A stretch of 64,000 nucleotides of DNA from an uncultured bacterium (GTDB lineage Bacteria > Patescibacteriota > Saccharimonadia > UBA4664 > SCTI01): positions 311,367 through 375,366 of the forward strand of contig CAVRJJ010000005.1 in the NCBI GenBank assembly GCA_963721685.1, written 5' to 3'. Below, piece by piece: positions 1-64,000 of this stretch. Position numbers and translations under genes: made by a program. The notes beneath the pieces were generated by a model. That model saw only the letters and a program-made list of their open reading frames with translations. It had not been told where the DNA came from and did no database searches. Numbering within the stretch: position 1 is the stretch's first letter; the number at the start of each line of letters is the position of its first letter.

Positions 1-692
1 CCAGGCGCGGCGCGGTCTTTACGAAGCTGGCCAACGCGATTGCCCTAGCCACCAAAAAAGGCGGGGCTGATCCGGAAATGAACTTCTCGCTGCGGTTGGC
101 AATTCAAAAGGCCAAGGCCGCTAATATGCCGGCCGCTAATATTGAGCGTTCAATTAAGCGCGGTTCCGGCCAGTTAGGCGGCGACCAGATAGAAGAAATT
201 ACTTATGAAGGCTATGGCCCCGGCGGGGCAGCCCTTATTATTGAAACCGCGACCGATAACCGCAACCGCACCGGTCCGGAAGTACGGACAGCCCTCAGTA
301 AGAGCGGCGGGCGGCTAGCTGATGCCGGGTCGGTGGTGTACCAGTTCGACCAAAGGGGGATAATTCGTTTCGAACCAAAAGACTTGGAGGAGGCTACGCT
401 AGATGCGATTGAGGCGGGTGCCGATGACGTGGAGAGCGAAGACACTGAGCTGGTAGTTTACACCGTTCCAAAGCAACTCAATGCTGTCCAAACGAAGCTG
501 ACTGAGATGGGTTATAACATTAAATCGTCGGAACTGGCATACATTGCTAAAAATACCGTTTTAATTGAAGATGAAAAAACCGCGCAGCAACTTTTGAGGC
601 TCATGGACACTTTGGAAGAAATGGACGATGTTACCACTACTCATGCCAATTTTGATTTCTCGGACAAGCTATCAGAAAGCTTACGGGCGTGA
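1..692 (+). CDS. yebC: YebC/PmpR family DNA-binding regulatory protein (5' end lies upstream of window)
   Basis: The reading frame is open from base 3 (..RGAVFTKLANAIALATKKGGADPE..) and continues into the listed ORF 78..692. The protein has YebC-like conserved blocks (GYGPGGAALI, NRNRT). It is followed by ruvC, as in the conserved yebC-ruvCAB arrangement. Confidence 0.85.
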   Translation, partial: RRGAVFTKLANAIALATKKGGADPEMNFSLRLAIQKAKAANMPAANIERSIKRGSGQLGGDQIEEITYEGYGPGGAALIIETATDNRNRTGPEVRTALSKSGGRLADAGSVVYQFDQRGIIRFEPKDLEEATLDAIEAGADDVESEDTELVVYTVPKQLNAVQTKLTEMGYNIKSSELAYIAKNTVLIEDEKTAQQLLRLMDTLEEMDDVTTTHANFDFSDKLSESLRA

Positions 693-1171
693 AGATTCTG
701 GGCATTGATCCGGGTACGGCTACCACTGGTTTTGGGGTGATCGAAAAGCAGGGCGGCAAGGTCACTTTTATCGATGCCGGAGTGATTTTGACCCCTGCCG
801 ACCAACCAATGCCGGAGCGCCTTAGCGAAATTTATAACGGCCTGAATGAGCTGCTAGATGAGTATCGGCCTGATTGCATGGCGGTAGAACTGCTGTATTT
901 TGCCTCGAATGTGACTACCGCGATTACGGTTGGCCAAGCCCGGGGTGTGGTATTGCTGGCCGCTGCCGAGCACGCCGTTGCGGTGGCGGAATACACCCCG
1001 CTACAGGTCAAGCAGGCCATTACCGGTTATGGCCGGGCCACAAAAAAGCAGATGCAAGAAATGGTGAAAATGATGCTGGGCTTAAGCGGTATCCCCAAGC
1101 CGGATGACGCGGCTGATGGGTTGGCGATTGCTATTACCCATGCCAACCAGCTAGTTGGTGTGTCGCGATGA
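689..1171 (+). CDS. ruvC: Holliday junction resolvase RuvC
   Basis: The N-terminus MKILGIDPGTATTGFGVIE is the RuvC catalytic Asp motif. The protein is 160 aa and overlaps yebC and ruvA by 4 nt. Confidence 0.9.
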   Translation: MKILGIDPGTATTGFGVIEKQGGKVTFIDAGVILTPADQPMPERLSEIYNGLNELLDEYRPDCMAVELLYFASNVTTAITVGQARGVVLLAAAEHAVAVAEYTPLQVKQAITGYGRATKKQMQEMVKMMLGLSGIPKPDDAADGLAIAITHANQLVGVSR

Positions 1172-1746
1172 TCGCCCATTTGCGCGGAATTGTAATCGAA
1201 AAAACGGTGGGATCGGTAATTATTGAAGCTGGCGGCGTTGGTTATGAGGTGGTACTAGCAGCAGCCGACCATGGGAGGCTAGTGCAAGGTGAGGAGGCAA
1301 GCCTCTATATCTATGAGCAGATTCGGGAGGATGCCCATAACCTTTACGGCTTTAGCGATGTAGCAAGCAAGCATTTTTTCGAACAACTTTTAAGCATAAG
1401 CGGTATTGGGCCGAAGGTGGCTATTAATGTGCTTTCATCGGCGACATTAGATCAACTACAGTCGGCGATTGCCGGCGGGGATCCGGAAATTTTACGTGGT
1501 GTTGCCGGCATTGGCAAGAAAACGGCGGAGCGGATTGTGGTTGAACTTAAAAACAAGATGGACAGCTTGGGTATACTAGCCGGCAGTCAAGCTGGCACGG
1601 CGGTTAGCTCAACCGACACCGCCTACCAAGCGCTGATTGGGTTGGGTTATACTCCCAGCCAAGCGGCTGAGGCGTTGCGGGGTATCCCAGACGATATTGT
1701 GGGGGAGCAAGCCCGCGTAAAGGCGGCCCTCAAGCAACTTTCATAG
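1168..1746 (+). CDS. ruvA: Holliday junction branch migration protein RuvA
   Basis: It starts MIAHLRGIV.. and carries the GIGPKVA helix-hairpin-helix motif. The protein is 192 aa and sits between ruvC and ruvB. Confidence 0.9.
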   Translation: MIAHLRGIVIEKTVGSVIIEAGGVGYEVVLAAADHGRLVQGEEASLYIYEQIREDAHNLYGFSDVASKHFFEQLLSISGIGPKVAINVLSSATLDQLQSAIAGGDPEILRGVAGIGKKTAERIVVELKNKMDSLGILAGSQAGTAVSSTDTAYQALIGLGYTPSQAAEALRGIPDDIVGEQARVKAALKQLS

Positions 1747-1803
1747 GAACCGTTAGTTTCGTATTTTGTTCGCTTATTTCTAAGCACTTGATATAATACC
1801 CCT

Positions 1804-2832
1804 ATGATTGAACGCGTTACCGTTGCCGCCGAACCAACCGAAGATCCCATTGAGCTCCAGCTTGAAGAAACTCTCCGTCCGAAAAGCTTTGAGTCGTATG
1901 TAGGGCAACAGCTGCTAAAAGATACGTTGCAGATGTCGATCCAAGCGGCAGGAGCCCGTAGCGACGCGGTGGACCATATTTTGCTATACGGACCGCCTGG
2001 GCTTGGTAAAACCACTATGGCGGGGGTTATCGCGGCAGAGATGCGAAGTAGCCTGCGCGTTACTTCCGGTCCGGCAATTGAGCGGGCCGGAGACCTGGCC
2101 TCTATCCTGACTAACCTGGCGGATGGGGATATCTTATTTATTGATGAAATTCACCGGCTACCTAAAACAGTGGAAGAGGTTCTCTATCCCGCCATGGAAG
2201 ATTTTGGGATGGATATTATGCTTGGAAAGGGTCCAAGCGCTAAAAGCATGCGGCTGGATCTGCCTAGGTTCACTCTTATTGGCGCTACTACCCGTGTGGG
2301 CGCGTTGGGGGCGCCGTTTCGCGATCGTTTTGGGATGGTGCATCGCCTTGAATACTACACTCCTGAAGAAATGGTGCAGATTTTGCAGCGGTCAGCCCGT
2401 ATTTTAGGCATTAGCCTAGATGCCAAAGCGGCGGAGGAAATCGCGTTACGCTCCCGCTTAACCCCTCGGATTGGCAATCGTTTACTTAAGCGGGTGCGGG
2501 ATTTCGCGGAGGTCAAACATGACGGAAAGGTCAGCGCCGAGGTCGCGCGCCAAGCTCTGGAGATGCTTGAAATTGATGAGTTGGGGCTGGATACGGCCGA
2601 CCGAAAATTGCTGGCGGCCATAATTGATAATTACGGTGGGGGGCCGGTGGGCCTGCAGACATTGGCAGCCTTGTGCTCAGAGGAGCAAACTACCATTGAA
2701 GATGTATACGAACCTTATCTTATGCAAATCGGGATGCTTGATCGAACACCGCGGGGTCGGCGCGTTACCCCAAAAGCCTACCTCCATCTTGGCGTGGAGC
2801 CTCCGACGTCGGCTCAGGGTACTTTAGTGTGA
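1804..2832 (+). CDS. ruvB: Holliday junction branch migration ATPase RuvB
   Basis: Walker [10 protein letters not shown], Walker B DEIHRL, and the typical RuvB length of 342 aa. Confidence 0.95.
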
Positions 2833-2940
2833 AGGCCGCTGCCAAACTTGCTCCAGGCGTTTACCGGCAGGAGTTAACTGGAATTAATAAAGATATAGCT
2901 CGGTGCATTGAGCTGCAAGCAGGTATTAAAAAGCTGCTTA

Positions 2941-3243
2941 CTAAAGCGAAAATGGATTCTGCTTCCCGGGCCTAATGGGAATAGTGGTATCACCGGAGGA
3001 GTCCAGTTCCCGCAGTTGCTGAAGGGTATTTGAATAAGCTTTAAAGTTTGGCACCGCCAGGTCATTCTTATGGGTATTTATATAGGCTTGGTCTGGCTGG
3101 GCGCTATTAATTTGGCTAATCCGATAGCCCGTATAGGCGAACAAGCAACCTATAATCAGTAACACGATAAGCCGGTGGTACTGCTTGAACACCGCTAGGA
3201 GCTTGGCTGGGTTGAGGCTTTTAAATGAAATGCTTTGGTTCAT
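2941..3243 (-). CDS. small membrane-anchored protein at the distal end of the pilMNO operon (PilP-position protein, function unknown)
   Basis: A 100-aa ORF with an N-terminal transmembrane segment. It overlaps the pilO-like gene by 4 nt, so it is translationally coupled. Confidence 0.35.
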   Translation of the reverse strand: MNQSISFKSLNPAKLLAVFKQYHRLIVLLIIGCLFAYTGYRISQINSAQPDQAYINTHKNDLAVPNFKAYSNTLQQLRELDSSGDTTIPIRPGKQNPFSL

Positions 3244-3788
3244 GGCTTTATAAACACGTTAAGTACAATGCTGAATCCCAGTAGCCGACTTGATTCCGCA
3301 GGACTGATGCTAAGAGAATTCATGCTGCTGTAGCGGTCAAGTTTTTCCTGGCGCCGCAGAAAGTTTTGCAGTTGCTCGTAGGTTCCTTGTAGCTGAAAGG
3401 TGACTTGAAGGGCAAGCGCGTCACCCACCGGAGTGGTTTGGCTTAACGGGCCAGGCTGGCCGGAGGCGGGAAAGTCAATGTTATCAATGCGCATGTCGCT
3501 GGCAGTAGCGATGTTTTGAAGCTGCAAGGCTACTTTTGACTGGTTTTTCTCGGGGGGCAAAGCTTCATTAATAAGCGGCAAAAACGGCTCAAGCTGCTTA
3601 TATTCTTTCTGTAGCTTTGCCAGGCGCCGTAAGTTGTTATCGGCGGTTTCATTTTGAGCAAGACTTTGGGAGAAGGAGGTGACGCCTGAGGCAAGATACT
3701 GGCTGGTGACATAGTAACCAAAGCCGCCGCCTCCAATTAGAAGCAGCAATAAACCGCAAAGGACATAAAAAAGTCGTTGCGGGCTCAT
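3240..3788 (-). CDS. pilO: type IV pilus assembly protein PilO-like
   Basis: A 182-aa protein with an N-terminal TM helix followed by a coiled-coil-like region. It lies directly after the pilN-like gene with a 4-nt overlap. Confidence 0.55.
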   Translation of the reverse strand: MSPQRLFYVLCGLLLLLIGGGGFGYYVTSQYLASGVTSFSQSLAQNETADNNLRRLAKLQKEYKQLEPFLPLINEALPPEKNQSKVALQLQNIATASDMRIDNIDFPASGQPGPLSQTTPVGDALALQVTFQLQGTYEQLQNFLRRQEKLDRYSSMNSLSISPAESSRLLGFSIVLNVFIKP

Positions 3789-4324
3789 TTGGCGTCTCCC
3801 GGCTTAAAGGCGAAAACCACGACCACCGAATAGTTGTCCTGCTGACGCTTAATGTTCTCAATGTCCGCGGCGCTAATCCGAGGCGAGCGGGCAATACTGT
3901 CGCGGAAGCTAAGGGCGGTTTTGTAGTCAAGCGCGTTGACGGTAAGGCGGACCGGCTGTTTATCGTCTCCGGTTAAGACTATATTTGAGATTGCCGTTCC
4001 TTGGGGCATATATTCAGCCAAATCAGCCAGTAAGACCGAAAATTTCGCCTGATTTTTTTGGATCCCGTTAATCGCTGCCAACCGGCTTCCAGCCGCTTTG
4101 GCTTTTTGCTGAAGATCTTTATATGAGGCGACCTGCTTGTGCTTGACGGTAAGTTCGGCTTCGACCCGTTTGATATCTTCATGTAAGAAGTAGGAAGCGC
4201 CAAGCAAGCTGCCCGCTAATCCGGCCGTTAAAAAGAGGACGAGCCAAAAATAACCAAGTAGCGATCGGTTATAGCGAGAATAAGAAATTTGTTTTTTTAT
4301 TTCGGGTGGAAGGAGGTTGATCAT
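3785..4324 (-). CDS. pilN: type IV pilus assembly protein PilN-like
   Basis: It starts MINLLPPEI.., the typical PilN N-terminus, followed by a TM helix. It overlaps pilM by 4 nt. Confidence 0.65.
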   Translation of the reverse strand: MINLLPPEIKKQISYSRYNRSLLGYFWLVLFLTAGLAGSLLGASYFLHEDIKRVEAELTVKHKQVASYKDLQQKAKAAGSRLAAINGIQKNQAKFSVLLADLAEYMPQGTAISNIVLTGDDKQPVRLTVNALDYKTALSFRDSIARSPRISAADIENIKRQQDNYSVVVVFAFKPGDAK

Positions 4325-5379
4325 AGCAGGCCTCGCAAAGCTAACCCAATGGCTGTCGCGTACATCGGCGTTTCCTGGGGATGGTTTTCTTTCTTAATCT
4401 CAAGGTTTTTCCAGGGGTCTCCAACGGTTAGGGGCAGCCCGACTTGCTCGCTCAAGTATTGGTCTAACCCCGGCATTTGGGCGGTTCCGCCCGAGAGCAC
4501 CAGGGAAGCGACCTTCTTGGTTTCTTCGTGGCGGCTTTCGTAGAATTTTATAACCCGTTTTATTTCTTTCACTAATGTTTGGAGCTGAGGTTCTAGCGCG
4601 GGAAAAACCTTATCGTGCATTCCGCTGGGGGTTAGGCCAAATTTCTCTTTAATTTCATTGGCTTCCGCGACCTTAATCCCCAAGCTTGATACCAGCGCGT
4701 CGGTATAATGTTGCCCTCCCACAGGAACGCTGCCGGTAAGGGGAATAAAGGTGTCGTAAATGGTTAGGTCGGATGATAGGGAGCCAATATCGACTACCAG
4801 CGTACTACCCCCGGCATCCCCAGAGTGTAAGAGGGCCCGGATTACCGCTGCCATTCCCGCCTCCATAGCTCCCACCTCTATACCAAGTTCATCGAATAAC
4901 TTGAGATACGAATCCACGATGGCACGAGGCGCGGCCATCATTAATACATCCATGTGGGGATCATTGCCCGAAGTCGTATTAACTACCTCGTGGTCGATAT
5001 AGAGATCGTTAACGGGGACCGGCACATATTGCTCAACCTCGTAGCTTATGGCCTGTTCTAAGTCACTTCCGTTCATGGGGGGGAGCTCAAGCGTGCGGGT
5101 AAAAAGCTTGGTTGCCGGCAGCCCGGTTACTACTCGGTTAGAAGTGAGTTTTCCATAGGTTAAATTGCGCAACAAAGGTTTTATTACTTTAGCCATAGCA
5201 ACAGGGTCAGCGATGATACCCTCCACCACTGATTCGGGTGGAAAGAACGCGGATCCGTAGCCTTGGACGACCGTTTTGCGGCCGGCTTTGCGTAACTGGA
5301 CTATTTTGACATTGTGGGTACCAATATCAAAACCATACTGTAGCTTGTCTTTATAAATTAGGGGAACGCGCACACTCAC
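4321..5379 (-). CDS. pilM: type IV pilus assembly ATPase-like protein PilM (actin-like fold)
   Basis: A 352-aa protein with actin/FtsA-like motifs (FDIGTHNVKIV, VVDIGSLSSDLTIY). Confidence 0.85.
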   Translation of the reverse strand: MSVRVPLIYKDKLQYGFDIGTHNVKIVQLRKAGRKTVVQGYGSAFFPPESVVEGIIADPVAMAKVIKPLLRNLTYGKLTSNRVVTGLPATKLFTRTLELPPMNGSDLEQAISYEVEQYVPVPVNDLYIDHEVVNTTSGNDPHMDVLMMAAPRAIVDSYLKLFDELGIEVGAMEAGMAAVIRALLHSGDAGGSTLVVDIGSLSSDLTIYDTFIPLTGSVPVGGQHYTDALVSSLGIKVAEANEIKEKFGLTPSGMHDKVFPALEPQLQTLVKEIKRVIKFYESRHEETKKVASLVLSGGTAQMPGLDQYLSEQVGLPLTVGDPWKNLEIKKENHPQETPMYATAIGLALRGLL

Positions 5380-5434
5380 CTCATTAAAGCATTACCATTT
5401 TAATTATAGCAAACCTATCAGTAAGAGACGAGCG

Positions 5435-6859
5435 TCAATTAAACAACCTCTCGTAATAGCGGACATCCCAGCCACTAGGAGTGCTGGACGTGGTGCTGGA
5501 AAATTGAATGTTCCCGTTATTATTAAGCTCAATGGTCTGCCCAATCAGCTGCCCCACGGTGGCATTGTTAGAAAGCCTGAGTTTCGTCCACCGGGAGTAA
5601 AATAGTATGTTGGCCGCTCCGCTGACATTATTGGCTAAATTAATGGTAGTAATATCTTTAGAGTTGGCTAGCGCGGTTCCCGTAACATTACTGCAACCGG
5701 GCCTGCAGCTAGTGTCTGCCGACCAGAATGTATACATATTAAAGCCAATATTATTACTATTGGCGGTAATAAAGCTGTTATTTCCGCTCGTAAAGCCAGT
5801 CGAGCCGTCAATAATTAATTTTACCGGCGCCCCCACGGCGTTACCCGGCTTAAGGGTGTTGTTATTGCCCAGAGTTAAGTTGCCGTCCAGCCAGACATCG
5901 CCGTCTAGGTAAATGGTGCAGTTGTTTGATCCGTTTAAGGTCGTTGTGCTGGCACCCGTGTAGTGACCCGACAGGTGCATTACCCCGCCGCTGCAGGATT
6001 GGGACGCCATAGAGCCCGCATTGGGTATGCCACTGGTTAAGGCGCCGTGATCGGCTGGGGGGAGGTTTATCGGAGGGACGATGTGATCTACGACACCCGT
6101 ATGGGTAAAATTCCCCGGCTTATCCACGTTATTAAGGGGGTGCGTTTCACCATATATATGCGAATTGGTGTCGGTTGTCACACTATTGCCCGAGCTGCAT
6201 GCCAGTGGGTAGGTGCTGTTGGCTGGAGAAGGGCAGGTCATATCGGCAACGTAGGTGTCCACAGGGGTGGCTATACTACCGATTACAGCGTTGTTTCCCA
6301 TAATAAGCTTGCCGCCAACATAAATAGGTCCGGCCGTAATGCGTACGTTATTGCCTAGCACCAGCCCTCCCGGCCCGGCCATGATCGTAAAGTCCGGAGG
6401 AAAAGCCTGATTAATAATCAGCCGAACTTTACGGGTTGAGATTGGTGAGGGAGCGGTTGCCGGAAGATAAACTTTACCCGTAGCGTATACCACTTTCTCG
6501 TTTTGAATAGAACCGTCTGTTACGCAAGATTCATAGGTGATCTTTCCTTGAGTTGAATTATCAACAAGCGTGAGAGGATTTATGGTGTGTCCCGTGCATG
6601 AGTTGCTCGTGCCTGCTGGGGCAGTAGTGGTGCCTTGATAGGCAGTATTAATATTAATATTATTCATAAAGGCATCGGCTCCCGCTTCGGCCGCGTTCAG
6701 CGCACTAGCGTTGGCGAGGGTGCGTCGCGTGCTGGTGTAATGGGACAGGGCAAATTCCGCCACCGCCAAGGAAGTTACGATAAAAAAGGAAGTAAATATC
6801 ATTGCTCCAACTAAAACCACGCCCGATTCCGAATGAAGATGGCGAGCAAATTTTTTCAT
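5435..6859 (-). CDS. PilX-like large pilus-associated minor pilin / tip protein
   Basis: The N-terminus has a hydrophobic segment followed by ..ALNAAEAGADAF.., matching the PilX N-terminal domain pattern. The 474-aa body is Gly/Asn/Thr-rich. It overlaps the upstream minor pilin gene. Confidence 0.55.
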   Translation of the reverse strand: MKKFARHLHSESGVVLVGAMIFTSFFIVTSLAVAEFALSHYTSTRRTLANASALNAAEAGADAFMNNININTAYQGTTTAPAGTSNSCTGHTINPLTLVDNSTQGKITYESCVTDGSIQNEKVVYATGKVYLPATAPSPISTRKVRLIINQAFPPDFTIMAGPGGLVLGNNVRITAGPIYVGGKLIMGNNAVIGSIATPVDTYVADMTCPSPANSTYPLACSSGNSVTTDTNSHIYGETHPLNNVDKPGNFTHTGVVDHIVPPINLPPADHGALTSGIPNAGSMASQSCSGGVMHLSGHYTGASTTTLNGSNNCTIYLDGDVWLDGNLTLGNNNTLKPGNAVGAPVKLIIDGSTGFTSGNNSFITANSNNIGFNMYTFWSADTSCRPGCSNVTGTALANSKDITTINLANNVSGAANILFYSRWTKLRLSNNATVGQLIGQTIELNNNGNIQFSSTTSSTPSGWDVRYYERLFN

Positions 6860-7533
6860 GGCTTATTTCTCAACGTTACTCGTGAATTTAAGCTATTGGA
6901 GTACGCGTGACCAAACTTTGAACGGGTTTGCGAAATAGTGACATCCAGGGAATAAACGTTAGCCACGGTGCTGGTAGAGACATTTTCAGAATCGAAATAA
7001 GATATAACCATGTTTGCAATATCTTCAATTACTTGGCCATCTGGCGGACACGTCGATGTGCCTGGAGGCGGGCAGGTAGAACGGGCGGTATTGCCCGCTA
7101 CGGGATTAGCAATTACGCGGCGGTAAAGAAGATTTTTAGCCCCATCAACATAATAAATAACGTCATTGGTGTGAATACCGCTATGGGACGGATTGACATA
7201 AATCAGGTTGCCGCTACTATCGACTGCCGGAACGGCCAAGACTAGGGTAGACGGCGAGCTGTTGCTTGATGACCATCCATACGGATTGCCACCTGGCCCG
7301 TGTAGATCGGGCCACTGGTTGGTTGTCTCAATCATTCTAGCTGACTGAATATCGCGCCTCAGACTTTCCAGAGCTTGCTTGGTATTGCTCTGAAGAATGG
7401 TTAATGAATCCGTGCGAGCATAATCAACTAGTCTATCAATATAAAATTGGGACACTACCAAGGCCAGTACTCCCATAACTGACATAGTTATCAAGAGCTC
7501 TAATAAGGTAAGCCCGCGCTGATCTTTTTTCAT
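6856..7533 (-). CDS. prepilin-type minor pilin (PilW-like)
   Basis: MKKDQRGLTLLELLITMSVMGVLALV is a class III signal with the G|LTLLE cleavage/methylation motif. Confidence 0.6.
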   Translation of the reverse strand: MKKDQRGLTLLELLITMSVMGVLALVVSQFYIDRLVDYARTDSLTILQSNTKQALESLRRDIQSARMIETTNQWPDLHGPGGNPYGWSSSNSSPSTLVLAVPAVDSSGNLIYVNPSHSGIHTNDVIYYVDGAKNLLYRRVIANPVAGNTARSTCPPPGTSTCPPDGQVIEDIANMVISYFDSENVSTSTVANVYSLDVTISQTRSKFGHAYSNSLNSRVTLRNKP

Positions 7534-7982
7534 CGGTTGATACCGCGTTGAGCCATATAGGTTGAAACCTGAACCTTTTTTGTTTTCTTGTCATCGGTGT
7601 AGGAAATCATAACATCAACTTGCTTTAATCCGGCTTGCGGCGATGATATGTTGGCTACGGCCGACTTAGGCGAGCCAAGGCTAGCGGGCAAGGAGGCGGT
7701 AAAGGTTTCCGCCGGCGTACCCAGGGGGAGTGCATTAAAGCCCGCATCTCGATAAATTTCAAGTTTTTTTTCAGCTAGGGCGGTTGCGACTGCCAGGTTG
7801 CGCGCTTGTTTGTTTAACTTTCCGGTAAAAATAAATATATTAATAATGGCAACTAAGGTTATGCTGATGAAAACAGCGGTTACTACTAGCTCAACCAGCG
7901 TAAAACCATCACTCGACTTTAAGTTTTTTACAACGTCTTTAGGCATTAGCTTTATTATAGCGTAAGCGGTTTTTTTGATCAT
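7530..7982 (-). CDS. prepilin-type minor pilin (PilV-like)
   Basis: ..SSDGFTLVELVVTAVFISITLVAII is a prepilin N-terminal motif (G|FTLVE). The protein is 150 aa. Confidence 0.6.
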   Translation of the reverse strand: MIKKTAYAIIKLMPKDVVKNLKSSDGFTLVELVVTAVFISITLVAIINIFIFTGKLNKQARNLAVATALAEKKLEIYRDAGFNALPLGTPAETFTASLPASLGSPKSAVANISSPQAGLKQVDVMISYTDDKKTKKVQVSTYMAQRGINR

Positions 7983-7995
7983 GATTGTCTCGTAT

Positions 7996-8031
7996 TAAAA
8001 AGCCGCTGCCGTTACCGGTCAGCGGCTTTTT
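7996..8031. terminator. Rho-independent terminator hairpin between the major pilin and minor pilin genes
   Basis: AAAAAGCCGCTG-(11 nt loop)-CAGCGGCTTTTT is a 7-bp GC stem flanked by an A-run and a T-run. It is symmetric and could act on either strand. Confidence 0.6.
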
Positions 8032-8050
8032 AGCTAGGTTAGACTATTAG

Positions 8051-8512
8051 TTAATTTGCTGAGTTGAGTGTGTAGACACCAGCTGTAGCCTGGCTGTCCT
8101 TGGCATTTTCAAGCGTAGCCCTGAGCGTATAGCTTATACAAGCGCCATCACCACAACCCGTTGGGGAGGTTTCGTATGTGTAGTTCTGACCACCTTTAGG
8201 GTCGTTAGGCACAGACTTGGCGTAAGGCGTGCCTCCTGACGTGAGAACCGTGCCCAAACAGCCAGCTACACTTGGTGTACACGTTGTAGCGCCCGCGGTG
8301 GGATAGCTGTTGTTATCGTTGTAGTACAACTCAAGCGCTGTTTGAATCTTGTGGAGATCACCCTTACGCTGTGAGTCGCGCGCGCGTTGCGGACCGCTAA
8401 TTAAGTTCGGGATGATTAGTACGGCTAGAATACCAATGATCACGATAACGATCAAAAGCTCAAGTAGCGTAAAACCACCTTGTTTCTTTAATAATTTCAT
8501 GTGAGTGCTCAC
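8051..8512 (-). CDS. pilA: type IV major pilin (PilA-like)
   Basis: ..KKQGG|FTLLELLIVIVIIGILAVLIIP is a canonical type IVa prepilin leader followed by the F/E+5 hydrophobic helix. The protein is 153 aa with C-terminal Cys residues. An AGGAGG RBS and a downstream terminator are present. Confidence 0.8.
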   Translation of the reverse strand: MSTHMKLLKKQGGFTLLELLIVIVIIGILAVLIIPNLISGPQRARDSQRKGDLHKIQTALELYYNDNNSYPTAGATTCTPSVAGCLGTVLTSGGTPYAKSVPNDPKGGQNYTYETSPTGCGDGACISYTLRATLENAKDSQATAGVYTLNSAN

Positions 8513-8568
8513 CTCCTAATTTTTTTTCTTATTATGGTACTAAACAAAGCATAAGCTCTATTGACCTA

Positions 8569-8599
8569 ATTGTAAAATTTTTATGTTGTGCGTGTCAAG
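8569..8599 (-). promoter_or_regulatory. putative sigma70-type promoter for the major pilin gene
   Basis: On the minus strand there is a TTGACA -35 box, then an 18-19 nt spacer, then TACAAT. The spacer length is non-ideal. Confidence 0.3.
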
Positions 8600-8618
8600 G
8601 ATTTTTGCATTAGACAGC

Positions 8619-9839
8619 TTAAATGGCTTGATTCAATGACGCCAGCGGCCCGAACACTCCAATGACGATAAACCCGACAATACCCCCCAATGAGACGATG
8701 AGAATTGGCTCAATTACCGAGGTGATTCCGGCAACCACCGTGTCTACCTCACGTTCATAGAAGCTTGCCAATTTGAGTAAAATTTCATCAAGTTTTCCGG
8801 TTTCCTCACCAACCGCAACCATTTGGCCGACGATAGGAGGAAAGGCAGCGAGCGCGTTAAGCGGCTCGGCTATCGGTTTACCGGCCTTAACCTGCCTGGC
8901 AACTTCGTGCAAGCCATTGCGAAAAACCGTATTGTTTAAACCGTCGGCACTGGTATTAAGCGCTTCGAGCACCGAGAGCCCTGAAGCCATCAGCGAGCCA
9001 AAAGTTCGCGCAAACCGGGCGACATTGACCTTAATGATGATTGGCCCAAGTATGGGCAATCGAATAAGCAGTTTATCAATCATGGCTTTGCCGCGGGCGG
9101 TGCGCTTAAAACGAAACGCAACTATGCCCAGCACTACAAGCCCAGCGAGTATAAAAATCCCATAGTTTACCAGGCCGCTGCTAATAGCCAGCATGAGCTT
9201 GCTATACCATGGCAGTTCTGCCCCCATGCTTTCAAAAATTACCGACATCCGGGGCACTAAATAAGTCATAAGAAAAACAAACGAACCCAATGTAACCGTA
9301 AGTAATATCCCGGGATAAATCATGGCGCTGCGAACCTTGGCAACTACCGCGGCGTCTTTTTCCTGCTGGACGGCCAAGCGCTCAAGTACTCCGTCAAGCA
9401 TGCCTCCAGCTTCACCAGCTTTAATCATATTGATGTATACTGCGGAAAAAACATCCGTGTGTGCCGCCAGCGCGTCGCTTAGGGTTGAGCCGCCTTCAAC
9501 TTGTTTTGTAATATCAGAGATAACTGATTGAAAATGCTTATTAGCGGTTTGGCCGCTTAGCATAGTAAGTGATTGGGTTAACGGAACACCGGCGTTGATC
9601 ATGGTGGCAAACTGCCGCGAGAATATTACCTTCTCCTCAAGTTTTACGCGGCCGCCAAACTTAAATTTCCCTAAACTTAGGCCTTTACCGCCGGCCTTGG
9701 CAAATTCGATTTTAATGAGTATTGGCACCAACTCCCGATCGAGGAGGCTTGCCGCCGCCGCGGCTTGGTCGTTGGCAACTAAACTGCCTTTTTGAATGGT
9801 CCCACTATGATCGCGCGCGGTATAGGTAAAAGTTGCCAT
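8619..9839 (-). CDS. pilC: type IV pilus assembly platform protein PilC (GspF family)
   Basis: A polytopic membrane protein with duplicated GspF domains. The start is reassigned to the internal MATFTYTARDHSG, the typical PilC N-terminus, at 9839. The listed longer ORF 8619..9980 would overlap pilB. Confidence 0.85.
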   Translation of the reverse strand: MATFTYTARDHSGTIQKGSLVANDQAAAAASLLDRELVPILIKIEFAKAGGKGLSLGKFKFGGRVKLEEKVIFSRQFATMINAGVPLTQSLTMLSGQTANKHFQSVISDITKQVEGGSTLSDALAAHTDVFSAVYINMIKAGEAGGMLDGVLERLAVQQEKDAAVVAKVRSAMIYPGILLTVTLGSFVFLMTYLVPRMSVIFESMGAELPWYSKLMLAISSGLVNYGIFILAGLVVLGIVAFRFKRTARGKAMIDKLLIRLPILGPIIIKVNVARFARTFGSLMASGLSVLEALNTSADGLNNTVFRNGLHEVARQVKAGKPIAEPLNALAAFPPIVGQMVAVGEETGKLDEILLKLASFYEREVDTVVAGITSVIEPILIVSLGGIVGFIVIGVFGPLASLNQAI

Positions 9840-9840
9840 C

Positions 9841-11796
9841 CTACTCTCTGGTAACCCGTAAAATCTCTTCGATGGTGGTAAGGCCACGCAGAGATTTGAG
9901 AAAACCGTCTTGCTGCATGGTGAGCATGCCGGATTGGATGGCCTGCTTTTGAATGTCTTCGCTTGTAGCATGGCTGACAATCATTTGCTGAATTTGCGTA
10001 TTCACTTCCAAAACCTCATAAATACCAAGCCGTCCCAGGTAACCGTTGCCGCCGCACTGGTCGCAGCCGTCACTGGCCTTATAGAGAGTGAACTGTCCGT
10101 TTTTTAGCGCCTTAAGCTCGGGGCCGGAAACAAGCTCGGCCGCCGCCGGTGGCGGCTCTTCGGCTATGGGATCCAGCTCCGCAGCCTTTTGTTTCAATAA
10201 TTTGGCATCTTCGGAACTGCGTTCGATGATATTTGGGTCGGAAGCAATTTTATCCAGTATTGATTTGGATTGTCCGATTGGATGCAGGGGCCGCAGCTCT
10301 TTTTTTGCAGGGGGCTTGACTTCTTCCGTCTTGACAGCGATCGCTTTCTGGATATATTTCACAGCACTGACCGTTTCAAAATCCCGGTTTATATCAGCCA
10401 ACACCTGCCCTTCAGGAACGTAGGCGACACGGCATGACGAGCATAGACGGCGCACCAACCGCTGGCCAATGACCGTATTAACGGTTGAAGCAATCAGGAA
10501 GGGCTCAATTTGCATATCGAGCAAGCGCGGCAGGGTGGTGGCGGCATTGTTAGTGTGAAGGGTTGAAAGTACTACATGCCCGGTCAGTGCCGCCTGTACG
10601 GCTAAGTCGGCGGTTTCTCCGTCCCGTACCTCGCCTACCATAATGACATTTGGGTCCTGCCGCAAAAGCGCGCGTAAGCCGCCTGCAAAGGTCATTCCAG
10701 CTTTTGGGTTGACTTGGGTTTGATTGACTCCGGGCACCCGGTACTCCACCGGGTCTTCAACGGTAGAAATATTGATGCCTGGTGTGTTGAGCATGCTGAG
10801 TACGCTGTAGAGAGTAGTAGATTTTCCTGACCCGGTGGGGCCGGTTACTAAAACCATGCCGTGCGGTTTACGAATGCCGCGCTCAATCCGGCCCAGCGCC
10901 TCACCTTCAAATCCTAGTTCCTCGAGCGTTAAGGCACGTACCCCCTCGTCCAAAATACGCATGACGACTTTTTCCCCATCCATAATTGGTAAGGTAGAAA
11001 CCCGCAGGGCCACCGTTTTGGAACCAACGGCAAATTTGAAGCGCCCATCCTGCGGTATTCGGTGTTCATCAATTTTAAGATTAGCTAAAATTTTAATACG
11101 GGATACCACCGCGGCCATAATATTTTTTGGCAATGTCATGGTTTCCCTTAGGACCCCGTCAATTCGAAACCGGACTTGCACCAAGTTTTCGCGCGGTTCG
11201 AGGTGAATATCGGAGGCCCTGGCTTTAACCGCGTACTCCAAGACAATATTCACCGTCTTGGCGATAGGCGCGTCTTCCGCTAAGTCTTTGGCGCTAACTT
11301 CCTGCTGCTTTTCTACTTCATCAGCGCTGCTGTCTTTTATAGCTTTGGTGATTTCACTCGAAATATTGCCTTTGTATTGGTCGATGGCGCTAAGAATATC
11401 GCTGGCCGAGGCAACATAAATGGTAATATCCTGTCCAATTTGCTTGGCAATAAAATCAGCGGCCTGGAAATCTTCAGGGTCGGCCATTGCCAGCTGTAAG
11501 GTAGTGCCATCTTGCCCAAATAAGACAGCTTGGTACTTGCGGGCAATGCGTTCAGGGATTTTGGTGAGAATGTCGTGAGAAATCGCGACATCACGCAAGT
11601 CAACATAGGGGATGTCGACGCTTTTGGCGTAAAGCTTGAGCAAATTTTGCTCGGTAATAAGCTTGCGTTTGAGCACAGTCTGCAGCAAAGGCTCACCGGT
11701 TTGTTCGTGAGCCTCTTCGGCAGCTTGCAGTATCTCCGGCTTAACCTTCTTACTGGCAAGCAGGAGATTTTTTAACTCGGAATCAGATACACGCAT
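9841..11796 (-). CDS. pilB: type IV pilus assembly ATPase PilB (GspE family)
   Basis: An N-terminal T2SSE_N-like domain, Walker A GPTGSGKSTT, a CxxC..CxxC tetracysteine and a length of 651 aa. Confidence 0.9.
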   Translation of the reverse strand: MRVSDSELKNLLLASKKVKPEILQAAEEAHEQTGEPLLQTVLKRKLITEQNLLKLYAKSVDIPYVDLRDVAISHDILTKIPERIARKYQAVLFGQDGTTLQLAMADPEDFQAADFIAKQIGQDITIYVASASDILSAIDQYKGNISSEITKAIKDSSADEVEKQQEVSAKDLAEDAPIAKTVNIVLEYAVKARASDIHLEPRENLVQVRFRIDGVLRETMTLPKNIMAAVVSRIKILANLKIDEHRIPQDGRFKFAVGSKTVALRVSTLPIMDGEKVVMRILDEGVRALTLEELGFEGEALGRIERGIRKPHGMVLVTGPTGSGKSTTLYSVLSMLNTPGINISTVEDPVEYRVPGVNQTQVNPKAGMTFAGGLRALLRQDPNVIMVGEVRDGETADLAVQAALTGHVVLSTLHTNNAATTLPRLLDMQIEPFLIASTVNTVIGQRLVRRLCSSCRVAYVPEGQVLADINRDFETVSAVKYIQKAIAVKTEEVKPPAKKELRPLHPIGQSKSILDKIASDPNIIERSSEDAKLLKQKAAELDPIAEEPPPAAAELVSGPELKALKNGQFTLYKASDGCDQCGGNGYLGRLGIYEVLEVNTQIQQMIVSHATSEDIQKQAIQSGMLTMQQDGFLKSLRGLTTIEEILRVTRE

Positions 11797-11934
11797 AACA
11801 GGTACATTGTAGCATAAGCGGGATTAAACAGCTGTCAAAGTTTAATCAATAATAAACAGCGCTATAAGAACAATTTAATAGGCTTTTGTCAGACTGGAAG
11901 TATATTACAAACAACCTAAGCGGAGATATACTTA

Positions 11935-13335
11935 ATGCAGAACTTCATCCGTATTGCTTTGGCGCTGGCCTTGTTACCACTAATGGCATCACCTTCCCGG
12001 GCCAGCGCGAATATATTGAAACATCCTTTAATCAGCGAGATTCAGACCGGTACAGCTTTAAGCGCAAGCCAGGAATTTGTTGAGCTTTATAACCCCTCCG
12101 ATTCAGACATCCCTTTATCTGGATGGACTATCGAGTATAAGGCGGCCACCTCGACAAATACTGAGACGAGCTGGAGCAAGAAAGCCGCGCTATCAGGCTC
12201 GATTGCAGCGCAGGGCTTCTATCTTGTAGCTCAAAAAACCTATATTGCCGCGGCAGACGCGGAATGGTCGCCCACCCTGGCATCAAGCGCTGGCCACATT
12301 CGTTTGAAAGATGCTGACGGTATAGTAATTGACCTACTTGGGTATGGTGAAACGAGCAACGGCGCCCGAGGCGCGCCAGCCGCGTCCCCGGCTACCGGCG
12401 CTAGTATTGAACGGCTACCCGGACGGCTTGAGCCGCAATCAGGAAATGGGGTAGATTCAGATAATAACGCTGCTGACTTTATCGTACGGACCGTCCCGGA
12501 GCCACAAGCTACCACCTCTGCCATAGAAGTTCCGGGCGAAGTGCCGGCCGCACCGGAAGCGGATGAGATTGCCGAGGAAGCAGCCGCACCAACGACGTAC
12601 GCCCCTATAAGCATCTCAGAAGCATTAGTTGACCCCCAAACACCGTTAACTGACGCTGAGGATGAATTTATTGAACTTTATAACCCAACCAGTGAGTCAG
12701 TTGACTTGCAGGATTACACGCTCCGAAGCGGCAGTAATTTTAGGGATTACTACAAGATTCCAGGCCTGGTCATTCCAGCCCAAGGCTACACCGTTTTGTA
12801 TGCGCGGGAAACGAAGCTTGGGTTAACAAATGGTGGTGGAGCAGTCCAGCTGGTTGATCCCAGTGGCGAGGTAATCGACCAAACACCCGACTACCCAGCG
12901 GCATTGGCGGGACAATCCTGGGCGGCATTTCCAGAAGGATGGCAATGGACACTTCAGTTAACGCCTGGCCAAGCGAATGTGCTTGCCGCGTTGCCGGTAT
13001 CGGTAGCCACGACCGCTAAACCCAAAGCCACCATCAAAAAAGCAGCTGCAAAGGCTGCGCCCAAAGCTAAAAAAGCAGCTGCACCCAAAGTAGCTAAGCC
13101 TAAAAAACCAAGGAAGGCCAAAATTGTTCCCACATCGTTAGCCGCCTTGCCAATGGCTGCTTCACGGAACCTGCAACCCTCTACCTGGTTGATTATCACA
13201 CTAGCAATCCTTACTATAGGGTATGCTCTCTATGAATTCCGCTACGACATTTATTATCTCTACCGCAAGCTCCGAGGAGACAGTCCAGCTCGGGCGAATG
13301 GCCGGCTTGGCTCTGAAGGGCGGAGACGTGATTGA
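11935..13335 (+). CDS. secreted/membrane-anchored lamin-tail-domain (LTD) protein with Lys/Ala/Pro-rich histone-H1-like tail
   Basis: A signal peptide is followed by two LTD-like repeats (ISEIQTG..EFVELYNPS and ISEALVD..EFIELYNPT). Then come a KKAAAKAAPKAKKAAAPKVAKPKKPRKAK segment and a C-terminal TM helix. Confidence 0.6.
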   Translation: MQNFIRIALALALLPLMASPSRASANILKHPLISEIQTGTALSASQEFVELYNPSDSDIPLSGWTIEYKAATSTNTETSWSKKAALSGSIAAQGFYLVAQKTYIAAADAEWSPTLASSAGHIRLKDADGIVIDLLGYGETSNGARGAPAASPATGASIERLPGRLEPQSGNGVDSDNNAADFIVRTVPEPQATTSAIEVPGEVPAAPEADEIAEEAAAPTTYAPISISEALVDPQTPLTDAEDEFIELYNPTSESVDLQDYTLRSGSNFRDYYKIPGLVIPAQGYTVLYARETKLGLTNGGGAVQLVDPSGEVIDQTPDYPAALAGQSWAAFPEGWQWTLQLTPGQANVLAALPVSVATTAKPKATIKKAAAKAAPKAKKAAAPKVAKPKKPRKAKIVPTSLAALPMAASRNLQPSTWLIITLAILTIGYALYEFRYDIYYLYRKLRGDSPARANGRLGSEGRRRD

Positions 13336-13723
13336 GCTGAAGGGGGATATTGGCAGCGGAAAAACAACTCTTACAACCGGCATAGCCGCGGGATTAGGCT
13401 TTGAGGGTGACGTACCGAGTCCGACATTTACTTTAAGCCGCACCTATCCTTTAAAAGGTAAGTTAAGCCTACACCATTATGACTTCTACCGTCTCAACGG
13501 ACATGACAGCGTAACTGAAGAGTTAGCCGAGACCCTTAAAGACCCCTTTGCTATAACTGTTATTGAATGGCCCGGCCAAGGAAATGCTAATCTTCCGAAT
13601 CCCCGGCTGCGCATAACGATTAACCGCCTAGCAGACGAAAACCTTCGCGAAATTACATTGGAAAGCCTTAGCGGGGGCGGTGCAGAAGTAATGAGAAAGA
13701 TTGCTTATGATTATCGCTCTTAA
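13223..13723 (+). CDS. tsaE: tRNA threonylcarbamoyladenosine biosynthesis protein TsaE
   Basis: The P-loop GDIGSGKTTL is preceded by the TsaE-type N-terminal segment. The exact start is uncertain, and the ORF overlaps the 3' end of the LTD gene in another frame. Confidence 0.75.
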   Translation: MLSMNSATTFIISTASSEETVQLGRMAGLALKGGDVIELKGDIGSGKTTLTTGIAAGLGFEGDVPSPTFTLSRTYPLKGKLSLHHYDFYRLNGHDSVTEELAETLKDPFAITVIEWPGQGNANLPNPRLRITINRLADENLREITLESLSGGGAEVMRKIAYDYRS

Positions 13724-14102
13724 CACCGCTACCAACACTACAACGCTGGCTTTACATGATGTAAAGGGAAAAGCGGCTGCACAGGATGTTTGGGAATCCG
13801 GGCGCCAGCTTTCCAGCCAACTCCTAAACCATATTGAAGTATTATTACATGCCTACCAGGTGACATGGAGTGATCTCAGCGGCATTATTATCTACAGGGG
13901 CCCAGGTTCATTTACCGGGTTGCGTATTGGCGCAACGGTAGCCAATGCCATCGCATATGCCCAAGCCATTCCTATAGTTGGTGAAATTGGCGAAGCCTGG
14001 GTGGATAACGGTTTAAAGCGCTTGGCGGCTGGCGAAAGCGATGGCCAGGTTGTCCCTCATTATGGCGCCCCAGCCAACATTACCAAACCACGGGGCGCTT
14101 GA
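13701..14102 (+). CDS. tsaB: tRNA threonylcarbamoyladenosine biosynthesis protein TsaB (short form)
   Basis: MIIALNTAT..IIYRGPGSFTGLRIGATVANAIAYAQAIPIVG is a TsaB/YeaZ N-terminal domain. The protein is only 133 aa. Confidence 0.75.
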   Translation: MLMIIALNTATNTTTLALHDVKGKAAAQDVWESGRQLSSQLLNHIEVLLHAYQVTWSDLSGIIIYRGPGSFTGLRIGATVANAIAYAQAIPIVGEIGEAWVDNGLKRLAAGESDGQVVPHYGAPANITKPRGA

Positions 14103-14258
14103 CGGGCTTTTGACGGAGAGGTTTAATGTACTTACTGCTTAATAATAGAACGTGCTGATACCTAGCAGACACCCCTGCACGCTGATACCTGATCTCACAA
14201 GTTAGTTTTGTTCAGTGCTGTTTAAAGTGCCTGCATTTTCAGCGCCTGAGGAGGCGTT

Positions 14259-15776
14259 ATGGAAGTTGCTGTACTAGTCGCTACCCTTGTCGCCGGCATT
14301 GCCGGGGGCTACGGGGGAAGTGTCTATAGTGCTAAAAGAAAAACCAACACTGCTGATGCTAAGGCCAGAAGTGTTGTTAAGGAGGCCCAGGCCAAAGCCC
14401 AGGAGCTAACACTAGCTGCAAAAGAGCAAGCTTTAGCTATCGCTGAAGAAGCTAAAACCGAAGAAAAAGAGCGCCGCAAACAGCTGGCGGAGATTGAAAA
14501 CCGGGTGAGCCAGCGCGAAACAACGCTGGACCGCAAATTGGAGGAACTCGATAAGCGCTCCGAATCCTTACGTAAAAGCGAAACCAGCCTGGAAGAGCTG
14601 AAGGATGACTTGCGCAAAATGCGGGCCAAGCAACAAGAAAATCTGGAGAAAATTGCCAAGCTAAGCAAAGATGATGCTCGTGAAAAATTGATGAAAATGA
14701 TGGAAAAAGATACCCGGGCCGATCTTGTGGGATTGGTAGCTAAGCTGCAGCAAGAGGCGGTTGAGTCAGCGGATGAACAGGCTACCATGATTTTAACAAC
14801 CGCCATGGAACGAATGGCATCCGATCAGGCTAGTGAACGGACGGTAACGACCGTGGCACTTCCAAGCGATGAACTTAAGGGGCGGGTTATTGGCAAAGAG
14901 GGCCGGAATATCCAAACGATTGAACGCCTCACCGGGGTAGATGTGTTGGTTGATGACACCCCCGGGGTAATTGTGCTTTCGAGCTTTGATCCGATTCGTC
15001 GCCAGGTAGCTCGTGTTACTTTGGAGAAGTTGTTGGCCGACGGCCGTATTCATCCTGCCCGGATTGAAGAGGTGGTTGCTAAAGCCCAATCTGAAATTGA
15101 TAAAATTGTAAAAGAAGCCGGTGAAGCGGCCGTAAAAGAAGCTGGAGTTGTCGGCTTGCATCCCGAGCTCATTAAATTACTTGGCCAGTTGCGCTTCCGT
15201 ACTTCCTACAGCCAAAACGTGCTTAAGCACTCCATAGAAATGTCAGCCTTGGCGGCCACGATTGCCAAAGAAGTTGGGGCTGACGTTCGGGTGGTTAAGA
15301 CAGCCGCGTTGCTGCATGACCTTGGTAAAGCGGTAACCCATGAAATTGAAGGCCAACACCATCACATCTCCCGGGATATGGCAGCTAAGTACGGCCAGGA
15401 CGAGGCGGTTTGCCACGCGATTGAGGCCCATCACGACGACATTGATGCCACCACCCCAGAAGCCGTGATAGTAAGGATTGTCGATTCCCTTTCCGGCGGC
15501 CGCCCCGGTGCCCGCGGTGACACCATGGAGAACTACGTAAAGCGCATGACTGAGCTTGAAAACCTAGCTAACACTTTCCCCGGTATCCACAAAAGCTACG
15601 CCGTTTCGGCCGGCCGTGAATTACGTGTTCTCGTAGTGCCGGAAGAAATTGATGACTTGTCGGCCATTAAGCTGGCCCGCGACTTAGCCATTAAGATTGA
15701 GGCCACCCTTAAATATCCAGGCGTTATTAAGGTTAATATCATCCGCGAAACCAGGGCGATCGAGTACGCCAAATAG
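14259..15776 (+). CDS. rny: ribonuclease Y
   Basis: An N-terminal TM helix, a coiled-coil, a KH domain (GKEGRNIQTIE) and an HD domain (LLHDLGKA..). The length is 505 aa. Confidence 0.9.
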   Translation: MEVAVLVATLVAGIAGGYGGSVYSAKRKTNTADAKARSVVKEAQAKAQELTLAAKEQALAIAEEAKTEEKERRKQLAEIENRVSQRETTLDRKLEELDKRSESLRKSETSLEELKDDLRKMRAKQQENLEKIAKLSKDDAREKLMKMMEKDTRADLVGLVAKLQQEAVESADEQATMILTTAMERMASDQASERTVTTVALPSDELKGRVIGKEGRNIQTIERLTGVDVLVDDTPGVIVLSSFDPIRRQVARVTLEKLLADGRIHPARIEEVVAKAQSEIDKIVKEAGEAAVKEAGVVGLHPELIKLLGQLRFRTSYSQNVLKHSIEMSALAATIAKEVGADVRVVKTAALLHDLGKAVTHEIEGQHHHISRDMAAKYGQDEAVCHAIEAHHDDIDATTPEAVIVRIVDSLSGGRPGARGDTMENYVKRMTELENLANTFPGIHKSYAVSAGRELRVLVVPEEIDDLSAIKLARDLAIKIEATLKYPGVIKVNIIRETRAIEYAK

Positions 15777-15780
15777 TACT

Positions 15781-16572
15781 ATGAACATCCTTTACATTGG
15801 CGATATTACCGGCAAGCTGGGACGGGAAACCGTTAAAGCTGAACTGGCTACCATTAAGCAGGAATACAAGATTGACTTTACCATTGCCCAAGGCGAAAAC
15901 GTTTCTCATGGCAAGGGTCTTCAAGCGAACCATGCCGAAGAATTAATGGCCGCCGGCGTTGATTTTTTTACCGGGGGCAACCATTCCGTTTCCCGCCCCG
16001 ACTTCCTCAAAACCGCTGTAAACGCGATCCGGCCGGCCAACCTTTCCGCCGATGCACCTGGAAGGGGTTGGGCACTTAGCGCAACACCGTTCGGTAAAGT
16101 TCTCATTATTAGCTTACAGGGTCAGATAGTGGGAATGAACGCGGGTCTGCAATTGGCCAACCCGCTGGAGGCAGTTAATCACATTCTGGATGAACATAAA
16201 AGTACTGCCCGCGTGGCCACCATTGTGAATTTCCATGGCGACTTTTCCAGTGAAAAAGTAGTAATAGGGCAGTATTTAGATGGGAAAGTCACGGCAGTTA
16301 TTGGCGACCATTGGCATGTTCCAACGGCCGACGCCCAAGTCTTGCCCGGTGGCACTGCCCATATTACCGATGTCGGCATGACGGGAGCCCTAGACTCGTC
16401 GCTGGGCGTGAAAACAGAGGTTATTATTCAGCGCTGGCTGCGGCCAGACGTCCGCACGGTGAATGAAATGGAAGATGGGGGACGCCGTCAATTTTGCGCG
16501 GTCGTTATGGAGGTTGGCGCTAACGGTTTAGCCACCTCCATCCAGCCGATGCGACGCGTCTTTTCAGCCTAG
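15781..16572 (+). CDS. ymdB: YmdB-like metallophosphoesterase (TIGR00282 family, 2',3'-cyclic-nucleotide phosphodiesterase-like)
   Basis: The start is reassigned to MNILYIGDITGKLGRE.. immediately after the rny stop. The motifs GDI.G..G and QGEN..HG are present. The rny-ymdB pairing is conserved in Firmicutes. Confidence 0.8.
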   Translation: MNILYIGDITGKLGRETVKAELATIKQEYKIDFTIAQGENVSHGKGLQANHAEELMAAGVDFFTGGNHSVSRPDFLKTAVNAIRPANLSADAPGRGWALSATPFGKVLIISLQGQIVGMNAGLQLANPLEAVNHILDEHKSTARVATIVNFHGDFSSEKVVIGQYLDGKVTAVIGDHWHVPTADAQVLPGGTAHITDVGMTGALDSSLGVKTEVIIQRWLRPDVRTVNEMEDGGRRQFCAVVMEVGANGLATSIQPMRRVFSA

Positions 16573-16695
16573 TTCTACTTGCGCAATTGGCAATTATCAC
16601 TAAAAAATGCCTGATTTATAGTGGTTTTTCAGCTTGGTGAAGGGGAAAACATTTGCTAGACTAATACTCAAGGATAAGTGAGGATTCAAGGTACC

Positions 16696-16968
16696 ATGAC
16701 CAAGCAAAAACTTATTGAAACTCTAGCTCGTGAAACCCAGCTCAGTAAGCGTGAGGTTGAAAACATGCTGGTAAAATTAACAGGCATTGTCGGAAACACG
16801 ATTAAGCGCGGCGAGAAAGTGTCAATAACCGGCTTTGGTACTTTTGACCTTGGTAAGCGCGCGGCCCGCCGTGGCGTTAACCCGCAGACCGGCGCGGAAA
16901 TTCATATTCCGGAAATGCCAATGCCGCGCTTCCGGGCAGGCAAGCGGCTCAAGGAAGTAGTGCGCTAA
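16696..16968 (+). CDS. hup: HU family DNA-binding protein
   Basis: MTKQKLIETLARETQLSKREVENML..GFGTF..R.ARRGVNPQTG is the HU/IHF signature. The protein is about 90 aa. Confidence 0.85.
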   Translation: MTKQKLIETLARETQLSKREVENMLVKLTGIVGNTIKRGEKVSITGFGTFDLGKRAARRGVNPQTGAEIHIPEMPMPRFRAGKRLKEVVR

Positions 16969-17005
16969 GCCGGAATTTAAGCTACAATTACCCAGGTATC
17001 GCCGC

Positions 17006-17082
17006 CGGGGTGTGGCGCAGTTGGCTAGCGCGCCTGCTTTGGGAGCAGGAGGTCGAAGGTTCGAGTCCTTTCACCCCGACCA
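17006..17082 (+). tRNA. tRNA-Pro (anticodon UGG)
   Basis: A manual cloverleaf was folded: acceptor CGGGGTG/CACCCCG, D arm GCGC/GCGC, anticodon stem CCTGC/GCAGG with loop TTTGGGA, T arm GAAGG-TTCGAGT-CCTTT, and an encoded CCA. Confidence 0.8.
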
Positions 17083-17103
17083 TTTGATTTCAGTACGCAT
17101 CAC

Positions 17104-17178
17104 GCGGGTGTCGTATAGTGGCTATTATGTCAGCCTTCCAAGCTGAAAACGCGGGTTCGATTCCCGCCACCCGCTCCA
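17104..17178 (+). tRNA. tRNA-Gly (anticodon UCC)
   Basis: Acceptor GCGGGTG/CACCCGC, anticodon stem TCAGC/GCTGA with loop CTTCCAA, T arm GCGGG-TTCGATT-CCCGC, and an encoded CCA. Confidence 0.8.
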
Positions 17179-17190
17179 GCAATCATCCAA

Positions 17191-17739
17191 TTAAAAGTCG
17201 TAGACAAAGAGAGTTTGGCCCAGCTGCCATTTCTCGCCAATCTTAATCACGCGGATTGGTTTACGGTTAGGTAGGGGAAAGTCACAGGAGACCAGTCGGG
17301 AACCTTTAGACAACTCCGCGTCGAATTTTGGTTCAAGCTCTGCCATTTGGCCATGGCTTAGGTAGGTGAAGACCCAGCGGGCTGAATTAAGAGATGCCTT
17401 ATTAATGTCACCGCGCTTGACGCTAGCCCGCGGCATGCGCTGCAAGCTCCAGCGCGCAATTAGCACAACAACCGGATTGATTTCCACCCCAAAAGCCTTA
17501 ACCTTTGCATTTGCCGCCGCGGCTGCTTTTAGGACCCGTCCGTCGCCGCAGCCGAGATCCATAAATGTTCCTGTACCTTTCAGTTCAAGGGCATCAATAA
17601 CCGCCGGAACTGCCCGGGCGGGGAGGGGAATGTACCCGATGCGCCTGCGGGATGCCTGGTAGGCGGCAAAGGTTAGCAGTATAACCAGGGCAACCGTTAA
17701 AACAAGTAATACAATGATGGCCGCCAGGGTTGATAGCAT
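17191..17739 (-). CDS. membrane-anchored class I SAM-dependent methyltransferase
   Basis: An N-terminal TM helix, then the DLGCGDGRV SAM-binding motif I. The protein is 182 aa and sits between the tRNA genes. Confidence 0.65.
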   Translation of the reverse strand: MLSTLAAIIVLLVLTVALVILLTFAAYQASRRRIGYIPLPARAVPAVIDALELKGTGTFMDLGCGDGRVLKAAAAANAKVKAFGVEINPVVVLIARWSLQRMPRASVKRGDINKASLNSARWVFTYLSHGQMAELEPKFDAELSKGSRLVSCDFPLPNRKPIRVIKIGEKWQLGQTLFVYDF

Positions 17740-17780
17740 GGGATTAGTCTAGCATGCTAAACTTACGGGAGTAATATCAT

Positions 17781-17857
17781 GCCCCTGTAGCTCAGCTGGA
17801 TAGAGCAGAGGACTTCTAAGCCTAAGGTCGTAGGTTCGAATCCTACCAGGGGCACCA
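17781..17857 (+). tRNA. tRNA-Arg (anticodon UCU), with non-canonical anticodon stem
   Basis: Acceptor GCCCCTG/CAGGGGC, D arm GCTC/GAGC, T arm GTAGG-TTCGAAT-CCTAC, an encoded CCA and an anticodon loop CTTCTAA. The anticodon stem GAGGA/GCCTA has only three Watson-Crick pairs. Confidence 0.6.
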
Positions 17858-17980
17858 ATAATACTGTAAAATAAGCTGGTTAGGTCTCTCGGATTATCCC
17901 GGCCTGATTTTAATGAATCACGACGAGCATTAAAGTTAGCTCGGGGGCTGTAACTTCGGTTATGGCCTCCACCATTTTAT

Positions 17981-18058
17981 GGCGAGATTAGCTCAGTTGG
18001 TTAGAGCGCCGGTTTGTGGTACCGGAGGTCGTGGGTTCAAGCCCCATATCTCGCCCCA
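17981..18058 (+). tRNA. tRNA-His (anticodon GUG) with genomically encoded G-1
   Basis: G-1 precedes the acceptor GCGAGAT/ATCTCGC. The anticodon stem is CCGGT/ACCGG with loop TTGTGGT. The T arm is GTGGG-TTCAAGC-CCCAT. Discriminator C73 and CCA are encoded. Confidence 0.75.
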
Positions 18059-18139
18059 AAGTACTTATGCTTACTTATGATCTTATCAAAGAATAAAACA
18101 AAATATGGTACGCTTTAATCAATTACGAAGGGATTATCG

Positions 18140-19339
18140 ATGTCTGATGGCGGTGATGGACGCGAAGATGAAGGTACTGGCGGAGAAGGGGCTAAACACT
18201 TTGAGGGTGCCGATGATTTAGGGCGCCAGCTCGGAGGAGATGTAGGCGATGAAGATGAAGGAGTCGGACACTCAGAACATGTTGGTGATGGTGCAGTCGA
18301 AGACGCAAGCAATGAAGGTCAAGCAGAGGTCAATGAAATAACAAAGTCAAGTGAGAGTGATCGCCTAGATGCAGAGTTTTTGAAAGTCGTATTAGAGCTT
18401 GAACTCAAACACATAAGCGAAGTAAAAGATCTCGCTCGTGATGTGGCAGAAAATAGAGTAGGGGGATCATTTCATACTTGGCAAGATATTTATCAAAGCA
18501 CAAACTGGTTTGCACTTTTAGATAAACGTTCCGGTGAGACTTCGGATATTATCCGTGCGAGGACAGAAAGTAGATACCCTTCAGGTAGGTCTTATGCGAG
18601 TGAAAGGGGTTATGAACCGGATGACCAGTTCCATCCGTTTAACGAAAAAAGATCATATATATCGCCAGATGAAATTAAAGAGCTTGAAGTGGAACATTCC
18701 GAAGTAAGTGTGGATTCTCCCGAGTTTGTTGAGCTGGCTTTTCAAGCAAAGGCCAATAAGACTAGGAAGGAATTTGAGGAACGTATCGAAAGAGCAGAGG
18801 CTCGGGCCGTTCGGCGTGAAGAATGGGCTAAGGCTATACATGACAATCCCGGCGCAGTAGAGTTAATTGGAAGCCCTGGTTATGAGGGCAGTATTGAGTA
18901 TACTAATCCTGCAGAGCTCTGTGTGCGCATGGAAGCCGAGGCCCAAGTAGTTAGAAGGCGTGCGACTATTTTGCGGGATCGTGCACAAGCGATGTCTGTT
19001 CCCGGGGTAAAGTACGATCAAGCTGTTTTTGAAAATGCACTGTATAGTGCCATGAATGCTGAGCATGACCCTGAGGGCGAAGATAACTATGGTGGGTATA
19101 ATGGGCGGCATGCAGAGTATCGGTGGGTAAGGCAGGTTGAAGCAGATTACACCCAGGGAAGACGTCCTGCTCGAGAAACCACTAAGGCACGTATTGATAC
19201 GCTCCTATCCGACGAGGAAGCAAAGATTGGCGATGTAAAAGCATGCTACACCGGACACATCGTATATGAAGCCGAACAGTATGAAAAAGCAGCCGAAGAC
19301 ATTGAGCGCAGGCTTGCTGAGATCAAAACGCCTAGTTAG
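18140..19339 (+). CDS. hypothetical acidic protein (first gene of tRNA-His-adjacent island)
   Basis: A 399-aa ORF with a highly acidic Gly/Asp/Glu-rich N-terminus and no domain that I recognise. It has its own AT-rich upstream region. Confidence 0.5.
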   Translation: MSDGGDGREDEGTGGEGAKHFEGADDLGRQLGGDVGDEDEGVGHSEHVGDGAVEDASNEGQAEVNEITKSSESDRLDAEFLKVVLELELKHISEVKDLARDVAENRVGGSFHTWQDIYQSTNWFALLDKRSGETSDIIRARTESRYPSGRSYASERGYEPDDQFHPFNEKRSYISPDEIKELEVEHSEVSVDSPEFVELAFQAKANKTRKEFEERIERAEARAVRREEWAKAIHDNPGAVELIGSPGYEGSIEYTNPAELCVRMEAEAQVVRRRATILRDRAQAMSVPGVKYDQAVFENALYSAMNAEHDPEGEDNYGGYNGRHAEYRWVRQVEADYTQGRRPARETTKARIDTLLSDEEAKIGDVKACYTGHIVYEAEQYEKAAEDIERRLAEIKTPS

Positions 19340-19389
19340 ATTCAGGCCAAATCATCCGAAGACGATGCTCAAAAATCTACGAAGCCATC

Positions 19390-19476
19390 ACCGACCTAAA
19401 CCGAACGTCATTCACCATTTCACATATAATTTTATAATGTTCAGTTCGCAACTTGGCCGCCAACTCGCCCCAATTG
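19390..19476 (+). repeat. island direct repeat, copy 1
   Basis: It aligns with copies 2 and 3 on the core ..AAACCG.A..TCATT.ACCATTTC.CA.AT...TTT.TA.TG.TC.GTTCG.AAC.TG..CGCC(AACTCGCCCCAAT). Confidence 0.6.
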
Positions 19477-19587
19477 CTTTCGAACTTATTTTACCTTGGC
19501 AAAGGCATTATTCGCTCTTCAAACCCGTAACGCTGAATGGGTTTCGAACCCTTAGTCGAGCCATGATTTTGCAATAATTGCGGGTTG

Positions 19588-19618
19588 CCCCGGCGCGACT
19601 GGGGAAGTCGCGCCGGGG
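19588..19618 (-). terminator. GC-rich perfect hairpin downstream of the minus-strand GC-rich gene
   Basis: CCCCGGCGCGACT-GGGGA-AGTCGCGCCGGGG is a 13-bp perfect stem 18 nt beyond the stop of 19637..20116. It has no U-tract. Confidence 0.4.
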
Positions 19619-19636
19619 CGAAGCGCGTAGTGCGCC

Positions 19637-20116
19637 CTAGTGCCGGTAGAGCAGGACGGGAGTGTTGCCCGGCAGGGCATCGAGGTATGCCCTGACTGCC
19701 CGGTTGCGGCTATGGATCGGCCAGTCGCCTTCGACGTGGTCGATCCCTGGAACCTCGATCTTGGCGAGATCCCTGGCGTATGCCCAGGTCATCTCGCCGC
19801 CGGTTGCGTCCGTTCTCGTCATCTCGTAGCCACCCTCGCGGAAGACGTAGATCTCGACGTCGGCCGGAAGCGGGTGCGTGTTGATGCGCGGTTCGTCCGG
19901 AATGTCGTGGCGGTGGCTTGCCATCTCCTTGACCCAAGCCAGGTCGAAGATCTGACCGAGGGTCTCGTAGTTCTGGCCCATCTCGAGGACGCTGTGCGGA
20001 TAGACCTCTCTGCTCGTGAGAGCATCAGTGCCCGCAATCAGCAGTCTGAGGTATTCTCCCATGTCTGTGCTCCTTTCAAGAGCGGTTTGTGTGCAAGGGA
20101 TGCTATATAATAACAT
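19637..20116 (-). CDS. hypothetical protein, strongly GC-rich (cassette 1 of island)
   Basis: A 159-aa ORF. Third codon positions on this strand are overwhelmingly G/C by manual tally, much more so than in the overlapping plus-strand ORF, so the minus strand is taken as coding. Confidence 0.5.
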   Translation of the reverse strand: MLLYSIPCTQTALERSTDMGEYLRLLIAGTDALTSREVYPHSVLEMGQNYETLGQIFDLAWVKEMASHRHDIPDEPRINTHPLPADVEIYVFREGGYEMTRTDATGGEMTWAYARDLAKIEVPGIDHVEGDWPIHSRNRAVRAYLDALPGNTPVLLYRH

Positions 20117-20222
20117 AAAATGCTTGAGTTATAAATGCTTTTATGGTGCAGTATAAATAATTCGTGCGGGCATCGCATTAACCACCATATATAGTATTCA
20201 CAATCCGGTAGGACTCGCCATT

Positions 20223-20311
20223 ACCGACCGAAACCGTATATCATTTACCATTTCACAAATCGCTTTGTAGTGCTCGGTTCGCAACCTGAACGCCAACTCG
20301 CCCCAATATTG
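20223..20311 (+). repeat. island direct repeat, copy 2
   Basis: The same core as copies 1 and 3, about 830 bp downstream of copy 1 in the same orientation. Confidence 0.6.
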
Positions 20312-20471
20312 TTGCAATTATATGAAAAGTATGGTATTATAACGCCCATCTCACTTGAGAGTTCTTTCAATTATGTAATGGAGAGCCATTTGCGCATTGC
20401 TGTGCGTAGCTGGCTCTCCGTTTCTGCCGCGGCGAGCTCTACTACTACTTAGGCAGAACAAGGAGTTCACC

Positions 20472-20975
20472 GTGTACACTCACCTGTACGTTAGCTACAC
20501 CGACGCTGAGCGTCTGTTCAAGAAGTTCGGACGGAAGCCGCTTGGACCGGGCGAATCCGGATGCGTCACTCGCTCGACGCTCGATGAGCATTTCAGCGAG
20601 TTCGGCATGACCTACATCGACCGGCTGGACGCATCTCTCGAGCCCGACCGGACCGACGACACGTTCGTCCTCAAGTTCAGCAAGTACCTCCCGCATGTTC
20701 CGCGGGAGCTCGTCGAGATGGGCATCAAGGTTCTCAGGGTCGAGATGGTGCGCTACAACAGCGCACCGACCAGTGCTCGTGCCGGGTACTACGAGAGCCT
20801 GACCGGCTTCACCGCAACGGTGGAGAACGTCGTTTCGACACAGAACGGCAAAAGGGTTGGCGCGTATGCCCAGAACATCACGCTCACAGGCCCTTCCCTC
20901 ATGGCGGCGCAGCAGTTCAACTCGCAGCTGAGCGAGGGGGGCAGCAACCACTTGCTGGTGAACGCCTTCGAGTAA
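20472..20975 (+). CDS. hypothetical protein, strongly GC-rich (cassette 2 of island)
   Basis: The start is reassigned to GTG at 20472, which sits 6 nt after an AAGGAG RBS. The protein is about 167 aa, with third positions mostly G/C. The overlapping minus-strand ORF has Arg/Ala-rich antisense-type composition. Confidence 0.5.
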   Translation: MYTHLYVSYTDAERLFKKFGRKPLGPGESGCVTRSTLDEHFSEFGMTYIDRLDASLEPDRTDDTFVLKFSKYLPHVPRELVEMGIKVLRVEMVRYNSAPTSARAGYYESLTGFTATVENVVSTQNGKRVGAYAQNITLTGPSLMAAQQFNSQLSEGGSNHLLVNAFE

Positions 20976-21035
20976 GCAGAGACGGGAGCACAAGGCGGGC
21001 CTACGGGCCCGCCGCTTCCATTTATGCACTTATCG

Positions 21036-21104
21036 TTTTAAACCGAATATCATTAACCATTTCGCAAATAGCTTTATAGTGCTCGGTTCGTAACATGGAC
21101 GCCC
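21036..21104 (+). repeat. island direct repeat, copy 3
   Basis: The same core. Its 3' end provides the ATG of the truncated uridine-kinase-like ORF. Confidence 0.6.
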
Positions 21105-21481
21105 TTCGAAGCGGTAAAAGCGTAACGATTGATGTTTGGAGCCATCGGTCGAACTCCGATTATTTTAACCATGGCAAAATGAAACCGCGCACCCTTTTTC
21201 CAAGACCTATCATTCTTATTGAAGGCTACTTGGCACTTTGGAATCCAAAACTGAACGAGCAGTATGACCGCAAGTACTATATTGATTTGAATGAGGCGAC
21301 GCGCACGGCTCGAAGAAAAAATAAGATTATATATAGCGACGACATTGTAATCCCGATGCACAATAAATATATTGAACCAACCAAAAAACACGCTGATATT
21401 GTTTTTTACGTGGTCAAGATGAGCGCCGGAGAACTTCAGCGTAAAATAAGAGAAGATATTCGCTCGGCGTCGCTAGTGTGA
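21095..21481 (+). pseudogene. uridine kinase/phosphoribulokinase-family fragment lacking the N-terminal P-loop half
   Basis: The encoded ..ALRSGKSVTIDVWSHRS..IILIEGYLAL..IDLNEATRTARR..HNKYIEPTKKHADIV.. matches the C-terminal two-thirds of uridine kinase. No GxxGxGKS P-loop is present upstream, where repeat copy 3 lies. Local sequence is AT-rich. Confidence 0.5.
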
Positions 21482-21568
21482 ATGCAGTGTCAGGCAATTC
21501 TAAGCTAAGAGGGCTCTACAGATCCATCGGCATAAAGTATTTATGCTTGTTTACTCCAGGAAAAGTCC

Positions 21569-21904
21569 ATGCTACGCTTACCTCAACAAATAGAGATTAT
21601 ACCTATGATCGCAAAAAAGATTATTCACGGAGTATTAAGTGGAATAGTCGCATCCATACTCTTGGGAATGTTGGCCGCGAAATTGGGGGAAATGGCAGCA
21701 AATGGAGACCCCAGCGATGTCAGTGGCTTATACATTATTCTGATGCCGATAATGTTTGGGCCGATTGCCATTGCTATTGGTCTAGTGGCTTCATTTCTCC
21801 TATTAAGAAAATCTATAACCAAAAGAAGAGTACTCCTAATATATTTGGTTACCTTCCTTTTGATCTGCGTGGTTAGGTATGCATTTGCCGGAACAATCGC
21901 ATAA
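21569..21904 (+). CDS. small hypothetical membrane protein
   Basis: A 111-aa ORF with three predicted hydrophobic helices in an AT-rich segment. Alternative overlapping ORFs exist. Confidence 0.3.
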   Translation: MLRLPQQIEIIPMIAKKIIHGVLSGIVASILLGMLAAKLGEMAANGDPSDVSGLYIILMPIMFGPIAIAIGLVASFLLLRKSITKRRVLLIYLVTFLLICVVRYAFAGTIA

Positions 21905-21972
21905 TTGCGCAAAGTTATCATTGTTGCCGTAGAATTCGGCAGCAACCTATTGCTATAATTTAAGCTGACTTA

Positions 21973-22482
21973 TTGGAGAAAAACATGCAAAAGTTCAAGC
22001 CGTTCATTTGGTTCAAAGATAACGCTGAAGAGGCGATGAATTACTATGTTTCCACTTTTAGAAACTCTAAAATCACGCACATTGAACGTTATAGCGGGGA
22101 TATGGGTATTCCTGGCGAGAAAGAACTGGCCGGGAAAGTACTGACAGGTGTTTTTGAACTGGACGGGCAGGAATTCCAGTGCCTCGATGGGGGACCGCAG
22201 TTTGAAATGACCGGAGCCATTTCATTTTTATGGGAGCTTGAGACCCAAGAAGAAATTGATGAAGTTTGGGAAAAGCTGGTTGACGGCGGTAAAGCCATAC
22301 AGTGTGGCTGGGTGACCGATAAGTTTGGCGTAACCTGGCAAATTACACCTGCAATTATGGGCCGGATGATGAGCGACCCATCGGCCACCCCCGAACAAAA
22401 GAAAGCCTTAATGCAGGCCATGATGCCCATGGTTAAGTTGGAGATAGCGCCGCTAGAAGCCGCCTTTAACGCGGCTAAATAG
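21973..22482 (+). CDS. VOC-family / PhnB-like (3-demethylubiquinone-9 3-methyltransferase-like fold) protein
   Basis: MQKFKPFIWFKDNAEEAMNYYVSTF..ERYS.. is the typical PhnB-like N-terminus. The protein is 169 aa. Confidence 0.65.
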   Translation: MEKNMQKFKPFIWFKDNAEEAMNYYVSTFRNSKITHIERYSGDMGIPGEKELAGKVLTGVFELDGQEFQCLDGGPQFEMTGAISFLWELETQEEIDEVWEKLVDGGKAIQCGWVTDKFGVTWQITPAIMGRMMSDPSATPEQKKALMQAMMPMVKLEIAPLEAAFNAAK

Positions 22483-22510
22483 TGAAAATAAAATTCCTGG
22501 ATGGTTTATT

Positions 22511-22765
22511 TTAACGCGGCCCGGAATGTAGATCCTGAATTCTTCTTTGGGCGGCGAATGCATCACTCCGCGCGATGTCTTGGCTTGGGTCCTCAAGAAT
22601 CTGCAAAGCAGCTTCCAGGGCGCCAGGATGGCCGGCCGCGTAGGCTTCGGTATGTATATCTACTTTCTCCTTTGCCGTTAATGTTGGATCACTGGCAAGT
22701 TCGTCTACGCGGTCGTAGTCACCGGCGTAAGTAGCATTAACGGCTTCTGTCAATAAATCATTCAT
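22511..22765 (-). CDS. hypothetical protein
   Basis: An 84-aa ORF with plausible composition and no recognisable domain. Confidence 0.3.
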   Translation of the reverse strand: MNDLLTEAVNATYAGDYDRVDELASDPTLTAKEKVDIHTEAYAAGHPGALEAALQILEDPSQDIARSDAFAAQRRIQDLHSGPR

Positions 22766-22958
22766 TTCCCGAGTAGTTCTAGCAGCGGTTGGGTGCTCGG
22801 TTCAGGTTGTCGGCTTCTCATGAGATCCGCCGCAAGGTTTCTGGCTCTGGCAAATGGCTTGTCCGAATTGCCGCCTGTCTCACTCCGCTCATCTTCAATA
22901 CCCATAGTGTACTATCCTTATGGTTACGTTGACCTAATCCTAACATATTGTGCCGTCT

Positions 22959-23231
22959 CTACACGTAGTCGGTATCGATATAGCAGTAGCGCCATTCTTT
23001 GGTGTTAGCGGCAGCTGTTTTGAATGACTCAATAATAGGATGTCCGGTTTCATTAAAGTGCTTGCGGGCGTGCTGGCGGGGGGAGCGGTCGCAGCAGGCT
23101 ACCTTTCCGCAAGAGAGGCACTGGCGCAACTCTACGAGGTCGACTCCTTCGGCCACGCACTCTTGGCAGGTATCACTGCTTGGGGCCACTTCTTTAATTT
23201 GGTCTTGATGGGTGCAGATTGAATTAGGCAT
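22959..23231 (-). CDS. UBP-type zinc-finger domain protein
   Basis: CTHQ..CQECV..L.LRQCLSCGKVACCD..RQHARKHFNETGH matches the zf-UBP Cys/His ligand pattern. The start is reassigned to MPNSIC... Confidence 0.6.
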   Translation of the reverse strand: MPNSICTHQDQIKEVAPSSDTCQECVAEGVDLVELRQCLSCGKVACCDRSPRQHARKHFNETGHPIIESFKTAAANTKEWRYCYIDTDYV

Positions 23232-23323
23232 TGTTTCTCCAGAATTATATAGGAAGTATATCAGGGTATATCTTGGAGGAATGCACAAGAATGGTGAACA
23301 CTAAAGATGATATTTATAAATAG

Positions 23324-24940
23324 ATGAAGCAATTGTGGTATAAAAACGCCGTTATTTACGCGGTGGATGTTAGTACATTCCAAGACAGCAACGATGATGG
23401 GATAGGTGATTTTCCAGGGCTCACCAAACGCTTAGATCATTTGGCGTATATGGGTGTTGACTGCATCTGGGTGTTGCCCTTCTTTCCCAGCCCCCGACGG
23501 GATAATGGCTACGACGTCACCAACTATGTTGATATTGATCCCCGCTTTGGAACCTTTGATGACTTCAGGAAGTTTATTAAGCGTGCCGACGAGTTGGAGA
23601 TACGAGTGCTTATTGATTTGGTGGTACACCATACGTCAGACCGTCATCCGTGGTTTGAGGCGGCGCGGTCTGACCGGACTTCCAAATACCGCGACTACTA
23701 TATCTGGAGTGATGACCTCCCTTCTATAAAAACCGAAAAAAGCTTTTTCCCAGAAGTGGAGTCAGGCGTGTGGCGCTACGACCCGATTTCCGAATCCTAC
23801 TACCGGCATGGGTTTTACCATTTTCAACCGGATCTGAACTTTGCGAACCCCCATGTTCGCCAAGAGGTATTTAACATTGTGGATTTCTGGCTTTCCTATG
23901 GTATCAGCGGTTTTCGCATTGACGCCGCTAACTGGATCATGGGCCTTAAGGGTCTGCCTGGAACAGAGGTAAAGGACCCTGGTGCCTTTTGGAAAAAAAT
24001 CCACGATTTTATTCGGAAGCGGCGGGAGGACGCGGCCCTTTTGGTGGAAGCGGACATGGAGAAGGAGGAGATACCCAGCTTTGTCTTAGGCGGCAAAGGA
24101 GTGCAAATGCTAAAAAACTTTTGGGGAAATCAAACAATGCTTTACGCGCTGGCATCTGAAAAAGCTCAACCGTTGCTCGATACGCTTAACGAGCTTCCGG
24201 TTATGCCCACAGAATCCCAATATGTAAATTTTTTACGTAATCTCGATGAAGCGAACATCGAGCGTCTCACCACCGAGGAACAAGATGTGGTTTACCGCAA
24301 ATTCGGAGCCAAGAAAACCATGCAGGTGTATGGCCGGGGGATCCGGCGGCGGCTTGCCCCTATGTTAAAGGGCAATATAAAACAGTTAAAAATGGCGCAC
24401 AGTTTATTGTTTTCGATGCCTGGAGCGCCACTAATACCATACGGTGACGAGATAGGGATGGGGGATAATTTAAAACTTCAGGAGCGTGACGCGGTGCGGG
24501 TTCCGATGCAATGGGCAAACGAGCCTTATGGCGGTTTCTCCACTACCGATGTGTGCGATATTGTAGACCGACGCGTACGGGAAAAGCAATTCCATTACCG
24601 GCGGGTGAATGTGGCTGCGCAGAAAAACGATTCCGACTCTTTGCTTAATTGCATAAAAAAACTGATTGAATTGCGGAAGAAATATCCGATAGTTGGCGCC
24701 AGTAACTTTGAGGCCTTAGTAACCGACCGCCCCGATGTAGTAGCCTTAAAAGTGGAAAATGGGAACGCCAGGTTTATAAGTTTTCATAACCTATCAAGCA
24801 AAGCTTGTATTGCTAAGCTCAAGATTCCCGCGCACCTTAAAGGGCTAAAAGAAGTTATGTCGGATAGTGAATACGAAGCTCCCAGCGATGGATTGCGTCT
24901 TGAAGCGTATGGATGGAGGTGGTTCACCGATGGCCGATGA
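23324..24940 (+). CDS. GH13 family alpha-glucan enzyme, trehalose synthase / maltose alpha-D-glucosyltransferase-like
   Basis: WYKNAVIY.., FFPSPRRDNGYDV, DLVVHHTSDRHPWF and GFRIDAA are GH13 conserved regions with TreS-like character. The length is 538 aa. Confidence 0.7.
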   Translation: MKQLWYKNAVIYAVDVSTFQDSNDDGIGDFPGLTKRLDHLAYMGVDCIWVLPFFPSPRRDNGYDVTNYVDIDPRFGTFDDFRKFIKRADELEIRVLIDLVVHHTSDRHPWFEAARSDRTSKYRDYYIWSDDLPSIKTEKSFFPEVESGVWRYDPISESYYRHGFYHFQPDLNFANPHVRQEVFNIVDFWLSYGISGFRIDAANWIMGLKGLPGTEVKDPGAFWKKIHDFIRKRREDAALLVEADMEKEEIPSFVLGGKGVQMLKNFWGNQTMLYALASEKAQPLLDTLNELPVMPTESQYVNFLRNLDEANIERLTTEEQDVVYRKFGAKKTMQVYGRGIRRRLAPMLKGNIKQLKMAHSLLFSMPGAPLIPYGDEIGMGDNLKLQERDAVRVPMQWANEPYGGFSTTDVCDIVDRRVREKQFHYRRVNVAAQKNDSDSLLNCIKKLIELRKKYPIVGASNFEALVTDRPDVVALKVENGNARFISFHNLSSKACIAKLKIPAHLKGLKEVMSDSEYEAPSDGLRLEAYGWRWFTDGR

Positions 24941-26561
24941 GGCAACCTTTCCTTACTTAAAAGGGAAAGTGGTCTACCAGATTTATCCCCGCAGCTTTTA
25001 TGACGCTAATGGCGACGGCGTTGGTGATATCCCGGGTATTATTCAAAAGCTTGATTATTTGAATGATGGAACCCGCAATTCGCTTGGCATCAATATGATT
25101 TGGCTGTCTCCGTTTTACCCATCGCCCATGAATGACTTTGGCTATGACGTGGCAGATTATTGCGGGGTTGATCCATTGTTTGGCACATTGGACGATTTTC
25201 AGCAGCTTGTGGCTGAGGCGCATCGGCGTGATATTACGATTATGATCGACTTCGTGCCCAACCATACCTCCCATGAACATCCGTGGTTTCAAAACTCCCG
25301 CGCATCACGCGCCAGCGCTAAACGCGACTGGTATATTTGGCGCGATCCCAAGCCTGACGGTTCGCCGCCCAATAACTGGCTAAGTGTGTTTGGGGGATCG
25401 GCCTGGGAATATGATGCTGAAACAAAACAGTACTATATGCATAGCTTTTTGGCGCAGCAGCCGGATTTAAACTGGGAAAACCCGGACCTTCGCGCTGCTA
25501 TGATGCAGGCCATGCGGTTTTGGTTGGACTTAGGGGTTGATGGTATTCGGGTTGACGCGGTTGACTGGATGGCGAAAGACCAGCAGTTTCGCGACAATCC
25601 GCCGAACCTTCATTACTCGCCCGGGGTTGATGATCCCTACCACGCCTATGAGCGCAAATATAGTCAAAATGCCCCCCAACTCTATAGCTATTTGCGCGAA
25701 ATGGCAGAAGTTGTTAAAGACTATCCCAAAGGCTTTATGGTAACGGAGACCTACCCGGACCGCCGCAATATTGTTTCAGAATACTTAAAATTGTATGACC
25801 GCTATTTAGCGGAAGTGTCGGCTCCGTTTAACTTTGAAGGCATATTACTTCCCTGGACCGCGATATCGTTTAAGACGTTTATTGACCGCTTCCAAGCCGG
25901 ATTAAAGCCGAATCATATTCCCATATATGTGCTAGGCAACCATGATAACTCGCGGCTGGTAACGCGTATCGGCCAAGATGCTGCCCGCGCCGCCGCGCTC
26001 ATGCTTCTGACACTCCCGGGAATTGCATTTATTTATTACGGCGATGAATTGGGGATGACCGATGTGCACATTACTCCGGAAAAAGTTCGAGACCCCTTTG
26101 AAAAGCGGGTGCCCGGCATGGGTCTTGGGCGCGATCCTGAGCGTACGCCAATGCAATGGTCTGCTTTGCCTAACGCCGGTTTTTCCAAAGTTAAGCCTTG
26201 GCTTCCGGTGGGCTCCAACTTTAAAGAAGTTAACGCGGTGCAGGAGGGGAATGACCAACGTTCAATCTTATCGATGTACCGCAAGCTTATTCAGCTTCGG
26301 CGTCTTTCCCCCATTCTCCAGTACGGCAACTACGAATCGCTTGAAATTAATAACGCGTTCGTCTTTGGCTTTGCCCGTTCTTACAAGGGGCACGCATTGG
26401 CGGTTGTCCTTAACTTTTCTGACCAAGAAGTTGAATTTAATACCGCGCTTAAAGAAGGGGTTTTAATGTATACCACCCATGGCGATGCTGAAGCCCGTCC
26501 TATCCACCTTTCCAAACACGGGTTGCGTCCAAATGAAGGCCAAATTGTAACCTTGCTTTAA
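24930..26561 (+). CDS. GH13 alpha-glucosidase / oligo-1,6-glucosidase-like
   Basis: The start is reassigned to MADEATFPYLKGKVVYQIYPRSF.. in an ATGGCCGATGA overlap with the upstream stop. GH13 regions DFVPNHTS, GIRVDAV and YVLGNHD are present. Confidence 0.8.
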   Translation: MADEATFPYLKGKVVYQIYPRSFYDANGDGVGDIPGIIQKLDYLNDGTRNSLGINMIWLSPFYPSPMNDFGYDVADYCGVDPLFGTLDDFQQLVAEAHRRDITIMIDFVPNHTSHEHPWFQNSRASRASAKRDWYIWRDPKPDGSPPNNWLSVFGGSAWEYDAETKQYYMHSFLAQQPDLNWENPDLRAAMMQAMRFWLDLGVDGIRVDAVDWMAKDQQFRDNPPNLHYSPGVDDPYHAYERKYSQNAPQLYSYLREMAEVVKDYPKGFMVTETYPDRRNIVSEYLKLYDRYLAEVSAPFNFEGILLPWTAISFKTFIDRFQAGLKPNHIPIYVLGNHDNSRLVTRIGQDAARAAALMLLTLPGIAFIYYGDELGMTDVHITPEKVRDPFEKRVPGMGLGRDPERTPMQWSALPNAGFSKVKPWLPVGSNFKEVNAVQEGNDQRSILSMYRKLIQLRRLSPILQYGNYESLEINNAFVFGFARSYKGHALAVVLNFSDQEVEFNTALKEGVLMYTTHGDAEARPIHLSKHGLRPNEGQIVTLL

Positions 26562-26622
26562 TTAAAGCTGTCCAACCACTGAATAATATTGTAGCAATTT
26601 ATTCTCCTGCTATATTGAAAGT

Positions 26623-27105
26623 ATGAAAGCCAACGTGGTGCCAGATTTTAAAGAAATATTTGAAGGGTTGCCCGGCGCATATTTAATTTTATCGCCAGCT
26701 TTTATTATCCTGGCTGCCACAGACTCCTACCTGCGGGCCGCGCTAAGGGAACGAGAAACTATTGTAGGCAAATATCTGTTTGATGTATTCCCCGATAATC
26801 CCGAGGACCCTAAGGCCGATGGGGTTGCGAATTTAACCAAATCATTGCAGGCCGTGCTCGCGACCAAAAAGCCCCACGCCATGGATATTCAAAAGTACGA
26901 TATTCAATTGCCCGAAAAGCTTGGGGGAGGATGGGAGAAAAGGTATTGGCGGCCAAGCAACTCACCGATTCTCGATAATCGAGGAAACGTACGCTACATT
27001 GCACACTTGGTCGAGGATGTTACCCGTTTGGTTGACTCATTAGGAGCGGCGATGGATAAGCAAGAAACGATGCGTAAAGAGAAACCTAGGGAATCGCTAG
27101 GCTAG
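26623..27105 (+). CDS. hypothetical protein, possibly PAS-fold sensor domain
   Basis: A 160-aa soluble protein. The pattern ..ILAATDSYLRAALRERETIVGKYLFDVFP.. resembles a PAS core. The assignment is weak. Confidence 0.35.
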   Translation: MKANVVPDFKEIFEGLPGAYLILSPAFIILAATDSYLRAALRERETIVGKYLFDVFPDNPEDPKADGVANLTKSLQAVLATKKPHAMDIQKYDIQLPEKLGGGWEKRYWRPSNSPILDNRGNVRYIAHLVEDVTRLVDSLGAAMDKQETMRKEKPRESLG

Positions 27106-27125
27106 CCGGATGAAAAAAGGCGCCA

Positions 27126-27923
27126 ATGCGTACCTTAAAAACTAGCACCCATTATGTAAGTATTTGTCTGCTGCTGGTTGCGGCGGTGGCGCTGATTGGG
27201 TTGCAGGTAAAACCATGGGGATGGATACTTTTACTGCTATCGTCGATCAGCTTACTACTTACCAAAAAACAGTTTGCCAAAGACATCTTTCTGCTGAATA
27301 TAGCCATCGCGATCCTTGGGATTACACCGATTACTACCGATATTAGTTACTCCCATATGGCCATAATGGGAGTAACGTTAGCATTAGCACTGATCGTTCC
27401 TTATGTCGTATCACGCTTTGTCTATAAGGATTATCGGGTACGTTTTCCATTCCATCATGGCCGGAGCTGGTATAAAACCGAAATTGCCTATATTTTCATT
27501 ACAGCGCTTATCTCGTATTTCTTGCTGCCATTTTACTTAGTTAACACCGGTACTTACACCAACTGGCCGGCGGGAACGGACGCTTCAAGTCTTGTCCGGT
27601 TGTTTATTGGTACCAACGGCTTGGGCATTTGGGATGAACTGTTTTTCATTTGTACCGCTCTGGGCTTATTGCGCCACCATTTTAAATTTTACCTGGCCAA
27701 TATTTTTCAGGCGGTACTTTTTGCGGCCTTTCTTTACGAACTCGGTTTTAGGGGATGGGGACCCGTAATGATATTCATATTCGCTTTCGTACAAGGCTAC
27801 GTGTTTAAAAAAACCGAGTCACTCGTATATGTAATAACCATTCACTTAACGCTGGACTTGGTGCTGTTCTTGGCTCTTATTCACGCGCATCATCCGGAAT
27901 TAATAAAAATTTTCTTAATCTAG
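27126..27923 (+). CDS. polytopic membrane protein, possibly CPBP (CAAX protease/Abi) family
   Basis: It has seven to eight hydrophobic helices. WDELFF.., LLRHH and ITIHLTLD resemble CPBP motifs 1-3. This is tentative. Confidence 0.4.
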   Translation: MRTLKTSTHYVSICLLLVAAVALIGLQVKPWGWILLLLSSISLLLTKKQFAKDIFLLNIAIAILGITPITTDISYSHMAIMGVTLALALIVPYVVSRFVYKDYRVRFPFHHGRSWYKTEIAYIFITALISYFLLPFYLVNTGTYTNWPAGTDASSLVRLFIGTNGLGIWDELFFICTALGLLRHHFKFYLANIFQAVLFAAFLYELGFRGWGPVMIFIFAFVQGYVFKKTESLVYVITIHLTLDLVLFLALIHAHHPELIKIFLI

Positions 27924-27927
27924 CGTT

Positions 27928-28362
27928 CTACTCTTTGAGCCCCTTGGCCAGTTTAGCGAGCAAGTTGTAGTAGGTTAGCAGCTCGGCGGCGTTTAAATCG
28001 TTAAGATCTGCCCGCAGCGATTTTCGCACGTGTTTTTCTACCACCGGAATCAACTCCTCACCCTTTGGCGTAAGTGAGACGTGGGTGCTCCGCTTGTCTT
28101 CGCCGTCCGCGTTGCGCCGGACTAGGCCTTGCTTCTCTAATTTTGCGATGAGGGCAGAAGGGTGTGATACTTTGCTTTTCAAAGCTTTTGCCAGGTCGCT
28201 GGGAATCATTGAACCGGCATCATGGATGGTTCCTAACAGGGACCATTCCGGGATGCTTATGTTATAGGGCGCCAAGGCAGCATGGTAGTGGTGCTGAAGG
28301 CGCCGGTAGGCTTGAGCCTGGACCAGTCCGATTTGATATGTAGTTCCGGGATTGAATTTCAT
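27928..28362 (-). CDS. MarR family transcriptional regulator
   Basis: It has a winged HTH (..IPEWSLLGTIHDAGSMIPSDLAKAL..LIAKLEKQGLVRRNADGEDKRSTHVSLTPKGEE..). It is transcribed divergently from the cupredoxin cluster. Confidence 0.8.
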   Translation of the reverse strand: MKFNPGTTYQIGLVQAQAYRRLQHHYHAALAPYNISIPEWSLLGTIHDAGSMIPSDLAKALKSKVSHPSALIAKLEKQGLVRRNADGEDKRSTHVSLTPKGEELIPVVEKHVRKSLRADLNDLNAAELLTYYNLLAKLAKGLKE

Positions 28363-28430
28363 AATTGAATATTGAAGTTACCATTTTTAGAGGCCTTTTT
28401 CAAGCTTTACCACGCGCGGGGAAGTTCTCC

Positions 28431-28459
28431 TTGACTAGTTCATTTAAGCAGCATACAAT
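28431..28459 (+). promoter_or_regulatory. sigma70-type promoter of the membrane-protein/cupredoxin operon
   Basis: A TTGACT -35 box, a 17-nt spacer and a TACAAT -10 box, about 60 nt upstream of the 28520 start. Confidence 0.5.
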
Positions 28460-28496
28460 CATTACGTAAAGTATTTAAGCAACTTAACTAAATAAC

Positions 28497-28508
28497 ATAA
28501 CTAGTTAT
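28497..28508. promoter_or_regulatory. perfect 12-bp palindrome ATAACTAGTTAT, candidate MarR operator
   Basis: It lies between the promoter and the AAGGAGG RBS of the 28520 gene, in the marR-operon divergent intergenic region. Confidence 0.4.
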
Positions 28509-28519
28509 AAGGAGGCAGT

Positions 28520-29203
28520 ATGGAAGGCGGAGGAAATAAGACAGGAACAGTGGCGGTGGTGGCAATTATTACAGCAGTAATTGGTCTGGGGGCGGGGTAC
28601 GGGGCTGCCAAATCTATGGATGACAATACCGCTGAAACCACTGCAACGGCTAGCACCAAAGGCACAGCCACCAAAGCGGCCGACCTACGGGTTGTGCTGA
28701 ACGCGCTTGAGCGTGAACACGTAAACTTAGCAGCCCAGGCTACCCGCAACGGCTTTGACGGCAGCGCTGACTTTAAGGCCTCCGGTGAAGCTCTTGATGC
28801 TAACTCGGTTGCTATTTCTAAGGCGGTCGGTAGCGTTTACGGCGCGGAAGCTGAAGCCAAGTTCTTAGAAATATGGCGCAGTCACATAACTTTCTTTGTT
28901 AACTATACTGTGGCAGCTAAGGCGGGCGATATGGCTGGGATGGACAAGGCTGTAACTGATTTAGGCGGATACGTTGACGCGATCTCAGATTTTTTCAGCG
29001 GCGCTAACCCTAACCTGCCGCGCGAAGCGGTTCATCAATTGGTGAGCGATCACGTTGGTTTGCTTAAGGGCGCGGTTGATGCCCACGGGGCTAAAGACTA
29101 CGCCGCTTCATATGCCAAAGAGCGTGAAGCAAATGAGCAAATCGGTAAAATTGCTGACGCTATCTCAGGCGCAATTGTTAAGCAGTATCCAGAAAAGTTC
29201 TAA
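28520..29203 (+). CDS. membrane-anchored hypothetical protein (first gene of cupredoxin operon)
   Basis: An N-terminal TM helix (VAVVAIITAVIGLGAGYGAA), then an Ala/Lys-rich helical region. The protein is 227 aa. Confidence 0.5.
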   Translation: MEGGGNKTGTVAVVAIITAVIGLGAGYGAAKSMDDNTAETTATASTKGTATKAADLRVVLNALEREHVNLAAQATRNGFDGSADFKASGEALDANSVAISKAVGSVYGAEAEAKFLEIWRSHITFFVNYTVAAKAGDMAGMDKAVTDLGGYVDAISDFFSGANPNLPREAVHQLVSDHVGLLKGAVDAHGAKDYAASYAKEREANEQIGKIADAISGAIVKQYPEKF

Positions 29204-29221
29204 GTAACAAGCAGGCTTAAG

Positions 29222-29243
29222 AAGAGGCCCACAAGGGCCTCTT
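29222..29243 (+). terminator. intra-operon hairpin (possible attenuator/terminator)
   Basis: AAGAGGCCC-ACAA-GGGCCTCTT is a 9-bp perfect stem with no T-tract, between the 28520 gene and the first cupredoxin gene. Confidence 0.3.
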
Positions 29244-29265
29244 CCCATATAAGAGGAAACCTACA

Positions 29266-29661
29266 ATGAGTAAAAACTATACTGTTTTGTCTGGCATTAT
29301 TCTCCTGATTTTAGGAGGGGTAGCCGTGGCGGCCGCGACATCAGGAAACACCGTATCGCACACCCCGAAATCCGCCGTACAGACGGAGGTGCCCAAGCAA
29401 GCCAACGCGGTAAACATCCAGAACTACAAGTTCGCTCCCAGCCCCTTGAAAGTTAAAAAGGGGACAACGGTGACATGGACGAATAAAGATATAGCAAAAC
29501 ATAATGTTGAAGTGGATAACGGCCAGCCAGCCGGAGGACCAAATGGCCCATTAATTGGAAAAGGACAGTCCTATAGCTTTACCTTTAATGCTGTGGGTAC
29601 CTACAGCTACCACTGCAGCCCTCATCCCTACATGAAGGGTGTGGTTGAGGTGACCGAATAG
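29266..29661 (+). CDS. cupredoxin (plastocyanin/amicyanin-like blue copper protein)
   Basis: A signal/TM segment, then ..GTYSYHCSPHPYM.. with the His..Cys..His..Met type-1 copper ligand set. Confidence 0.75.
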   Translation: MSKNYTVLSGIILLILGGVAVAAATSGNTVSHTPKSAVQTEVPKQANAVNIQNYKFAPSPLKVKKGTTVTWTNKDIAKHNVEVDNGQPAGGPNGPLIGKGQSYSFTFNAVGTYSYHCSPHPYMKGVVEVTE

Positions 29662-30083
29662 TGGGGTGGCGTACGGGCATCCTGTTAATAGGCATTTTCC
29701 TCTTAACGGTTGGGGCGGGGTTCGGCGCGACGACTCTGCGGCGGGACAAGGCAACTCCAATCACCGATAAAAATCATGTGGTGGAGTTAAAGTCTGACCG
29801 CGCAGAGCCGTCGGCTATCGCGGTGACGAAAGGCGCTTACGTACAATTTAACTCCAAAGATGGCAAATCCCACAATATCGGAGAAGGGAGCGGTGATGAC
29901 GGTATTCACCAGGCCGAGCACCAACCGGAGCACGCGCATGACTATCAGGCTAAGGTTTCAGGAGCGTTTGGGCCGGACGAGGGTTACCGGGTTCTTTTTA
30001 ATAAAACCGGTACCTATGAGTTCCACGATCATCTTAACCCAAAAATTTCAGTAACCGTAGTTGTCTACGAAGCTAAAAAATAG
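29661..30083 (+). CDS. cupredoxin-like / His-rich copper-binding protein
   Basis: It has an N-terminal TM helix and a His-rich segment HQAEHQPEHAHD. ..GTYEFHDHLNP.. resembles a cupredoxin C-terminal copper site. Confidence 0.5.
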   Translation: MGWRTGILLIGIFLLTVGAGFGATTLRRDKATPITDKNHVVELKSDRAEPSAIAVTKGAYVQFNSKDGKSHNIGEGSGDDGIHQAEHQPEHAHDYQAKVSGAFGPDEGYRVLFNKTGTYEFHDHLNPKISVTVVVYEAKK

Positions 30084-30084
30084 C

Positions 30085-30753
30085 CTAGTTTTTAATCTCG
30101 ACTCCGCCAAACAGGCAGGTTCCCCGTACATGCAGGACAGGCGCATTTTTAGCGGTTGGTTTAGTTGTCTTATCTTCCCAGCCACCGAACAGGGGCATTC
30201 CGCTGGTTTTAACTATCCAGGTGTCGGGGACTTTTAGTTCTAGTCCTCCAAATCCCGTAAAGCTATTGATATAAGCTTCCTTTTTAACTTTGGCGTGTCG
30301 CAAATCAAGTGTCATGCCGCCAAAAAGGACGGTAGCTTTTCCGCCGGTAAAATTGGATGATTTATTACTAATGTCCAGCCCCGAAAAGGCCACAAACAGA
30401 TCAATGCCGTCATCCCCTGATTGCTTTGGCTTGGGGCTGAGGCGGTCGGTTATGAAGCTAAAACCAACCACAATCAGAAGGATGGGCCATATTAAACTCC
30501 ACACGTTAAAGGAAACGGCATCCAGCTGCCTAAGCAGTAGCAGCATTCCCGCGCCAATCATGACAAAGGGCCACAGAATTTCTTTAGGGTTGGAAAGCAG
30601 GGTAAGAAGGCCCATCGCTACGATCAGTAATGGCCACCAATCGGCTAATATTACCGAGAAGTTCCAGAGATTAAGCGCGTCAAGCAGGAAACCAACACCG
30701 AGCGCAATTATGAGGAGACCGACTAAGGATTGTCCTGAGAGTGGTTGTTTCAT
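30085..30753 (-). CDS. LiaF-like / DUF2154 membrane protein
   Basis: Four N-terminal TM helices, then a C-terminal beta-rich domain with repeated ..FGG.. segments (VLFGGMTLDL, FTGFGGLELKV, CLFGGVEIKN), as in the LiaF C-terminal domain. Confidence 0.5.
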   Translation of the reverse strand: MKQPLSGQSLVGLLIIALGVGFLLDALNLWNFSVILADWWPLLIVAMGLLTLLSNPKEILWPFVMIGAGMLLLLRQLDAVSFNVWSLIWPILLIVVGFSFITDRLSPKPKQSGDDGIDLFVAFSGLDISNKSSNFTGGKATVLFGGMTLDLRHAKVKKEAYINSFTGFGGLELKVPDTWIVKTSGMPLFGGWEDKTTKPTAKNAPVLHVRGTCLFGGVEIKN

Positions 30754-30777
30754 ATTCTTGTTATACGCTTTTTTTGG

Positions 30778-31890
30778 CTATTCCACCACAATATAATCAT
30801 ATGCGTAGGGGGTACCCGCCAAAGGGGGTAGATTGCAGGAGATAGTAAAGTTCTGCGGTGTTCGAATGGCTGAAATTTCAATTTTGGCACTGTTGAAGCC
30901 AACCGGCGACAGGATAACCTTTGGAACGCTGCTAAAAGCCCGGCTAAAGGTGATAGTTGCCCATTGTCCATTTCCAGAGGGCCCGCAATTGGGTCCGCTG
31001 CCGGTAATAATTGAAATGGTTCCGGCAGTATCGTTGCCGCTGACAGTAGCGTTTCCGCCGCTTCCAATCCGGGTTGTAGCCGAAATGGAGGGGGCTGACC
31101 CGCCGCTGACAATATGACCGTTTATCGTTAACGATTGGCTTACCGTTATGGTTTGCACCGATATGGTGCCGACGGCGAAAGTGCCGCTTACGGATAAGCT
31201 TCCCCCAATCGTCGCGCTTCCCCTGACATTAATGTTCCCGGCGAAACTGCCGCTGCCGGTAACGTTTAACGGCCCGCCCACGTTGAGTTGGTTTCTGACA
31301 TCAACGGTACCCTGCAGGCTGGTGGTACCGTTAACGCTCAGGTTGGATCCGATGTTAAGGCTGTCGGCGGAAGCAGCACCGGTAATCCTGATTCCGGACG
31401 CGGCACTAATAAGTCCGTTGGCGGTTAAGCCATTTTCAAAAACCACCGGGTTTTTAAATACCGTGTCAGCTGAAATAGTTAGTGTTTGCTTGGGCTGCCC
31501 TAATCCAATTGCTGAAGCAAGGCTATTTATGGTTTCGTTGCTAAGGTTTTGAAAACTTATGCCAGCTTTTTCCAAAGCTTTTCCGGTTGGATCTTTCGGC
31601 TTTAAGAATAAATACACGATACCAGCGATTAACAAAATAAGAATGATGCTTCCGGGTATTAGGACCTTTGGACTGATCAGCCGCTTAGTCTTAATATGCT
31701 TGGGGGCTTCGTTTTCAACGGTATGGGGTTGATAGAGGTAAGCCTCCTTGTCATCTTGCAGTACCTTACCCTCAGACCCGGTTGGTTGCTGCGCTTTATC
31801 AGATTCACCGGCAGGCTTAGGAGCAGGGGTCGCCGGGCCCGGCTTCTTGCTGGTAGGGTCGTCTTTTTTGTCTGGGGCAGGAGTATCCAT
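30778..31890 (-). CDS. membrane-anchored beta-helix-repeat surface protein
   Basis: A Pro/Lys-rich N-terminus and one TM helix, then degenerate ~18-aa repeats (NLSVNGTTSLQGTVDVRN, QLNVGGPLNVTGSGSFAGNINVRGSATIGGSLSVSGT..). Confidence 0.45.
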   Translation of the reverse strand: MDTPAPDKKDDPTSKKPGPATPAPKPAGESDKAQQPTGSEGKVLQDDKEAYLYQPHTVENEAPKHIKTKRLISPKVLIPGSIILILLIAGIVYLFLKPKDPTGKALEKAGISFQNLSNETINSLASAIGLGQPKQTLTISADTVFKNPVVFENGLTANGLISAASGIRITGAASADSLNIGSNLSVNGTTSLQGTVDVRNQLNVGGPLNVTGSGSFAGNINVRGSATIGGSLSVSGTFAVGTISVQTITVSQSLTINGHIVSGGSAPSISATTRIGSGGNATVSGNDTAGTISIITGSGPNCGPSGNGQWATITFSRAFSSVPKVILSPVGFNSAKIEISAIRTPQNFTISCNLPPLAGTPYAYDYIVVE

Positions 31891-31933
31891 AATATACCTA
31901 TAATAATAACGCTTATGCTTTAGGGCTACAAGG

Positions 31934-32956
31934 TTGGCAGCACAAAAGCGTAAGAGGTATAATGAAAAGGTGAGTATGAAGTCATCACAACATTTTGTCC
32001 CGCACCACCATAGCGGGCGATTAATTCATCATCGCCACACCTCCTATGCCGGGTTGGTATTCGTAATTATGCTAAGCAGTATCATATTGATGGCTATTTC
32101 CTTTAATGCCCAAGCTTTTGAGCCCTCGGAGCTGCCTCCTCCGGTTGAAGAGGACCTTGATGTGCACGCGACGGTGCCCGGACCTGCTCCTAAAACCGCG
32201 CCAACTATCCAGACTCCGGCGAACGGCCAGGCTTTTACAAGCGTGCCCGTGTCGGTCCTTGGCAGTTGCCAAAAAGAAACGCTGGTTAAGATTTTTAAGA
32301 ATGACATTTTCGCCGGAGCGGCTTTCTGTGAAGGCAACGGGTCGTATAAAATGTCGATTGATTTGCTTGTTGGCTCCAACGCTTTGACCGCCCAAGCCTT
32401 TAACGCTCTCGATAAAGGAGGTCCGAGTTCTAATCCGGTTACGGTTAACTATAATTTGCCGGGACTGACGGCCGCCCAAGCCCCCGGCGCGTTTGAACCA
32501 GTAAAAACACCGGCTAACCAGCTACTTATTAATACGGTAAATTACCATAAGGGTTTGCGGGTAGGGGATGTGCTGGGGTGGCCGATTGAGCTGGTTGGGG
32601 GTAAGCCACCTTACGCCGTTAGTATTGGCTGGGGCGATGGCAAAACCGACCTTATTAGCCGGGGTCTGCCCGGCCGGTTCGATATAAAACATGTTTACGA
32701 CAAGGCGGGCCCAGGTTACCAAGGCAGCCAAACTATTGTTGTCAAAGCAACTGACTCTGAGGGCAGCACAGCCTATATTCAGCTTGTTACTATAGTGAAT
32801 AACGGCAATAAACAGGTTGCGGCTGCCAGCAGCCTGTTTTCGGGAAAGCTAGGCTTAGCGTGGCCGTTGGTATTGCTTGCCGTGTTGGTAGTGGTAAGTT
32901 TTTTCCTAGGGGAACGCCGTGAAAAACACATACTCCAGCAAAAGGGGCTCATATGA
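31934..32956 (+). CDS. membrane-anchored secreted protein with PKD-like domain
   Basis: An N-terminal TM/signal, ..SIGWGDGKTD.. (a WxDG PKD-like motif) and a C-terminal TM helix. The start could be the internal MKSSQHF. Confidence 0.45.
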   Translation: MAAQKRKRYNEKVSMKSSQHFVPHHHSGRLIHHRHTSYAGLVFVIMLSSIILMAISFNAQAFEPSELPPPVEEDLDVHATVPGPAPKTAPTIQTPANGQAFTSVPVSVLGSCQKETLVKIFKNDIFAGAAFCEGNGSYKMSIDLLVGSNALTAQAFNALDKGGPSSNPVTVNYNLPGLTAAQAPGAFEPVKTPANQLLINTVNYHKGLRVGDVLGWPIELVGGKPPYAVSIGWGDGKTDLISRGLPGRFDIKHVYDKAGPGYQGSQTIVVKATDSEGSTAYIQLVTIVNNGNKQVAAASSLFSGKLGLAWPLVLLAVLVVVSFFLGERREKHILQQKGLI

Positions 32957-33609
32957 CAACTATTTATAGCCCCTCCGTTGGCTCTTCTTTTGACGCTCCG
33001 CCAGCTGCGCGGGAACCTAAAAAGGGTAAAACCATTGCAAAGCGTGTAGTTTTCGGAGTAGCCGCGTTTGTCGCGGTACTCGGTGTGTTGGTTATGGCGT
33101 ACTTCATATTTTTGGGAAGCTCCAGCGTGCAGGGAAAAGTTAAGCCGGTTGAAGTTAGGGAGAACACTGCTATAAAAAGCCAACCAAAAAACCTCGCCTT
33201 ACGCGGACAGCACTTTAGTATGAGCTACGCCTCTACCTACGCCTCCCAAGATACCTCCGTTCGCACCACAAGCGCCCTAGAATCATATAGCTATGTTGCC
33301 TCAACGGTCTACGACAAGCGGATGGCAGTTGCTATTCAAAAGCTGCCTTCCGGAGGACTTTTGGAAGAGTCGTCTTATAAGATGCGGACCATTTACCCCG
33401 ATAAGTACGCCGAGCGTAAAATTAAAATCGGTGATGGTTCTGAGGCAAAAGTAATGACAAAAAAAACTGACGGCAGCAATTTTGAGGCGGTAATATTTGT
33501 AGAAAATAAAAATTTGCTTGCCACAATTGCTTTGGTTGTAACGGGTGGTAACGACGATCTCAATAAAGAAATAGACGCTATCGCTAAAAGCTTTAAGTGG
33601 GCGCCATAG
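32953..33609 (+). CDS. membrane-anchored hypothetical protein
   Basis: A 218-aa protein with an N-terminal TM helix, overlapping the upstream gene by 4 nt. Confidence 0.4.
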   Translation: MTTIYSPSVGSSFDAPPAAREPKKGKTIAKRVVFGVAAFVAVLGVLVMAYFIFLGSSSVQGKVKPVEVRENTAIKSQPKNLALRGQHFSMSYASTYASQDTSVRTTSALESYSYVASTVYDKRMAVAIQKLPSGGLLEESSYKMRTIYPDKYAERKIKIGDGSEAKVMTKKTDGSNFEAVIFVENKNLLATIALVVTGGNDDLNKEIDAIAKSFKWAP

Positions 33610-34670
33610 TGGGAGATATTGCCCAGCATTTTGTTCTTGGCGCGTGGATGATAATGGCGGCTCTACCTTCAAGCAGCAGCTATAAGCTCAACAATTATGG
33701 TTTTGGTTCCGGCGGCAGCGCCAACTCTTCTTCGGCCAGCTACCGGTTGAACGGCATCAGCGGAGAAGTAGGTGGGCCCCAAACGAGCAGCACGAGCTTT
33801 CAGCTTAATTCTGGAAATAACCAGACCCAGCAGGCACATGTACCGCTGGCTCCCGCCTTTGATAATCCCGCTAACTATTACAGTAAGTTGCATTTCACTA
33901 TTAACCCTTCAAGCAATCCGGCAGATACGAAGTTCGCGCTGGCCATTAGCTCGGATAACTTTGCCACCACCCAATACATCCAAAACGATGGCACAGTAGG
34001 GTTAAGCCTAGGTCTTGAGGATTACCAGACTTACGCCGATTGGGGAGGGCTCAGCGGTTCATTAGTTATAGGTCTAGCATCAAGCACTACTTACTATATA
34101 AAAGCCAAAGCCATTAGCGGAAGCTTTACGGAAACCGCCTTTGGGCCTGTCGCCAGTGCTACCACCTCGCCTCCCAACTTATTTTTCGACATTGATGTTG
34201 ACGCGACCGACACGGAAACCGCCTCACCTTATATTATGAACTTCGGCAATTTGCTCTCCGGTACTGTGATTGATGGGCCGCAAAAAGCTTGGTTTGATCT
34301 TGATACCAATGCTGATTATGGCGCGCGCATTTATATTTCGGCAAACACCGCGGGACTAACCAGCCAATCCGCTGGTAACACCATTTTATCCGCGACCGCT
34401 GATTTGAGCGCTACCAATGAAGGTTTTGGCGCCCAGAGCTCATCTGCCGGGCAAATTTCCGGAGGTCCCCTTACCGCCAATAGCCCTTATGATGGAACGG
34501 CAGAAAGCGTAGGAATAATTAACACGACGCTGCGCCAACTGTACGCTTCCCCCGGGCCTATTTCTTCAGGACGTTCGTCTGTGTTGTTCAAAGCAAAAGC
34601 TGGTGTTCAAACTCCCGCCGCCGACGATTATCAAAGTATTATTACCGCGATAGCAGCTGCCAGCTTTTAA
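33597..34670 (+). CDS. secreted Ser/Gly/Asn-rich hypothetical protein
   Basis: A 357-aa protein with a hydrophobic N-terminus and short SxSYxLN-type repeats. Confidence 0.4.
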   Translation: MGAIVGDIAQHFVLGAWMIMAALPSSSSYKLNNYGFGSGGSANSSSASYRLNGISGEVGGPQTSSTSFQLNSGNNQTQQAHVPLAPAFDNPANYYSKLHFTINPSSNPADTKFALAISSDNFATTQYIQNDGTVGLSLGLEDYQTYADWGGLSGSLVIGLASSTTYYIKAKAISGSFTETAFGPVASATTSPPNLFFDIDVDATDTETASPYIMNFGNLLSGTVIDGPQKAWFDLDTNADYGARIYISANTAGLTSQSAGNTILSATADLSATNEGFGAQSSSAGQISGGPLTANSPYDGTAESVGIINTTLRQLYASPGPISSGRSSVLFKAKAGVQTPAADDYQSIITAIAAASF

Positions 34671-34799
34671 TTATATGTAACGCGCTTCTATCTTATTAAA
34701 ATAAGCATAATCGGATTGACAGCATAAGCGTTATCATGGACAATGTTTGGTAAGTGCCGTGTGTGGCACGCAGGTCGGATATAATATAGGGTAAATTGA

Positions 34800-35831
34800 T
34801 TGAATAAGCTTTTGAAGCGCAGAATTTCTGTTGTAGCGGCTATCGCTATTCTCCTAGGTGTAATGGCGCCAATTACGTGGCCTGTCGCCAACGCCGCCTC
34901 ACTGTCTGATACTTATTTACGAATGAACCGCATGAAGGCCAGCCAGGCAACTGATTTTCGATTGGTGTTCAAGCCCTCTACCGTTGTCGCCGCCAATGGT
35001 AAAGTTAAGGTCACATTTCCTGCCGGTTTTACCGTAAACGCCACCCAGACTGCTAGCTCCGCCACCTGCGCGGCCGAGTCGGGAGCCACCGCCATGCCAG
35101 GTGTCTCGGCACCAAGCGGGAGTGGCCAGACTATTTCAATTACAAGTACTACCGGCCTAACGGGGGGTACGCTTTATTGTGTTGACCTCACTAGTGTGAC
35201 ATCCGTCACCAATCACGCTACGCCGGGGGGGTATGTGCCAACGGTTTTCACTACTACTTCTGGTGATGTGGCAATCGATACCAAAACCGTGGGCTTACGG
35301 GTAATCGCGGATGACCAGATTGTAATTACCGCGGTGGTCCCGCCAACTTTCGACTTTGCTTTAAGCGGTAATACCGACGCCTTTACCGCCTCGCTTGATC
35401 CAACAGCCGTTAGGACTACCACCGGCCGAACCGTAACCATCTCAACGAACGCCGCTAAGGGCTGGATTGCTTGGGTTAAAGACAGCAACCAAGGCCTCAC
35501 TTCAGTAAGCGCGTCAAACACCATAGCTACTACTGGCACCGTGGACGGCACTCCATCGACATTAGCGGCAGGAACGGAAGGGTATGTACTGGACGTAGAT
35601 TTAACGACTGATAGCGGCAATGGGACGCCGTCAATTGCCGCGGAATATAATGGAGTAGCCGCTAACTCCGGAGGTGCACTTAGCGGAACCTTTCAACCAT
35701 TTGCCTCTTCAACAGGAACAGCATTGGGAGATGTATTTACCCTTATTGAATACGCGGCAATTAATGGTGAGACGGAAGCTGGTGATGACTACACCGATAC
35801 TCTAACCATTGTGGGTGCCGGATACTTTTAG
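34800..35831 (+). CDS. WxL-domain-like cell-surface protein (paralog 1)
   Basis: The start codon is TTG, followed by a signal peptide. ..VVPPTFDFALSGNTD.., ..NAAKGWIAWVKDSN.. and the C-terminal ..DDYTDTLTIVGAGYF follow the three conserved blocks of the WxL domain (VPxFDFG / GWxLxV / TLTWxL). It is paralogous to 36067..37239. Confidence 0.55.
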   Translation: MNKLLKRRISVVAAIAILLGVMAPITWPVANAASLSDTYLRMNRMKASQATDFRLVFKPSTVVAANGKVKVTFPAGFTVNATQTASSATCAAESGATAMPGVSAPSGSGQTISITSTTGLTGGTLYCVDLTSVTSVTNHATPGGYVPTVFTTTSGDVAIDTKTVGLRVIADDQIVITAVVPPTFDFALSGNTDAFTASLDPTAVRTTTGRTVTISTNAAKGWIAWVKDSNQGLTSVSASNTIATTGTVDGTPSTLAAGTEGYVLDVDLTTDSGNGTPSIAAEYNGVAANSGGALSGTFQPFASSTGTALGDVFTLIEYAAINGETEAGDDYTDTLTIVGAGYF

Positions 35832-35860
35832 CGCTTAAATCTCTTCGGACCACCTAACTC

Positions 35861-35889
35861 AAGAACTATGCTGTAGGAGCATAGTTCTT
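35861..35889 (+). terminator. hairpin downstream of WxL-like paralog 1
   Basis: AAGAACTATGCT-GTAGG-AGCATAGTTCTT is a 12-bp perfect stem. Confidence 0.4.
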
Positions 35890-35906
35890 ATGCTATAATA
35901 AAGCTA

Positions 35907-35927
35907 CATCCAAGAGGTGGATGTTTT
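35907..35927 (+). terminator. Rho-independent terminator
   Basis: CATCCA-AGAGG-TGGATG followed by TTTT. Confidence 0.5.
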
Positions 35928-35974
35928 GACTGATAGCCCAGCAGGGAAATTGGTGATTTTGTGTTGGAAAAGTC

Positions 35975-36004
35975 TTGACATCACGCTTATGCTTCGTTTA
36001 TAGT
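35975..36004 (+). promoter_or_regulatory. sigma70-type promoter of WxL-like paralog 2
   Basis: A TTGACA -35 box, an 18-nt spacer and a TATAGT -10 box, about 60 nt upstream of the 36067 ATG. Confidence 0.5.
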
Positions 36005-36066
36005 GAACCGTAACAGCTTACAAAACAAAACCAAAAGCTGAAACATAAACAAAAAGAAAACACACT

Positions 36067-37239
36067 ATGCGAAGAAAATTCACGTTAAATCGATTCTCTC
36101 TAGTAGTATTAAGCATTACTGCGCTGCTCGTACAGCTTGTACCAGCCCATTTGATACCTAATGTGTACGCGCTGACAACAACCGACACCTACTTGCGCCT
36201 CGACCGCATGAAGTCTAGCACCGGTACCGCCCAGCCAACCACCTTCCGGCTTGTCTTTAAAACCCCAGCCACTGATACTGGGTCAGACGCAAAACTGCAG
36301 GTGCAGTTCTATCACCCAAACAACGTGGATCCAACCCAGGCCAATAATAACTTTACAATCAATAACACCCAGGCAGTCGCAACCACGAACTGCGCGACAG
36401 AAGCCAGCAACGAGCTTTCGGCCAGCGTGCTGGGAGTTCCCGGCACTCTAAGTGCGACTGGCGACAACACCAACGCCGGCGCTACCCGCAAAACCATTAC
36501 AATTACCGGTGTTACCAACATGACAACCTCGCAGTACTACTGTGTTGACTTTACTACCGCTAACGCTGTGACAAACCCGGTAAACCCTAACCTTTACATG
36601 GTGCAAATTAGAACCCTGACAGCTGCTGACGCTGTTCTTGACACGAAACTTGTCGGTGTCCGCATCGTGGACGCGACCGATGCCAACTACAAGTATGACC
36701 AGATTACCGTTACCGGAGTTGTTCCGCCATCATTCAGCTTCAACTTAAGCGGTAATACCGACGCCTTCATAGCCCTCCTGGACCCTGCCGCGGTTACCTA
36801 TACTAGTGGACGGACGGTTACCATCTCAACCAACGCCGCCAAAGGTTGGATAGTCTGGGTCAAAGACTCAGACCAAGGTCTCAAATCAGTATCTACGCCA
36901 AGCTCAGTAATTGCTTCAACATCAACGGGAGGTGGCGCGCTTAGTGACGATCTCGTCGACACAGCCGCACCAGGAACCGAAAACTTCCTTCTCGACGCGG
37001 ATATTACTACTGATGCAGCTGGCGGCGGGGCGGTTTCCATTGACCCTGATTACGACGGAGTAGCCGCGGGCGAAGGTGGCGCCCTGAGCAACACGGTCTT
37101 CCAGCAAATTGCCAAAGCTACCGGAACCGCCGACGGAGATGTAATTACCCTGAAAAGTTTAGCCACCATTACCGGATCAACTCCTGCCGGTGACGACTAT
37201 ACCGACATCCTCACCGTTATCGGCGCCGGCAACTTCTAA
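36067..37239 (+). CDS. WxL-domain-like cell-surface protein (paralog 2)
   Basis: A signal peptide, then ..VVPPSFSFNLSGNTD.., ..NAAKGWIVWVKDSD.. and the C-terminal ..DDYTDILTVIGAGNF. It is collinear with paralog 1. Confidence 0.55.
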   Translation: MRRKFTLNRFSLVVLSITALLVQLVPAHLIPNVYALTTTDTYLRLDRMKSSTGTAQPTTFRLVFKTPATDTGSDAKLQVQFYHPNNVDPTQANNNFTINNTQAVATTNCATEASNELSASVLGVPGTLSATGDNTNAGATRKTITITGVTNMTTSQYYCVDFTTANAVTNPVNPNLYMVQIRTLTAADAVLDTKLVGVRIVDATDANYKYDQITVTGVVPPSFSFNLSGNTDAFIALLDPAAVTYTSGRTVTISTNAAKGWIVWVKDSDQGLKSVSTPSSVIASTSTGGGALSDDLVDTAAPGTENFLLDADITTDAAGGGAVSIDPDYDGVAAGEGGALSNTVFQQIAKATGTADGDVITLKSLATITGSTPAGDDYTDILTVIGAGNF

Positions 37240-37302
37240 ACCGACCCAGCTATAAGCTCAATCCATTCTCAAACCCCTCATGCTTTGATATACTGACAGG
37301 TA

Positions 37303-38376
37303 ATGCAACGCAAAGTCCTGATGGAGCGAATACAGTGCATCGCCTTAGTTGTGATGATAAGTGTGGTAGGTCTTGCCCAGCCTCTGGCCGTTCACGCTGG
37401 GGAAGAAACCGGTCAATCGGGCGACTTGCACCTTATTACCTCGCCCCTCCCTATCCTTTTAACGGTTAAGCCGGGAACCACCGCTACTACCGACCTTCGC
37501 ATAAAAAACGCGAGCAACAGAACCGAGCGGTTGCGGGTGGATATGCTTAAATTTGGTGCTAGTGGAGAGGAGGGGCAACCGGCTCTGCAGGATCCCGAGC
37601 CCGGGGATGAGCAGTTCAAATGGGTAAGCTTCTCCCAGACTACATTCAACGCCGAGCCCAACGAATGGAAAAGTATAAAAATGACGATTAAGGTGCCAAA
37701 GACCGCGGCATTTGGGTATTACTACGCTATAACTTTTTCACGAGCGAATAAGGAGGAAGTGGCAAAGGACCAGCGGACTGCCTTGCGGGGAGCCACGGCG
37801 GTTTTAGTATTGCTGGAAGCCTCATCGCCAAATACCAAGCGCAAGGTTCAAATGATAGACTTTTCTACTAAGAAAGGTCTGTATGAGTACCTCCCCGCCA
37901 GTTTTAAAGCGCGCGTCCGTAATACCGGTAATATTCACACCGTTCCAGTTGGCAGCGTCTTTATCACCAAGGGCGATAAAGCCATAGGCTCGGTTAGCAT
38001 CAATAGTGAGCACGGAAATGTATTACCCAACAGTTATCGGATTTATGAAACCGAATGGAAGGACGGTTTCCCCCATTACGCTGAAAAGGTTGAAAATGGC
38101 CAGACCGTCGTAAATAAAAAAGGGCAACAGGAAAAACATCTTGTTTGGAATTTAAATGATATTGGCAAGATACGGTTTGGGAAATACACTGCCAGCGTTG
38201 TCATGGTTTATGATGATGGAAAACGTGACATTCCGCTGGAGGCGTCTGTTTCATTTTGGGTAATCCCTTGGCGCTTCTTGTTGGCGGTGGCTTTGCTGGT
38301 AACATTGATGTTAGCCGGAGCGTGGGCATTGGTGCGGGCGGCAAGACCTGGACGGCGCAACAAACGCCGGAGGTAG
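37303..38376 (+). CDS. DUF916/DUF3324-like cell-surface protein with C-terminal membrane anchor
   Basis: A signal peptide, a beta-rich ectodomain, then a C-terminal TM helix and the basic tail RAARPGRRNKRRR. This is the architecture of CscA-type partners of WxL proteins. Confidence 0.5.
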   Translation: MQRKVLMERIQCIALVVMISVVGLAQPLAVHAGEETGQSGDLHLITSPLPILLTVKPGTTATTDLRIKNASNRTERLRVDMLKFGASGEEGQPALQDPEPGDEQFKWVSFSQTTFNAEPNEWKSIKMTIKVPKTAAFGYYYAITFSRANKEEVAKDQRTALRGATAVLVLLEASSPNTKRKVQMIDFSTKKGLYEYLPASFKARVRNTGNIHTVPVGSVFITKGDKAIGSVSINSEHGNVLPNSYRIYETEWKDGFPHYAEKVENGQTVVNKKGQQEKHLVWNLNDIGKIRFGKYTASVVMVYDDGKRDIPLEASVSFWVIPWRFLLAVALLVTLMLAGAWALVRAARPGRRNKRRR

Positions 38377-38379
38377 AAA

Positions 38380-39354
38380 ATGAAATTTGTGACAATTGGT
38401 ATTAGTAGTCTACTAAGTACCGTCTTTTATCTTGCCTTGTTTGCTGGAGGGGCCCGAGCTGAAGGCGGCGGTGGGGTAGTAATTTCGCCTCCATTCCAGG
38501 AAGTAATTGTTGCTGATGCGCAGAGTACCACCCTTGGTATCACCCTAACAAACCGCACCAAAACGAACCAGTCAATAAGTGCCACCACAATTGATTTTGA
38601 GTCACTTGATGAGTCAGGCGGCGTCGCCTTTTTGGGTTCTGAAATTAACGACTTAGAACGAAAATACGGGCTGGCGAACTGGCTCAAACTTGATGCCGCG
38701 CAGACAACACTTCCGGCTGGCGGATCAAAAAAAATAATGGTCAGTTTGGAGAATCGGCCGGATCTATCGCCCGGAGGGCATTATGGCGCGGTGATTTTTA
38801 AAATTGAGGGACCACCAGCGGCGGGGAGTCCTAATAGCGTAGCTGTTAAACAGGTCTTGGCGTCGCTTATTTTTGCAAAGAAGCGGGGCGGTGAACGTTA
38901 CGATTTGAAGCTTGCGAGCATGCATCCGCCAAGTAAATGGACGGGCGGGAACCAAAAAGTGAAGTTAAGGTTTTATAACCCCGGCAATGTTCATCTGGTT
39001 CCCCGCGGCGTCTTAAGGTTAGAGGATTCAAGGGGGAAGCTAATAAGTAAAAGCGTGATTAATTCCGATTCGGGCATACTGTTACCCGAAGCCTACCGCC
39101 AATATTTAGTAACTCTAGCAGATGTGCCTATTTTAAAACCGGGGAAATATCGGCTCGAAGCCGAGTACCGTTATGATGGCATCGAGCAAACAATTACATT
39201 CACTAAACAAATCACCATATTTGATTGGCGCTTCGCCGTGTTTTTGGGGGCGTGGGCAAGCGTTATTATCATCCCGGTCATTGCATTAATAATTTTTTTG
39301 CTGCGTCGGCAACGGCGCAAGAAAAAGCGGCGCAAACATCACGCGGCATTTTGA
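38380..39354 (+). CDS. DUF916/DUF3324-like cell-surface protein with C-terminal membrane anchor (second copy)
   Basis: The same architecture, with a C-terminal TM helix and the tail LLRRQRRKKKRRKHHAAF. There is a 4-nt gap after the previous gene. Confidence 0.5.
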   Translation: MKFVTIGISSLLSTVFYLALFAGGARAEGGGGVVISPPFQEVIVADAQSTTLGITLTNRTKTNQSISATTIDFESLDESGGVAFLGSEINDLERKYGLANWLKLDAAQTTLPAGGSKKIMVSLENRPDLSPGGHYGAVIFKIEGPPAAGSPNSVAVKQVLASLIFAKKRGGERYDLKLASMHPPSKWTGGNQKVKLRFYNPGNVHLVPRGVLRLEDSRGKLISKSVINSDSGILLPEAYRQYLVTLADVPILKPGKYRLEAEYRYDGIEQTITFTKQITIFDWRFAVFLGAWASVIIIPVIALIIFLLRRQRRKKKRRKHHAAF

Positions 39355-39459
39355 TTCCATCAAAACCCCAAATTCATCTGTAAAGGTAGTTGATTACTTC
39401 TGTTAAAACGGTTATGCTGAAGAAGCATAAGTGTTATGTGAGGTCGAAAAAACGTTCCC

Positions 39460-42400
39460 ATGCTAGTTACCAGAATTTCGGGGAAGTTTAAGCGCACCAT
39501 AGGAAAGACTATGGGGGGCGTTCTTTTGGCTGTCTTAAGTCTTATTCCTCTTATGGCCGGTCCAACGGCTGAAGCCGCGGCCGGTACCAACCAGCAAATC
39601 AATTTCCAAGGAAAAGTGGTTAACCCAGACGGCACTAATATTCCAAACGGGACGTACAATATTGAATTTAAAATTTATCAGGACGGTGATGGGGCACTTG
39701 GCGGCGGGGATGAAACCCTAAAGTGGACGGAAAGCCGGCTGCGTGATAACAGCCAAGGGGTAACCATTACTGATGGTATTTTCCAGGTTAATTTAGGGTC
39801 AGTTAATAGCACCCTCGGCAGCGCGGTGGATTTCAACCAAGACACCTTGTGGCTTTCAATCAACCTAGGGAATACCAATGCTAGTTGTACTCCCTTTAGT
39901 GGGTGTGCTCCCGATGGCGAGATGGATCCTTTCATTCGCTTTACCTCGGCACCTTATGCCATGAACTCTGGCAAATTAAACGGTCTGACGAGCTCACAGT
40001 TTGTCCAGCTTGCCCAAGGAGTACAAACTGATAGTTCCACGGCTTCAAGCATTTTCCTCAACAAGACCGGAGCTACCGGAAACATCATCCAACTCCAAGA
40101 CGCCGGTACCGACGCCTTTGTGGTCGGTAACGCTGGTAACACCAGTATTAACACCAACTCCGCAACCGCTTTAACCGTCCAGAACGGCTCTAACAACGCC
40201 TTTGGCGTCGATACCTCTAACATCAAAGTAGCTATTGGACTGTCTACCGCCTCTGCTAGCTCAAGGCTAAGTGTCGCCGGACAAGGAGCCGCCAACGGCA
40301 TTACCTTAGGTGACGGGGCAACCGGATCAGCCAACCTGTATGTTAGCGCCAATGATACCCTTAAGACTGATGACGCGTTGATTGTCGGCACCATAGGTTC
40401 AGGCGGTACTAACTTGCTTTGTTACGATGGTTTCAACAAGCTAAGTACCTGCAGTAACGCCCCTGGAGCTGGAGCCTACCTAGCCAAGAACGCTACAGAC
40501 ACCTCATCCGCAGCCGTAACCGCAGCTAACTATCTCTACGGGTTCACTAACTCATCCAGCGCCATAGCTTCCGGAGTCCTTAATATAGACAACGGCACTA
40601 ATACCGGTAATGCCCTAAGAGTAACTACATCTGGCAACCCGGGAGCGGGCAACGCCTTAATCTTCGCCAGCAATAACCACGCCAGCCCAAGCGGCAACCT
40701 ATTAGATCTGCAGTCCGGCTCCAGCCCTACGAGTGTGTTTAGTGTGAGTGCTGACGGAGTCACAACGAGTGCCAGCCAAATAACATCCAATTACGGAGAC
40801 AGCGGGCAAATAATTCTCACAAGAAATAATCCTGGAGGAGAAGCAAGAATAGTCCTTGGTAATAGCGGACAAGTTTATATTACTCACACGAATGCCAACG
40901 AGCTATCAGTGACGGGGAGTCTTATAATAGAGGGTGCCAGTTCCAACCTCACCGTCCAAGGCACGGGCACCAGTAATTTTGTTGGCAACGTAGATATAGC
41001 CGGCACCCTTAAGGCCGGAACAAGCGATGCTTTCCAAGTTGGTGCTACAGGAGTAGTTAATTATGTAGCCGGTTCAACCGATACCGCCGCCGCGGTTTGT
41101 CGTAATGCTGCTGGCCAGCTGGCAGGCTGCAACACTACCGGAAACGGTGCCGCGTTCATCCAGGGCGGCAATGCCTTCGCTGCTACTGCTGTACTCGGAA
41201 CTAATGATGCTAATGGCCTGCAGATTGTCACCGGTAGTGGCGGACCAAATGGACGGGCATACTTTGATACCAGCAACAACTTATACCTTGGTAATGCTGG
41301 TACTACTGGATTAGCAGCCGCTCCGAACGCCTTTACTATCAGCGGGACCGGAAGCAGCGCGGCAGCCGGCGGAGCAGCCGGCGGCAACCTGACCATCAAA
41401 GCTGGGCTAGGCACCGCTACAGGCAGCGGCAGCGCCGGCGGAGTTCTAGCCTTAGCCGGTGGTGCGGCCCAAGGAGACGGAACCGTTAACCGCAACGGCG
41501 GCAACCTGACCTTAGATGGCGGCGCCAAAGTAGGTGCCGGCGGGACAATCGGCAATATTGTCCTGCAGGGTAGCGGGGGAAATGTGGGCATAGGAGCCAC
41601 TCCTACCACCACTGCCCGGCTTCAGGTGTCCGGGAACATAGAACTTATTAACGATAATGACTCATTGCTATTTGGTAATGATGTTACCACAAAATATAAC
41701 GGCACTGATCTAGTTACAACCCTACATAACACTGCCAATAGGTACGTAGTAAGCGGAACGGCTACTGGTGCTGTGTTGTCAGTCGCTAACTTCAACAATA
41801 CGGATACTAACTCAAGTGGTGGCGCCGGATTCCTGTTCTCGGCTGGCACTACCAGTGCGTTTATCGGAGGTGTGGTAAGTCAAAGAATTGATGCCGCAAA
41901 TAATTCAAGAACTGCCATAAGGGTATTATCAAATGGAGTTTTGAGCGGGTCAGACGCCGCGGCACCGTTCTACCTACAAGGCTCCAACTCAAACGGAATA
42001 ACGGCGTACTTTGGAGCCCGTACAGCTATTTTCAAAAATGACACCGATAGCCCCACCGCCCTCCAGGTCCAGAACGTCATTGGCACTAGCATCTTCAATG
42101 TAGATACAGCAAACTCTAAGATAGGTACAGCCAATTCCACGACTGCCAGCACAGCCGCACTTACAATTAAGTCAGGTGATGCCTCAATCGGCAGCAACTT
42201 AAGTTCAGGCAATGTCGTAATAGATTCCGGTACGGCTACCGGCTCAGGTACCGCCGGCAGCATTTCTATCGGTGCAGGCGCCTACGCCCACAACACTACT
42301 ATAGGGAATACTACTACCACTAGCTCTGTTATGCTGCAGGCGGGCAGTACCGGTGGAATTAATATCGGTACGGTTGGTTCCGCAACCACGGGCTCGACTA

Positions 42401-43320
42401 TACATATTGCCGACACCAGCAGCGGTACGGGTATCCAAAACATTACCATTGGTTCAAGTGCCAACTCCGCCAACTTCGTTACCTTGCAAGGTGGTGCAGG
42501 GGGTGGAGTGAATTTGCTGGCTAACGGCAGTAGCAATAACGGGGTAGTGGTTAGAACCACAACATCTAATTCTTCTCAAGCCTTTCAGATCCAGAACTCT
42601 GCCAGTAGCAGTATCTTCACAGCTGATACCAGTACAACTCGTATAACTATCGGCGGGGCGAGCGGCACTCTAAGCAATCGAAACCTGGAAGTTGTTAGTG
42701 TAGACGTAACTTCAGTAATACGGATAGGAGATGCTACAAATGGAGTTAGTTATAACGATGCTGCCACGGGAGTAACTGGCAAGCTTCGTAAATATGGAAC
42801 TGCTAGAGAATCACGAACAATTACCTTGGCACCGGAGTATGCGGGGGTAGTGTTAACGGGAGACGGTACCAACAACACCGGTACAATGACTTCAGACTAT
42901 TGCTCTGGTACTAGTCGCAGAAGTATAAATACCAGCATTTGTGCAGCTAATGATGAATTCAATTATTACTCGTGGACGGCCCAGGCAACTAATGACTATG
43001 ACGTCTGGATAAGGTGGCAAGTTCCTAGCGACTTTAGTTCATGGACAGCCAGTAATCCTATTCAATTCTATGGTTGGAGAAGTAGTAGTTCGGCCAATAA
43101 TGTTGTAACACTCACTATGTATAACGCTTCAGGGTCCGTATGCGGAACAGCAACAAGCATTACTAATACTACTACGTGGACAGCTACCAACTATTCATCT
43201 TCCGGTTGTAGTCCAGCAGCGGGGGAAATAATGACTATTCGCATCACCTTGTCTGTTGGCGTAAATAATGAATTTGTTAGAGTTAGTAATATATCCTTAA
43301 ATTATTTGAGTGCGTACTAA
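39460..43320 (+). CDS. giant secreted beta-helical adhesin-like protein (1286 aa)
   Basis: A signal peptide, then about 1200 aa that are extremely Gly/Thr/Ser/Asn/Ala-rich with degenerate repeats (..GNAGNTSINTNSATALTVQNGSNNAFGVDTSN..). The antisense ORFs are Pro/Ala-rich artefacts. Confidence 0.6.
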   Translation: MLVTRISGKFKRTIGKTMGGVLLAVLSLIPLMAGPTAEAAAGTNQQINFQGKVVNPDGTNIPNGTYNIEFKIYQDGDGALGGGDETLKWTESRLRDNSQGVTITDGIFQVNLGSVNSTLGSAVDFNQDTLWLSINLGNTNASCTPFSGCAPDGEMDPFIRFTSAPYAMNSGKLNGLTSSQFVQLAQGVQTDSSTASSIFLNKTGATGNIIQLQDAGTDAFVVGNAGNTSINTNSATALTVQNGSNNAFGVDTSNIKVAIGLSTASASSRLSVAGQGAANGITLGDGATGSANLYVSANDTLKTDDALIVGTIGSGGTNLLCYDGFNKLSTCSNAPGAGAYLAKNATDTSSAAVTAANYLYGFTNSSSAIASGVLNIDNGTNTGNALRVTTSGNPGAGNALIFASNNHASPSGNLLDLQSGSSPTSVFSVSADGVTTSASQITSNYGDSGQIILTRNNPGGEARIVLGNSGQVYITHTNANELSVTGSLIIEGASSNLTVQGTGTSNFVGNVDIAGTLKAGTSDAFQVGATGVVNYVAGSTDTAAAVCRNAAGQLAGCNTTGNGAAFIQGGNAFAATAVLGTNDANGLQIVTGSGGPNGRAYFDTSNNLYLGNAGTTGLAAAPNAFTISGTGSSAAAGGAAGGNLTIKAGLGTATGSGSAGGVLALAGGAAQGDGTVNRNGGNLTLDGGAKVGAGGTIGNIVLQGSGGNVGIGATPTTTARLQVSGNIELINDNDSLLFGNDVTTKYNGTDLVTTLHNTANRYVVSGTATGAVLSVANFNNTDTNSSGGAGFLFSAGTTSAFIGGVVSQRIDAANNSRTAIRVLSNGVLSGSDAAAPFYLQGSNSNGITAYFGARTAIFKNDTDSPTALQVQNVIGTSIFNVDTANSKIGTANSTTASTAALTIKSGDASIGSNLSSGNVVIDSGTATGSGTAGSISIGAGAYAHNTTIGNTTTTSSVMLQAGSTGGINIGTVGSATTGSTIHIADTSSGTGIQNITIGSSANSANFVTLQGGAGGGVNLLANGSSNNGVVVRTTTSNSSQAFQIQNSASSSIFTADTSTTRITIGGASGTLSNRNLEVVSVDVTSVIRIGDATNGVSYNDAATGVTGKLRKYGTARESRTITLAPEYAGVVLTGDGTNNTGTMTSDYCSGTSRRSINTSICAANDEFNYYSWTAQATNDYDVWIRWQVPSDFSSWTASNPIQFYGWRSSSSANNVVTLTMYNASGSVCGTATSITNTTTWTATNYSSSGCSPAAGEIMTIRITLSVGVNNEFVRVSNISLNYLSAY

Positions 43321-43517
43321 GTATATTATGGCTACAAAATACTTCAGAATGGAAAAAAAAATACCAGGCATCTTGCATTCTCTCAAAATTGCCTGGCAAA
43401 AACCATCGCAAGTATCTCGATATATATTAAAAAATCTTTACGATAAGCAATCAAATTACAATAATTCCATCACTAATGGATGCCAGAGATGATATTTAAA
43501 TTACGAGGACCAATTAA

Positions 43518-45458
43518 GTGGTTAACCTCATGAAGCGCGTCAGTTATGGCTTGATGAATGGGATAATTATTAATTTAATTATCCTTTCTTCAGTTTCTCA
43601 GGCGGCGATTAATCAATCAGCCTACAGATTCTTAAACAATATGGACAATACGAACCCAACTTTTCTTAACTCCAATGCATCTTCGGCAGATGAAACTGTA
43701 GGGGCTAAGGATATAGACACCATAAATGCCAATATATTTATAGGAGGTCATAACAGTAAATGGTTAATAGAAAAGCGCTCTGAGTTAGATGGTGGTTTAG
43801 TGTCAGCATTTGGTACCAATGGTTTAATAGAACAAGATATTACAGGAAATTCTGAAGAAATTGCAGGAATTAAAGCGCACAATAGTGACGCTTCTATATT
43901 TGTTGCTGGATCAGATAGGAGTGTTGGGGCTGCTGATGCTCAATGGAGAATAGAAAAAAGAAATTATGTTACCGGTGCGCTGATTAATGGTTTTGGGACA
44001 AATGGTGTTGTTACCAGCAATCCTTCGTCTGGTAACGATATAGTTACGGATATTATCCTAGATAAAAATGGTGGGTATATTTATATTTCCGGATATGATG
44101 TTATTCCTGGTAATAATGAGTGGAGAATAGAGAAAAGAACGGTTGCTACCGGTGCGTTAGTATCGAGCTTTGGGACAAATGGTGTATTTACGCTCAACCC
44201 ATCTAATCAAGATGATAGAGTACGAACACTAAATTTAGATCCTACTGCAACATATATTTATGTGGTTGGATCTGACGAAGGAAACGGCAACACCCAGTGG
44301 AGGTTGGATAAACGTCGTGCTTCGGATGCTGCTGCCTGCACGGCTGCTAACTGCGGAACATTATTTGGGACCGCAGGGACCTATACTAGTAATCCCAGCA
44401 ACAGAGCAGATGATATTTTATCACTTCAGGTAGATGATGCAGGCGGAGCGATTTATTTGGGTGGTTTCGATGGTGCAGTTGCAAATAATAACTCACAATG
44501 GAGAATTGAAAAAATAAATTTATTAACGGGAGCACTGATTACTGGATTTGGTACAAATGGTGTGGTGCTGTCAAACCCAAGCAGCAATAATGATGCAATT
44601 ACTGGAATGGCGCTGGATGGTGCCGGGGGCTATTTATACATTACAGGCTATGATAACACTTCAAGTGATATGCGATGGAGAGTGGAAAAAAGACAAAGAG
44701 GATCAGGTGCATTAGTGACAGCTTTTGGTACGAATGGTGTGGTAACTAGTAATCCTAGTAGCAATAACGACCAGCCATATTCCATAAATGTAGATATAGA
44801 TAGAAACCTCTTGTTTGGTATCGGAATGGATAAAGTGTTAGGCTCATCAAATCAACAATGGAGAATTGAGCAATATCAAACCGATACGGGAAGTTTTTGG
44901 CTAGCTAATGCTAATACTGCTGCGATTGCGAGTACCAACATAACTTTTAGGCTTAGAATGTTGCTTCATACAGACGTTAATCTACTTTCATCGAGTAATA
45001 CACAGTTCAAGCTTCAAACCGCTCCAAAAGTAGGTACTTGTGACACTAGTTTTATAGGTGAGTCGTATGTGGATGTTGTATCAAATTCGGGAGAGGTTTT
45101 GTACAATGATAATCCTTCATTGGCTGACGGTGCATCTGCGGTTGCAGTAAACGGTGATCCGACCCATAGTGGCGACACTAACGTTTTGCAAACAATTGAG
45201 GAGCTTAATAATTTTACAAATCCTAACACAATTTCAGCAAACCAAGATGGCTTATGGGATTTTGTTCTAAAAGATAATTCGGCTTTTGGGGCTTATTGCT
45301 TTCGGGCTGTATATAGTGATGGGTCTCCATTGGAAAGCTATACGACGATTCCAGAAATAACTTTCTGCAAAGATGATCCGAAAACAGATAACTTACTTCG
45401 TGGGGGAACATATTTTTGTGAAGGTATTAAGCGATCTTATTTTTGGGCCAAAGATTAA
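43518..45458 (+). CDS. delta-60-repeat (beta-propeller-like) secreted protein
   Basis: At least seven ~60-aa tandem repeats of the form ..QWRIEKR..TGALI.GFGTNGVVTSNPS..D.......D..GGYIYI.G.D.., matching the delta-60 repeat pattern. There is an N-terminal signal peptide, and the gene is AT-rich. Confidence 0.55.
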   Translation: MVNLMKRVSYGLMNGIIINLIILSSVSQAAINQSAYRFLNNMDNTNPTFLNSNASSADETVGAKDIDTINANIFIGGHNSKWLIEKRSELDGGLVSAFGTNGLIEQDITGNSEEIAGIKAHNSDASIFVAGSDRSVGAADAQWRIEKRNYVTGALINGFGTNGVVTSNPSSGNDIVTDIILDKNGGYIYISGYDVIPGNNEWRIEKRTVATGALVSSFGTNGVFTLNPSNQDDRVRTLNLDPTATYIYVVGSDEGNGNTQWRLDKRRASDAAACTAANCGTLFGTAGTYTSNPSNRADDILSLQVDDAGGAIYLGGFDGAVANNNSQWRIEKINLLTGALITGFGTNGVVLSNPSSNNDAITGMALDGAGGYLYITGYDNTSSDMRWRVEKRQRGSGALVTAFGTNGVVTSNPSSNNDQPYSINVDIDRNLLFGIGMDKVLGSSNQQWRIEQYQTDTGSFWLANANTAAIASTNITFRLRMLLHTDVNLLSSSNTQFKLQTAPKVGTCDTSFIGESYVDVVSNSGEVLYNDNPSLADGASAVAVNGDPTHSGDTNVLQTIEELNNFTNPNTISANQDGLWDFVLKDNSAFGAYCFRAVYSDGSPLESYTTIPEITFCKDDPKTDNLLRGGTYFCEGIKRSYFWAKD

Positions 45459-46193
45459 TTAATTACCATTAGGAAAATTAATAATTAACTTATCTAGAGA
45501 TTTTGTTAGTGCCCTTATGTTAATGGTGTTATGCCAGTAATAATCACGAGCGCTCAATAAATGAGATTGATCTTTGCCCAACCTTGCAGCAATCTCTCCG
45601 CTCACATTATTCGTATAGTATATTTTTAGGTCCTCTACAACTCTTAGCTGTTCAGATAACGCCGGATCATTTACGTGATTATTTTTCAAATTTTCAAGAT
45701 CGGCTTTGGTATAGTCAAGTATCTCAACTAAAGCTTTTACATTATTTGGATTTTCAATAATGTTTTGGTGGTTAAAAGTTAATAATTGGCGCGTAGCTCT
45801 GGAATTTTTAAACGCGTAGTCTGCCACTTCAATGTAATCATTACAAAAATTTGAAATTTTATGATAATAATCATTAATTCGTTGAGATTTTTGCTCTTGC
45901 GCTTGATCCACAATTTTTTCTCGTATGTTATTACACGCAACTATGCTTTTGTTTAAATGAGCATGATAGATATCGAGACTAGATTGCGTTAGCCCATTTT
46001 TCTCGCGTTGACCCATGGCTTCATCAATAGATCCAACAGAAATTTTTACATCACCTAGCTGTTGCCTTAAATAATTTGCAGTAGATTCCTTTTCATAAGT
46101 GATAAAAGTGAATAATGAAATAACTATTAAAATAAGAATTATAATCAAAAAAAACAGTTTTTTGAATATAGGATTTAGCGTTAGCGCATTCAT
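45459..46193 (-). CDS. membrane-anchored hypothetical protein (AT-rich)
   Basis: A 244-aa protein with an N-terminal TM helix (LFFLIIILILIVISLFTFI) and an Asn/Lys/Ile-rich composition. It is convergent with the delta-60 gene. Confidence 0.4.
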   Translation of the reverse strand: MNALTLNPIFKKLFFLIIILILIVISLFTFITYEKESTANYLRQQLGDVKISVGSIDEAMGQREKNGLTQSSLDIYHAHLNKSIVACNNIREKIVDQAQEQKSQRINDYYHKISNFCNDYIEVADYAFKNSRATRQLLTFNHQNIIENPNNVKALVEILDYTKADLENLKNNHVNDPALSEQLRVVEDLKIYYTNNVSGEIAARLGKDQSHLLSARDYYWHNTINIRALTKSLDKLIINFPNGN

Positions 46194-46359
46194 CTAGAAA
46201 TAGTATCATATCAGCTAATAATCTCTACTTCTTCAGATGTCAATTTCACAAGATGTTGGAAGTTAAAAAATGGACTTGACGCGTTATACTTCAGGGCTGA
46301 GGTAGTTGCGTATAAGACTCATCACCTAATGAAACAACCATAAGTGGTATAATTCCGGT

Positions 46360-47190
46360 ATGAAGTGGTTCTCTACCAGAAAGACTGTATTTAAAGCAGT
46401 AATGATAAGTACGTTTTCAGTATGTATGATAGTGGGTGTCGCGCTGGCAAACTCCACCCTTTCCCAGGGTTATCTGGCGCCTAAGCCGGTTGCTACCGGG
46501 GCATTAGTGAGCGCCGATCCCAACCCGGGGGTTGTCCAAAATGCTAATACCCAAAACGTTAATAGTTTGCTGGGGATAGCCCTTGGGCCGACTGCGCTTT
46601 TTACGGTAACCACTTCAGCCAATGAAGTTTCAATCGCGACTTCAGGGGTGGTGCCGGCAATGGTCTCTGATATAAACGGCGATATTAAGGTAGGCGACCG
46701 AATCACCGCTTCAGTGTTGAATGGTATTGGCGCGAAAGCCATCCAAAGCGCCAAGGTGGTGGGGGTGGCCCAAGGCAGCCTAGATGCTAAGTCCAAGAAT
46801 GCCGTAAAAACCAAAGTTAAGGACACCAAAGGCAAGGAGCGCGAAGTGCTGGTGGGCCAAATTCCCGTGCTTATTAGTGTGAGTTTTTACACCTTAGGCG
46901 ATGGCGAGAAGTCGCTGGTTCCAAGCTTTTTGCAAAGTGTTGCCAATGCCATTGCCAGTAAAGAAGTCTCCCAGCTGCCGCTGTTTGTTAGCTTAATTAT
47001 TTTCCTGGTAACCATAACATCAGCCTTCGTTATACTGTACGGTTCAATCCGGTCCAGTATAATTTCCGTTGGACGTAACCCGCTTGCCCGGGGCTCCATT
47101 ATTGGCGGACTCATCCAGGTTGTGTTCCTTGTGGTGGGTCTGATTGTGGTGGGTCTGGCTGCCATCTTCCTCGTACTGCGCTATGTCTAG
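46360..47190 (+). CDS. hypothetical membrane protein
   Basis: A 276-aa protein with an N-terminal TM helix, a central soluble region and two C-terminal TM helices. Confidence 0.45.
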   Translation: MKWFSTRKTVFKAVMISTFSVCMIVGVALANSTLSQGYLAPKPVATGALVSADPNPGVVQNANTQNVNSLLGIALGPTALFTVTTSANEVSIATSGVVPAMVSDINGDIKVGDRITASVLNGIGAKAIQSAKVVGVAQGSLDAKSKNAVKTKVKDTKGKEREVLVGQIPVLISVSFYTLGDGEKSLVPSFLQSVANAIASKEVSQLPLFVSLIIFLVTITSAFVILYGSIRSSIISVGRNPLARGSIIGGLIQVVFLVVGLIVVGLAAIFLVLRYV

Positions 47191-47211
47191 GCGTATGCTA
47201 CTGTTATTTAT

Positions 47212-48300
47212 ATGACCATTCCGAGTGACCAGTTTATTAATTTTGCCCGTGCCATTCCGCCAACCTCAGCCTTAATGCCAGAAGAACAGTTTAAAGAATT
47301 GGCTGACGCCGTGATCCACCGCGACGCGATTGTTATCCAATCTTATGGCAATCAAGCGGGTTATCCCGCTTTGCGGGACCAGCTGGCGGCTCAATATAAT
47401 GTTTCCCCGGAACAGGTGCTGGTGGGCGGGGAAGGTTCCTTGCAGTTGTTGGATCTTTTAGCGCACGAGGGTGAGAGCAGTTTAGTTATGGTAGAACAGC
47501 CTTCTTATGACCGGGCAATTATCACCTTTAAGCGTAATGGCGCGCGAGTAGTGGGTATTCCGCTGGAAGACGATGGTATTTCGGTTGAACAGCTTGAGTT
47601 GGCAATTAAAAAATTGGGTGTTCCGCGGTTTGTTTATTTGGTACCCGACTCTCAGAACCCAACCGGTATTACCCTTTCCGCCGTTAAGCGGGGGCAGATT
47701 ATTGCCCTTAGCAAGCAGCATAAATTTACGGTTATCGAAGATATTCCTTATCGGCATCTGCGCTATAGTGGTGAGCCGGAGCCATTGATGCGGTCGTTTG
47801 ATGCCGGGGTTATAACCATGAGCTCATTTAGTAAGCTGATCGCTCCGGGTTTGCGGGTTGGATATATGATCGCCCCGCCAGAAGTGATTACAAAGCTGGT
47901 GAAGTTGGCCGAAGACACCTATGTTTCGCCCGCGCTGCTTAACCAGGCAATTGTTTCAGAATTTATAGCGCGCGAGTTGGTTACAGGCCAGGTTAACCGG
48001 ATTGTAGAGATTTATAAGCCGCGCTGGCAAGCCGCGGCCGCGGCGGCGGCTCAGCTTGGCGGCAGGGTCTACCCCGCTGACGGCGGGTTTATGGTGGGCG
48101 TAGAGCTGTCCGCGGAGGCGAACGTTAAGGATTTGGTTGAGCGTGCCAAGGATGTTGGCGTGGGCATAACGGCGGGGCGGCCATTTTACGCGGAAGCTTT
48201 AAATGAAGCGGATCCCGACCGGTTTTTGCGCCTGCCCTTTTGCGCGCTAACCGAGGAAGAGTTTGGCGAAGGTGTGCGTCGGCTGGCTGCGCTGCACTAG
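47212..48300 (+). CDS. PLP-dependent aminotransferase (fold type I, class I/II)
   Basis: ..SSFSKLIAPGLRVGY.. is the SxSK PLP-lysine region. The protein is 362 aa. Confidence 0.8.
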   Translation: MTIPSDQFINFARAIPPTSALMPEEQFKELADAVIHRDAIVIQSYGNQAGYPALRDQLAAQYNVSPEQVLVGGEGSLQLLDLLAHEGESSLVMVEQPSYDRAIITFKRNGARVVGIPLEDDGISVEQLELAIKKLGVPRFVYLVPDSQNPTGITLSAVKRGQIIALSKQHKFTVIEDIPYRHLRYSGEPEPLMRSFDAGVITMSSFSKLIAPGLRVGYMIAPPEVITKLVKLAEDTYVSPALLNQAIVSEFIARELVTGQVNRIVEIYKPRWQAAAAAAAQLGGRVYPADGGFMVGVELSAEANVKDLVERAKDVGVGITAGRPFYAEALNEADPDRFLRLPFCALTEEEFGEGVRRLAALH

Positions 48301-48516
48301 ACAACTCCGGCTTGCGTAGAGCAAGCATAACTTGCTACCATCAAGTCTATTAACAACTAAATTCTCTAGGGTGGCGTGAAATTCGCCAATCGGACGTATA
48401 GCCGTCGACCTCGGGCAGCCCGAGGATGATCATGTGAAACTCATGAGCCGACCGTATAGTCGGGACCCGCTATGACAGCGGGTGTTGCATTCGTGCAACA
48501 GAAAGGAGAGAACAGT

Positions 48517-49452
48517 ATGAGGTACCGAAGCTTCGGCTCGGCGGCGGTGATCGCCGCCGCATTATTATTTAGTTTGGATGCGCTGCTGCGGGTGAAGCTT
48601 TATAGCCTACCCCCTTCAGTCATCGTATTTTGGGAGCATATTTTAGGATTTTTAATCCTAGCGCCAATCGTCTTTTTGAGCTTTAGGCGATTTAAGGAGT
48701 TCACCCGCAAGCAATGGTGGGCTATTATTGGTGTGGCATTGTTGTCCGGAGCGGTGGGAACCATTTTATATACTACAGCCCTAACAAAGATCCAGTTTAT
48801 TCCTTTTTCCGTTGTAGTGCTTTTTCAGCAGTTGCAGCCAATTTTTGCTACGGCCACGGCCGCAATCCTTTTGAAGGAGCCACTGACAAAGAAATTTTTA
48901 GGATTAGCGGTACTAGCTCTAGGTGCGGCTTACTTTGTGTCCTTTCCTAATTTAATGGTAAACTGGTCAACGGGGAATGAAACGCTGATCGCCGCGTTGT
49001 TGGCGTTAGGGGCAGCTATTGCCTGGGGCAGCTCAACCGCATTTTCCAAGTATGCCCTCAAGGGTACTTCGACACTACATGTTACCGCGGCGCGTTTCGG
49101 GATTGCTCCGTTCTTCGCACTCGCGATCATCTTTATGCTGGGCGACAGTGGGGCAGTCTTTGCGGTTCAGCCGGTTCAATGGCTTTATCTATTGGCAATC
49201 ACCTTTTCAACCGGGTTGGTGGCTTTGGCAATCTACTACTTTGGTTTAAAACGAATTCCAGCGTCACGGGCAACCATTCTTGAACTTACCTGGCCGCTCT
49301 CTGCAGTGGTTATCGGCTACGTCCATTTTGGACAACGACTGTCCCTTACCCAAATTCTTGGAGGTATCGTATTAATAACAGCGGTCTACTTAATTGCCCG
49401 CGACGCACAAGCGATAGCGGCTAAAACCCCGGATAAGCTACCAAAAAGCTAA
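48517..49452 (+). CDS. DMT superfamily (EamA-like) transporter
   Basis: Ten hydrophobic helices forming two EamA-like halves. The start is reassigned to the ATG 7 nt after the AAAGGAGAG RBS. Confidence 0.8.
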   Translation: MRYRSFGSAAVIAAALLFSLDALLRVKLYSLPPSVIVFWEHILGFLILAPIVFLSFRRFKEFTRKQWWAIIGVALLSGAVGTILYTTALTKIQFIPFSVVVLFQQLQPIFATATAAILLKEPLTKKFLGLAVLALGAAYFVSFPNLMVNWSTGNETLIAALLALGAAIAWGSSTAFSKYALKGTSTLHVTAARFGIAPFFALAIIFMLGDSGAVFAVQPVQWLYLLAITFSTGLVALAIYYFGLKRIPASRATILELTWPLSAVVIGYVHFGQRLSLTQILGGIVLITAVYLIARDAQAIAAKTPDKLPKS

Positions 49453-49454
49453 GC

Positions 49455-49979
49455 TTACTTTAATTGATTTTCTAAGGTTCGTTCGAGGTCGGCGCTGCGA
49501 ACCGGCCGCAGCATTTCATAAAGATCGGGGTCGTCCTTAACGTTGATGCCATTCTTTTCCAGGAGCAGTATCAGCAACTCAATAACTTTGGTAACCTCGC
49601 CTTCGGTAATTGAATTAACCTGCATATCGACTTCCTCGCGAATTTCAGCAATCTTCGCTGCCCGGTTTTGTGAGATGAGGACAATAATGGCCAAGAAAAT
49701 CGCTTCCAGCGAGACGATCATCGTCAGCAAACCAAAGGGAAAGGGATCAAAAATTTCTATGCCGGCAATATGGCCGGTATTGATGGCGATCCAGATGGCA
49801 AACCACGTGGCGTTAAGAGCCAGAAATAAAACCGTTCCAAATTTGGATGTAAGGCCATCGGCAAAACGAGCACTAAAATTACGTTTCTTATCGGCTTTAA
49901 CCCGGTAGCTTTTAATAATTCGGCGCCGGTGGCGCATCTTTTCTTCGTGCGGCGGCCGCGGTTCTTCTTGTATATCCAT
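49455..49979 (-). CDS. DUF1003-family membrane protein
   Basis: ..FGTVLFLALNATWFAIWIAINTGH.. is the DUF1003 signature with two TM helices. The start is set at MDIQEEP. Confidence 0.55.
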   Translation of the reverse strand: MDIQEEPRPPHEEKMRHRRRIIKSYRVKADKKRNFSARFADGLTSKFGTVLFLALNATWFAIWIAINTGHIAGIEIFDPFPFGLLTMIVSLEAIFLAIIVLISQNRAAKIAEIREEVDMQVNSITEGEVTKVIELLILLLEKNGINVKDDPDLYEMLRPVRSADLERTLENQLK

Positions 49980-50031
49980 ATGCCTGTTATAGCATGAGCA
50001 CGATAAGATGTCACGTGATATAATCCAGGTC

Positions 50032-50433
50032 ATGATGCCGATTAGAAGCTTTTTGCGCTTGGCAGCGATCGTAACATTTCTACTGGGGATGGGTTTAATG
50101 CTCTTTCCGGCGCCAATCCTTACCTACTTCGCGGAAGGCCAAATGCCCAATGATGTGCACTTTGTCCGATTCCTAGGAACCGCCCTCATTGGTTTTGGCG
50201 CATTGAACTGGGCAAGCAGCAACCTGAGCGAACCCAGGGCATTGATGCCTGCCCTTTATGCCAACGCGACCAGTTTATTGCTGGGAGTTTTAATTGATGT
50301 CATCGGTTTGGTTGCTGGGAGGCTTAACCAGCGAGCATGGTTAATATTGGCTCTGCATGTGGTGTTTGGGGCTGGCTTTGCCTATTACCTGAATAAATTC
50401 CGAAAAGCCGTCTCCAATTCGGCCCATTCTTAG
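50032..50433 (+). CDS. hypothetical membrane protein
   Basis: About 134 aa with four hydrophobic helices. The start is chosen at MMPIRSF.. so that it does not overlap the divergent gene. Confidence 0.4.
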   Translation: MMPIRSFLRLAAIVTFLLGMGLMLFPAPILTYFAEGQMPNDVHFVRFLGTALIGFGALNWASSNLSEPRALMPALYANATSLLLGVLIDVIGLVAGRLNQRAWLILALHVVFGAGFAYYLNKFRKAVSNSAHS

Positions 50434-51173
50434 GCTTGGCCAGCAGCGGCTGAGTCGACGAGCCACAAAAGATTACCGGACTGTGGATTCACCATGCTAG
50501 CTGGCGGAAATCCATGGCCTTCAAACTTCTTATGATTTTGAACGGCCTGAAACGCCGCGTGCTTATCGGATCCAGTGGCTAAAAACATTACATGATGGGC
50601 AGTGTTAATAAGGGGCAAGGTAAAAGTTACACGGTCAACGGGTGGAGGCAGTGCGCCGGGCGGCGAGCTGACTACTAAGCGTTCTGATTCCTTAAGTGAG
50701 GGTTGGCCAGGAAAGAGGGAAGCGGTGTGACCATCTGAGCCAAGGCCGAGAAGGATAAGGTCGAAAGAGGGGAGACCGCTTTGTCCAGCTGGGACAACTG
50801 TTCGAATTGTCTGTTCGTAGGCCGCGGCAGTCTCATCGGGAGTTCCAGATCCAACTGGGACGGCGTGAATGTGGTCTGGGAGGAGGTCAAGTTTCGACAA
50901 CAATGCGCCGTGGGCGGCGCGGTAGTTGCTGTGTTCGTCATTTTGCGGAACCAGGCGTTCATCGCTCCAGAAAATCTGCCAATGAGTCCAGTCAATCTTG
51001 TCGCGCCATTCGGGCGCGGCAAGCAGCTCGTATAGTGCAAGGGGAGTCGACCCGCCGGATAGGGCAATAGTAAAGGAGCCGTGATTTGGGATTGCTTGGT
51101 TGGCTATGCCCGCAATTTGCTGCGCCGCGGCTTCATAGAGATCTTCCTTATTAGGGTAAACCGATATATTCAT
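50430..51173 (-). CDS. pgl: 6-phosphogluconolactonase
   Basis: ..FTIALSGGSTPLALYELLA.. and ..WQIFWSDERLVP.. are NagB/Pgl family motifs. The protein is 247 aa. Confidence 0.8.
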   Translation of the reverse strand: MNISVYPNKEDLYEAAAQQIAGIANQAIPNHGSFTIALSGGSTPLALYELLAAPEWRDKIDWTHWQIFWSDERLVPQNDEHSNYRAAHGALLSKLDLLPDHIHAVPVGSGTPDETAAAYEQTIRTVVPAGQSGLPSFDLILLGLGSDGHTASLFPGQPSLKESERLVVSSPPGALPPPVDRVTFTLPLINTAHHVMFLATGSDKHAAFQAVQNHKKFEGHGFPPASMVNPQSGNLLWLVDSAAAGQA

Positions 51174-51292
51174 GTAGCTATCCTAGCATGTGCTTATTAT
51201 GAATGGTTCGGATAGGACACCGCCGAAGCGCCGTCCTATCCGTGGATGCTGCCAGCCAGGCTTCAGCTGGCAGCATATGTTGTGGTCAAATT

Positions 51293-51745
51293 TTAGTCGC
51301 CTCTTCCCCACGTCATCACCGAGCGTCGCGGGGTCGGCGGTTGGTCATTGAACATCTCCAGGTAAGCCAACCCTACAGCTACTACGTCTCTTTTGCTCAC
51401 CTGAGTTCGTATTTTGGCTGACTTCTCATTGGGGAACTGGATCTCTATCGTAACTTCGGTGGGCCTACCTGCTTGTGCCGCGGTAGTGATTTTAACGCTA
51501 TTCGGGTCGGCACGTCCTACTGCGTTTGCAACGGCGCCGAGCACGGCTATATGCGCATCTGCACCTTCACCCACTCCTGTCAGTCGCCCAACCAAGAAGT
51601 TCGATGCGGTAATTACTACCTCCGCTTCGTACCGAATTTTTCCGTCTGCCATCCCACCAGTTACGCGAACACGCTCGAAGCGTGGATTTTCGGGTACCAG
51701 TGGAAATTCATCACCTGATTTACTTGTGGCATCATCAGACACCAT
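51293..51745 (-). CDS. Asp23/Gls24-like hypothetical protein
   Basis: ..GKIRYEAEVVITASNFLVGRLTGV.. resembles the Asp23 N-terminal block. The protein is 150 aa. The assignment is weak. Confidence 0.4.
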   Translation of the reverse strand: MVSDDATSKSGDEFPLVPENPRFERVRVTGGMADGKIRYEAEVVITASNFLVGRLTGVGEGADAHIAVLGAVANAVGRADPNSVKITTAAQAGRPTEVTIEIQFPNEKSAKIRTQVSKRDVVAVGLAYLEMFNDQPPTPRRSVMTWGRGD

Positions 51746-52308
51746 TACCTCGTTTCGTTGTTGTTCAAGGTACTACTTGCTATGTTCAGGTCACATTGCT
51801 TGCTGACCTAAAGCCGACTGATAATTACGTAATTCTCAACCAACTCCAGACCATAAAGGTATTGGAATTAAAAATCACCGCCAGTGCGGTGACCGTTGAG
51901 ATTGATTATTGCCAGTTAAACGGTACTACAGGGCGGCGCGAAGCAAACTCAGCAGCAGGAATGGGCTGGAGGAGGTAGGGGTTGAGTTGGTAGTTACTCT
52001 AGTCATTATGGAGGAGATTGTGACATATGTAACTATTTGTGTCAACCGACCGGCACGTGGGCACCCTCCCCGCATCCTCGCATGATAGTACAAAAGTTAC
52101 CTAATGAACCCCTATAAGGTAGGCAACTTTTGTACGGCTTTTAACTAATGGAAGATGTCCCTGATAATTCTAACGGTCTTTGCCTACTAATCGCCCAATC
52201 CACTATGTAGCCCCCATCTATAAGCGTTGTAAGAAAAACATTATTCGCAAATTTTTATTGTAGAGAGAGCTAATTACCATTATACTTATGCTTATAAGCA
52301 AGGGTGTG

Positions 52309-53529
52309 ATGAAGTCATTGATGCTGGGGTGGGAATTGCCCCCATATAATAGCGGCGGCCTAGGAGTGGCGTGTTACCACCTCTGTGAAGCTATGGCCGA
52401 GCGCAACATCGAGATAGATTTTGTTGTCCCTTATCTAGAAAAACACGGTGTAGAGTTTATGAATGTCATACCTGCCTTGCCGGTGCCCTCTCATATTACC
52501 CGGCGGGCAGGCGGCATTTATGACAGCCATGAATGGACTGAAGAGATGCCGGCCGGAACCGACGTAATGCCGGGCAACTTGCATCAACAGCGGGCGCATC
52601 TTACCTCCTTTACCAAACAATACGTGAAGCGCAACCGTATTGATGTTATCCATGCCCATGAGTGGCTGACCTTTGAAGCAGGAGTTGCCGCGAAAGAACT
52701 AACCGGTAAACCGCTGATCGCCCATGTTCACGCCACGGAGTTTGACCGTTCCGGTGAGCTTTACGGAAATCCGCTTGTACACGACATAGAGCAAACCGCC
52801 CTTAGCGTGGCCGATCGTATTATTGCGGTGAGTCAGCTTACTAAAGATTTGATTGTACGAAACTATGGCATTCCGGGTGAAAAGATTGAGGTAATCCATA
52901 ACGGGCTAACCCCGGCGCAGCTGCATGCCTCGGGCGACGCCGCCAGCTATCAGTATATCCGGGCCATGAAGCATCTGGGATATAAGGTGGTGGTAAACGT
53001 GGGCAGGTTAACCGCCCAAAAGGGGTTGCGTTATCTGCTTGAAGCGGCAGCCCGGGTGATTGAAAAAAATCCTAAAACCCTATTTCTGCTGGTTGGCAGC
53101 GGGGAGATCCGCAATGAGTTGATTGGCCGTTCGGCAGAACTTGGCATTTCTGAAAACATTATCTTTACCGGCTTTTTACGGGGAATCGCGTGGCGTGACG
53201 CTTTCGCGATAGGCGACTTGTTTGTTATGCCTTCGGTATCTGAGCCATTTGGCTTAACCGCCCTGGAGTCGCTGGCGTTAGGCACACCAGTGCTGCTTTC
53301 GCGTACGTGCGGGGTTGCCGAGGTTGCGCGCAATACCCTTCAAGTTGATTATTGGGATACGAGGACCATGGCCGATAATATTCTGGCTGTGCTCGACCAG
53401 CCGGCGTTGCATGATGAATTGCTTATTAACGGCCGCCGCGACATTGCCGGCATGGCTTGGAAGCGGGCGGCGGAACGTTGCGCCGACGTATATGAGTCGA
53501 CCGCGGGCTTAAAAGAGGTGCTGGCATGA
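52309..53529 (+). CDS. glycosyltransferase, glycogen/starch-synthase-like (GT4/GT5-type GT-B fold)
   Basis: ..WELPPYNSGGLGVA.. at the N-terminus, as in glycogen synthases, and ..EPFGLTALESLALGTPVL.. as the C-terminal GT-B motif. Confidence 0.7.
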   Translation: MKSLMLGWELPPYNSGGLGVACYHLCEAMAERNIEIDFVVPYLEKHGVEFMNVIPALPVPSHITRRAGGIYDSHEWTEEMPAGTDVMPGNLHQQRAHLTSFTKQYVKRNRIDVIHAHEWLTFEAGVAAKELTGKPLIAHVHATEFDRSGELYGNPLVHDIEQTALSVADRIIAVSQLTKDLIVRNYGIPGEKIEVIHNGLTPAQLHASGDAASYQYIRAMKHLGYKVVVNVGRLTAQKGLRYLLEAAARVIEKNPKTLFLLVGSGEIRNELIGRSAELGISENIIFTGFLRGIAWRDAFAIGDLFVMPSVSEPFGLTALESLALGTPVLLSRTCGVAEVARNTLQVDYWDTRTMADNILAVLDQPALHDELLINGRRDIAGMAWKRAAERCADVYESTAGLKEVLA

Positions 53530-54731
53530 GGGCCATTTGCCTTTATATGCATGTCCATCAACCGTTTCGGGTGCGTCCCTACACGATTTTTGACGCGTCT
53601 GAAGACCATGATTACTTTAATAATCCGGAATCAGAAGCCGATAACCGGCACCAGATGCGCAAGATCGCCGAAAAGTCATATTTACCAACCAACAAAATGT
53701 TGCTGGAACTGTTAAAACGTCATCCTAAATTTAAGCTAAGCTTATCCTTATCCGGCACAGTCCTAGAGCAAATGGAGCTTTGGGCGCCCGAAGCGCTGGC
53801 ATCTTTTAAACAGCTAGTCGCTACTGGAAAAGTGGAAATTGTAGCTGAAACCTATCATCACAGCTTGGCTTTTTTCTATGACCGTGAAGAGTTTGAGCGC
53901 CAGGTTAAGCTGCATGCCAAGGTCATTTTGCACCATTTTGGGGTTAAGCCCAAAGTATTTCGTAACACCGAATTAAGCTACAATAATGAGCTCGCCCATT
54001 GGGCCGATAGCGCCGGGTATAAGGCTATTATTACCGAAGGCTGGGAGCCGGTCTTGGAGTGGCGCAGCCCCAACTACGTTTACCGCCCTGCCTTTACCAA
54101 GCAAATTCGTTTACTTATGAAGAATTACCAATTAAGCGACGATATCGCCTTCCGGTTTTCCAACCGGGAGTGGGCGGGCTGGCCATTAACCGCTGAAAAA
54201 TATGTGGGTTGGTTGAACGACCTTGACGAGGACCAAACCAACGTTAACCTGTTCATGGACTATGAAACGTTTGGGGAACACCAATGGGCAGAGACCGGCA
54301 TATACTCTTTTCTCGAGAACATGGTAGGCCAGTTTCTTAACACAAAAGCTAATACTTTTCTGACACTGAGCGACGCGGCCAAAATCATTAAGCCAGCCGA
54401 CTACATCGATATTCCGCAGACGATCACCTGGGCTGACACCGAACGCGACCTGAGCGCTTGGGTTGGTAATTCTATGCAGCAGCAAGCAATTAATTCAATG
54501 TACCAGATCGGCGACGAAGTGCTAACAACGAAAGACGCGGAACTTATTGAAGATTGGCGCCGCCTGCAGGCTTCCGATCATTTTTACTATATGTGCACAA
54601 AGTATTTTAATGACGGCGATATCCACGCCTACTTCAGCCCGTATAAGTCGCCTTATGACGCCTTCATTTATTTCATGAACGCGTTACGTGATGTAAAGTA
54701 CCGGATAGCGGCCAGCCAAGGCAAACTCTAG
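53526..54731 (+). CDS. glycoside hydrolase family 57 protein
   Basis: MRAICLYMHVHQPFRV.. is the GH57 N-terminal HQP motif, and ..DYETFGEHQW.. is also GH57-typical. Confidence 0.8.
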   Translation: MRAICLYMHVHQPFRVRPYTIFDASEDHDYFNNPESEADNRHQMRKIAEKSYLPTNKMLLELLKRHPKFKLSLSLSGTVLEQMELWAPEALASFKQLVATGKVEIVAETYHHSLAFFYDREEFERQVKLHAKVILHHFGVKPKVFRNTELSYNNELAHWADSAGYKAIITEGWEPVLEWRSPNYVYRPAFTKQIRLLMKNYQLSDDIAFRFSNREWAGWPLTAEKYVGWLNDLDEDQTNVNLFMDYETFGEHQWAETGIYSFLENMVGQFLNTKANTFLTLSDAAKIIKPADYIDIPQTITWADTERDLSAWVGNSMQQQAINSMYQIGDEVLTTKDAELIEDWRRLQASDHFYYMCTKYFNDGDIHAYFSPYKSPYDAFIYFMNALRDVKYRIAASQGKL

Positions 54732-56662
54732 TGGCCCGCCACATTATCCTCAGCAACGGTGAGATGCTGGTTGGCCTCGATGAATATGGGTTGGTCCATG
54801 ACGTTTATTACCCCTACATCGGCCAAGAAAACCACGCGACCGCCCGCTATATCCATCATCGCATTGGCGTATGGGTTGAAGGTACGTTTAGCTGGCTGGA
54901 TGATGGAACCTGGGAGATAGGGACGAATTATGAAGAAGCAACCTTGATCGGCCAAGTTACGGCCTACCATGCCGGCTTGCGGGTTCGGATAGAGACCTGT
55001 GATTTCATTGACGCAGATGACTGCGTGTTAGCACGGCGTTACTGGATTACCAATGAAGGAGACGGGGAGCGTGAAATCCGGCTGTTTTTACACCAGGCTT
55101 TCCGCATAAGCAATTCCAACCAAGGCGGCACCGCGCAGTACCACCCCAAAGATCATGTCTTAGTGCACTACAAGGGGCGGCGGGCATTCGCGATCCATGC
55201 TCAAACGGCAAGCGGCACAGCCTTTGACCAATATTGTGTAGGGTTGTTTGGAATTGAGGGAAAAGAAGGTACCTACCGCGATGCCGAGGATGGTGATTTA
55301 AGCGGTAACCCGGTGGAGCACGGTATGGTGGACTCGGTTTTACGGGTGGTCCTAAAGCTTAAAAAAGGTAAGTCGGACGACGTCCAGTACTGGATGGCGG
55401 CAGCTCGTCACCCTGAAGCGGCAATCGCGCTGCACCATGAATTTAAAGCTGAAGGATTTCCCGTCCGCTATCTTGCCACTAAGCGGCTGTGGAAAGATTG
55501 GCTGCATACTAGCAAGCCTAAAATAGCTTCATTTCCGCTTAAATATCGCGCTAAAGCCGTTCAAAGCTTGTTGCTTATGAAATCCCACATTGATCAGCGC
55601 GGAGGGGTCTTGGCATCGGCCGATTCCGAGATGTTAAATTATGGCCGTGATTATTACGGTTATTGTTGGCCGCGGGATTCGGTGAATGTACTGTGGCCCT
55701 TGATTAAATTAGGATATACCGAAGAAGCGAAAAATTTCTTTGAATTTTGCGGACGAGTGAAACATAGCCATGGTTACCTTATGCATAAATATCAAATGGA
55801 CGGGGCGCTGGGCAGCAGTTGGCACCCCTACATTCACGGGGACCAGCCGGAACTGCCAATTCAGGAAGATGAAACAGCCGCGGTAGTCTTTTTAATTGAC
55901 CAATACCATCAGTATGCCGAGGACGGGGATTACGTGCGTGAGCTATACGATGTGTTGGTACGGCCGGCCGCGAACTTTATGGCCGACTATATTGATCCGG
56001 AAACGAAGCTTCCGCATGCCAGCTTCGACCTATGGGAATTTGTCTTTGGCACCCACACCTACACCGTTGCCATTACTTACGCGGCGCTTGAAGCGGCTAG
56101 CCGCCTGGCTAAGCTGTATGGCAGTATAAAGGAGGCGAAGCGTTGGCAGCGGGCGGCTGACGGGATTAAGGCGGCCGCCAACCTCCACTTATGGAATGAA
56201 CAACGCAACTATTTTTATCGGAGCTTGCGAATAGAGAAAACCGGTATGAGTTTCGATGAAACCATTGATATTGCCAGCTTGTATGGGGCCGTAACATTTG
56301 GTTTATTTGATACCACCGATGTGCGGGTCATCCAGGCACTGGAAACCGCTCAATCAACCCTGCGGGTTAATACCCCTGGCGGATGGGGGATTGCACGGTT
56401 TGAGGATGATAACTATTACCGTATGGACTCACACACCCATGGCAACCCCTGGATTGTTACCTCGTTGTGGCTGGCAAAGCTGCATAACCTTCTGGATGAT
56501 AGCTCAACATCTCAAGAGTTGTTAGATTGGGCGGCCGCGCAGATGCTTCCTTCGGGGGTTCTGGCAGAACAAATCAATCCTAAAGATGGCATTGGCGTTT
56601 CGGTAGCCCCGCTGACGTGGAGCCAAGCTGAATTTGTGGATACGCTTTTAGAGCTAAACTAA
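54731..56662 (+). CDS. GH15 glucoamylase/glucodextranase-like protein
   Basis: A 643-aa protein with an N-terminal beta-domain and a C-terminal (alpha/alpha)6-like region (..YCWPRDS.., ..NPWIVTSLWLA..), typical of prokaryotic glucoamylases. Confidence 0.7.
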   Translation: MARHIILSNGEMLVGLDEYGLVHDVYYPYIGQENHATARYIHHRIGVWVEGTFSWLDDGTWEIGTNYEEATLIGQVTAYHAGLRVRIETCDFIDADDCVLARRYWITNEGDGEREIRLFLHQAFRISNSNQGGTAQYHPKDHVLVHYKGRRAFAIHAQTASGTAFDQYCVGLFGIEGKEGTYRDAEDGDLSGNPVEHGMVDSVLRVVLKLKKGKSDDVQYWMAAARHPEAAIALHHEFKAEGFPVRYLATKRLWKDWLHTSKPKIASFPLKYRAKAVQSLLLMKSHIDQRGGVLASADSEMLNYGRDYYGYCWPRDSVNVLWPLIKLGYTEEAKNFFEFCGRVKHSHGYLMHKYQMDGALGSSWHPYIHGDQPELPIQEDETAAVVFLIDQYHQYAEDGDYVRELYDVLVRPAANFMADYIDPETKLPHASFDLWEFVFGTHTYTVAITYAALEAASRLAKLYGSIKEAKRWQRAADGIKAAANLHLWNEQRNYFYRSLRIEKTGMSFDETIDIASLYGAVTFGLFDTTDVRVIQALETAQSTLRVNTPGGWGIARFEDDNYYRMDSHTHGNPWIVTSLWLAKLHNLLDDSSTSQELLDWAAAQMLPSGVLAEQINPKDGIGVSVAPLTWSQAEFVDTLLELN

Positions 56663-57861
56663 GTTGCCCGTGAGCAAGTTGGGCAATTGTCTTCGCGCTT
56701 AAAGTCTTGAATCCAAACTTTTACGGCTTTGGGGAAAGGCTCGATATCGCGGTAGGCAATAAAGTCGGCTGCCCGGCGCAATAGCCAGCCCAGGCTGCCG
56801 TAACACTGGAGGTTTCGCCACGAAGCAATGGCCCAACGAGGACCAACCGGAATAACACTAATTCCTTCGGCTGATTTAAATACGCCGCGATGAGCTCCGG
56901 CCCGTGTGCGGGCAATATCTTTCGCTACAAAATCAGCTTGGGCAATCGCGTTTTGGGCAAGTCCGCCGTGTTCAACGGCGGCGTTATCGCCAATTACATA
57001 CATCCTAGGCTGGGCTTGGAGGTGGTAGTTAACCTGTACCCGTCCGTTCTTGGCGAGGGTAAACTGATTCGCGTTGGCTTTGAAAAACGGGTTGTTGGCT
57101 ATCCCAGCGGTCCACACAACGGTTTCCGTTGGAATTTTGCTGCCATTTACCGTTAACGAGTCGTCGCTGGCGGCTTCAACTTTAGCTCCGGTTACAACCT
57201 CTACTCCAAGATGCTCAAGCCGTTGCTTAACCCGCTTGGCCACCGCTTCGGGAAGACGGGGGAGTATGCGGGGCATGGCTTCAATAACCTTAATGCGGTA
57301 ATTTACTTTTCTAACCCCATGCAGTTTCACAATCCGCTCCAAGTATTCTCCAAGCGCGCCGGCCAGTTCCACGCCGGTAGGTCCTCCACCCACAATAAGA
57401 TAGTTTGCGTCGGTGGCTTGGTCTTCAATGAGTTGGTTATGGAGGTGGTGCTTAAAGGCTGTAGCGCTAGAGGTTGATTTTATCTCGTAACAGTATTCCG
57501 GCAGTCCTTTAATATGGAAGTAGTTGGTTACGCTCCCCAATGATAAGATGAGGTGGTCATATGTGTACTCCGCTTTGCTGGACATGGTTATGGTGCGTTT
57601 GGCATGATCAACCTTAACCGCGGTGTCCTTAAGGACAGTAACGGGTGTGTTTTTAAACATTTTCTTAAGTGGCAGGGCAACTTCGGTGCGGGAACCGCCG
57701 GTAGCGGTATGGTAAAGCTGGGGGTAGTAGGTGAACGTAGGGCTATCGGAGATCAGTGTTACCTTTATGTTGGATTGTTTGCCAATCAGGCGGGCTGCTC
57801 GAACGCCACCAAAACCACCACCAACAATTACGACCCTATGAGGCTGTTTGGGAACATTCAT
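56659..57861 (-). CDS. ndh: type II NADH:quinone oxidoreductase (NDH-2)
   Basis: ..RVVIVGGGFGGV.. is the first dinucleotide-binding site, and ..YLIVGGGPTGVELAG.. is the second GxGxxG. Confidence 0.8.
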   Translation of the reverse strand: MNVPKQPHRVVIVGGGFGGVRAARLIGKQSNIKVTLISDSPTFTYYPQLYHTATGGSRTEVALPLKKMFKNTPVTVLKDTAVKVDHAKRTITMSSKAEYTYDHLILSLGSVTNYFHIKGLPEYCYEIKSTSSATAFKHHLHNQLIEDQATDANYLIVGGGPTGVELAGALGEYLERIVKLHGVRKVNYRIKVIEAMPRILPRLPEAVAKRVKQRLEHLGVEVVTGAKVEAASDDSLTVNGSKIPTETVVWTAGIANNPFFKANANQFTLAKNGRVQVNYHLQAQPRMYVIGDNAAVEHGGLAQNAIAQADFVAKDIARTRAGAHRGVFKSAEGISVIPVGPRWAIASWRNLQCYGSLGWLLRRAADFIAYRDIEPFPKAVKVWIQDFKREDNCPTCSRAT

Positions 57862-57906
57862 CTGATATAATCATAAGCGAAACTAATCTGGAATGGCAAG
57901 GGACTA

Positions 57907-59223
57907 TTGAAAAAACAGACAATCCGTTGGTTGGCTTTAGCTACCACCGTGGTACTGGCGCTTCCAATGCTCGTTCACTGGTACACTCAAAGTGCGCTTC
58001 CTGCCTCCAGCTCCTCTGAGTATTTAATAGCCTTCGGCCGGTTGGCCGGGATGGTGGCAACCTTTGGTGTATTGATGCAGCTCATCCTGATGTCCCGGCT
58101 TCCCGGGCTGGAGCGGGGACTGGGCTTAGAGCGCCTGGTTACCATCCACCGCTTCAATGGGTATACCATTTTTTACGCCTTGCTGGCCCATCCGGCACTG
58201 TTGGTCTTAGGCTACCAAATTAACGGGATGCCGGGCCTGCTTCAGCAGTATTTTGATTTTATTCTTCATTATCCTGACGTATGGCGAGCCTGGATAGGTA
58301 GTATTTTGCTGTACGCGGTGGTCGCGAGCTCAATTGTGGTTGCCCGCCGGCGGTTGCGCTATGAGTGGTGGTACGGCATTCATTTAATGGTCTACGCCGG
58401 TATTTTGCTTGGTTTTGGCCATCAGTTAAAAATTGGCGGTGATTTTATTGGGCATGATTGGTTTATATTGTATTGGTATTTTCTTTATCTCATGGCTTTT
58501 GGCCTGCTTAGTTGGTTTCGGTTTGGTCGGCCCAGCCTTAGGTTGTTACGCCACCGGTTTAAGGTTAAGCGAGTCGTGCCCGAAGCCAACAATATTTACT
58601 CGATTTATCTCAGTGGCCGTAATATTGATAAGCTGCATCCTAAGCCGGGACAGTTTTTTGTATGGAGATTTTTAGACCGTGAGCGATGGTGGCAGTCGCA
58701 TCCCTTTTCAATGTCGCAGCTCCCGCGTTCAAACGAGCTGCGGCTAACATTTAAGGCGGTCGGGGATTTTACCAACCGACTGCACTTAGTGAAGCCGGGA
58801 ACGCCAGTGATGTTGGACGGACCGCGCGGGAGCTTCACATTGGATCTGGCCCGCGGCCGCAAGTTCCTCTTTTTGGCTGGCGGAATCGGTATCACGCCGT
58901 TGCGCACGATGCTTGAGGCTATGCCCAATAACTCAGATGCGCATTTGGTATATGCTGTCCGAAATGAAGCGGAGCGGGTGTTGACCGCGGAATTTGCTAA
59001 GCTCGCGGAAGAGAAAGGAGTAAAAATCTATTATCTTTTCTCGGAAGCAACCGGGCGATTAAAGGCCGATCAGCTCATCCAGCTGGTGCCGGATATTGCT
59101 GAGCGTGAGGTGTTTTTGTGCGGTCCGCAACCGATGATGGATGCGGCAACCGACATTATGGTGGGGCTGGGCGTTGATAAAGAGCATATATATTCGGAGC
59201 GTTTCGCGTTCTTAGGGATTTAG
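57907..59223 (+). CDS. ferric-reductase-like transmembrane oxidoreductase (FRD domain + FAD/NAD(P)-binding domain)
   Basis: Six TM helices with paired His residues, then ..HPFSMS.. (the FNR-like FAD motif) and a ..GGIGITP.. NAD(P) site. Confidence 0.7.
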   Translation: MKKQTIRWLALATTVVLALPMLVHWYTQSALPASSSSEYLIAFGRLAGMVATFGVLMQLILMSRLPGLERGLGLERLVTIHRFNGYTIFYALLAHPALLVLGYQINGMPGLLQQYFDFILHYPDVWRAWIGSILLYAVVASSIVVARRRLRYEWWYGIHLMVYAGILLGFGHQLKIGGDFIGHDWFILYWYFLYLMAFGLLSWFRFGRPSLRLLRHRFKVKRVVPEANNIYSIYLSGRNIDKLHPKPGQFFVWRFLDRERWWQSHPFSMSQLPRSNELRLTFKAVGDFTNRLHLVKPGTPVMLDGPRGSFTLDLARGRKFLFLAGGIGITPLRTMLEAMPNNSDAHLVYAVRNEAERVLTAEFAKLAEEKGVKIYYLFSEATGRLKADQLIQLVPDIAEREVFLCGPQPMMDAATDIMVGLGVDKEHIYSERFAFLGI

Positions 59224-59289
59224 CGCTCCAAAACCTGTCTGGCAATTATTCTTTCTCGGTGACATAATGATTTAAGGAGCATAAGCATT

Positions 59290-60075
59290 ATGAGCCGGAG
59301 TCATCATCACGCCCGCCCCGCCCACTTCCACCAGCGACTTTATGGTTTGCTCTGCATTCCGATTGTACTCTTAATAGTCGCCTACCTTATTGCCAATCCG
59401 GCTTCAGGCGTAAATGGAGAGGTGTCTGCGCTTTCAGTTATCGCTGCCCTCTTTGTTAGCGTCGCGCGTTTAACGGCAGCTTTTGTATTGGCCTTGATAG
59501 TGGCTGTTCCTTTTACGTTGTTAATTCACCGCAGCGCCTTAATTGAACGCAGCGTTATGCCCATGGTGGATACCGCGTATTCATTGCCGGTATTAGCGTT
59601 CTTTCCCGTCGTAATTATTTTCTTTAACCAGTATCACTTTTTAGAAGGGGCGGCGATATTTTTAATTTTTATAACCATGGTGTGGGCGCTGGTAATTAAC
59701 AGCGTGAATGGGTTGCGGATGATCCCTGAGGACATTCACGACGCGGCCGAAGCGTTTGGTATCCGCGGGCTGACAAAAATTCGACATGTAGTGCTGCCAG
59801 CTATTCTTCCCTCACTAATTAACGGTTCGTTATTGGCATGGGCGGTAAGCTGGAATGTGCTCCTTGTTGCCGAAGTGCTGCACAACTACACTCCGGGGAG
59901 AAGTGCCAATAATGACCTTTTTGGGATTGGCAGCGTAATTGTTAACGCCTCGGCGGCTGGACAAAATGCCGTGTTTATTGGCGCTGTCGGTGTGATGTTA
60001 TGCGCCATCCTGCTAATGAATTTCTTTATTTGGCAGCGCCTGCAAGACTATGCCGAACGGTACCGCTTTGAGTAA
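59290..60075 (+). CDS. ABC transporter permease (NitT/TauT-type)
   Basis: A six-TM permease with the EAA-like loop ..EDIHDAAEAFGIRGLTKIRHVVLP... Confidence 0.7.
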   Translation: MSRSHHHARPAHFHQRLYGLLCIPIVLLIVAYLIANPASGVNGEVSALSVIAALFVSVARLTAAFVLALIVAVPFTLLIHRSALIERSVMPMVDTAYSLPVLAFFPVVIIFFNQYHFLEGAAIFLIFITMVWALVINSVNGLRMIPEDIHDAAEAFGIRGLTKIRHVVLPAILPSLINGSLLAWAVSWNVLLVAEVLHNYTPGRSANNDLFGIGSVIVNASAAGQNAVFIGAVGVMLCAILLMNFFIWQRLQDYAERYRFE

Positions 60076-60790
60076 AATCATTGATTTGCATGAGGTCCAT
60101 AAGACCTACCCTGGCGCTACGCGTCCGACCCTGCATCCGTTGTCTTTTTTTGCGCTTGAAAGCGAATTTATCGTTATTATTGGACCTTCCGGATGCGGAA
60201 AATCAACGCTGTGCCGAATTATAAGTGGGCTTGAGCAGCCAAGCGGCGGCACCATTACCCGTCCCGACGAGATCGCGATGGCCTTTCAATCCGGAGCGCT
60301 GCTGCCTTGGTTAACCGCGGCCCAGAACATTGCGCTTATTTTGGAAGCGCGGGGCCTGCCGCTGGCACAGGTTAAGCGCAAAGTCCGGTTGAACCTGGAA
60401 ATGGTGGGATTACAAAAGCTGGCCGAAGCTTATCCCCGAGAACTGTCTGCCGGGCAACGCCAACGGGTTGGTTTAGCACGGGCGTTGGCAGTGGATTCAG
60501 AGGTGTTGGTGCTGGATGAACCGTTCGCCGCGCTGGACATAAAAACCACCGCGATGCTCCATGAGGACTTGCTGAAGATGGGACAGGAAACCAGCAAAAC
60601 AATTATCATGGTTTCCCATTCAATTGAAGAAGCGGTGACACTGGCCGACCGGGTCATGCTCATGAACGCCGGACGGATTGTCCGAACGTACCACCTGGCT
60701 GATTTGCCGCACCCGCGCCGGGAGGCAGCCGAAGATTTCATTCATCAGGTGCATGCCATCAGGCGTGATTTCTTGGCCCTTGAGAACTAA
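60050..60790 (+). CDS. ABC transporter ATP-binding protein (NitT/TauT-type)
   Basis: Walker A GPSGCGKST, signature LSAGQRQRV, Walker B VLVLDEPF, and an H-loop. Confidence 0.85.
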   Translation: MPNGTALSKIIDLHEVHKTYPGATRPTLHPLSFFALESEFIVIIGPSGCGKSTLCRIISGLEQPSGGTITRPDEIAMAFQSGALLPWLTAAQNIALILEARGLPLAQVKRKVRLNLEMVGLQKLAEAYPRELSAGQRQRVGLARALAVDSEVLVLDEPFAALDIKTTAMLHEDLLKMGQETSKTIIMVSHSIEEAVTLADRVMLMNAGRIVRTYHLADLPHPRREAAEDFIHQVHAIRRDFLALEN

Positions 60791-60838
60791 AGTCAAGTCT
60801 TTTAATTTTACTGTCACTCCGTATAATTCAACCTATCT

Positions 60839-62470
60839 ATGACTAATACTGCGCGGGTGAAAACGCCCAAGCCAATCTCAAAATCTGTGCCGTGGTGGCA
60901 GACCGCGGTTATTTACCAACTCTATGTCCGGTCGTTTTTTGACACTAATGCCGATGGGGTGGGGGATTTGCCTGGGGTTATCGCTAAACTTGGTTATTTA
61001 GGTGAGCTGGGGGTTGACGCGATCTGGCTTTCACCGATTACCGAAAGTGCCAATGTGGATTGGGGCTATGACGTATCAGACTATTACACAATTGATCCCA
61101 CTTTAGGCAGCATGGATGATTTTGAGCAGCTTATGAGTGAAGCTGATAAGGCTGGGATCAAAATTATTATGGATCTTGTTCCGAACCACACGAGCAATAA
61201 GCATCCTTGGTTTCAGAGCGCGTTAACCGGGCGTCACGCCAAGTACCGTGACTACTATATCTGGGCCGACCCAAAACCCGATGGCCGTCCACCTAATAAT
61301 TGGCGAGCCTCGAATGACGGTGGAAGCACCTGGGAATACCATTCGGCCACAGGACAGTACTACCTCCATAATTTTTTTAAAGCCCAGCCCGACCTCAACT
61401 GGCGTAATCCCGCCGTATTGAAAGAATTTGATAAGATAATGCGGTTTTGGTTAGACAAAGGGGTGGCTGGTTTCCGCCTTGATGTTTTTAATATGATTAT
61501 TAAGGATTCAAGTTTTCGCGATAACCCCAAAAGCCTAAAAACCGATGAGCCCGAAATTCGCCTGTACCGCCAACGGCCAATTTACAATACTTCCCAGCCC
61601 GAAGTCCACAGCATTTTAAAAAGGTGGCGGCTGACTACCGACGACTACCCTGGGGACCGCTTACTGTTGGGCGAAACCAACCGGGTTTACGACATGAAGG
61701 TGGTTGCCAGCTTTTACGGCAACCAAAACGAACTTCAACTTATATTTAATTTGGCATTCGTGGATGCCCCTTTTAAGGCGCCTCAATTGCGCGATCTTGT
61801 AACTAAGACCGAAACCGAGTTTGCCGGTAAGCATTGGCCAGCTTGGACTGGCTCAAACCACGATAAGCCCCGTTTGGCGTCCCGGTGGGCAGCTGGCGAT
61901 GAACGCAAGATCCGGGCAGCTCTTTTGATGCTCTTAGGGTTGCGGGGGACACCGGTCCTTTATTATGGTGATGAACTGGGCATGGAAGATGTTTATATCG
62001 CCCCTTGGCGCTTGAAGGATCCCCAGGGGCGAAAATATTGGCCGGTAAACGGGGGGCGTGACCGTGCGAGGACACCAATGCCGTGGAAAAACCAGTTTGG
62101 CGCCGGATTTACCGAAGAGGGGGTCAGGCCATGGTTACCATATGGCGATTTGCGTGTCCGCAGCGTGGCTTCCCAAAACAACCATGCCGACTCAACCCTG
62201 CAATTTTCCAAAGACTTAATTAGTTTTCGGCGAAACGATGCCGATTTGCTCCTCGGGGAATATGAGGGTATTCCCACCACCGAATCGGTCTGGGCATGGA
62301 AGCGGGGGAAGAATACGGTTGTGGCTATTAATTATTCTAACTACCACCATGAGATAAAAAACATGAGCGGTAAGATTATTATTGGCACTCAGCGGGAGCG
62401 TGAAGGAGAGGACCTGAAAGCATTATTACATCTGGATCCCTGGGAAGGAGTAATTCTTAAAATTAAATAG
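60839..62470 (+). CDS. GH13 alpha-glucosidase/oligo-1,6-glucosidase-like (third GH13 paralog)
   Basis: ..VIYQLYVRSF.., DLVPNHTS, GFRLDVF and YTGSNHD are GH13 conserved regions I-IV. Confidence 0.8.
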   Translation: MTNTARVKTPKPISKSVPWWQTAVIYQLYVRSFFDTNADGVGDLPGVIAKLGYLGELGVDAIWLSPITESANVDWGYDVSDYYTIDPTLGSMDDFEQLMSEADKAGIKIIMDLVPNHTSNKHPWFQSALTGRHAKYRDYYIWADPKPDGRPPNNWRASNDGGSTWEYHSATGQYYLHNFFKAQPDLNWRNPAVLKEFDKIMRFWLDKGVAGFRLDVFNMIIKDSSFRDNPKSLKTDEPEIRLYRQRPIYNTSQPEVHSILKRWRLTTDDYPGDRLLLGETNRVYDMKVVASFYGNQNELQLIFNLAFVDAPFKAPQLRDLVTKTETEFAGKHWPAWTGSNHDKPRLASRWAAGDERKIRAALLMLLGLRGTPVLYYGDELGMEDVYIAPWRLKDPQGRKYWPVNGGRDRARTPMPWKNQFGAGFTEEGVRPWLPYGDLRVRSVASQNNHADSTLQFSKDLISFRRNDADLLLGEYEGIPTTESVWAWKRGKNTVVAINYSNYHHEIKNMSGKIIIGTQREREGEDLKALLHLDPWEGVILKIK

Positions 62471-62549
62471 CCGCGCTTAATGAAAACTATGTTTACAAGC
62501 ATAATGCATCTCATATATGATATGGATGAAGTTAACACAGTGAGTTTCC

Positions 62550-64000
62550 ATGTCTGTACCAGCTCCCGTAAAGGTAACAACTACCCCCGAAACCATAAAA
62601 ATTGGACAGCGCATCACTGAATTGCGCGAGGCCAAGCTGCTTACCCAGACGGCTCTAGCCAACCTGCTTGGTACCAGCCAGAGCGCGGTTGCCCGCATGG
62701 AAAAAGGCGACCAGAACATAAGTACTAAAATGCTGGTAAAGATGGGCGAGGTGCTTGATGCCGAAATAATTGCCTTACCAAGCCATGGGCTTAACTTTAA
62801 AGTTGAAGGAGGCCGTAAACTGGCGGGAACGGTTAACACCAATACCTCTAAAAATTCAGCGGTGGTAATGCTTTGCGCGGCATTATTGAACCGTAATACC
62901 ACTACTTTAAAACGTATGCCGCGGATTGAAGAAGTTAACCGCGTAATTGAGGTGGTGGAAAGTTTGGGCGTGCACATAAAATGGCAAGGAAACGACGTGG
63001 TCGTTACTCCGCCCAAGCGCCTAAAGCTGGAGAATATAAATGTTAAAGCGGCCGTACGAACCCGCAGTGTCTTGTTATTGCTTGGGCCGCTGGTGCACCT
63101 GCTTGCCGAATTTAAGCTGCCCCAGGCAGGCGGGTGCCATTTAGGCGCCCGCACCGTCCGCCCCCATCTGTACGCCTTGGAAAAGTTTGGCGTGGCGATT
63201 GAAGCTAAAAGTAATAGCTACGCGGTTACCGCCCGCAAGCTTGAAGCGGCGGAAGTCGTGCTGTACGAATCCGGCGACACAGTCACCGAGAATGCCTTAA
63301 TGGTGGCAGCCCGGCTCCCCGGAAAAACCACAATCAAGTTCGCCTCGGCCAATTATATGGTGCAAGACCTGTGTGTTTTTCTGCAAACCCTGGGAGTTCG
63401 AATTGAAGGCATTGGAACCAGCACTTTGCGCGTATGGGGGAAGCCGGTAATCGATAAGCAAGTAAGTTACGGCATTAGCGAGGACCCCATTGAGTCCATG
63501 CTGTTTATTACCGCCGCCATCATGACCAAGTCCCAAATTACCATTAAGCGGTGTCCCATCGAGTTTTTGGAGCTAGAACTACTCAAGCTGGAAAAGATGG
63601 GCTTTGAATATACCCGCAGTGCCAAGTATCCGGCAGCTAATGGCTATACTTGGTTGGTTGACCTGGAGACCTTTCCTTCTAAGCTGACGGCGCTGGAAGA
63701 AAAAATCCACCCCAGTATCTATCCGGGATTGAATATGGACAACCTACCTTTTTTCGTGCCTATCGCTACCCAGGCGAAAGGTCAAACTCTGATTCACGAT
63801 TGGCCTTATGAAAACCGCGCTATCTACTACATGGAACTCACCAAGTTAAACGCCCAGCTAATCTTAGGTGATCCGCATCGGGTATTTGTAAATGGTCCCA
63901 CGAAGCTGCGCTCGGCTGAAGTGATTTGTCCTCCGGCACTTCGTCCGGCAGCTATTATTTTAATTGCGATGCTGGCCGCCCAGGGCACCTCAATCTTGCG
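62550..64000 (+). CDS. murA: UDP-N-acetylglucosamine 1-carboxyvinyltransferase MurA with in-frame N-terminal XRE-family HTH domain (3' end beyond window)
   Basis: My own translation from ATG 62550, just after a TGA at 62541, gives ..IGQRITELREAKLLTQTALANLLGTSQSAVARMEKGDQNISTKMLVKMGEVL.. (Cro/C1-type HTH). The MurA body follows: ..FKVEGGRKLAGTVNTNTSKNSAVVMLCAALL.., ..PQAGGCHLGARTVRPH.. (active-site Cys loop). The ORF is open to the window end. Confidence 0.75.
   Translation, partial: MSVPAPVKVTTTPETIKIGQRITELREAKLLTQTALANLLGTSQSAVARMEKGDQNISTKMLVKMGEVLDAEIIALPSHGLNFKVEGGRKLAGTVNTNTSKNSAVVMLCAALLNRNTTTLKRMPRIEEVNRVIEVVESLGVHIKWQGNDVVVTPPKRLKLENINVKAAVRTRSVLLLLGPLVHLLAEFKLPQAGGCHLGARTVRPHLYALEKFGVAIEAKSNSYAVTARKLEAAEVVLYESGDTVTENALMVAARLPGKTTIKFASANYMVQDLCVFLQTLGVRIEGIGTSTLRVWGKPVIDKQVSYGISEDPIESMLFITAAIMTKSQITIKRCPIEFLELELLKLEKMGFEYTRSAKYPAANGYTWLVDLETFPSKLTALEEKIHPSIYPGLNMDNLPFFVPIATQAKGQTLIHDWPYENRAIYYMELTKLNAQLILGDPHRVFVNGPTKLRSAEVICPPALRPAAIILIAMLAAQGTSIL

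What the first reader, a model, noticed from the sequence alone, without database searches (positions are those of the whole stretch)
34800..39354. Csc-type surface complex locus: two WxL-like paralogs plus two DUF916-like C-terminally anchored proteins
The paralogs 34800..35831 and 36067..37239 share three collinear blocks that mirror the conserved WxL-domain blocks of Firmicutes: VVPP(T/S)F(D/S)F.LSGNTD, NAAKGWI.WVKDS and the C-terminal DDYTD.LT(I/V).GAG.F. They differ extensively elsewhere. They are followed by two proteins with a signal peptide, a beta-rich ectodomain and a single C-terminal TM helix plus a poly-basic tail, which is the CscA/DUF916-DUF3324 architecture. In Lactobacillales such clusters form non-covalently attached surface complexes that bind plant and host glycans. 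Finding a divergent version here suggests an uncharacterised cell-surface or attachment system, possibly used for host or epibiont contact. Each paralog has its own promoter and terminator, which is consistent with differential expression or phase variation.
Basis: partly seen in the sequence, partly recalled or inferred. Interest (0 to 1): 0.6.

Follow-up and report, generated by a model that had tools for sequence, protein, structure and literature searches.

The report
CPR Pam-type pilus operon, not WxL
The four genes are real, but they are best read as part of a recently described 'Pam' pilus operon of ultrasmall CPR bacteria (two filament subunits plus two membrane-anchored assembly chaperones), not a lactobacillus-style WxL surface complex; only the chaperones resemble their WxL-cluster counterparts, and only distantly.

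Summary
All four ORFs exist exactly as described. P1 and P2 are full-length paralogs (47% identity), and the three shared sequence blocks are real.

The WxL reading fails every test: 0 of 51 family members hit Pfam WxL, none has a dual W-x-L motif, and profile-profile probability against genuine WxL proteins is 0.3-1.9%.

The locus is instead a Pam-type pilus operon of a Saccharimonadia (CPR) bacterium, as described in a 2026 preprint:
- The genes immediately upstream match NCBIfam PamR (E 8e-86) and the N-terminus of PamT.
- P1 models confidently as signal peptide, β-sandwich, highly conserved linker and C-terminal Ig-like domain.
- C1 and C2 are PapD-like two-domain proteins with a C-terminal membrane helix.
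- The gene order recurs in about 17 CPR loci.

The 'DUF916-like' call for C1/C2 is partly right. They share the architecture and fold of WxLIP, with weak but consistent sequence signal, so the relationship is distant and falls short of family membership. That link is not made in the papers I could search.

Verdict: a new member of a recently described kind, of moderate interest.

The parts
30778..31890 (-). g370: divergently transcribed 370-aa protein with one internal hydrophobic segment. It is a conserved neighbour of the operon and may be the preprint's 'tail fibre-like' neighbour.
   Evidence: Homologs sit in the same divergent position in L007 and L019. Weak H-type lectin hit and weak tail-fibre PHROG hits. 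Hydrophobic segment at residues 70-100.
31934..32956 (+). PamR-like base or anchor protein: tandem Ig/FnIII-like ectodomain, C-terminal TM helix, and a linker-mimic strand (VHATVPGP) after the signal sequence. The true start is probably the ATG at 31976.
   Evidence: NCBIfam NF058578 CPR_pilus_PamR, E 8.2e-86, 287.5 bits against a cutoff of 300. 356 homologs. Family consensus V.AVVPGP.P. TM segments.
32953..33609 (+). X218: 218-aa protein with an N-terminal membrane anchor. It is a conserved operon member of unknown role.
   Evidence: Hydrophobic segment at residues 27-60. Homologs lie between PamR and the PamT-like gene in L002 and L007. No family hits.
33597..34670 (+). PamT-like candidate tip subunit. 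It has a pilin-type C-terminal domain but no hydrophobic donor linker, plus an extra N-terminal region.
   Evidence: NCBIfam NF058579 PamT matches the N-terminus only (E 2.8e-10, 40 bits against a cutoff of 240). HHalign of residues 201-369 against the pilin C-terminal domain gives 98.6%, E 1e-15. 46-55% identical in 16 loci.
34716..34744 (+). Promoter-like site upstream of P1 (TTGACA-17-GACAAT), with the GCATAAGCGTTAT motif in its spacer.
   Evidence: Conserved in L001.
34800..35831 (+). P1: Pam-type pilin. Signal peptide 1-32, β-sandwich N-terminal domain 33-169 (Cys90/Cys127), conserved donor-strand linker 170-184 (DDQIVITAVVPP), Ig-like C-terminal domain 185-343.
   Evidence: AF2 model with pLDDT 92.9. 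At least 814 homologs, nearly all unnamed, from CPR MAGs. Conservation by region. 1083 clusters at 50% identity.
35861..35924 (+). Two stem-loops after P1: a 12-bp perfect stem and a 7-bp stem followed by UUUUGA. They are a candidate attenuator, terminator or mRNA stabiliser.
   Evidence: Fold z = -3.12, with 0 of 200 shuffles folding as well. Sequence. The second stem and adjacent sequence are conserved in L001.
35975..36004 (+). Promoter-like site upstream of P2 (TTGACA-18-TATAGT, 11 of 12 matches), with the same motif in reverse orientation in its spacer.
   Evidence: Conserved in L001.
36067..37239 (+). P2: second Pam-type pilin and paralog of P1, with a larger N-terminal domain. Linker is DQITVTGVVPP.
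   Evidence: 47% identity to P1, E 2e-94. Per-domain identity. Linker motif.
37303..38376 (+). C1: membrane-anchored PapD-like chaperone candidate (PamC/PamD type): signal peptide, two Ig-like domains, TM helix 314-347 and an RRNKRRR tail.
   Evidence: HHalign against the C2 family 99.8%. Hydropathy. Weak Pfam hits to fn3_5, ASH/Cep192 and DUF916. One or two copies in 16 loci.
38380..39354 (+). C2: second membrane-anchored PapD-like chaperone candidate: signal peptide 1-27, β-sandwiches 33-168 and 177-280, TM helix 283-312 and a poly-basic tail.
39460..43320 (+). BIG: secreted 1286-aa Gly/Thr/Ser/Asn-rich protein that always follows the chaperones. Its role is unknown; it may be a fibre or adhesin.
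   Evidence: Its N-terminal region is conserved downstream of C2, or of the PamT-like gene, in 14 loci. Signal peptide. No family hits.

Best explanation
The four genes are the core of a Pam-type pilus operon (about 31.9-43.3 kb of the window) in a Saccharimonadia/CPR bacterium. The proposed mechanism is inferred by analogy with the Ca. Mycosynbacter amalyticus system and from the anatomy found here.

1. P1 and P2 are exported by Sec.
2. Their C-terminal Ig-like domain is incomplete. It is first capped by a strand from the membrane-anchored PapD-like chaperones C1 and C2.
3. The conserved linker of the next subunit (DDQIVITAVVPP) then displaces the chaperone by donor-strand exchange. This builds a linear filament that grows from the membrane, with no usher.
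4. The PamT-like protein has a pilin C-terminal domain but no hydrophobic linker, so it sits at the tip.
5. PamR carries a linker-mimic strand (V.AVVPGP) and a C-terminal TM helix. It plugs the last subunit and anchors the filament.
6. The two pilin paralogs differ mainly in the exposed N-terminal domain and probably form distinct stretches of one filament. The hairpins after P1 and the separate promoter-like site before P2 would set their stoichiometry.
7. The likely function is long-range contact with the host cell.

Shown here: gene content, homology to PamR, predicted folds, conservation pattern and synteny. Inferred: polymerisation, order of assembly and function.
For: Genes and context:
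- PamR (E 8.2e-86) and the PamT N-terminus (E 2.8e-10) match the two genes just upstream.
- A preprint (10.64898/2026.03.03.709456) describes exactly this parts list: two-domain pilins, PapD/FimC-like chaperones with a C-terminal TM helix, a tip PamT, an anchoring PamR, and restriction to CPR.

Pilins:
- The P1 AF2 model (pLDDT 92.9) has a roughly 9-10-strand N-terminal β-sandwich, a linker with no secondary structure in the monomer, and a C-terminal β-domain.
- The linker is the most conserved region (0.80, against 0.72 for the C-terminal domain, 0.56 for the N-terminal domain and 0.33 for the signal peptide). The preprint reports the same pattern for PamA and PamB (Fig. S5 legend).
- The PamT-like C-terminal domain is homologous to the pilin C-terminal domain starting just after the linker (98.6%).
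- The PamR family has a conserved V.AVVPGP strand that mimics the pilin linker VTAVVPP.

Chaperones:
- C1 and C2 have C-terminal TM helices and basic tails.

Distribution:
- The order PamR-X218-PamT-like-pilin(s)-C1-C2-BIG, or a permuted form, recurs in 17 CPR loci.
- Named homologs are nearly all Saccharimonadia or Patescibacteria.
- The pilin family spans 1083 clusters at 50% identity.
Against: - No direct comparison with PamA, PamB, PamC, PamD or PamE was possible. The structures 25PZ and 25QA are not in the PDB copies, and the M. amalyticus sequences could not be retrieved.
- PamR scores just below NCBIfam's equivalog cutoff (287.5 against 300). PamT matches only over about 70 N-terminal residues (40 bits against 240).
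- No NCBIfam model hits any pilin or chaperone here or in L019.
- P1 and P2 have one cysteine pair, whereas the preprint reports two for PamA and three for PamB.
- No ATP synthase genes were found among the window's larger ORFs, although one is adjacent in L019.
- Donor-strand exchange was not modelled because no multimer prediction was available.
- P1's PDB neighbours are only generic Ig-like domains.
Confidence: 0.8

Rival explanations
1. Csc/WxL-type complex. P1 and P2 are WxL-like wall-binding proteins that stay bound to C1/C2 (WxLIP-like) as a non-filamentous surface complex binding host or plant glycans.
For: - The cluster composition is similar: two small subunits plus TM-anchored two-Ig proteins (PMC10599100).
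Against: - None of 51 family members hits Pfam WxL, and none has a dual W-x-L motif.
- HHalign gives 0.3-1.9%, the same as unrelated controls.
- DUF3324 is never hit, and the NQIDKxxxYFDLK motif is absent from C1/C2.
- The conserved inter-domain linker, the PamR linker mimic and a linker-less tip subunit all fit a polymer.
- PamR and PamT matches flank the genes.
- The M. amalyticus homologous system forms filaments solved by cryo-EM.
Confidence: 0.07
2. A surface array or adhesin with no donor-strand polymerisation. P1 and P2 are secreted monomeric Ig-like adhesins, or S-layer or hydrophobin-like coat proteins (their N-terminal domain resembles BslA/YweA). C1 and C2 are unrelated membrane-anchored Ig proteins.
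For: - All PDB neighbours are generic Ig-like domains.
- Polymerisation was not shown here.
Against: - The most conserved segment is an inter-domain linker with alternating hydrophobic residues that has no secondary structure in the monomer model. That is hard to explain for a monomer.
- The same motif recurs at the mature N-terminus of PamR.
- The PapD-like chaperones are strictly syntenic.
- The related system has been shown experimentally to form filaments.
Confidence: 0.08
3. Sortase-assembled Gram-positive-type pilus, or a classical chaperone-usher pilus.
For: - P1 has weak structural similarity to Gram-positive pilin domains and to CsuA/B.
- C2 resembles chaperone-usher chaperones.
Against: - No LPXTG-like sorting signal or YPKN pilin motif occurs in any operon protein.
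- No sortase or usher domain is hit in any operon protein.
- The chaperones are TM-anchored rather than periplasmic.
- The organism belongs to CPR, whose cultivated members are described with a single cell membrane.
Confidence: 0.02

Closest known systems
Pam pilus operon of Ca. Mycosynbacter amalyticus (Troman et al., bioRxiv 10.64898/2026.03.03.709456; PamA, PamB, PamC, PamD, PamE, PamT, PamR)
   Same: - A PamR homolog and a protein matching the PamT N-terminus are present.
- The pilins are Sec-exported two-domain proteins: β-sandwich N-terminal domain, conserved linker, Ig-like C-terminal domain.
- There are two PapD-like chaperones with a C-terminal TM helix.
- Conservation peaks at the linker and the C-terminal domain.
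- The distribution is CPR/Saccharimonadia.
- A large secreted protein and a weakly tail-fibre-like protein are neighbours.
   Different: - Gene order differs: here PamR-X218-PamT-like-P1-P2-C1-C2-BIG, whereas accession numbering suggests PamC..PamB..PamR..PamD-PamE..PamA..PamT in M. amalyticus.
- Both pilins are small (34.7 and 40.6 kDa precursors, against 55.3 and 38.7 kDa) and 47% identical to each other.
- They have one Cys pair rather than two or three.
- The PamT-like protein is 357 aa with an extra N-terminal region, against a 241-position model.
- No separate PamE candidate and no adjacent ATP synthase were found.
- Direct homology of P1/P2 to PamA/PamB was not tested.
Csc / WxL clusters of Lactobacillales and Listeria (WxL proteins plus WxLIP = DUF916-DUF3324-TM; Siezen 2006, PMC1534035; Hassan 2023, PMC10599100)
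   Same: - C1 and C2 have the WxLIP architecture, size, fold and basic tail, with weak sequence signal to DUF916.
- The clusters combine small secreted β-rich subunits with TM-anchored two-Ig proteins.
- WxLIP is predicted to donate a strand that completes an incomplete WxL β-sandwich. Mechanistically that resembles chaperone donor-strand complementation.
   Different: - There is no WxL domain or W-x-L motif in P1/P2.
- DUF3324 and the NQIDK motif are not detected.
- The subunits here have two domains and a conserved donor linker.
- PamR and PamT-like partners are present.
- The host is CPR, not Firmicutes.
- The expected product is a filament, not a wall-bound complex.
Chaperone-usher pili of Gram-negative bacteria (Pap, Fim, CFA/I, Csu)
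   Same: - Assembly would follow Ig-like subunit and donor-strand logic.
- There is a tip subunit without a donor strand.
   Different: - There is no outer-membrane usher, and the chaperones are tethered by a TM helix.
- The donor strand is an inter-domain linker rather than an N-terminal extension.
- Each subunit has an extra N-terminal domain.
- There is no detectable sequence similarity.

Membership tests
Pam pilus operon (CPR) | PamR (RbmA-like protein with a C-terminal TM helix and an N-terminal plug strand) encoded in the operon | tested here: met
   NF058578 hit at E 8.2e-86 over 292 of 297 profile positions. The score of 287.5 bits is just under the equivalog cutoff of 300. C-terminal TM helix. 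Conserved V.AVVPGP strand.
Pam pilus operon (CPR) | PamT tip subunit: a truncated Ig-like domain without a donor linker | tested here: inconclusive
   NF058579 matches only profile positions 14-83 (40 bits against a cutoff of 240). The C-terminal domain is homologous to the pilin C-terminal domain (98.6%). The linker position reads VASATTSPP, which is not hydrophobic. The protein has about 120 extra residues.
Pam pilus operon (CPR) | Major pilins with a nine-strand β-sandwich N-terminal domain, a single linker strand and an open Ig-like C-terminal domain; the linker and C-terminal domain are the most conserved parts | tested here: met
   AF2 model of P1 with pLDDT 92.9. Regional conservation: linker 0.80, C-terminal domain 0.72, N-terminal domain 0.56.
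Pam pilus operon (CPR) | Sequence or structural homology of the pilins to PamA/PamB (QHN43273.1, QHN43269.1; PDB 25PZ, 25QA) | not testable with these tools
   These entries are absent from both PDB copies. The supplement holds no sequences.
Pam pilus operon (CPR) | PapD/FimC-like chaperones carrying a C-terminal TM helix (PamC, PamD) | tested here: met
   [not shown]
Pam pilus operon (CPR) | Filament formed by donor-strand exchange | not testable with these tools
Pam pilus operon (CPR) | [quoted passage not shown] | tested here: inconclusive
   No ATP synthase was found among the window's larger ORFs. ATP synthase epsilon is adjacent in the related locus L019. g370 has weak tail-fibre signals, and BIG is conserved.
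Csc / WxL cluster | At least two proteins with a WxL domain (PF13731), within four genes of a WxLIP | tested here: not met
   No PF13731 hit for P1 or P2 at E <= 1, nor for any of 51 family members at E <= 0.1. HHalign against 21 genuine WxL proteins gives 0.3-1.9%.
Csc / WxL cluster | Dual Trp-x-Leu motif in the C-terminal domain | tested here: not met
   P1 and P2 contain no W-x-L motif. None of 51 family members has two or more, against 18 of 21 genuine small WxL proteins.
Csc / WxL cluster | WxLIP: DUF916 (PGBD) plus DUF3324 (HBD) plus TM helix | tested here: inconclusive
   For:
- PF06030 is hit below the gathering score by C1 and C2 (16-17 bits against 27.3), by 32 of 56 C2-family members (best E 1.2e-6) and by 3 of 20 C1-family members.

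Against or weakening:
- DUF3324 is never hit.
- Full-length HHalign gives 96-97%, but only about 21% (E 1e-3) once signal peptide and TM helix are trimmed.
- The NQIDKxxxYFDLK motif is absent.
Chaperone-usher pili | Outer-membrane usher and a soluble periplasmic chaperone | tested here: not met
   No usher domain is hit in any operon protein. The chaperone candidates are TM-anchored.
Sortase-dependent pili | LPXTG sorting signal, pilin motif and a sortase gene | tested here: not met
   No LPXTG-like or YPKN motif occurs in the operon proteins. P1 and P2 end in GAG(Y/N)F with no TM helix. No sortase hit.

The most novel reading that the evidence does not exclude
The Csc/WxL clusters of Firmicutes and the Pam pili of CPR bacteria may be two branches of one ancient, usher-less system of single-membrane bacteria. 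In this reading a membrane-anchored PapD-like chaperone (WxLIP or PamC/PamD) completes, by strand donation, an incomplete Ig-like subunit (a WxL domain or a Pam pilin C-terminal domain).

If so, small WxL proteins would correspond to subunits that consist only of the pilin-type C-terminal domain. Large WxL proteins would correspond to adhesins that carry that domain at their C-terminus. WxL proteins might then form short donor-strand polymers rather than simply binding peptidoglycan.

The chaperone half of this link has weak but consistent support here. The subunit half rests only on a collinear, statistically insignificant three-block resemblance. Neither the Pam preprint nor any paper in the searched library makes the connection.
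Probability: 0.25. Interest if true: 0.7.

Novelty: new member of a known kind. Interest (0 to 1): 0.42.

Why it matters
CPR/Patescibacteria are a very large, mostly uncultured part of bacterial diversity, and their cultivated members live attached to host cells. How they reach and hold their hosts is largely unknown.

This locus shows that the newly described Pam pilus parts list exists in a compact, differently ordered form in another Saccharimonadia lineage: two closely related pilins, two anchored chaperones, a larger tip-like subunit, PamR and a giant secreted protein. The same form recurs in many CPR MAGs. That helps define the conserved core of the system and gives sequence signatures for annotating it: the linker DDQIV(V/I)TAVVPP, the PamR mimic V.AVVPGP, and the C-terminal DYTDTLTV.GAG.F.

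The possible kinship between Pam chaperones and WxLIP proteins, if confirmed, would give a concrete and testable mechanism (strand complementation) for the long-enigmatic WxL/Csc clusters of lactobacilli, enterococci and Listeria.

Tried and rejected
- **PDB sequence searches.** Searches with P1, P2, the P1-family profile and the C2-family profile found nothing informative.
- **AFDB50 fold search.** The library was unavailable, so WxL-domain models could not be compared structurally.
- **NCBIfam.** It recognises only PamR and the PamT N-terminus, not the pilins or chaperones, here or in L019.
- **Reaching the M. amalyticus operon.** I tried PamR homologs and a 1.19 Mb contig. The contig is a different organism, and the preprint's supplement has accessions but no sequences.
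- **Full-length HHalign of chaperones against WxLIP.** It first gave 96-97%. I discounted this after trimming signal peptides and TM helices, which cut it to about 21%, E 1e-3. A PamR-vs-WxLIP control had given a spurious 62% on the TM and basic tail alone.
- **Invertible-switch or phase-variation reading.** I rejected it for the 14-nt inverted repeat flanking P1. The arms are copies of a motif that recurs at other promoters.
- **Sortase pili and classical chaperone-usher pili.** Rejected.
- **PHROGs.** No hit for the giant protein.

Full report
**Observation**

P1 and P2 are full-length paralogs (47% identity, E 2e-94), and the three quoted blocks are real. Divergence is concentrated in the N-terminal half. 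Identity is 41% there, with 29 extra residues in P2, against 60% in the linker and 65% in the C-terminal domain.

C1 and C2 are distant paralogs (23% identity; profile-profile 99.8%). Both have an N-terminal signal peptide, a C-terminal hydrophobic helix and a poly-basic tail, and both are basic (pI about 10). P1 and P2 are acidic (pI about 4.5), have a signal peptide and have no membrane anchor.

Pfam gives no WxL (PF13731) hit for P1 or P2 even at E <= 1, nor for any of 51 family members. None of the 51 has two W-x-L motifs.

To go beyond HMM-versus-sequence, I fished genuine Firmicute WxL clusters out of metagenomes using the DUF916 motif NQIDKxxxYFDLK (PMC10599100). From these I extracted 12 non-redundant WxLIP and 21 small WxL proteins.
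- HHalign of the P1/P2 family against WxL gives 0.9-1.9% probability, the same as cross-family negative controls.

For C1 and C2 the picture is different.
- Both hit PF06030 (DUF916/WxLIP_PGBD) weakly (E 0.005-0.01, below the gathering score).
- 32 of 56 C2-family members hit it (best E 1.2e-6), but only 3 of 20 C1-family members do. The C1 family leans towards fn3_5 and PapD-like/ASH Ig families.
- DUF3324 is never hit.
- Full-length HHalign against WxLIP gave 96-97%. After trimming signal peptides and TM helices this falls to about 21% (E 1e-3). The trimmed alignment is still collinear over about 200 columns across both domains, is seen for both C1 and C2, and sits well above the reversed-sequence and unrelated controls at 0.1-0.7%.

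C1 and C2 are therefore WxLIP-like in architecture and fold, and probably distant relatives, but they are not members of that Pfam family.

**What the locus is**

NCBIfam (release 20.0, June 2026) matches two genes just upstream:
- 31934-32956 matches CPR_pilus_PamR (E 8.2e-86, 287.5 bits against a cutoff of 300).
- The N-terminus of 33597-34670 matches CPR_pilus_PamT (E 2.8e-10).

These models derive from a 2026 preprint on Ca. Mycosynbacter amalyticus (10.64898/2026.03.03.709456). Cryo-EM there showed filaments made of two previously uncharacterised pilins, PamA and PamB. Each has a nine-strand β-sandwich N-terminal domain, a linker strand that is donated to the next subunit, and a truncated Ig-like C-terminal domain. 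The operon also encodes:
- PapD/FimC-like chaperones with a C-terminal TM helix (PamC, PamD);
- a linker-less tip subunit (PamT);
- an RbmA-like protein with an N-terminal plug strand and a TM anchor (PamR).

The family was reported to be exclusive to CPR.

The window matches this parts list feature by feature.
- **Pilin fold.** The P1 AF2 model (pLDDT 92.9) has a signal helix, a 9-10-strand β-sandwich (33-169), a segment at 170-183 with no secondary structure in the monomer, and a β-rich C-terminal domain (184-343).
- **Conservation.** That linker (DDQIVITAVVPP, with alternating hydrophobic residues) is the most conserved part of the family: 0.80, against 0.72 for the C-terminal domain, 0.56 for the N-terminal domain and 0.33 for the signal peptide (invariant D172 and Q173). 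The preprint reports the same pattern for PamA and PamB.
- **Tip subunit.** The C-terminal domain of the PamT-like protein is homologous to the pilin C-terminal domain, starting just after the linker (98.6%, E 1e-15). At the linker position it reads VASATTSPP, as expected for a tip subunit that accepts a strand but does not donate one.
- **Anchor.** The PamR family has a conserved V.AVVPGP.P strand right after its signal sequence (VHATVPGP in the window). It mimics the pilin linker VTAVVPP, as expected for a terminator or anchor that plugs the last subunit.

**Synteny and distribution**

The order PamR-X218-PamT-like-pilin(s)-C1(x1-2)-C2-giant protein is found in 8 related loci. A permuted form (pilin-C1-C2...PamT-like-giant protein) is found in 7 more, and most of the remaining loci are fragments of the same cluster.

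Where sources name the homologs, they are Saccharimonadia, Saccharibacteria or other Patescibacteria, apart from a few names that look like mis-binned MAGs. The pilin family spans 1083 clusters at 50% identity with E <= 1e-3, and 296 with E <= 1e-30. L019 has ATP synthase epsilon next to the cluster, as the preprint describes. No ATP synthase was found among this window's larger ORFs.

**Mechanism (inferred)**

1. P1 and P2 are secreted by Sec.
2. The membrane-tethered chaperones C1 and C2 cap the incomplete C-terminal domain.
3. The linker of the next subunit displaces the chaperone by donor-strand exchange at the membrane, without an usher.
4. The PamT-like protein sits at the tip and PamR at the base.
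5. The paralogs differ mostly in the exposed N-terminal domain and may form distinct stretches of one filament, as the preprint reports for PamA and PamB.
6. Two stable hairpins after P1 (z = -3.1) and a near-consensus promoter-like site before P2 (TTGACA-18-TATAGT) would allow different dosage of P1, and of P2 together with the chaperones. The P2-C1 gap has no structure.

**Limits**

- I could not compare P1 and P2 directly with PamA and PamB.
- PamR is just under its curated cutoff, and PamT matches only partially.
- P1 and P2 have one Cys pair rather than two or three.
- Polymerisation itself was not modelled.

**Comparison with known systems, and novelty**

The locus is a new, differently arranged member of the Pam pilus kind, which was first described in 2026. 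It is not a Csc/WxL cluster, a sortase pilus (no LPXTG motif) or a classical chaperone-usher pilus (no usher, anchored chaperones).

The one point that goes beyond the literature I could search is the link between Pam-type chaperones and WxLIP. The preprint never mentions WxL or DUF916, and no held paper connects WxLIP with PapD-type chaperones. Yet the WxLIP paper itself predicts that a WxLIP strand completes an incomplete WxL β-sandwich, which is chaperone-style strand complementation. This raises the possibility that Csc/WxL clusters and Pam pili share an origin and a mechanism. I put that at about 25%, because the subunit half has no statistical support.

**A regulatory motif**

The 13-nt motif GCATAAGCGTKAT occurs 7 times in the window against 0.28 expected. 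Copies lie:
- in the g370/PamR divergent intergenic region;
- inside the spacers of the P1 and P2 promoter-like sites;
- 22 nt before the giant protein's start codon;
- next to the type IV pilus PilB operon.

It is conserved at the two homologous promoter positions in the closest relative, L001, and is absent from the more distant loci. This explains the inverted repeat that flanks P1 as a shared regulatory element rather than an invertible switch.

Noticed in passing
window 31906-31918(-), 34722-34734(+), 35980-35992(-), 39425-39437(+), 11812-11824(+), 59279-59291(+), 1394-1406(+); L001 987-999(+), 2254-2266(-): A 13-nt motif, GCATAAGCGTKAT, occurs 7 times against 0.28 expected by chance (0 of 100 shuffles reach 7). 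It is almost always intergenic. It lies within or next to the promoter-like sites of g370/PamR, P1, P2 and the giant protein, and next to the type IV pilus PilB operon. It is conserved at the homologous promoter positions in the closest relative only. It is a candidate shared operator or promoter element for surface-appendage genes.
   Followed up: partly
window 3240-11796 (- strand): A type IV pilus gene cluster lies about 23 kb upstream of the pam-type operon: PilM (4321-5379), a prepilin-type N-methylation-motif protein (6856-7533), PilC/T2SSF (8619-9980) and PilB/T2SSE (9841-11796). This genome therefore encodes two unrelated filament systems close together.
   Followed up: partly
[not shown]
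   Followed up: no
proteins P0387, P0390, P0393, P0413: Some representatives of the pilin family are 784-1641 aa long and carry the entire pilin module (N-terminal domain, linker, C-terminal domain) at their C-terminus. They may be adhesin-pilin fusions, formally analogous to 'large WxL' proteins.
   Followed up: no
window 31934-32060 (PamR N-terminus): The database gene call for PamR (P0121, 288 aa) starts inside the hydrophobic signal segment. The family alignment shows a conserved His-rich motif, H.H.GRL.HHRHTSY, upstream of that segment, so the true start is further upstream (probably the ATG at 31976). The signal region carries an unusual conserved cytoplasmic motif.
   Followed up: partly
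window 39460-43320 (+) and 43518-45458 (+): A 1286-aa secreted protein rich in Gly, Thr, Ser and Asn always follows the chaperones. It has 10 Cys and no hit in Pfam, NCBIfam or PHROGs. Its N-terminal roughly 170-residue region is conserved (about 40-64% identity) across the related loci. A 646-aa secreted Cys-containing protein follows it, in a stretch where G+C drops to 38-43%.
   Followed up: partly
window 23324-26561, 52288-56662, 60839-62470: The window holds many glycogen- or starch-related genes: three alpha-amylase-family proteins, and GT4, GH57 and GH15 enzymes. This fits a host-dependent, sugar-scavenging lifestyle.
   Followed up: no
L004, L005, L010-L012, L014, L016 (record titles): Several loci with this CPR-type operon come from MAGs labelled Burkholderiaceae, Pseudomonadales or Limnocylindria. 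These are most likely binning or labelling errors rather than occurrences outside CPR.
   Followed up: no

What the first reader, a model, noticed from the sequence alone, without database searches (positions are those of the whole stretch)
62550..64000. MurA preceded in-frame by a complete XRE-type helix-turn-helix domain
The frame is closed by a TGA at 62541 and opens with ATG 62550. The next ~60 codons encode a textbook Cro/C1-type HTH (IGQRITELREAKLLTQTALANLLGTSQSAVARMEKGDQNISTKMLVKMGEVL). They run without a stop into a canonical MurA sequence, including the active-site Cys loop PQAGGCHLGAR. A DNA-binding domain fused to the first committed enzyme of peptidoglycan synthesis is not the standard MurA architecture. 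It could couple enzyme level to autoregulation, or it could reflect a domain-capture event. An internal start (MGEVL.. about 25 codons before the MurA core) cannot be excluded from sequence alone.
Basis: seen in the sequence. Interest (0 to 1): 0.55.

Follow-up and report, generated by a model that had tools for sequence, protein, structure and literature searches.

The report
Self-regulating MurA with DNA-binding domain
The first enzyme of cell-wall synthesis is here fused to a DNA-binding domain, and that domain's conserved palindromic target lies on the gene's own promoter, so in hundreds of ultra-small (CPR) bacterial species, and in Streptomyces, the enzyme very probably represses its own gene.

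Summary
ATG 62550 follows an in-frame TGA at 62541. It opens one ORF encoding an XRE/Cro-type HTH (aa 17-72), a roughly 10-residue linker and a MurA domain with the catalytic residues intact. The ORF runs off the window end.

The fusion is not an artefact. All 120 best database relatives are about 505-515 aa with the same architecture. At least 558 relatives of the HTH plus MurA N-terminal segment were found among species-representative genomes. These span Patescibacteria/CPR and also Actinomycetota (Streptomyces, Nonomuraea, Tetrasphaera). The recognition helix TSQSAVARMEKGxQN is 88-100% conserved per position. The internal Met65 is present in only 3% of homologs.

New here is a 16-bp inverted repeat (ATNNCA-N4-TGNNAT; in the window ATCTCATATATGATAT, 62508-62523) that overlaps the predicted -10. 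It is found upstream of 57 of 79 family genes, against 0.6 expected from shuffles and 4 of 663 other upstream regions. Its half-site co-varies with the recognition helix (TSQS with ATATCA, TTQS with ATAGCA).

Divergent paralogs have lost the catalytic residues but keep the HTH and operator. In three loci from two of these clusters they sit between murA-murB and ddl/Mur-ligase genes.

Best reading: a bifunctional enzyme and autorepressor of the BirA/PutA kind. I found no paper describing it.

The parts
62492..62497 (+). -35-like hexamer TTTACA
   Evidence: promoter-like site TTTACA-18 nt-TATGAT, 10 of 12 matches. The same TTTACA lies upstream of the operator in the syntenic relatives L084 and L085.
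62508..62523 (.). Predicted operator: 16-bp inverted repeat ATCTCATATATGATAT (14 of 16 positions self-complementary; the central TCATATATGA is a perfect palindrome)
   Evidence: the only match to ATMKCA-N4-TGMKAT in 64 kb (0.05 expected); the same element lies upstream of 57-73 of 79 homologous genes.
62516..62521 (+). -10-like hexamer TATGAT, inside the right half of the operator
   Evidence: In most relatives the right half-site plus the next 3 nt reads TGATATAAT or TGCTATACT, an extended -10.
62541..62543 (+). In-frame TGA that closes the frame upstream
62550..62597 (+). Start codon ATG and variable N-terminal tail (aa 1-16)
   Evidence: these positions are poorly conserved or gapped in homologs; in many genomes an in-frame stop lies 1-10 codons before the start.
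62598..62765 (+). XRE/Cro-C1-type helix-turn-helix domain (aa 17-72)
   Evidence: HTH_3, HTH_31; the closest solved relative is the controller protein C.AhdI (E 1.8e-7); four helices at aa 13-28, 33-40, 44-52 and 59-69 in the AF2 model of the 92%-identical P0001.
62673..62717 (+). Recognition helix and following turn, TSQSAVARMEKGDQN (aa 42-56)
   Evidence: the 13 non-variable positions are 77-100% conserved in 120 homologs (11 of them at 97% or more); positions 54 and 57 vary; residue 43 (S or T) co-varies with the operator half-site.
62766..62795 (+). Flexible linker (aa 73-82)
   Evidence: pLDDT below 50 at aa 75-79; lower conservation.
62796..64000 (+). MurA (enolpyruvyl transferase) domain, aa 83-483, cut by the window end
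   Evidence: Foldseek TM 0.85-0.93 to solved MurA structures; catalytic residue table.
63120..63152 (+). Active-site loop PQAGGCHLGAR (equivalents of Cys115 and Arg120)
   Evidence: Cys in 66 of 67 CPR loci, Arg in 67 of 67.

Best explanation
[quoted passage not shown] Its N-terminal XRE-type HTH is tethered by a flexible linker. It recognises, presumably as a dimer, a 16-18 bp inverted repeat (ATNNCA-N4-TGNNAT) that overlaps the spacer and extended -10 of the gene's own promoter. Occupancy of this site would block RNA polymerase, so the concentration of MurA protein would feed back negatively on murA transcription. This is a BirA/PutA/NadR-like 'trigger enzyme' logic. Shown here: the fusion and its conservation; intact catalytic residues; the operator, its position, its specificity to this gene family, and its covariation with the recognition helix. 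Inferred: actual DNA binding, dimerisation, the sign of regulation (repression), and any modulation of DNA binding by substrate or product binding to the MurA body.
For: (1) One uninterrupted ORF. The same 500-515 aa architecture appears in all 120 best hits and in full-length ORFs in 75 of 80 loci from species-representative genomes. (2) The HTH is as conserved as the enzyme (mean top-residue frequency 0.74 against 0.79). The recognition helix is near-invariant while its synonymous sites are near saturation, which shows it is translated and selected as protein. (3) The palindrome occurs in 57 of 79 upstream windows, against 0.56 +/- 0.78 in dinucleotide shuffles and 4 of 663 upstream windows of other ORFs. 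58 of 92 pattern hits in 904 kb fall in the 1.3% of sequence just upstream of the gene. With a relaxed core it is found in 73 of 79. There is a single exact match in the 64-kb window, at -42 to -27 from the ATG, with 0.05 expected. (4) Helix and operator co-vary. TTQS helices go with ATAGC[AG]..TGCTAT half-sites (13 of 16 on both halves, all 16 on at least one). None of the 63 TSQS loci of that set has such a half-site; they carry AT[AC][TC]CA types. Streptomyces carries ATCTCA..TGAGAT. (5) The operator sits inside the core promoter. A TTGACA-like hexamer lies 2-5 nt upstream of it in many loci, and the right half plus AAT forms TGATATAAT. (6) Non-fused relatives lack the palindrome. (7) Catalytically dead HTH-MurA-like paralogs keep the helix and operator, and in three loci they sit divergently from murA-murB and upstream of ddl and a Mur ligase. 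(8) The AF2 model shows an independent helical HTH, a disordered linker and a confident MurA body. The closest solved HTH is C.AhdI, an autoregulating controller protein.
Against: There is no experimental evidence. DNA binding, dimerisation and repression are all inferred from comparative genomics. The right half-site coincides with a -10-like element, so part of the motif's conservation could be promoter conservation. The helix-operator covariation may rest on only one or two evolutionary events, and hybrids exist (L021, L084). 6 of 79 loci show no clear site. The enzyme's activity is untested: Asp369 is replaced by Ala, and scores fall below NCBI's MurA equivalog cutoff. Whether this genome has another murA cannot be told from 64 kb.
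Confidence: 0.75

Rival explanations
1. The palindrome is only a strong promoter element (extended -10 plus an upstream mirror by chance), or it is the site of a different regulator. On this reading the fused HTH binds elsewhere or nowhere.
For: The right half plus flank equals TGATATAAT or TGCTATACT. AT-rich CPR promoters are poorly characterised.
Against: The full dyad is nearly absent upstream of other genes in the same genomes (4 of 663). It persists in 70% GC Streptomyces as ATCTCATATCTGAGAT. It changes together with the recognition helix. It is missing or reduced to the -10-like half upstream of non-fused relatives.
Confidence: 0.08
2. The protein is chiefly a transcription factor. The MurA fold would be a metabolite-sensing domain, and the housekeeping MurA would be encoded elsewhere in this genome.
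For: Dead paralogs prove that the fold can serve purely as a regulator module next to a separate murA. The equivalog cutoff is not met and Asp369 is Ala. Only 64 kb of the genome is visible.
Against: The window's protein and 67 of 67 CPR loci keep K22, N23, R91, R120, D305, R371 and R397, and 66 of 67 keep C115. No second MurA-like gene lies within about 6 kb in any of the 'active' loci, nor anywhere in the 64-kb window, whereas L081-L083, the dead-paralog loci with a neighbouring murA, show one. Streptomyces researchers treat the ortholog as MurA2 (PMC12161575).
Confidence: 0.1
3. The HTH is a protein-protein interaction module (as the XRE-type HTH of RodZ binds MreB), or a vestigial domain, and not a DNA binder.
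For: RodZ shows that XRE-like HTHs can be re-used for protein binding in cell-wall synthesis (PMC9804626 mentions the RodZ HTH).
Against: There is no hit to RodZ's HTH_25 and no transmembrane segment. The residues typical of base contact (Q44, S45, Q55, N56) are near-invariant or invariant. A cognate palindrome co-varies with the helix.
Confidence: 0.04
4. The HTH and MurA are separate products: a frameshift or assembly artefact, or translation only from an internal start.
For: In-frame Met codons exist at aa 50, 61 and 65. The Shine-Dalgarno sequence before ATG 62550 is weak (GTGAG).
Against: The same continuous ORF occurs in hundreds of independent assemblies, including isolate Streptomyces genomes. 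Met65 is present in 3% of homologs. The internal Mets lie inside HTH helices. The HTH shows protein-level selection.
Confidence: 0.03

Closest known systems
BirA (biotin protein ligase / bio-operon repressor), PutA and NadR: bifunctional 'trigger enzymes' (from established knowledge)
   Same: [quoted passage not shown] The operator lies in the promoter of the pathway's own gene or genes, coupling enzyme state or level to transcription.
   Different: The DNA-binding folds differ (winged HTH in BirA, ribbon-helix-helix in PutA), and so do the pathways. For HTH-MurA no ligand dependence, dimerisation or DNA binding has been shown. The enzyme here is the committed step of peptidoglycan synthesis.
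Controller (C) proteins of restriction-modification systems, e.g. C.AhdI (PDB 1y7y)
   Same: C.AhdI is the closest solved relative of the HTH by sequence (E 1.8e-7). These are small XRE-type domains that bind palindromic boxes overlapping their own promoter and autoregulate (established knowledge).
   Different: C proteins are stand-alone dimers of about 80 aa. They act as activator/repressor switches of R-M genes and have no enzyme domain.
Canonical MurA (E. coli / E. cloacae MurA; MurAA/MurAB of Firmicutes)
   Same: The same two-domain inside-out alpha/beta barrel fold (Foldseek TM 0.85-0.93). Equivalents of Lys22, Asn23, Arg91, Cys115, Arg120, Asp305, Arg371 and Arg397 are conserved.
   Different: About 80 extra N-terminal residues forming an HTH. 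Only about 26-35% identity. Asp369 is Ala. There is an insertion of about 14 residues near aa 357-385. Scores fall below the TIGR01072 equivalog cutoff. No solved MurA carries an HTH.
Streptomyces MurA2 (SCO5998 / sven5810 / vnz_28735)
   Same: The actinomycete HTH-MurA genes (L070, L073, L080) lie near aconitase, as SCO5998 lies next to SCO5999 (PMC12161575). They have the same 509-aa architecture and an operator ATCTCATAT[AC]TGAGAT about 10 bp before the start codon.
   Different: The equivalence with SCO5998 is inferred from synteny only. In Streptomyces it is a second, developmentally regulated paralog: a BldM-WhiI target (PMC4125116), with a SigB-dependent promoter (PMC8346170), alongside a canonical MurA. 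The passages of those papers that mention murA2/SCO5998 do not mention an HTH.
XRE-HTH fused to enzyme-like domains, e.g. NCBIfam NF006015 (HTH plus shikimate-kinase-like 'anaerobic benzoate catabolism regulator')
   Same: An HTH_3 domain N-terminal to a metabolic-enzyme fold. A weak hit of the HTH to this model was seen.
   Different: A different enzyme fold and pathway, and in those proteins the enzyme-like part is generally regarded as a sensor.

Membership tests
MurA (UDP-N-acetylglucosamine 1-carboxyvinyltransferase) | EPSP-synthase/MurA fold over the whole catalytic region | tested here: met
   Pfam PF00275 E 1.9e-43. AF2 model of the 92%-identical P0001 superposes on solved MurAs with TMt 0.85-0.93.
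MurA (UDP-N-acetylglucosamine 1-carboxyvinyltransferase) | Score above the curated NCBIfam cutoffs | tested here: inconclusive
   Full-length homologs pass subfamily NF006873 (317-329 against 297) but fail equivalog TIGR01072 (303-318 against 392.7). The truncated window copy scores 279 and 265.
MurA (UDP-N-acetylglucosamine 1-carboxyvinyltransferase) | Catalytic and substrate-binding residues Lys22, Asn23, Arg91, Cys115 (or Asp), Arg120, Asp305, Arg371, Arg397 (E. coli numbering, assigned from memory of the motifs) | tested here: met
   All are present in the window protein except Arg397, which lies beyond the window end and is present in P0001. 66-67 of 67 CPR loci keep each residue.
MurA (UDP-N-acetylglucosamine 1-carboxyvinyltransferase) | Asp369 of the ATDLRA motif | tested here: not met
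   Replaced by Ala in the PPALRP motif, whose Pro461, Pro462, Ala463 and Arg465 are invariant and Leu464 and Pro466 at least 90% conserved in the family. Non-fused members of the same clade also have Ala.
MurA (UDP-N-acetylglucosamine 1-carboxyvinyltransferase) | Enolpyruvyl transfer from PEP to UDP-GlcNAc; essential sole copy | not testable with these tools
Only 64 kb of the genome is visible, and it holds no second MurA-like gene.
XRE / Cro-C1 helix-turn-helix DNA-binding domain | Match to HTH_3 above the gathering score and a 4-5-helix bundle | tested here: met
   HTH_3 41.1 bits against 23. AF2 helices at aa 13-28, 33-40, 44-52 and 59-69. C.AhdI hit.
XRE / Cro-C1 helix-turn-helix DNA-binding domain | Cognate palindromic operator, typically in its own promoter | tested here: met
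   (statistics and covariation).
XRE / Cro-C1 helix-turn-helix DNA-binding domain | Dimeric binding to DNA | not testable with these tools
   Only single-chain prediction was available. The dyad symmetry of the site implies a dimer, but this is inference.
Bifunctional enzyme-repressors ('trigger enzymes': BirA, PutA, NadR) | Active enzyme and DNA-binding domain in one polypeptide, with the operator at the pathway's own promoter | tested here: met
   Architecture plus intact active site plus operator. This is met at the level of sequence only.
Bifunctional enzyme-repressors ('trigger enzymes': BirA, PutA, NadR) | DNA binding controlled by the enzyme's substrate, product or catalytic state | not testable with these tools
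   No data. The pseudo-enzyme paralogs hint that the fold acts as a sensor.
RodZ-type cytoskeleton-binding HTH | HTH_25 (PF13413) domain followed by a transmembrane segment | tested here: not met
   No HTH_25 hit at E <= 0.01. The HTH is followed directly by the soluble MurA domain.

The most novel reading that the evidence does not exclude
HTH-MurA is a one-component, metabolite-gated regulator. The well-known open/closed transition of MurA on binding UDP-GlcNAc, PEP or UDP-MurNAc would set the geometry or dimerisation of the tethered HTHs, so that transcription of murA reads out the cell-wall precursor pool. In lineages with the pseudo-enzyme paralog the same control would extend to murA-murB and ddl-mur ligase operons. 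The module would be ancestral to much of the CPR. It would have repeatedly decayed into pure sensor-regulators, and it would have been passed from Saccharibacteria-like episymbionts to their actinobacterial hosts, where it became the developmental MurA2 of Streptomyces.
Probability: 0.3. Interest if true: 0.85.

Novelty: new variant of a known kind. Interest (0 to 1): 0.7.

Why it matters
Transcriptional control of the committed step of peptidoglycan synthesis is poorly understood. Known MurA control is mostly proteolytic (ClpCP/ReoM in Firmicutes) or allosteric (UDP-MurNAc).

This family would be a direct, self-contained feedback loop built into the enzyme itself. It is the normal state in a very large, uncultivated radiation with few recognisable regulators. 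It is also present in Streptomyces, which is genetically tractable, so the prediction can be tested at once using a defined 16-bp operator.

The series of non-fused enzyme, fused active enzyme and fused pseudo-enzyme regulator is a clean natural example of an enzyme turning into a transcription factor. The MurA fold becomes a candidate sensor of cell-wall precursors.

The tree also suggests gene flow between Saccharibacteria and their actinobacterial hosts.

Tried and rejected
(1) Internal start at Met65 was rejected. The Met is present in 3% of homologs and lies inside an HTH helix.

(2) Artefactual fusion was rejected by the number of independent assemblies and isolate genomes carrying it.

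(3) A RodZ-like role was rejected: there is no HTH_25 hit and no TM segment, and a cognate palindrome exists.

(4) The toxin-antitoxin antitoxin reading suggested by weak NCBIfam hits (HipB/Y4mF, MqsA, PezA) was rejected. These are generic XRE similarities far below cutoff, and no toxin gene is adjacent.

(5) A wider regulon was looked for. No second site exists in the 64-kb window. In 904 kb of loci there are only isolated extra sites, upstream of a UbiA prenyltransferase (L069) and a peptide deformylase (L046), which is too few to interpret.

(6) The repeat finder with 6-nt exact seeds did not report the operator, because the arms are imperfect. The dyad was established by pattern search instead.

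(7) I tried to show that the clade is bona fide MurA through the non-fused murA next to murB in L081/L083. That gene turned out to be a different, also divergent MurA type, so it gives no support.

(8) Nine literature searches found no description of the fusion. The library lacks most subscription journals, so the absence is not proof.

Full report
**1. The observation**

Reading and translating 62000-64000 confirms an in-frame TGA at 62541-62543. The first possible start is ATG 62550, and the frame is then open to the end of the window (483 codons).

Pfam finds HTH_3 at aa 24-70 (E 1.9e-10; HTH_31 and HTH_37 also hit) and EPSP_synthase at aa 85-481 (E 1.9e-43). NCBIfam's best models are the MurA models.

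The active-site loop PQAGGCHLGAR is at aa 191-201. The protein is cut about 30 residues before its C-terminus by the window end.

Upstream lies an alpha-amylase gene ending at 62470, preceded by ABC-transporter and alpha-glucan genes. This is not a cell-wall gene cluster.

**2. The fusion is real and is the rule in its lineages**

All 120 best hits among 5.8 billion proteins are 61-92% identical. All but one, a fragment from a 1.4-kb contig, carry both HTH and EPSP_synthase domains, and nearly all are about 500-535 aa. They are named from Saccharimonadia, Parcubacteria, Colwell-, Kerfeld- and Liptonbacteria and similar groups.

I scanned one genome per GTDB species with an alignment of aa 14-135. 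It gave at least 558 confirmed relatives. In the 80 loci kept, 75 carry complete ORFs, nearly all about 500-560 aa. In many genomes a stop codon lies only a few codons upstream of the start, which pins initiation before the HTH.

The family is not confined to the CPR. Streptomyces, Actinacidiphila, Nostocoides/Tetrasphaera, Ornithinibacter and Nonomuraea have 509-511-aa versions. One 90%-identity Streptomyces cluster has 4337 members. Sources name them either 'UDP-N-acetylglucosamine 1-carboxyvinyltransferase' or 'helix-turn-helix domain-containing protein'.

In Actinacidiphila the gene is divergent from aconitase, and aconitase is nearby in two Streptomyces loci. This matches the SCO5998 (murA2) / SCO5999 (acnA) arrangement described in PMC12161575. 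The Streptomyces 'MurA2' is a BldM-WhiI target (PMC4125116) with a SigB-dependent promoter (PMC8346170). It is probably this fusion, but that is inferred from synteny.

**3. The HTH is translated and selected as protein**

Across the 120 homologs the HTH is about as conserved as the enzyme (0.74 against 0.79 mean top-residue frequency). The segment TSQSAVARMEKGxQN is mostly 97-100% conserved per position (Val47 88%, Lys52 77%). The N-tail (aa 1-16) and the linker are variable.

In a 30-sequence subgroup the invariant helix residues are encoded by freely varying synonymous codons. This is the signature of purifying selection on the peptide.

The AlphaFold2 model of P0001 (92% identical, full length, 118-sequence alignment; mean pLDDT 88, pTM 0.80) has these features:
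- a four-helix HTH (aa 13-69, pLDDT 72-89);
- a linker with pLDDT below 50 (aa 75-79);
- a confident MurA body, with only the Cys loop flexible.

Foldseek places the body on solved MurAs (TM 0.85-0.93). No solved MurA has the extension. By sequence, the HTH's nearest solved relative is the controller protein C.AhdI.

**4. The enzyme part**

Alignment to canonical MurAs shows equivalents of Lys22, Asn23, Arg91, Cys115, Arg120, Asp305, Arg371 and Arg397. These are conserved in 66-67 of 67 CPR loci and in all actinobacterial copies.

Asp369 is Ala in the near-invariant motif PPALRP. This also holds in non-fused members of the same clade, so it is a clade trait and not a consequence of fusion.

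Full-length members pass NCBI's MurA subfamily cutoff but not the equivalog cutoff.

I conclude that this is very probably an active, divergent MurA, but activity is untested.

**5. A conserved operator on the gene's own promoter**

K-mer enrichment in the 220 nt upstream of the 79 usable genes gave TATATCA in 53 of 79, against 3.8 in random same-locus controls. Inspection shows a 16-18 bp inverted repeat 20-90 nt before the start codon. It comes in four forms:
- TATATCA-N4-TGATATA in most CPR;
- ATAGCA-TATA-TGCTAT in one subgroup;
- ATCTCA-TAT[AC]-TGAGAT in Streptomyces;
- ATCTCATATATGATAT in the window (62508-62523).

The loose pattern ATNNCA-N4-TGNNAT occurs 92 times in 904 kb. Of these, 58 fall in the 150 nt upstream of the gene, which is 1.3% of the sequence. 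It is present in 57 of 79 upstream windows, against 0.56 +/- 0.78 in dinucleotide shuffles and 4 of 663 upstream windows of other ORFs. With a relaxed core it is found in 73 of 79.

In the window the stricter pattern matches exactly once in 64 kb, with 0.05 expected. That match sits on the predicted promoter TTTACA-18 nt-TATGAT, with the -10 inside the right half-site.

Family-wide, the right half plus three bases reads TGATATAAT or TGCTATACT (an extended -10). A TTGACA-like hexamer often lies 2-5 nt upstream of the left half (23 of 73, against 3 in a shifted control). A protein bound there would exclude RNA polymerase.

**6. The helix and the site change together**

Of the 16 loci whose helix begins TTQS, 13 have the G-type half-site (ATAGC[AG]..TGCTAT) on both sides. 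The other three (L021, L023, L054) have it on one side only. None of the 63 TSQS loci in that set has a G-type half-site. One TSQS relative fetched later, L084, has a hybrid site.

The TTQS sequences fall in two separate places in a neighbour-joining tree. However, the tree has no support values, so the number of independent events is uncertain.

Non-fused relatives provide a negative control. One has a tRNA-Cys and no dyad upstream. Another keeps only the -10-like half.

**7. Pseudo-enzyme paralogs**

A profile-free scan of 1.84 billion cluster representatives found three kinds of relative: fused clusters down to 33% identity; close non-fused MurAs (P0122, 60% identity); and several divergent fused clusters.

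Those divergent clusters have lost the Cys loop and, in varying combinations, the Lys22, Arg91, Arg120, Arg371 and Arg397 equivalents. They retain the recognition helix.

Their contexts are as follows:
- P0127 and P0141 are encoded divergently from a non-fused murA-murB pair. P0127 is followed by ddl and a Mur ligase gene, and P0141 by a Mur ligase gene.
- The 60-84-bp shared intergenic regions of these loci hold TTGACA plus the perfect palindrome ATATCATATATGATAT (L081), or ATAACATATATGCTAT (L083).
- P0152 carries the site at the head of an NTP_transferase-HTH-pseudoMurA operon.
- P0192 carries the site directly upstream of itself.

Only the P0127 and P0141 loci have a second MurA-like gene nearby.

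This shows that the HTH-MurA module works as a regulator of peptidoglycan-precursor genes. It also suggests that the MurA fold can act as the sensing part.

**8. Mechanism proposed**

HTH-MurA binds its dyad, presumably as a dimer, and represses its own promoter by occlusion. This gives negative autoregulation of the committed step.

Ligand gating through MurA's open/closed transition is plausible by analogy with BirA, PutA and NadR, and from the pseudo-enzyme paralogs. It is pure inference.

My confidence in each step is:
- fusion and translation of the HTH: above 0.95;
- the HTH binds this dyad: about 0.8;
- the effect is repression: about 0.7;
- ligand control: about 0.3-0.4.

**9. Evolution**

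In the NJ tree of the MurA domain, the actinobacterial sequences form one clade beside the Saccharibacteria-type clade, inside the CPR radiation. They share the helix variant TSQSA[VI]NRIE. This fits transfer from Saccharibacteria-like episymbionts to Actinomycetota, but it needs a supported tree.

**10. Novelty**

Databases record the two domains. Nine full-text searches found no paper that mentions or analyses the fusion, and the passages of the Streptomyces murA2 papers that mention the gene do not refer to an HTH.

The kind of system, an enzyme fused to its own repressor domain, is known. This instance appears new: MurA, its operator, the helix-operator covariation and the pseudo-enzyme derivatives. 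I therefore class it as a new variant of a known kind, with interest 0.7.

Noticed in passing
L007, L011, L026, L027, L029, L033, L036, L038, L043, L050, L052, L059, L061, L065, L071: about +115 to +124 nt from the KIG codon (e.g. L007 6119-6134): A second operator-like site, ATATCAG[CT]CTTGAGAT, lies inside the coding sequence (codons N-I-S-L-E-M of the HTH), about 170 bp downstream of the promoter operator, in the Saccharibacteria/Actinomycetota subgroup. Synonymous variation is suppressed exactly in the half-sites: Ile ATC 23 of 24 (Fisher p 2e-5 against other Ile columns), Leu CTT 23 of 29 (including all five Streptomyces/Actinacidiphila genes in the set) and Glu GAG 23 of 27. The spacer codon's third base varies. 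It may be an auxiliary operator for looping. It is absent from the window's own gene.
   Followed up: partly
L081 8598-13056, L082, L083 2714-8001, L086 1453-2952, L087 5242-7554: Catalytically dead HTH-MurA-like paralogs (no Cys loop; PEP-binding Lys/Arg residues lost in varying combinations) keep the recognition helix and the operator. In L081-L083 they sit between a divergent non-fused murA-murB pair and downstream ddl and/or Mur ligase genes. In L087 the paralog follows an NTP_transferase gene whose upstream region carries the operator.
   Followed up: partly
L060, L064, L067, L070, L072, L073, L075, L078, L080 (Actinomycetota): The fusion is common in Streptomyces, Nonomuraea and Intrasporangiaceae, and it groups next to the Saccharibacteria-type clade in an NJ tree. 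This suggests horizontal transfer between episymbionts and their actinobacterial hosts. By synteny with aconitase it is probably the Streptomyces murA2 (SCO5998).
   Followed up: partly
L007, L011, L026, L029, L071: about 60-100 nt upstream of the start: Extra direct copies of the half-site TATATCA flank the -35 (e.g. TATATCAttcttgacttTATATCAtggatggTATATCA). This gives three or four half-sites in Saccharimonadales-type promoters, so binding may be cooperative or multi-site.
   Followed up: no
L073, L075, L080: about 40-70 nt upstream of the operator: A separate inverted repeat, TTGTTCGCAT(A/C)(G/C)TAGTAGAACAA, is conserved upstream of the Streptomyces gene. It is presumably the site of another regulator. 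The literature reports BldM-WhiI, SigB and DmdR1 inputs at murA2.
   Followed up: no
L072 5782-8295: In one uncultured actinobacterial MAG the gene appears as an 837-aa ORF, with the MurA similarity split into two overlapping tblastn pieces. A frameshift or assembly error is likely.
   Followed up: no
L069 9729-9744 and L046 9935-9950: Isolated additional dyads lie upstream of a UbiA-family prenyltransferase (ATATCAAGTGTGATAT) and of peptide deformylase (ATATCATCAATGATAT). They could be regulon members or chance matches.
   Followed up: partly
window 52288-62470; L084, L085: The genes upstream of HTH-murA form an alpha-glucan/glycogen-type set: GT4/GT5 glycosyltransferase, GH57, GH15 and alpha-amylase, together with an ABC transporter. 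The ABC-amylase-HTH-murA order is conserved in relatives that are 71-76% identical. In L084 the gene downstream of murA is a UPF0259-like membrane protein.
   Followed up: partly
L088 4935-5007; L089 3-248: The non-fused close relative P0123 is preceded by a tRNA-Cys(GCA) gene and no dyad. The non-fused P0122 keeps only the -10-like half-site. Its divergent neighbour looks MreB-like by eye; this was not checked.
   Followed up: partly
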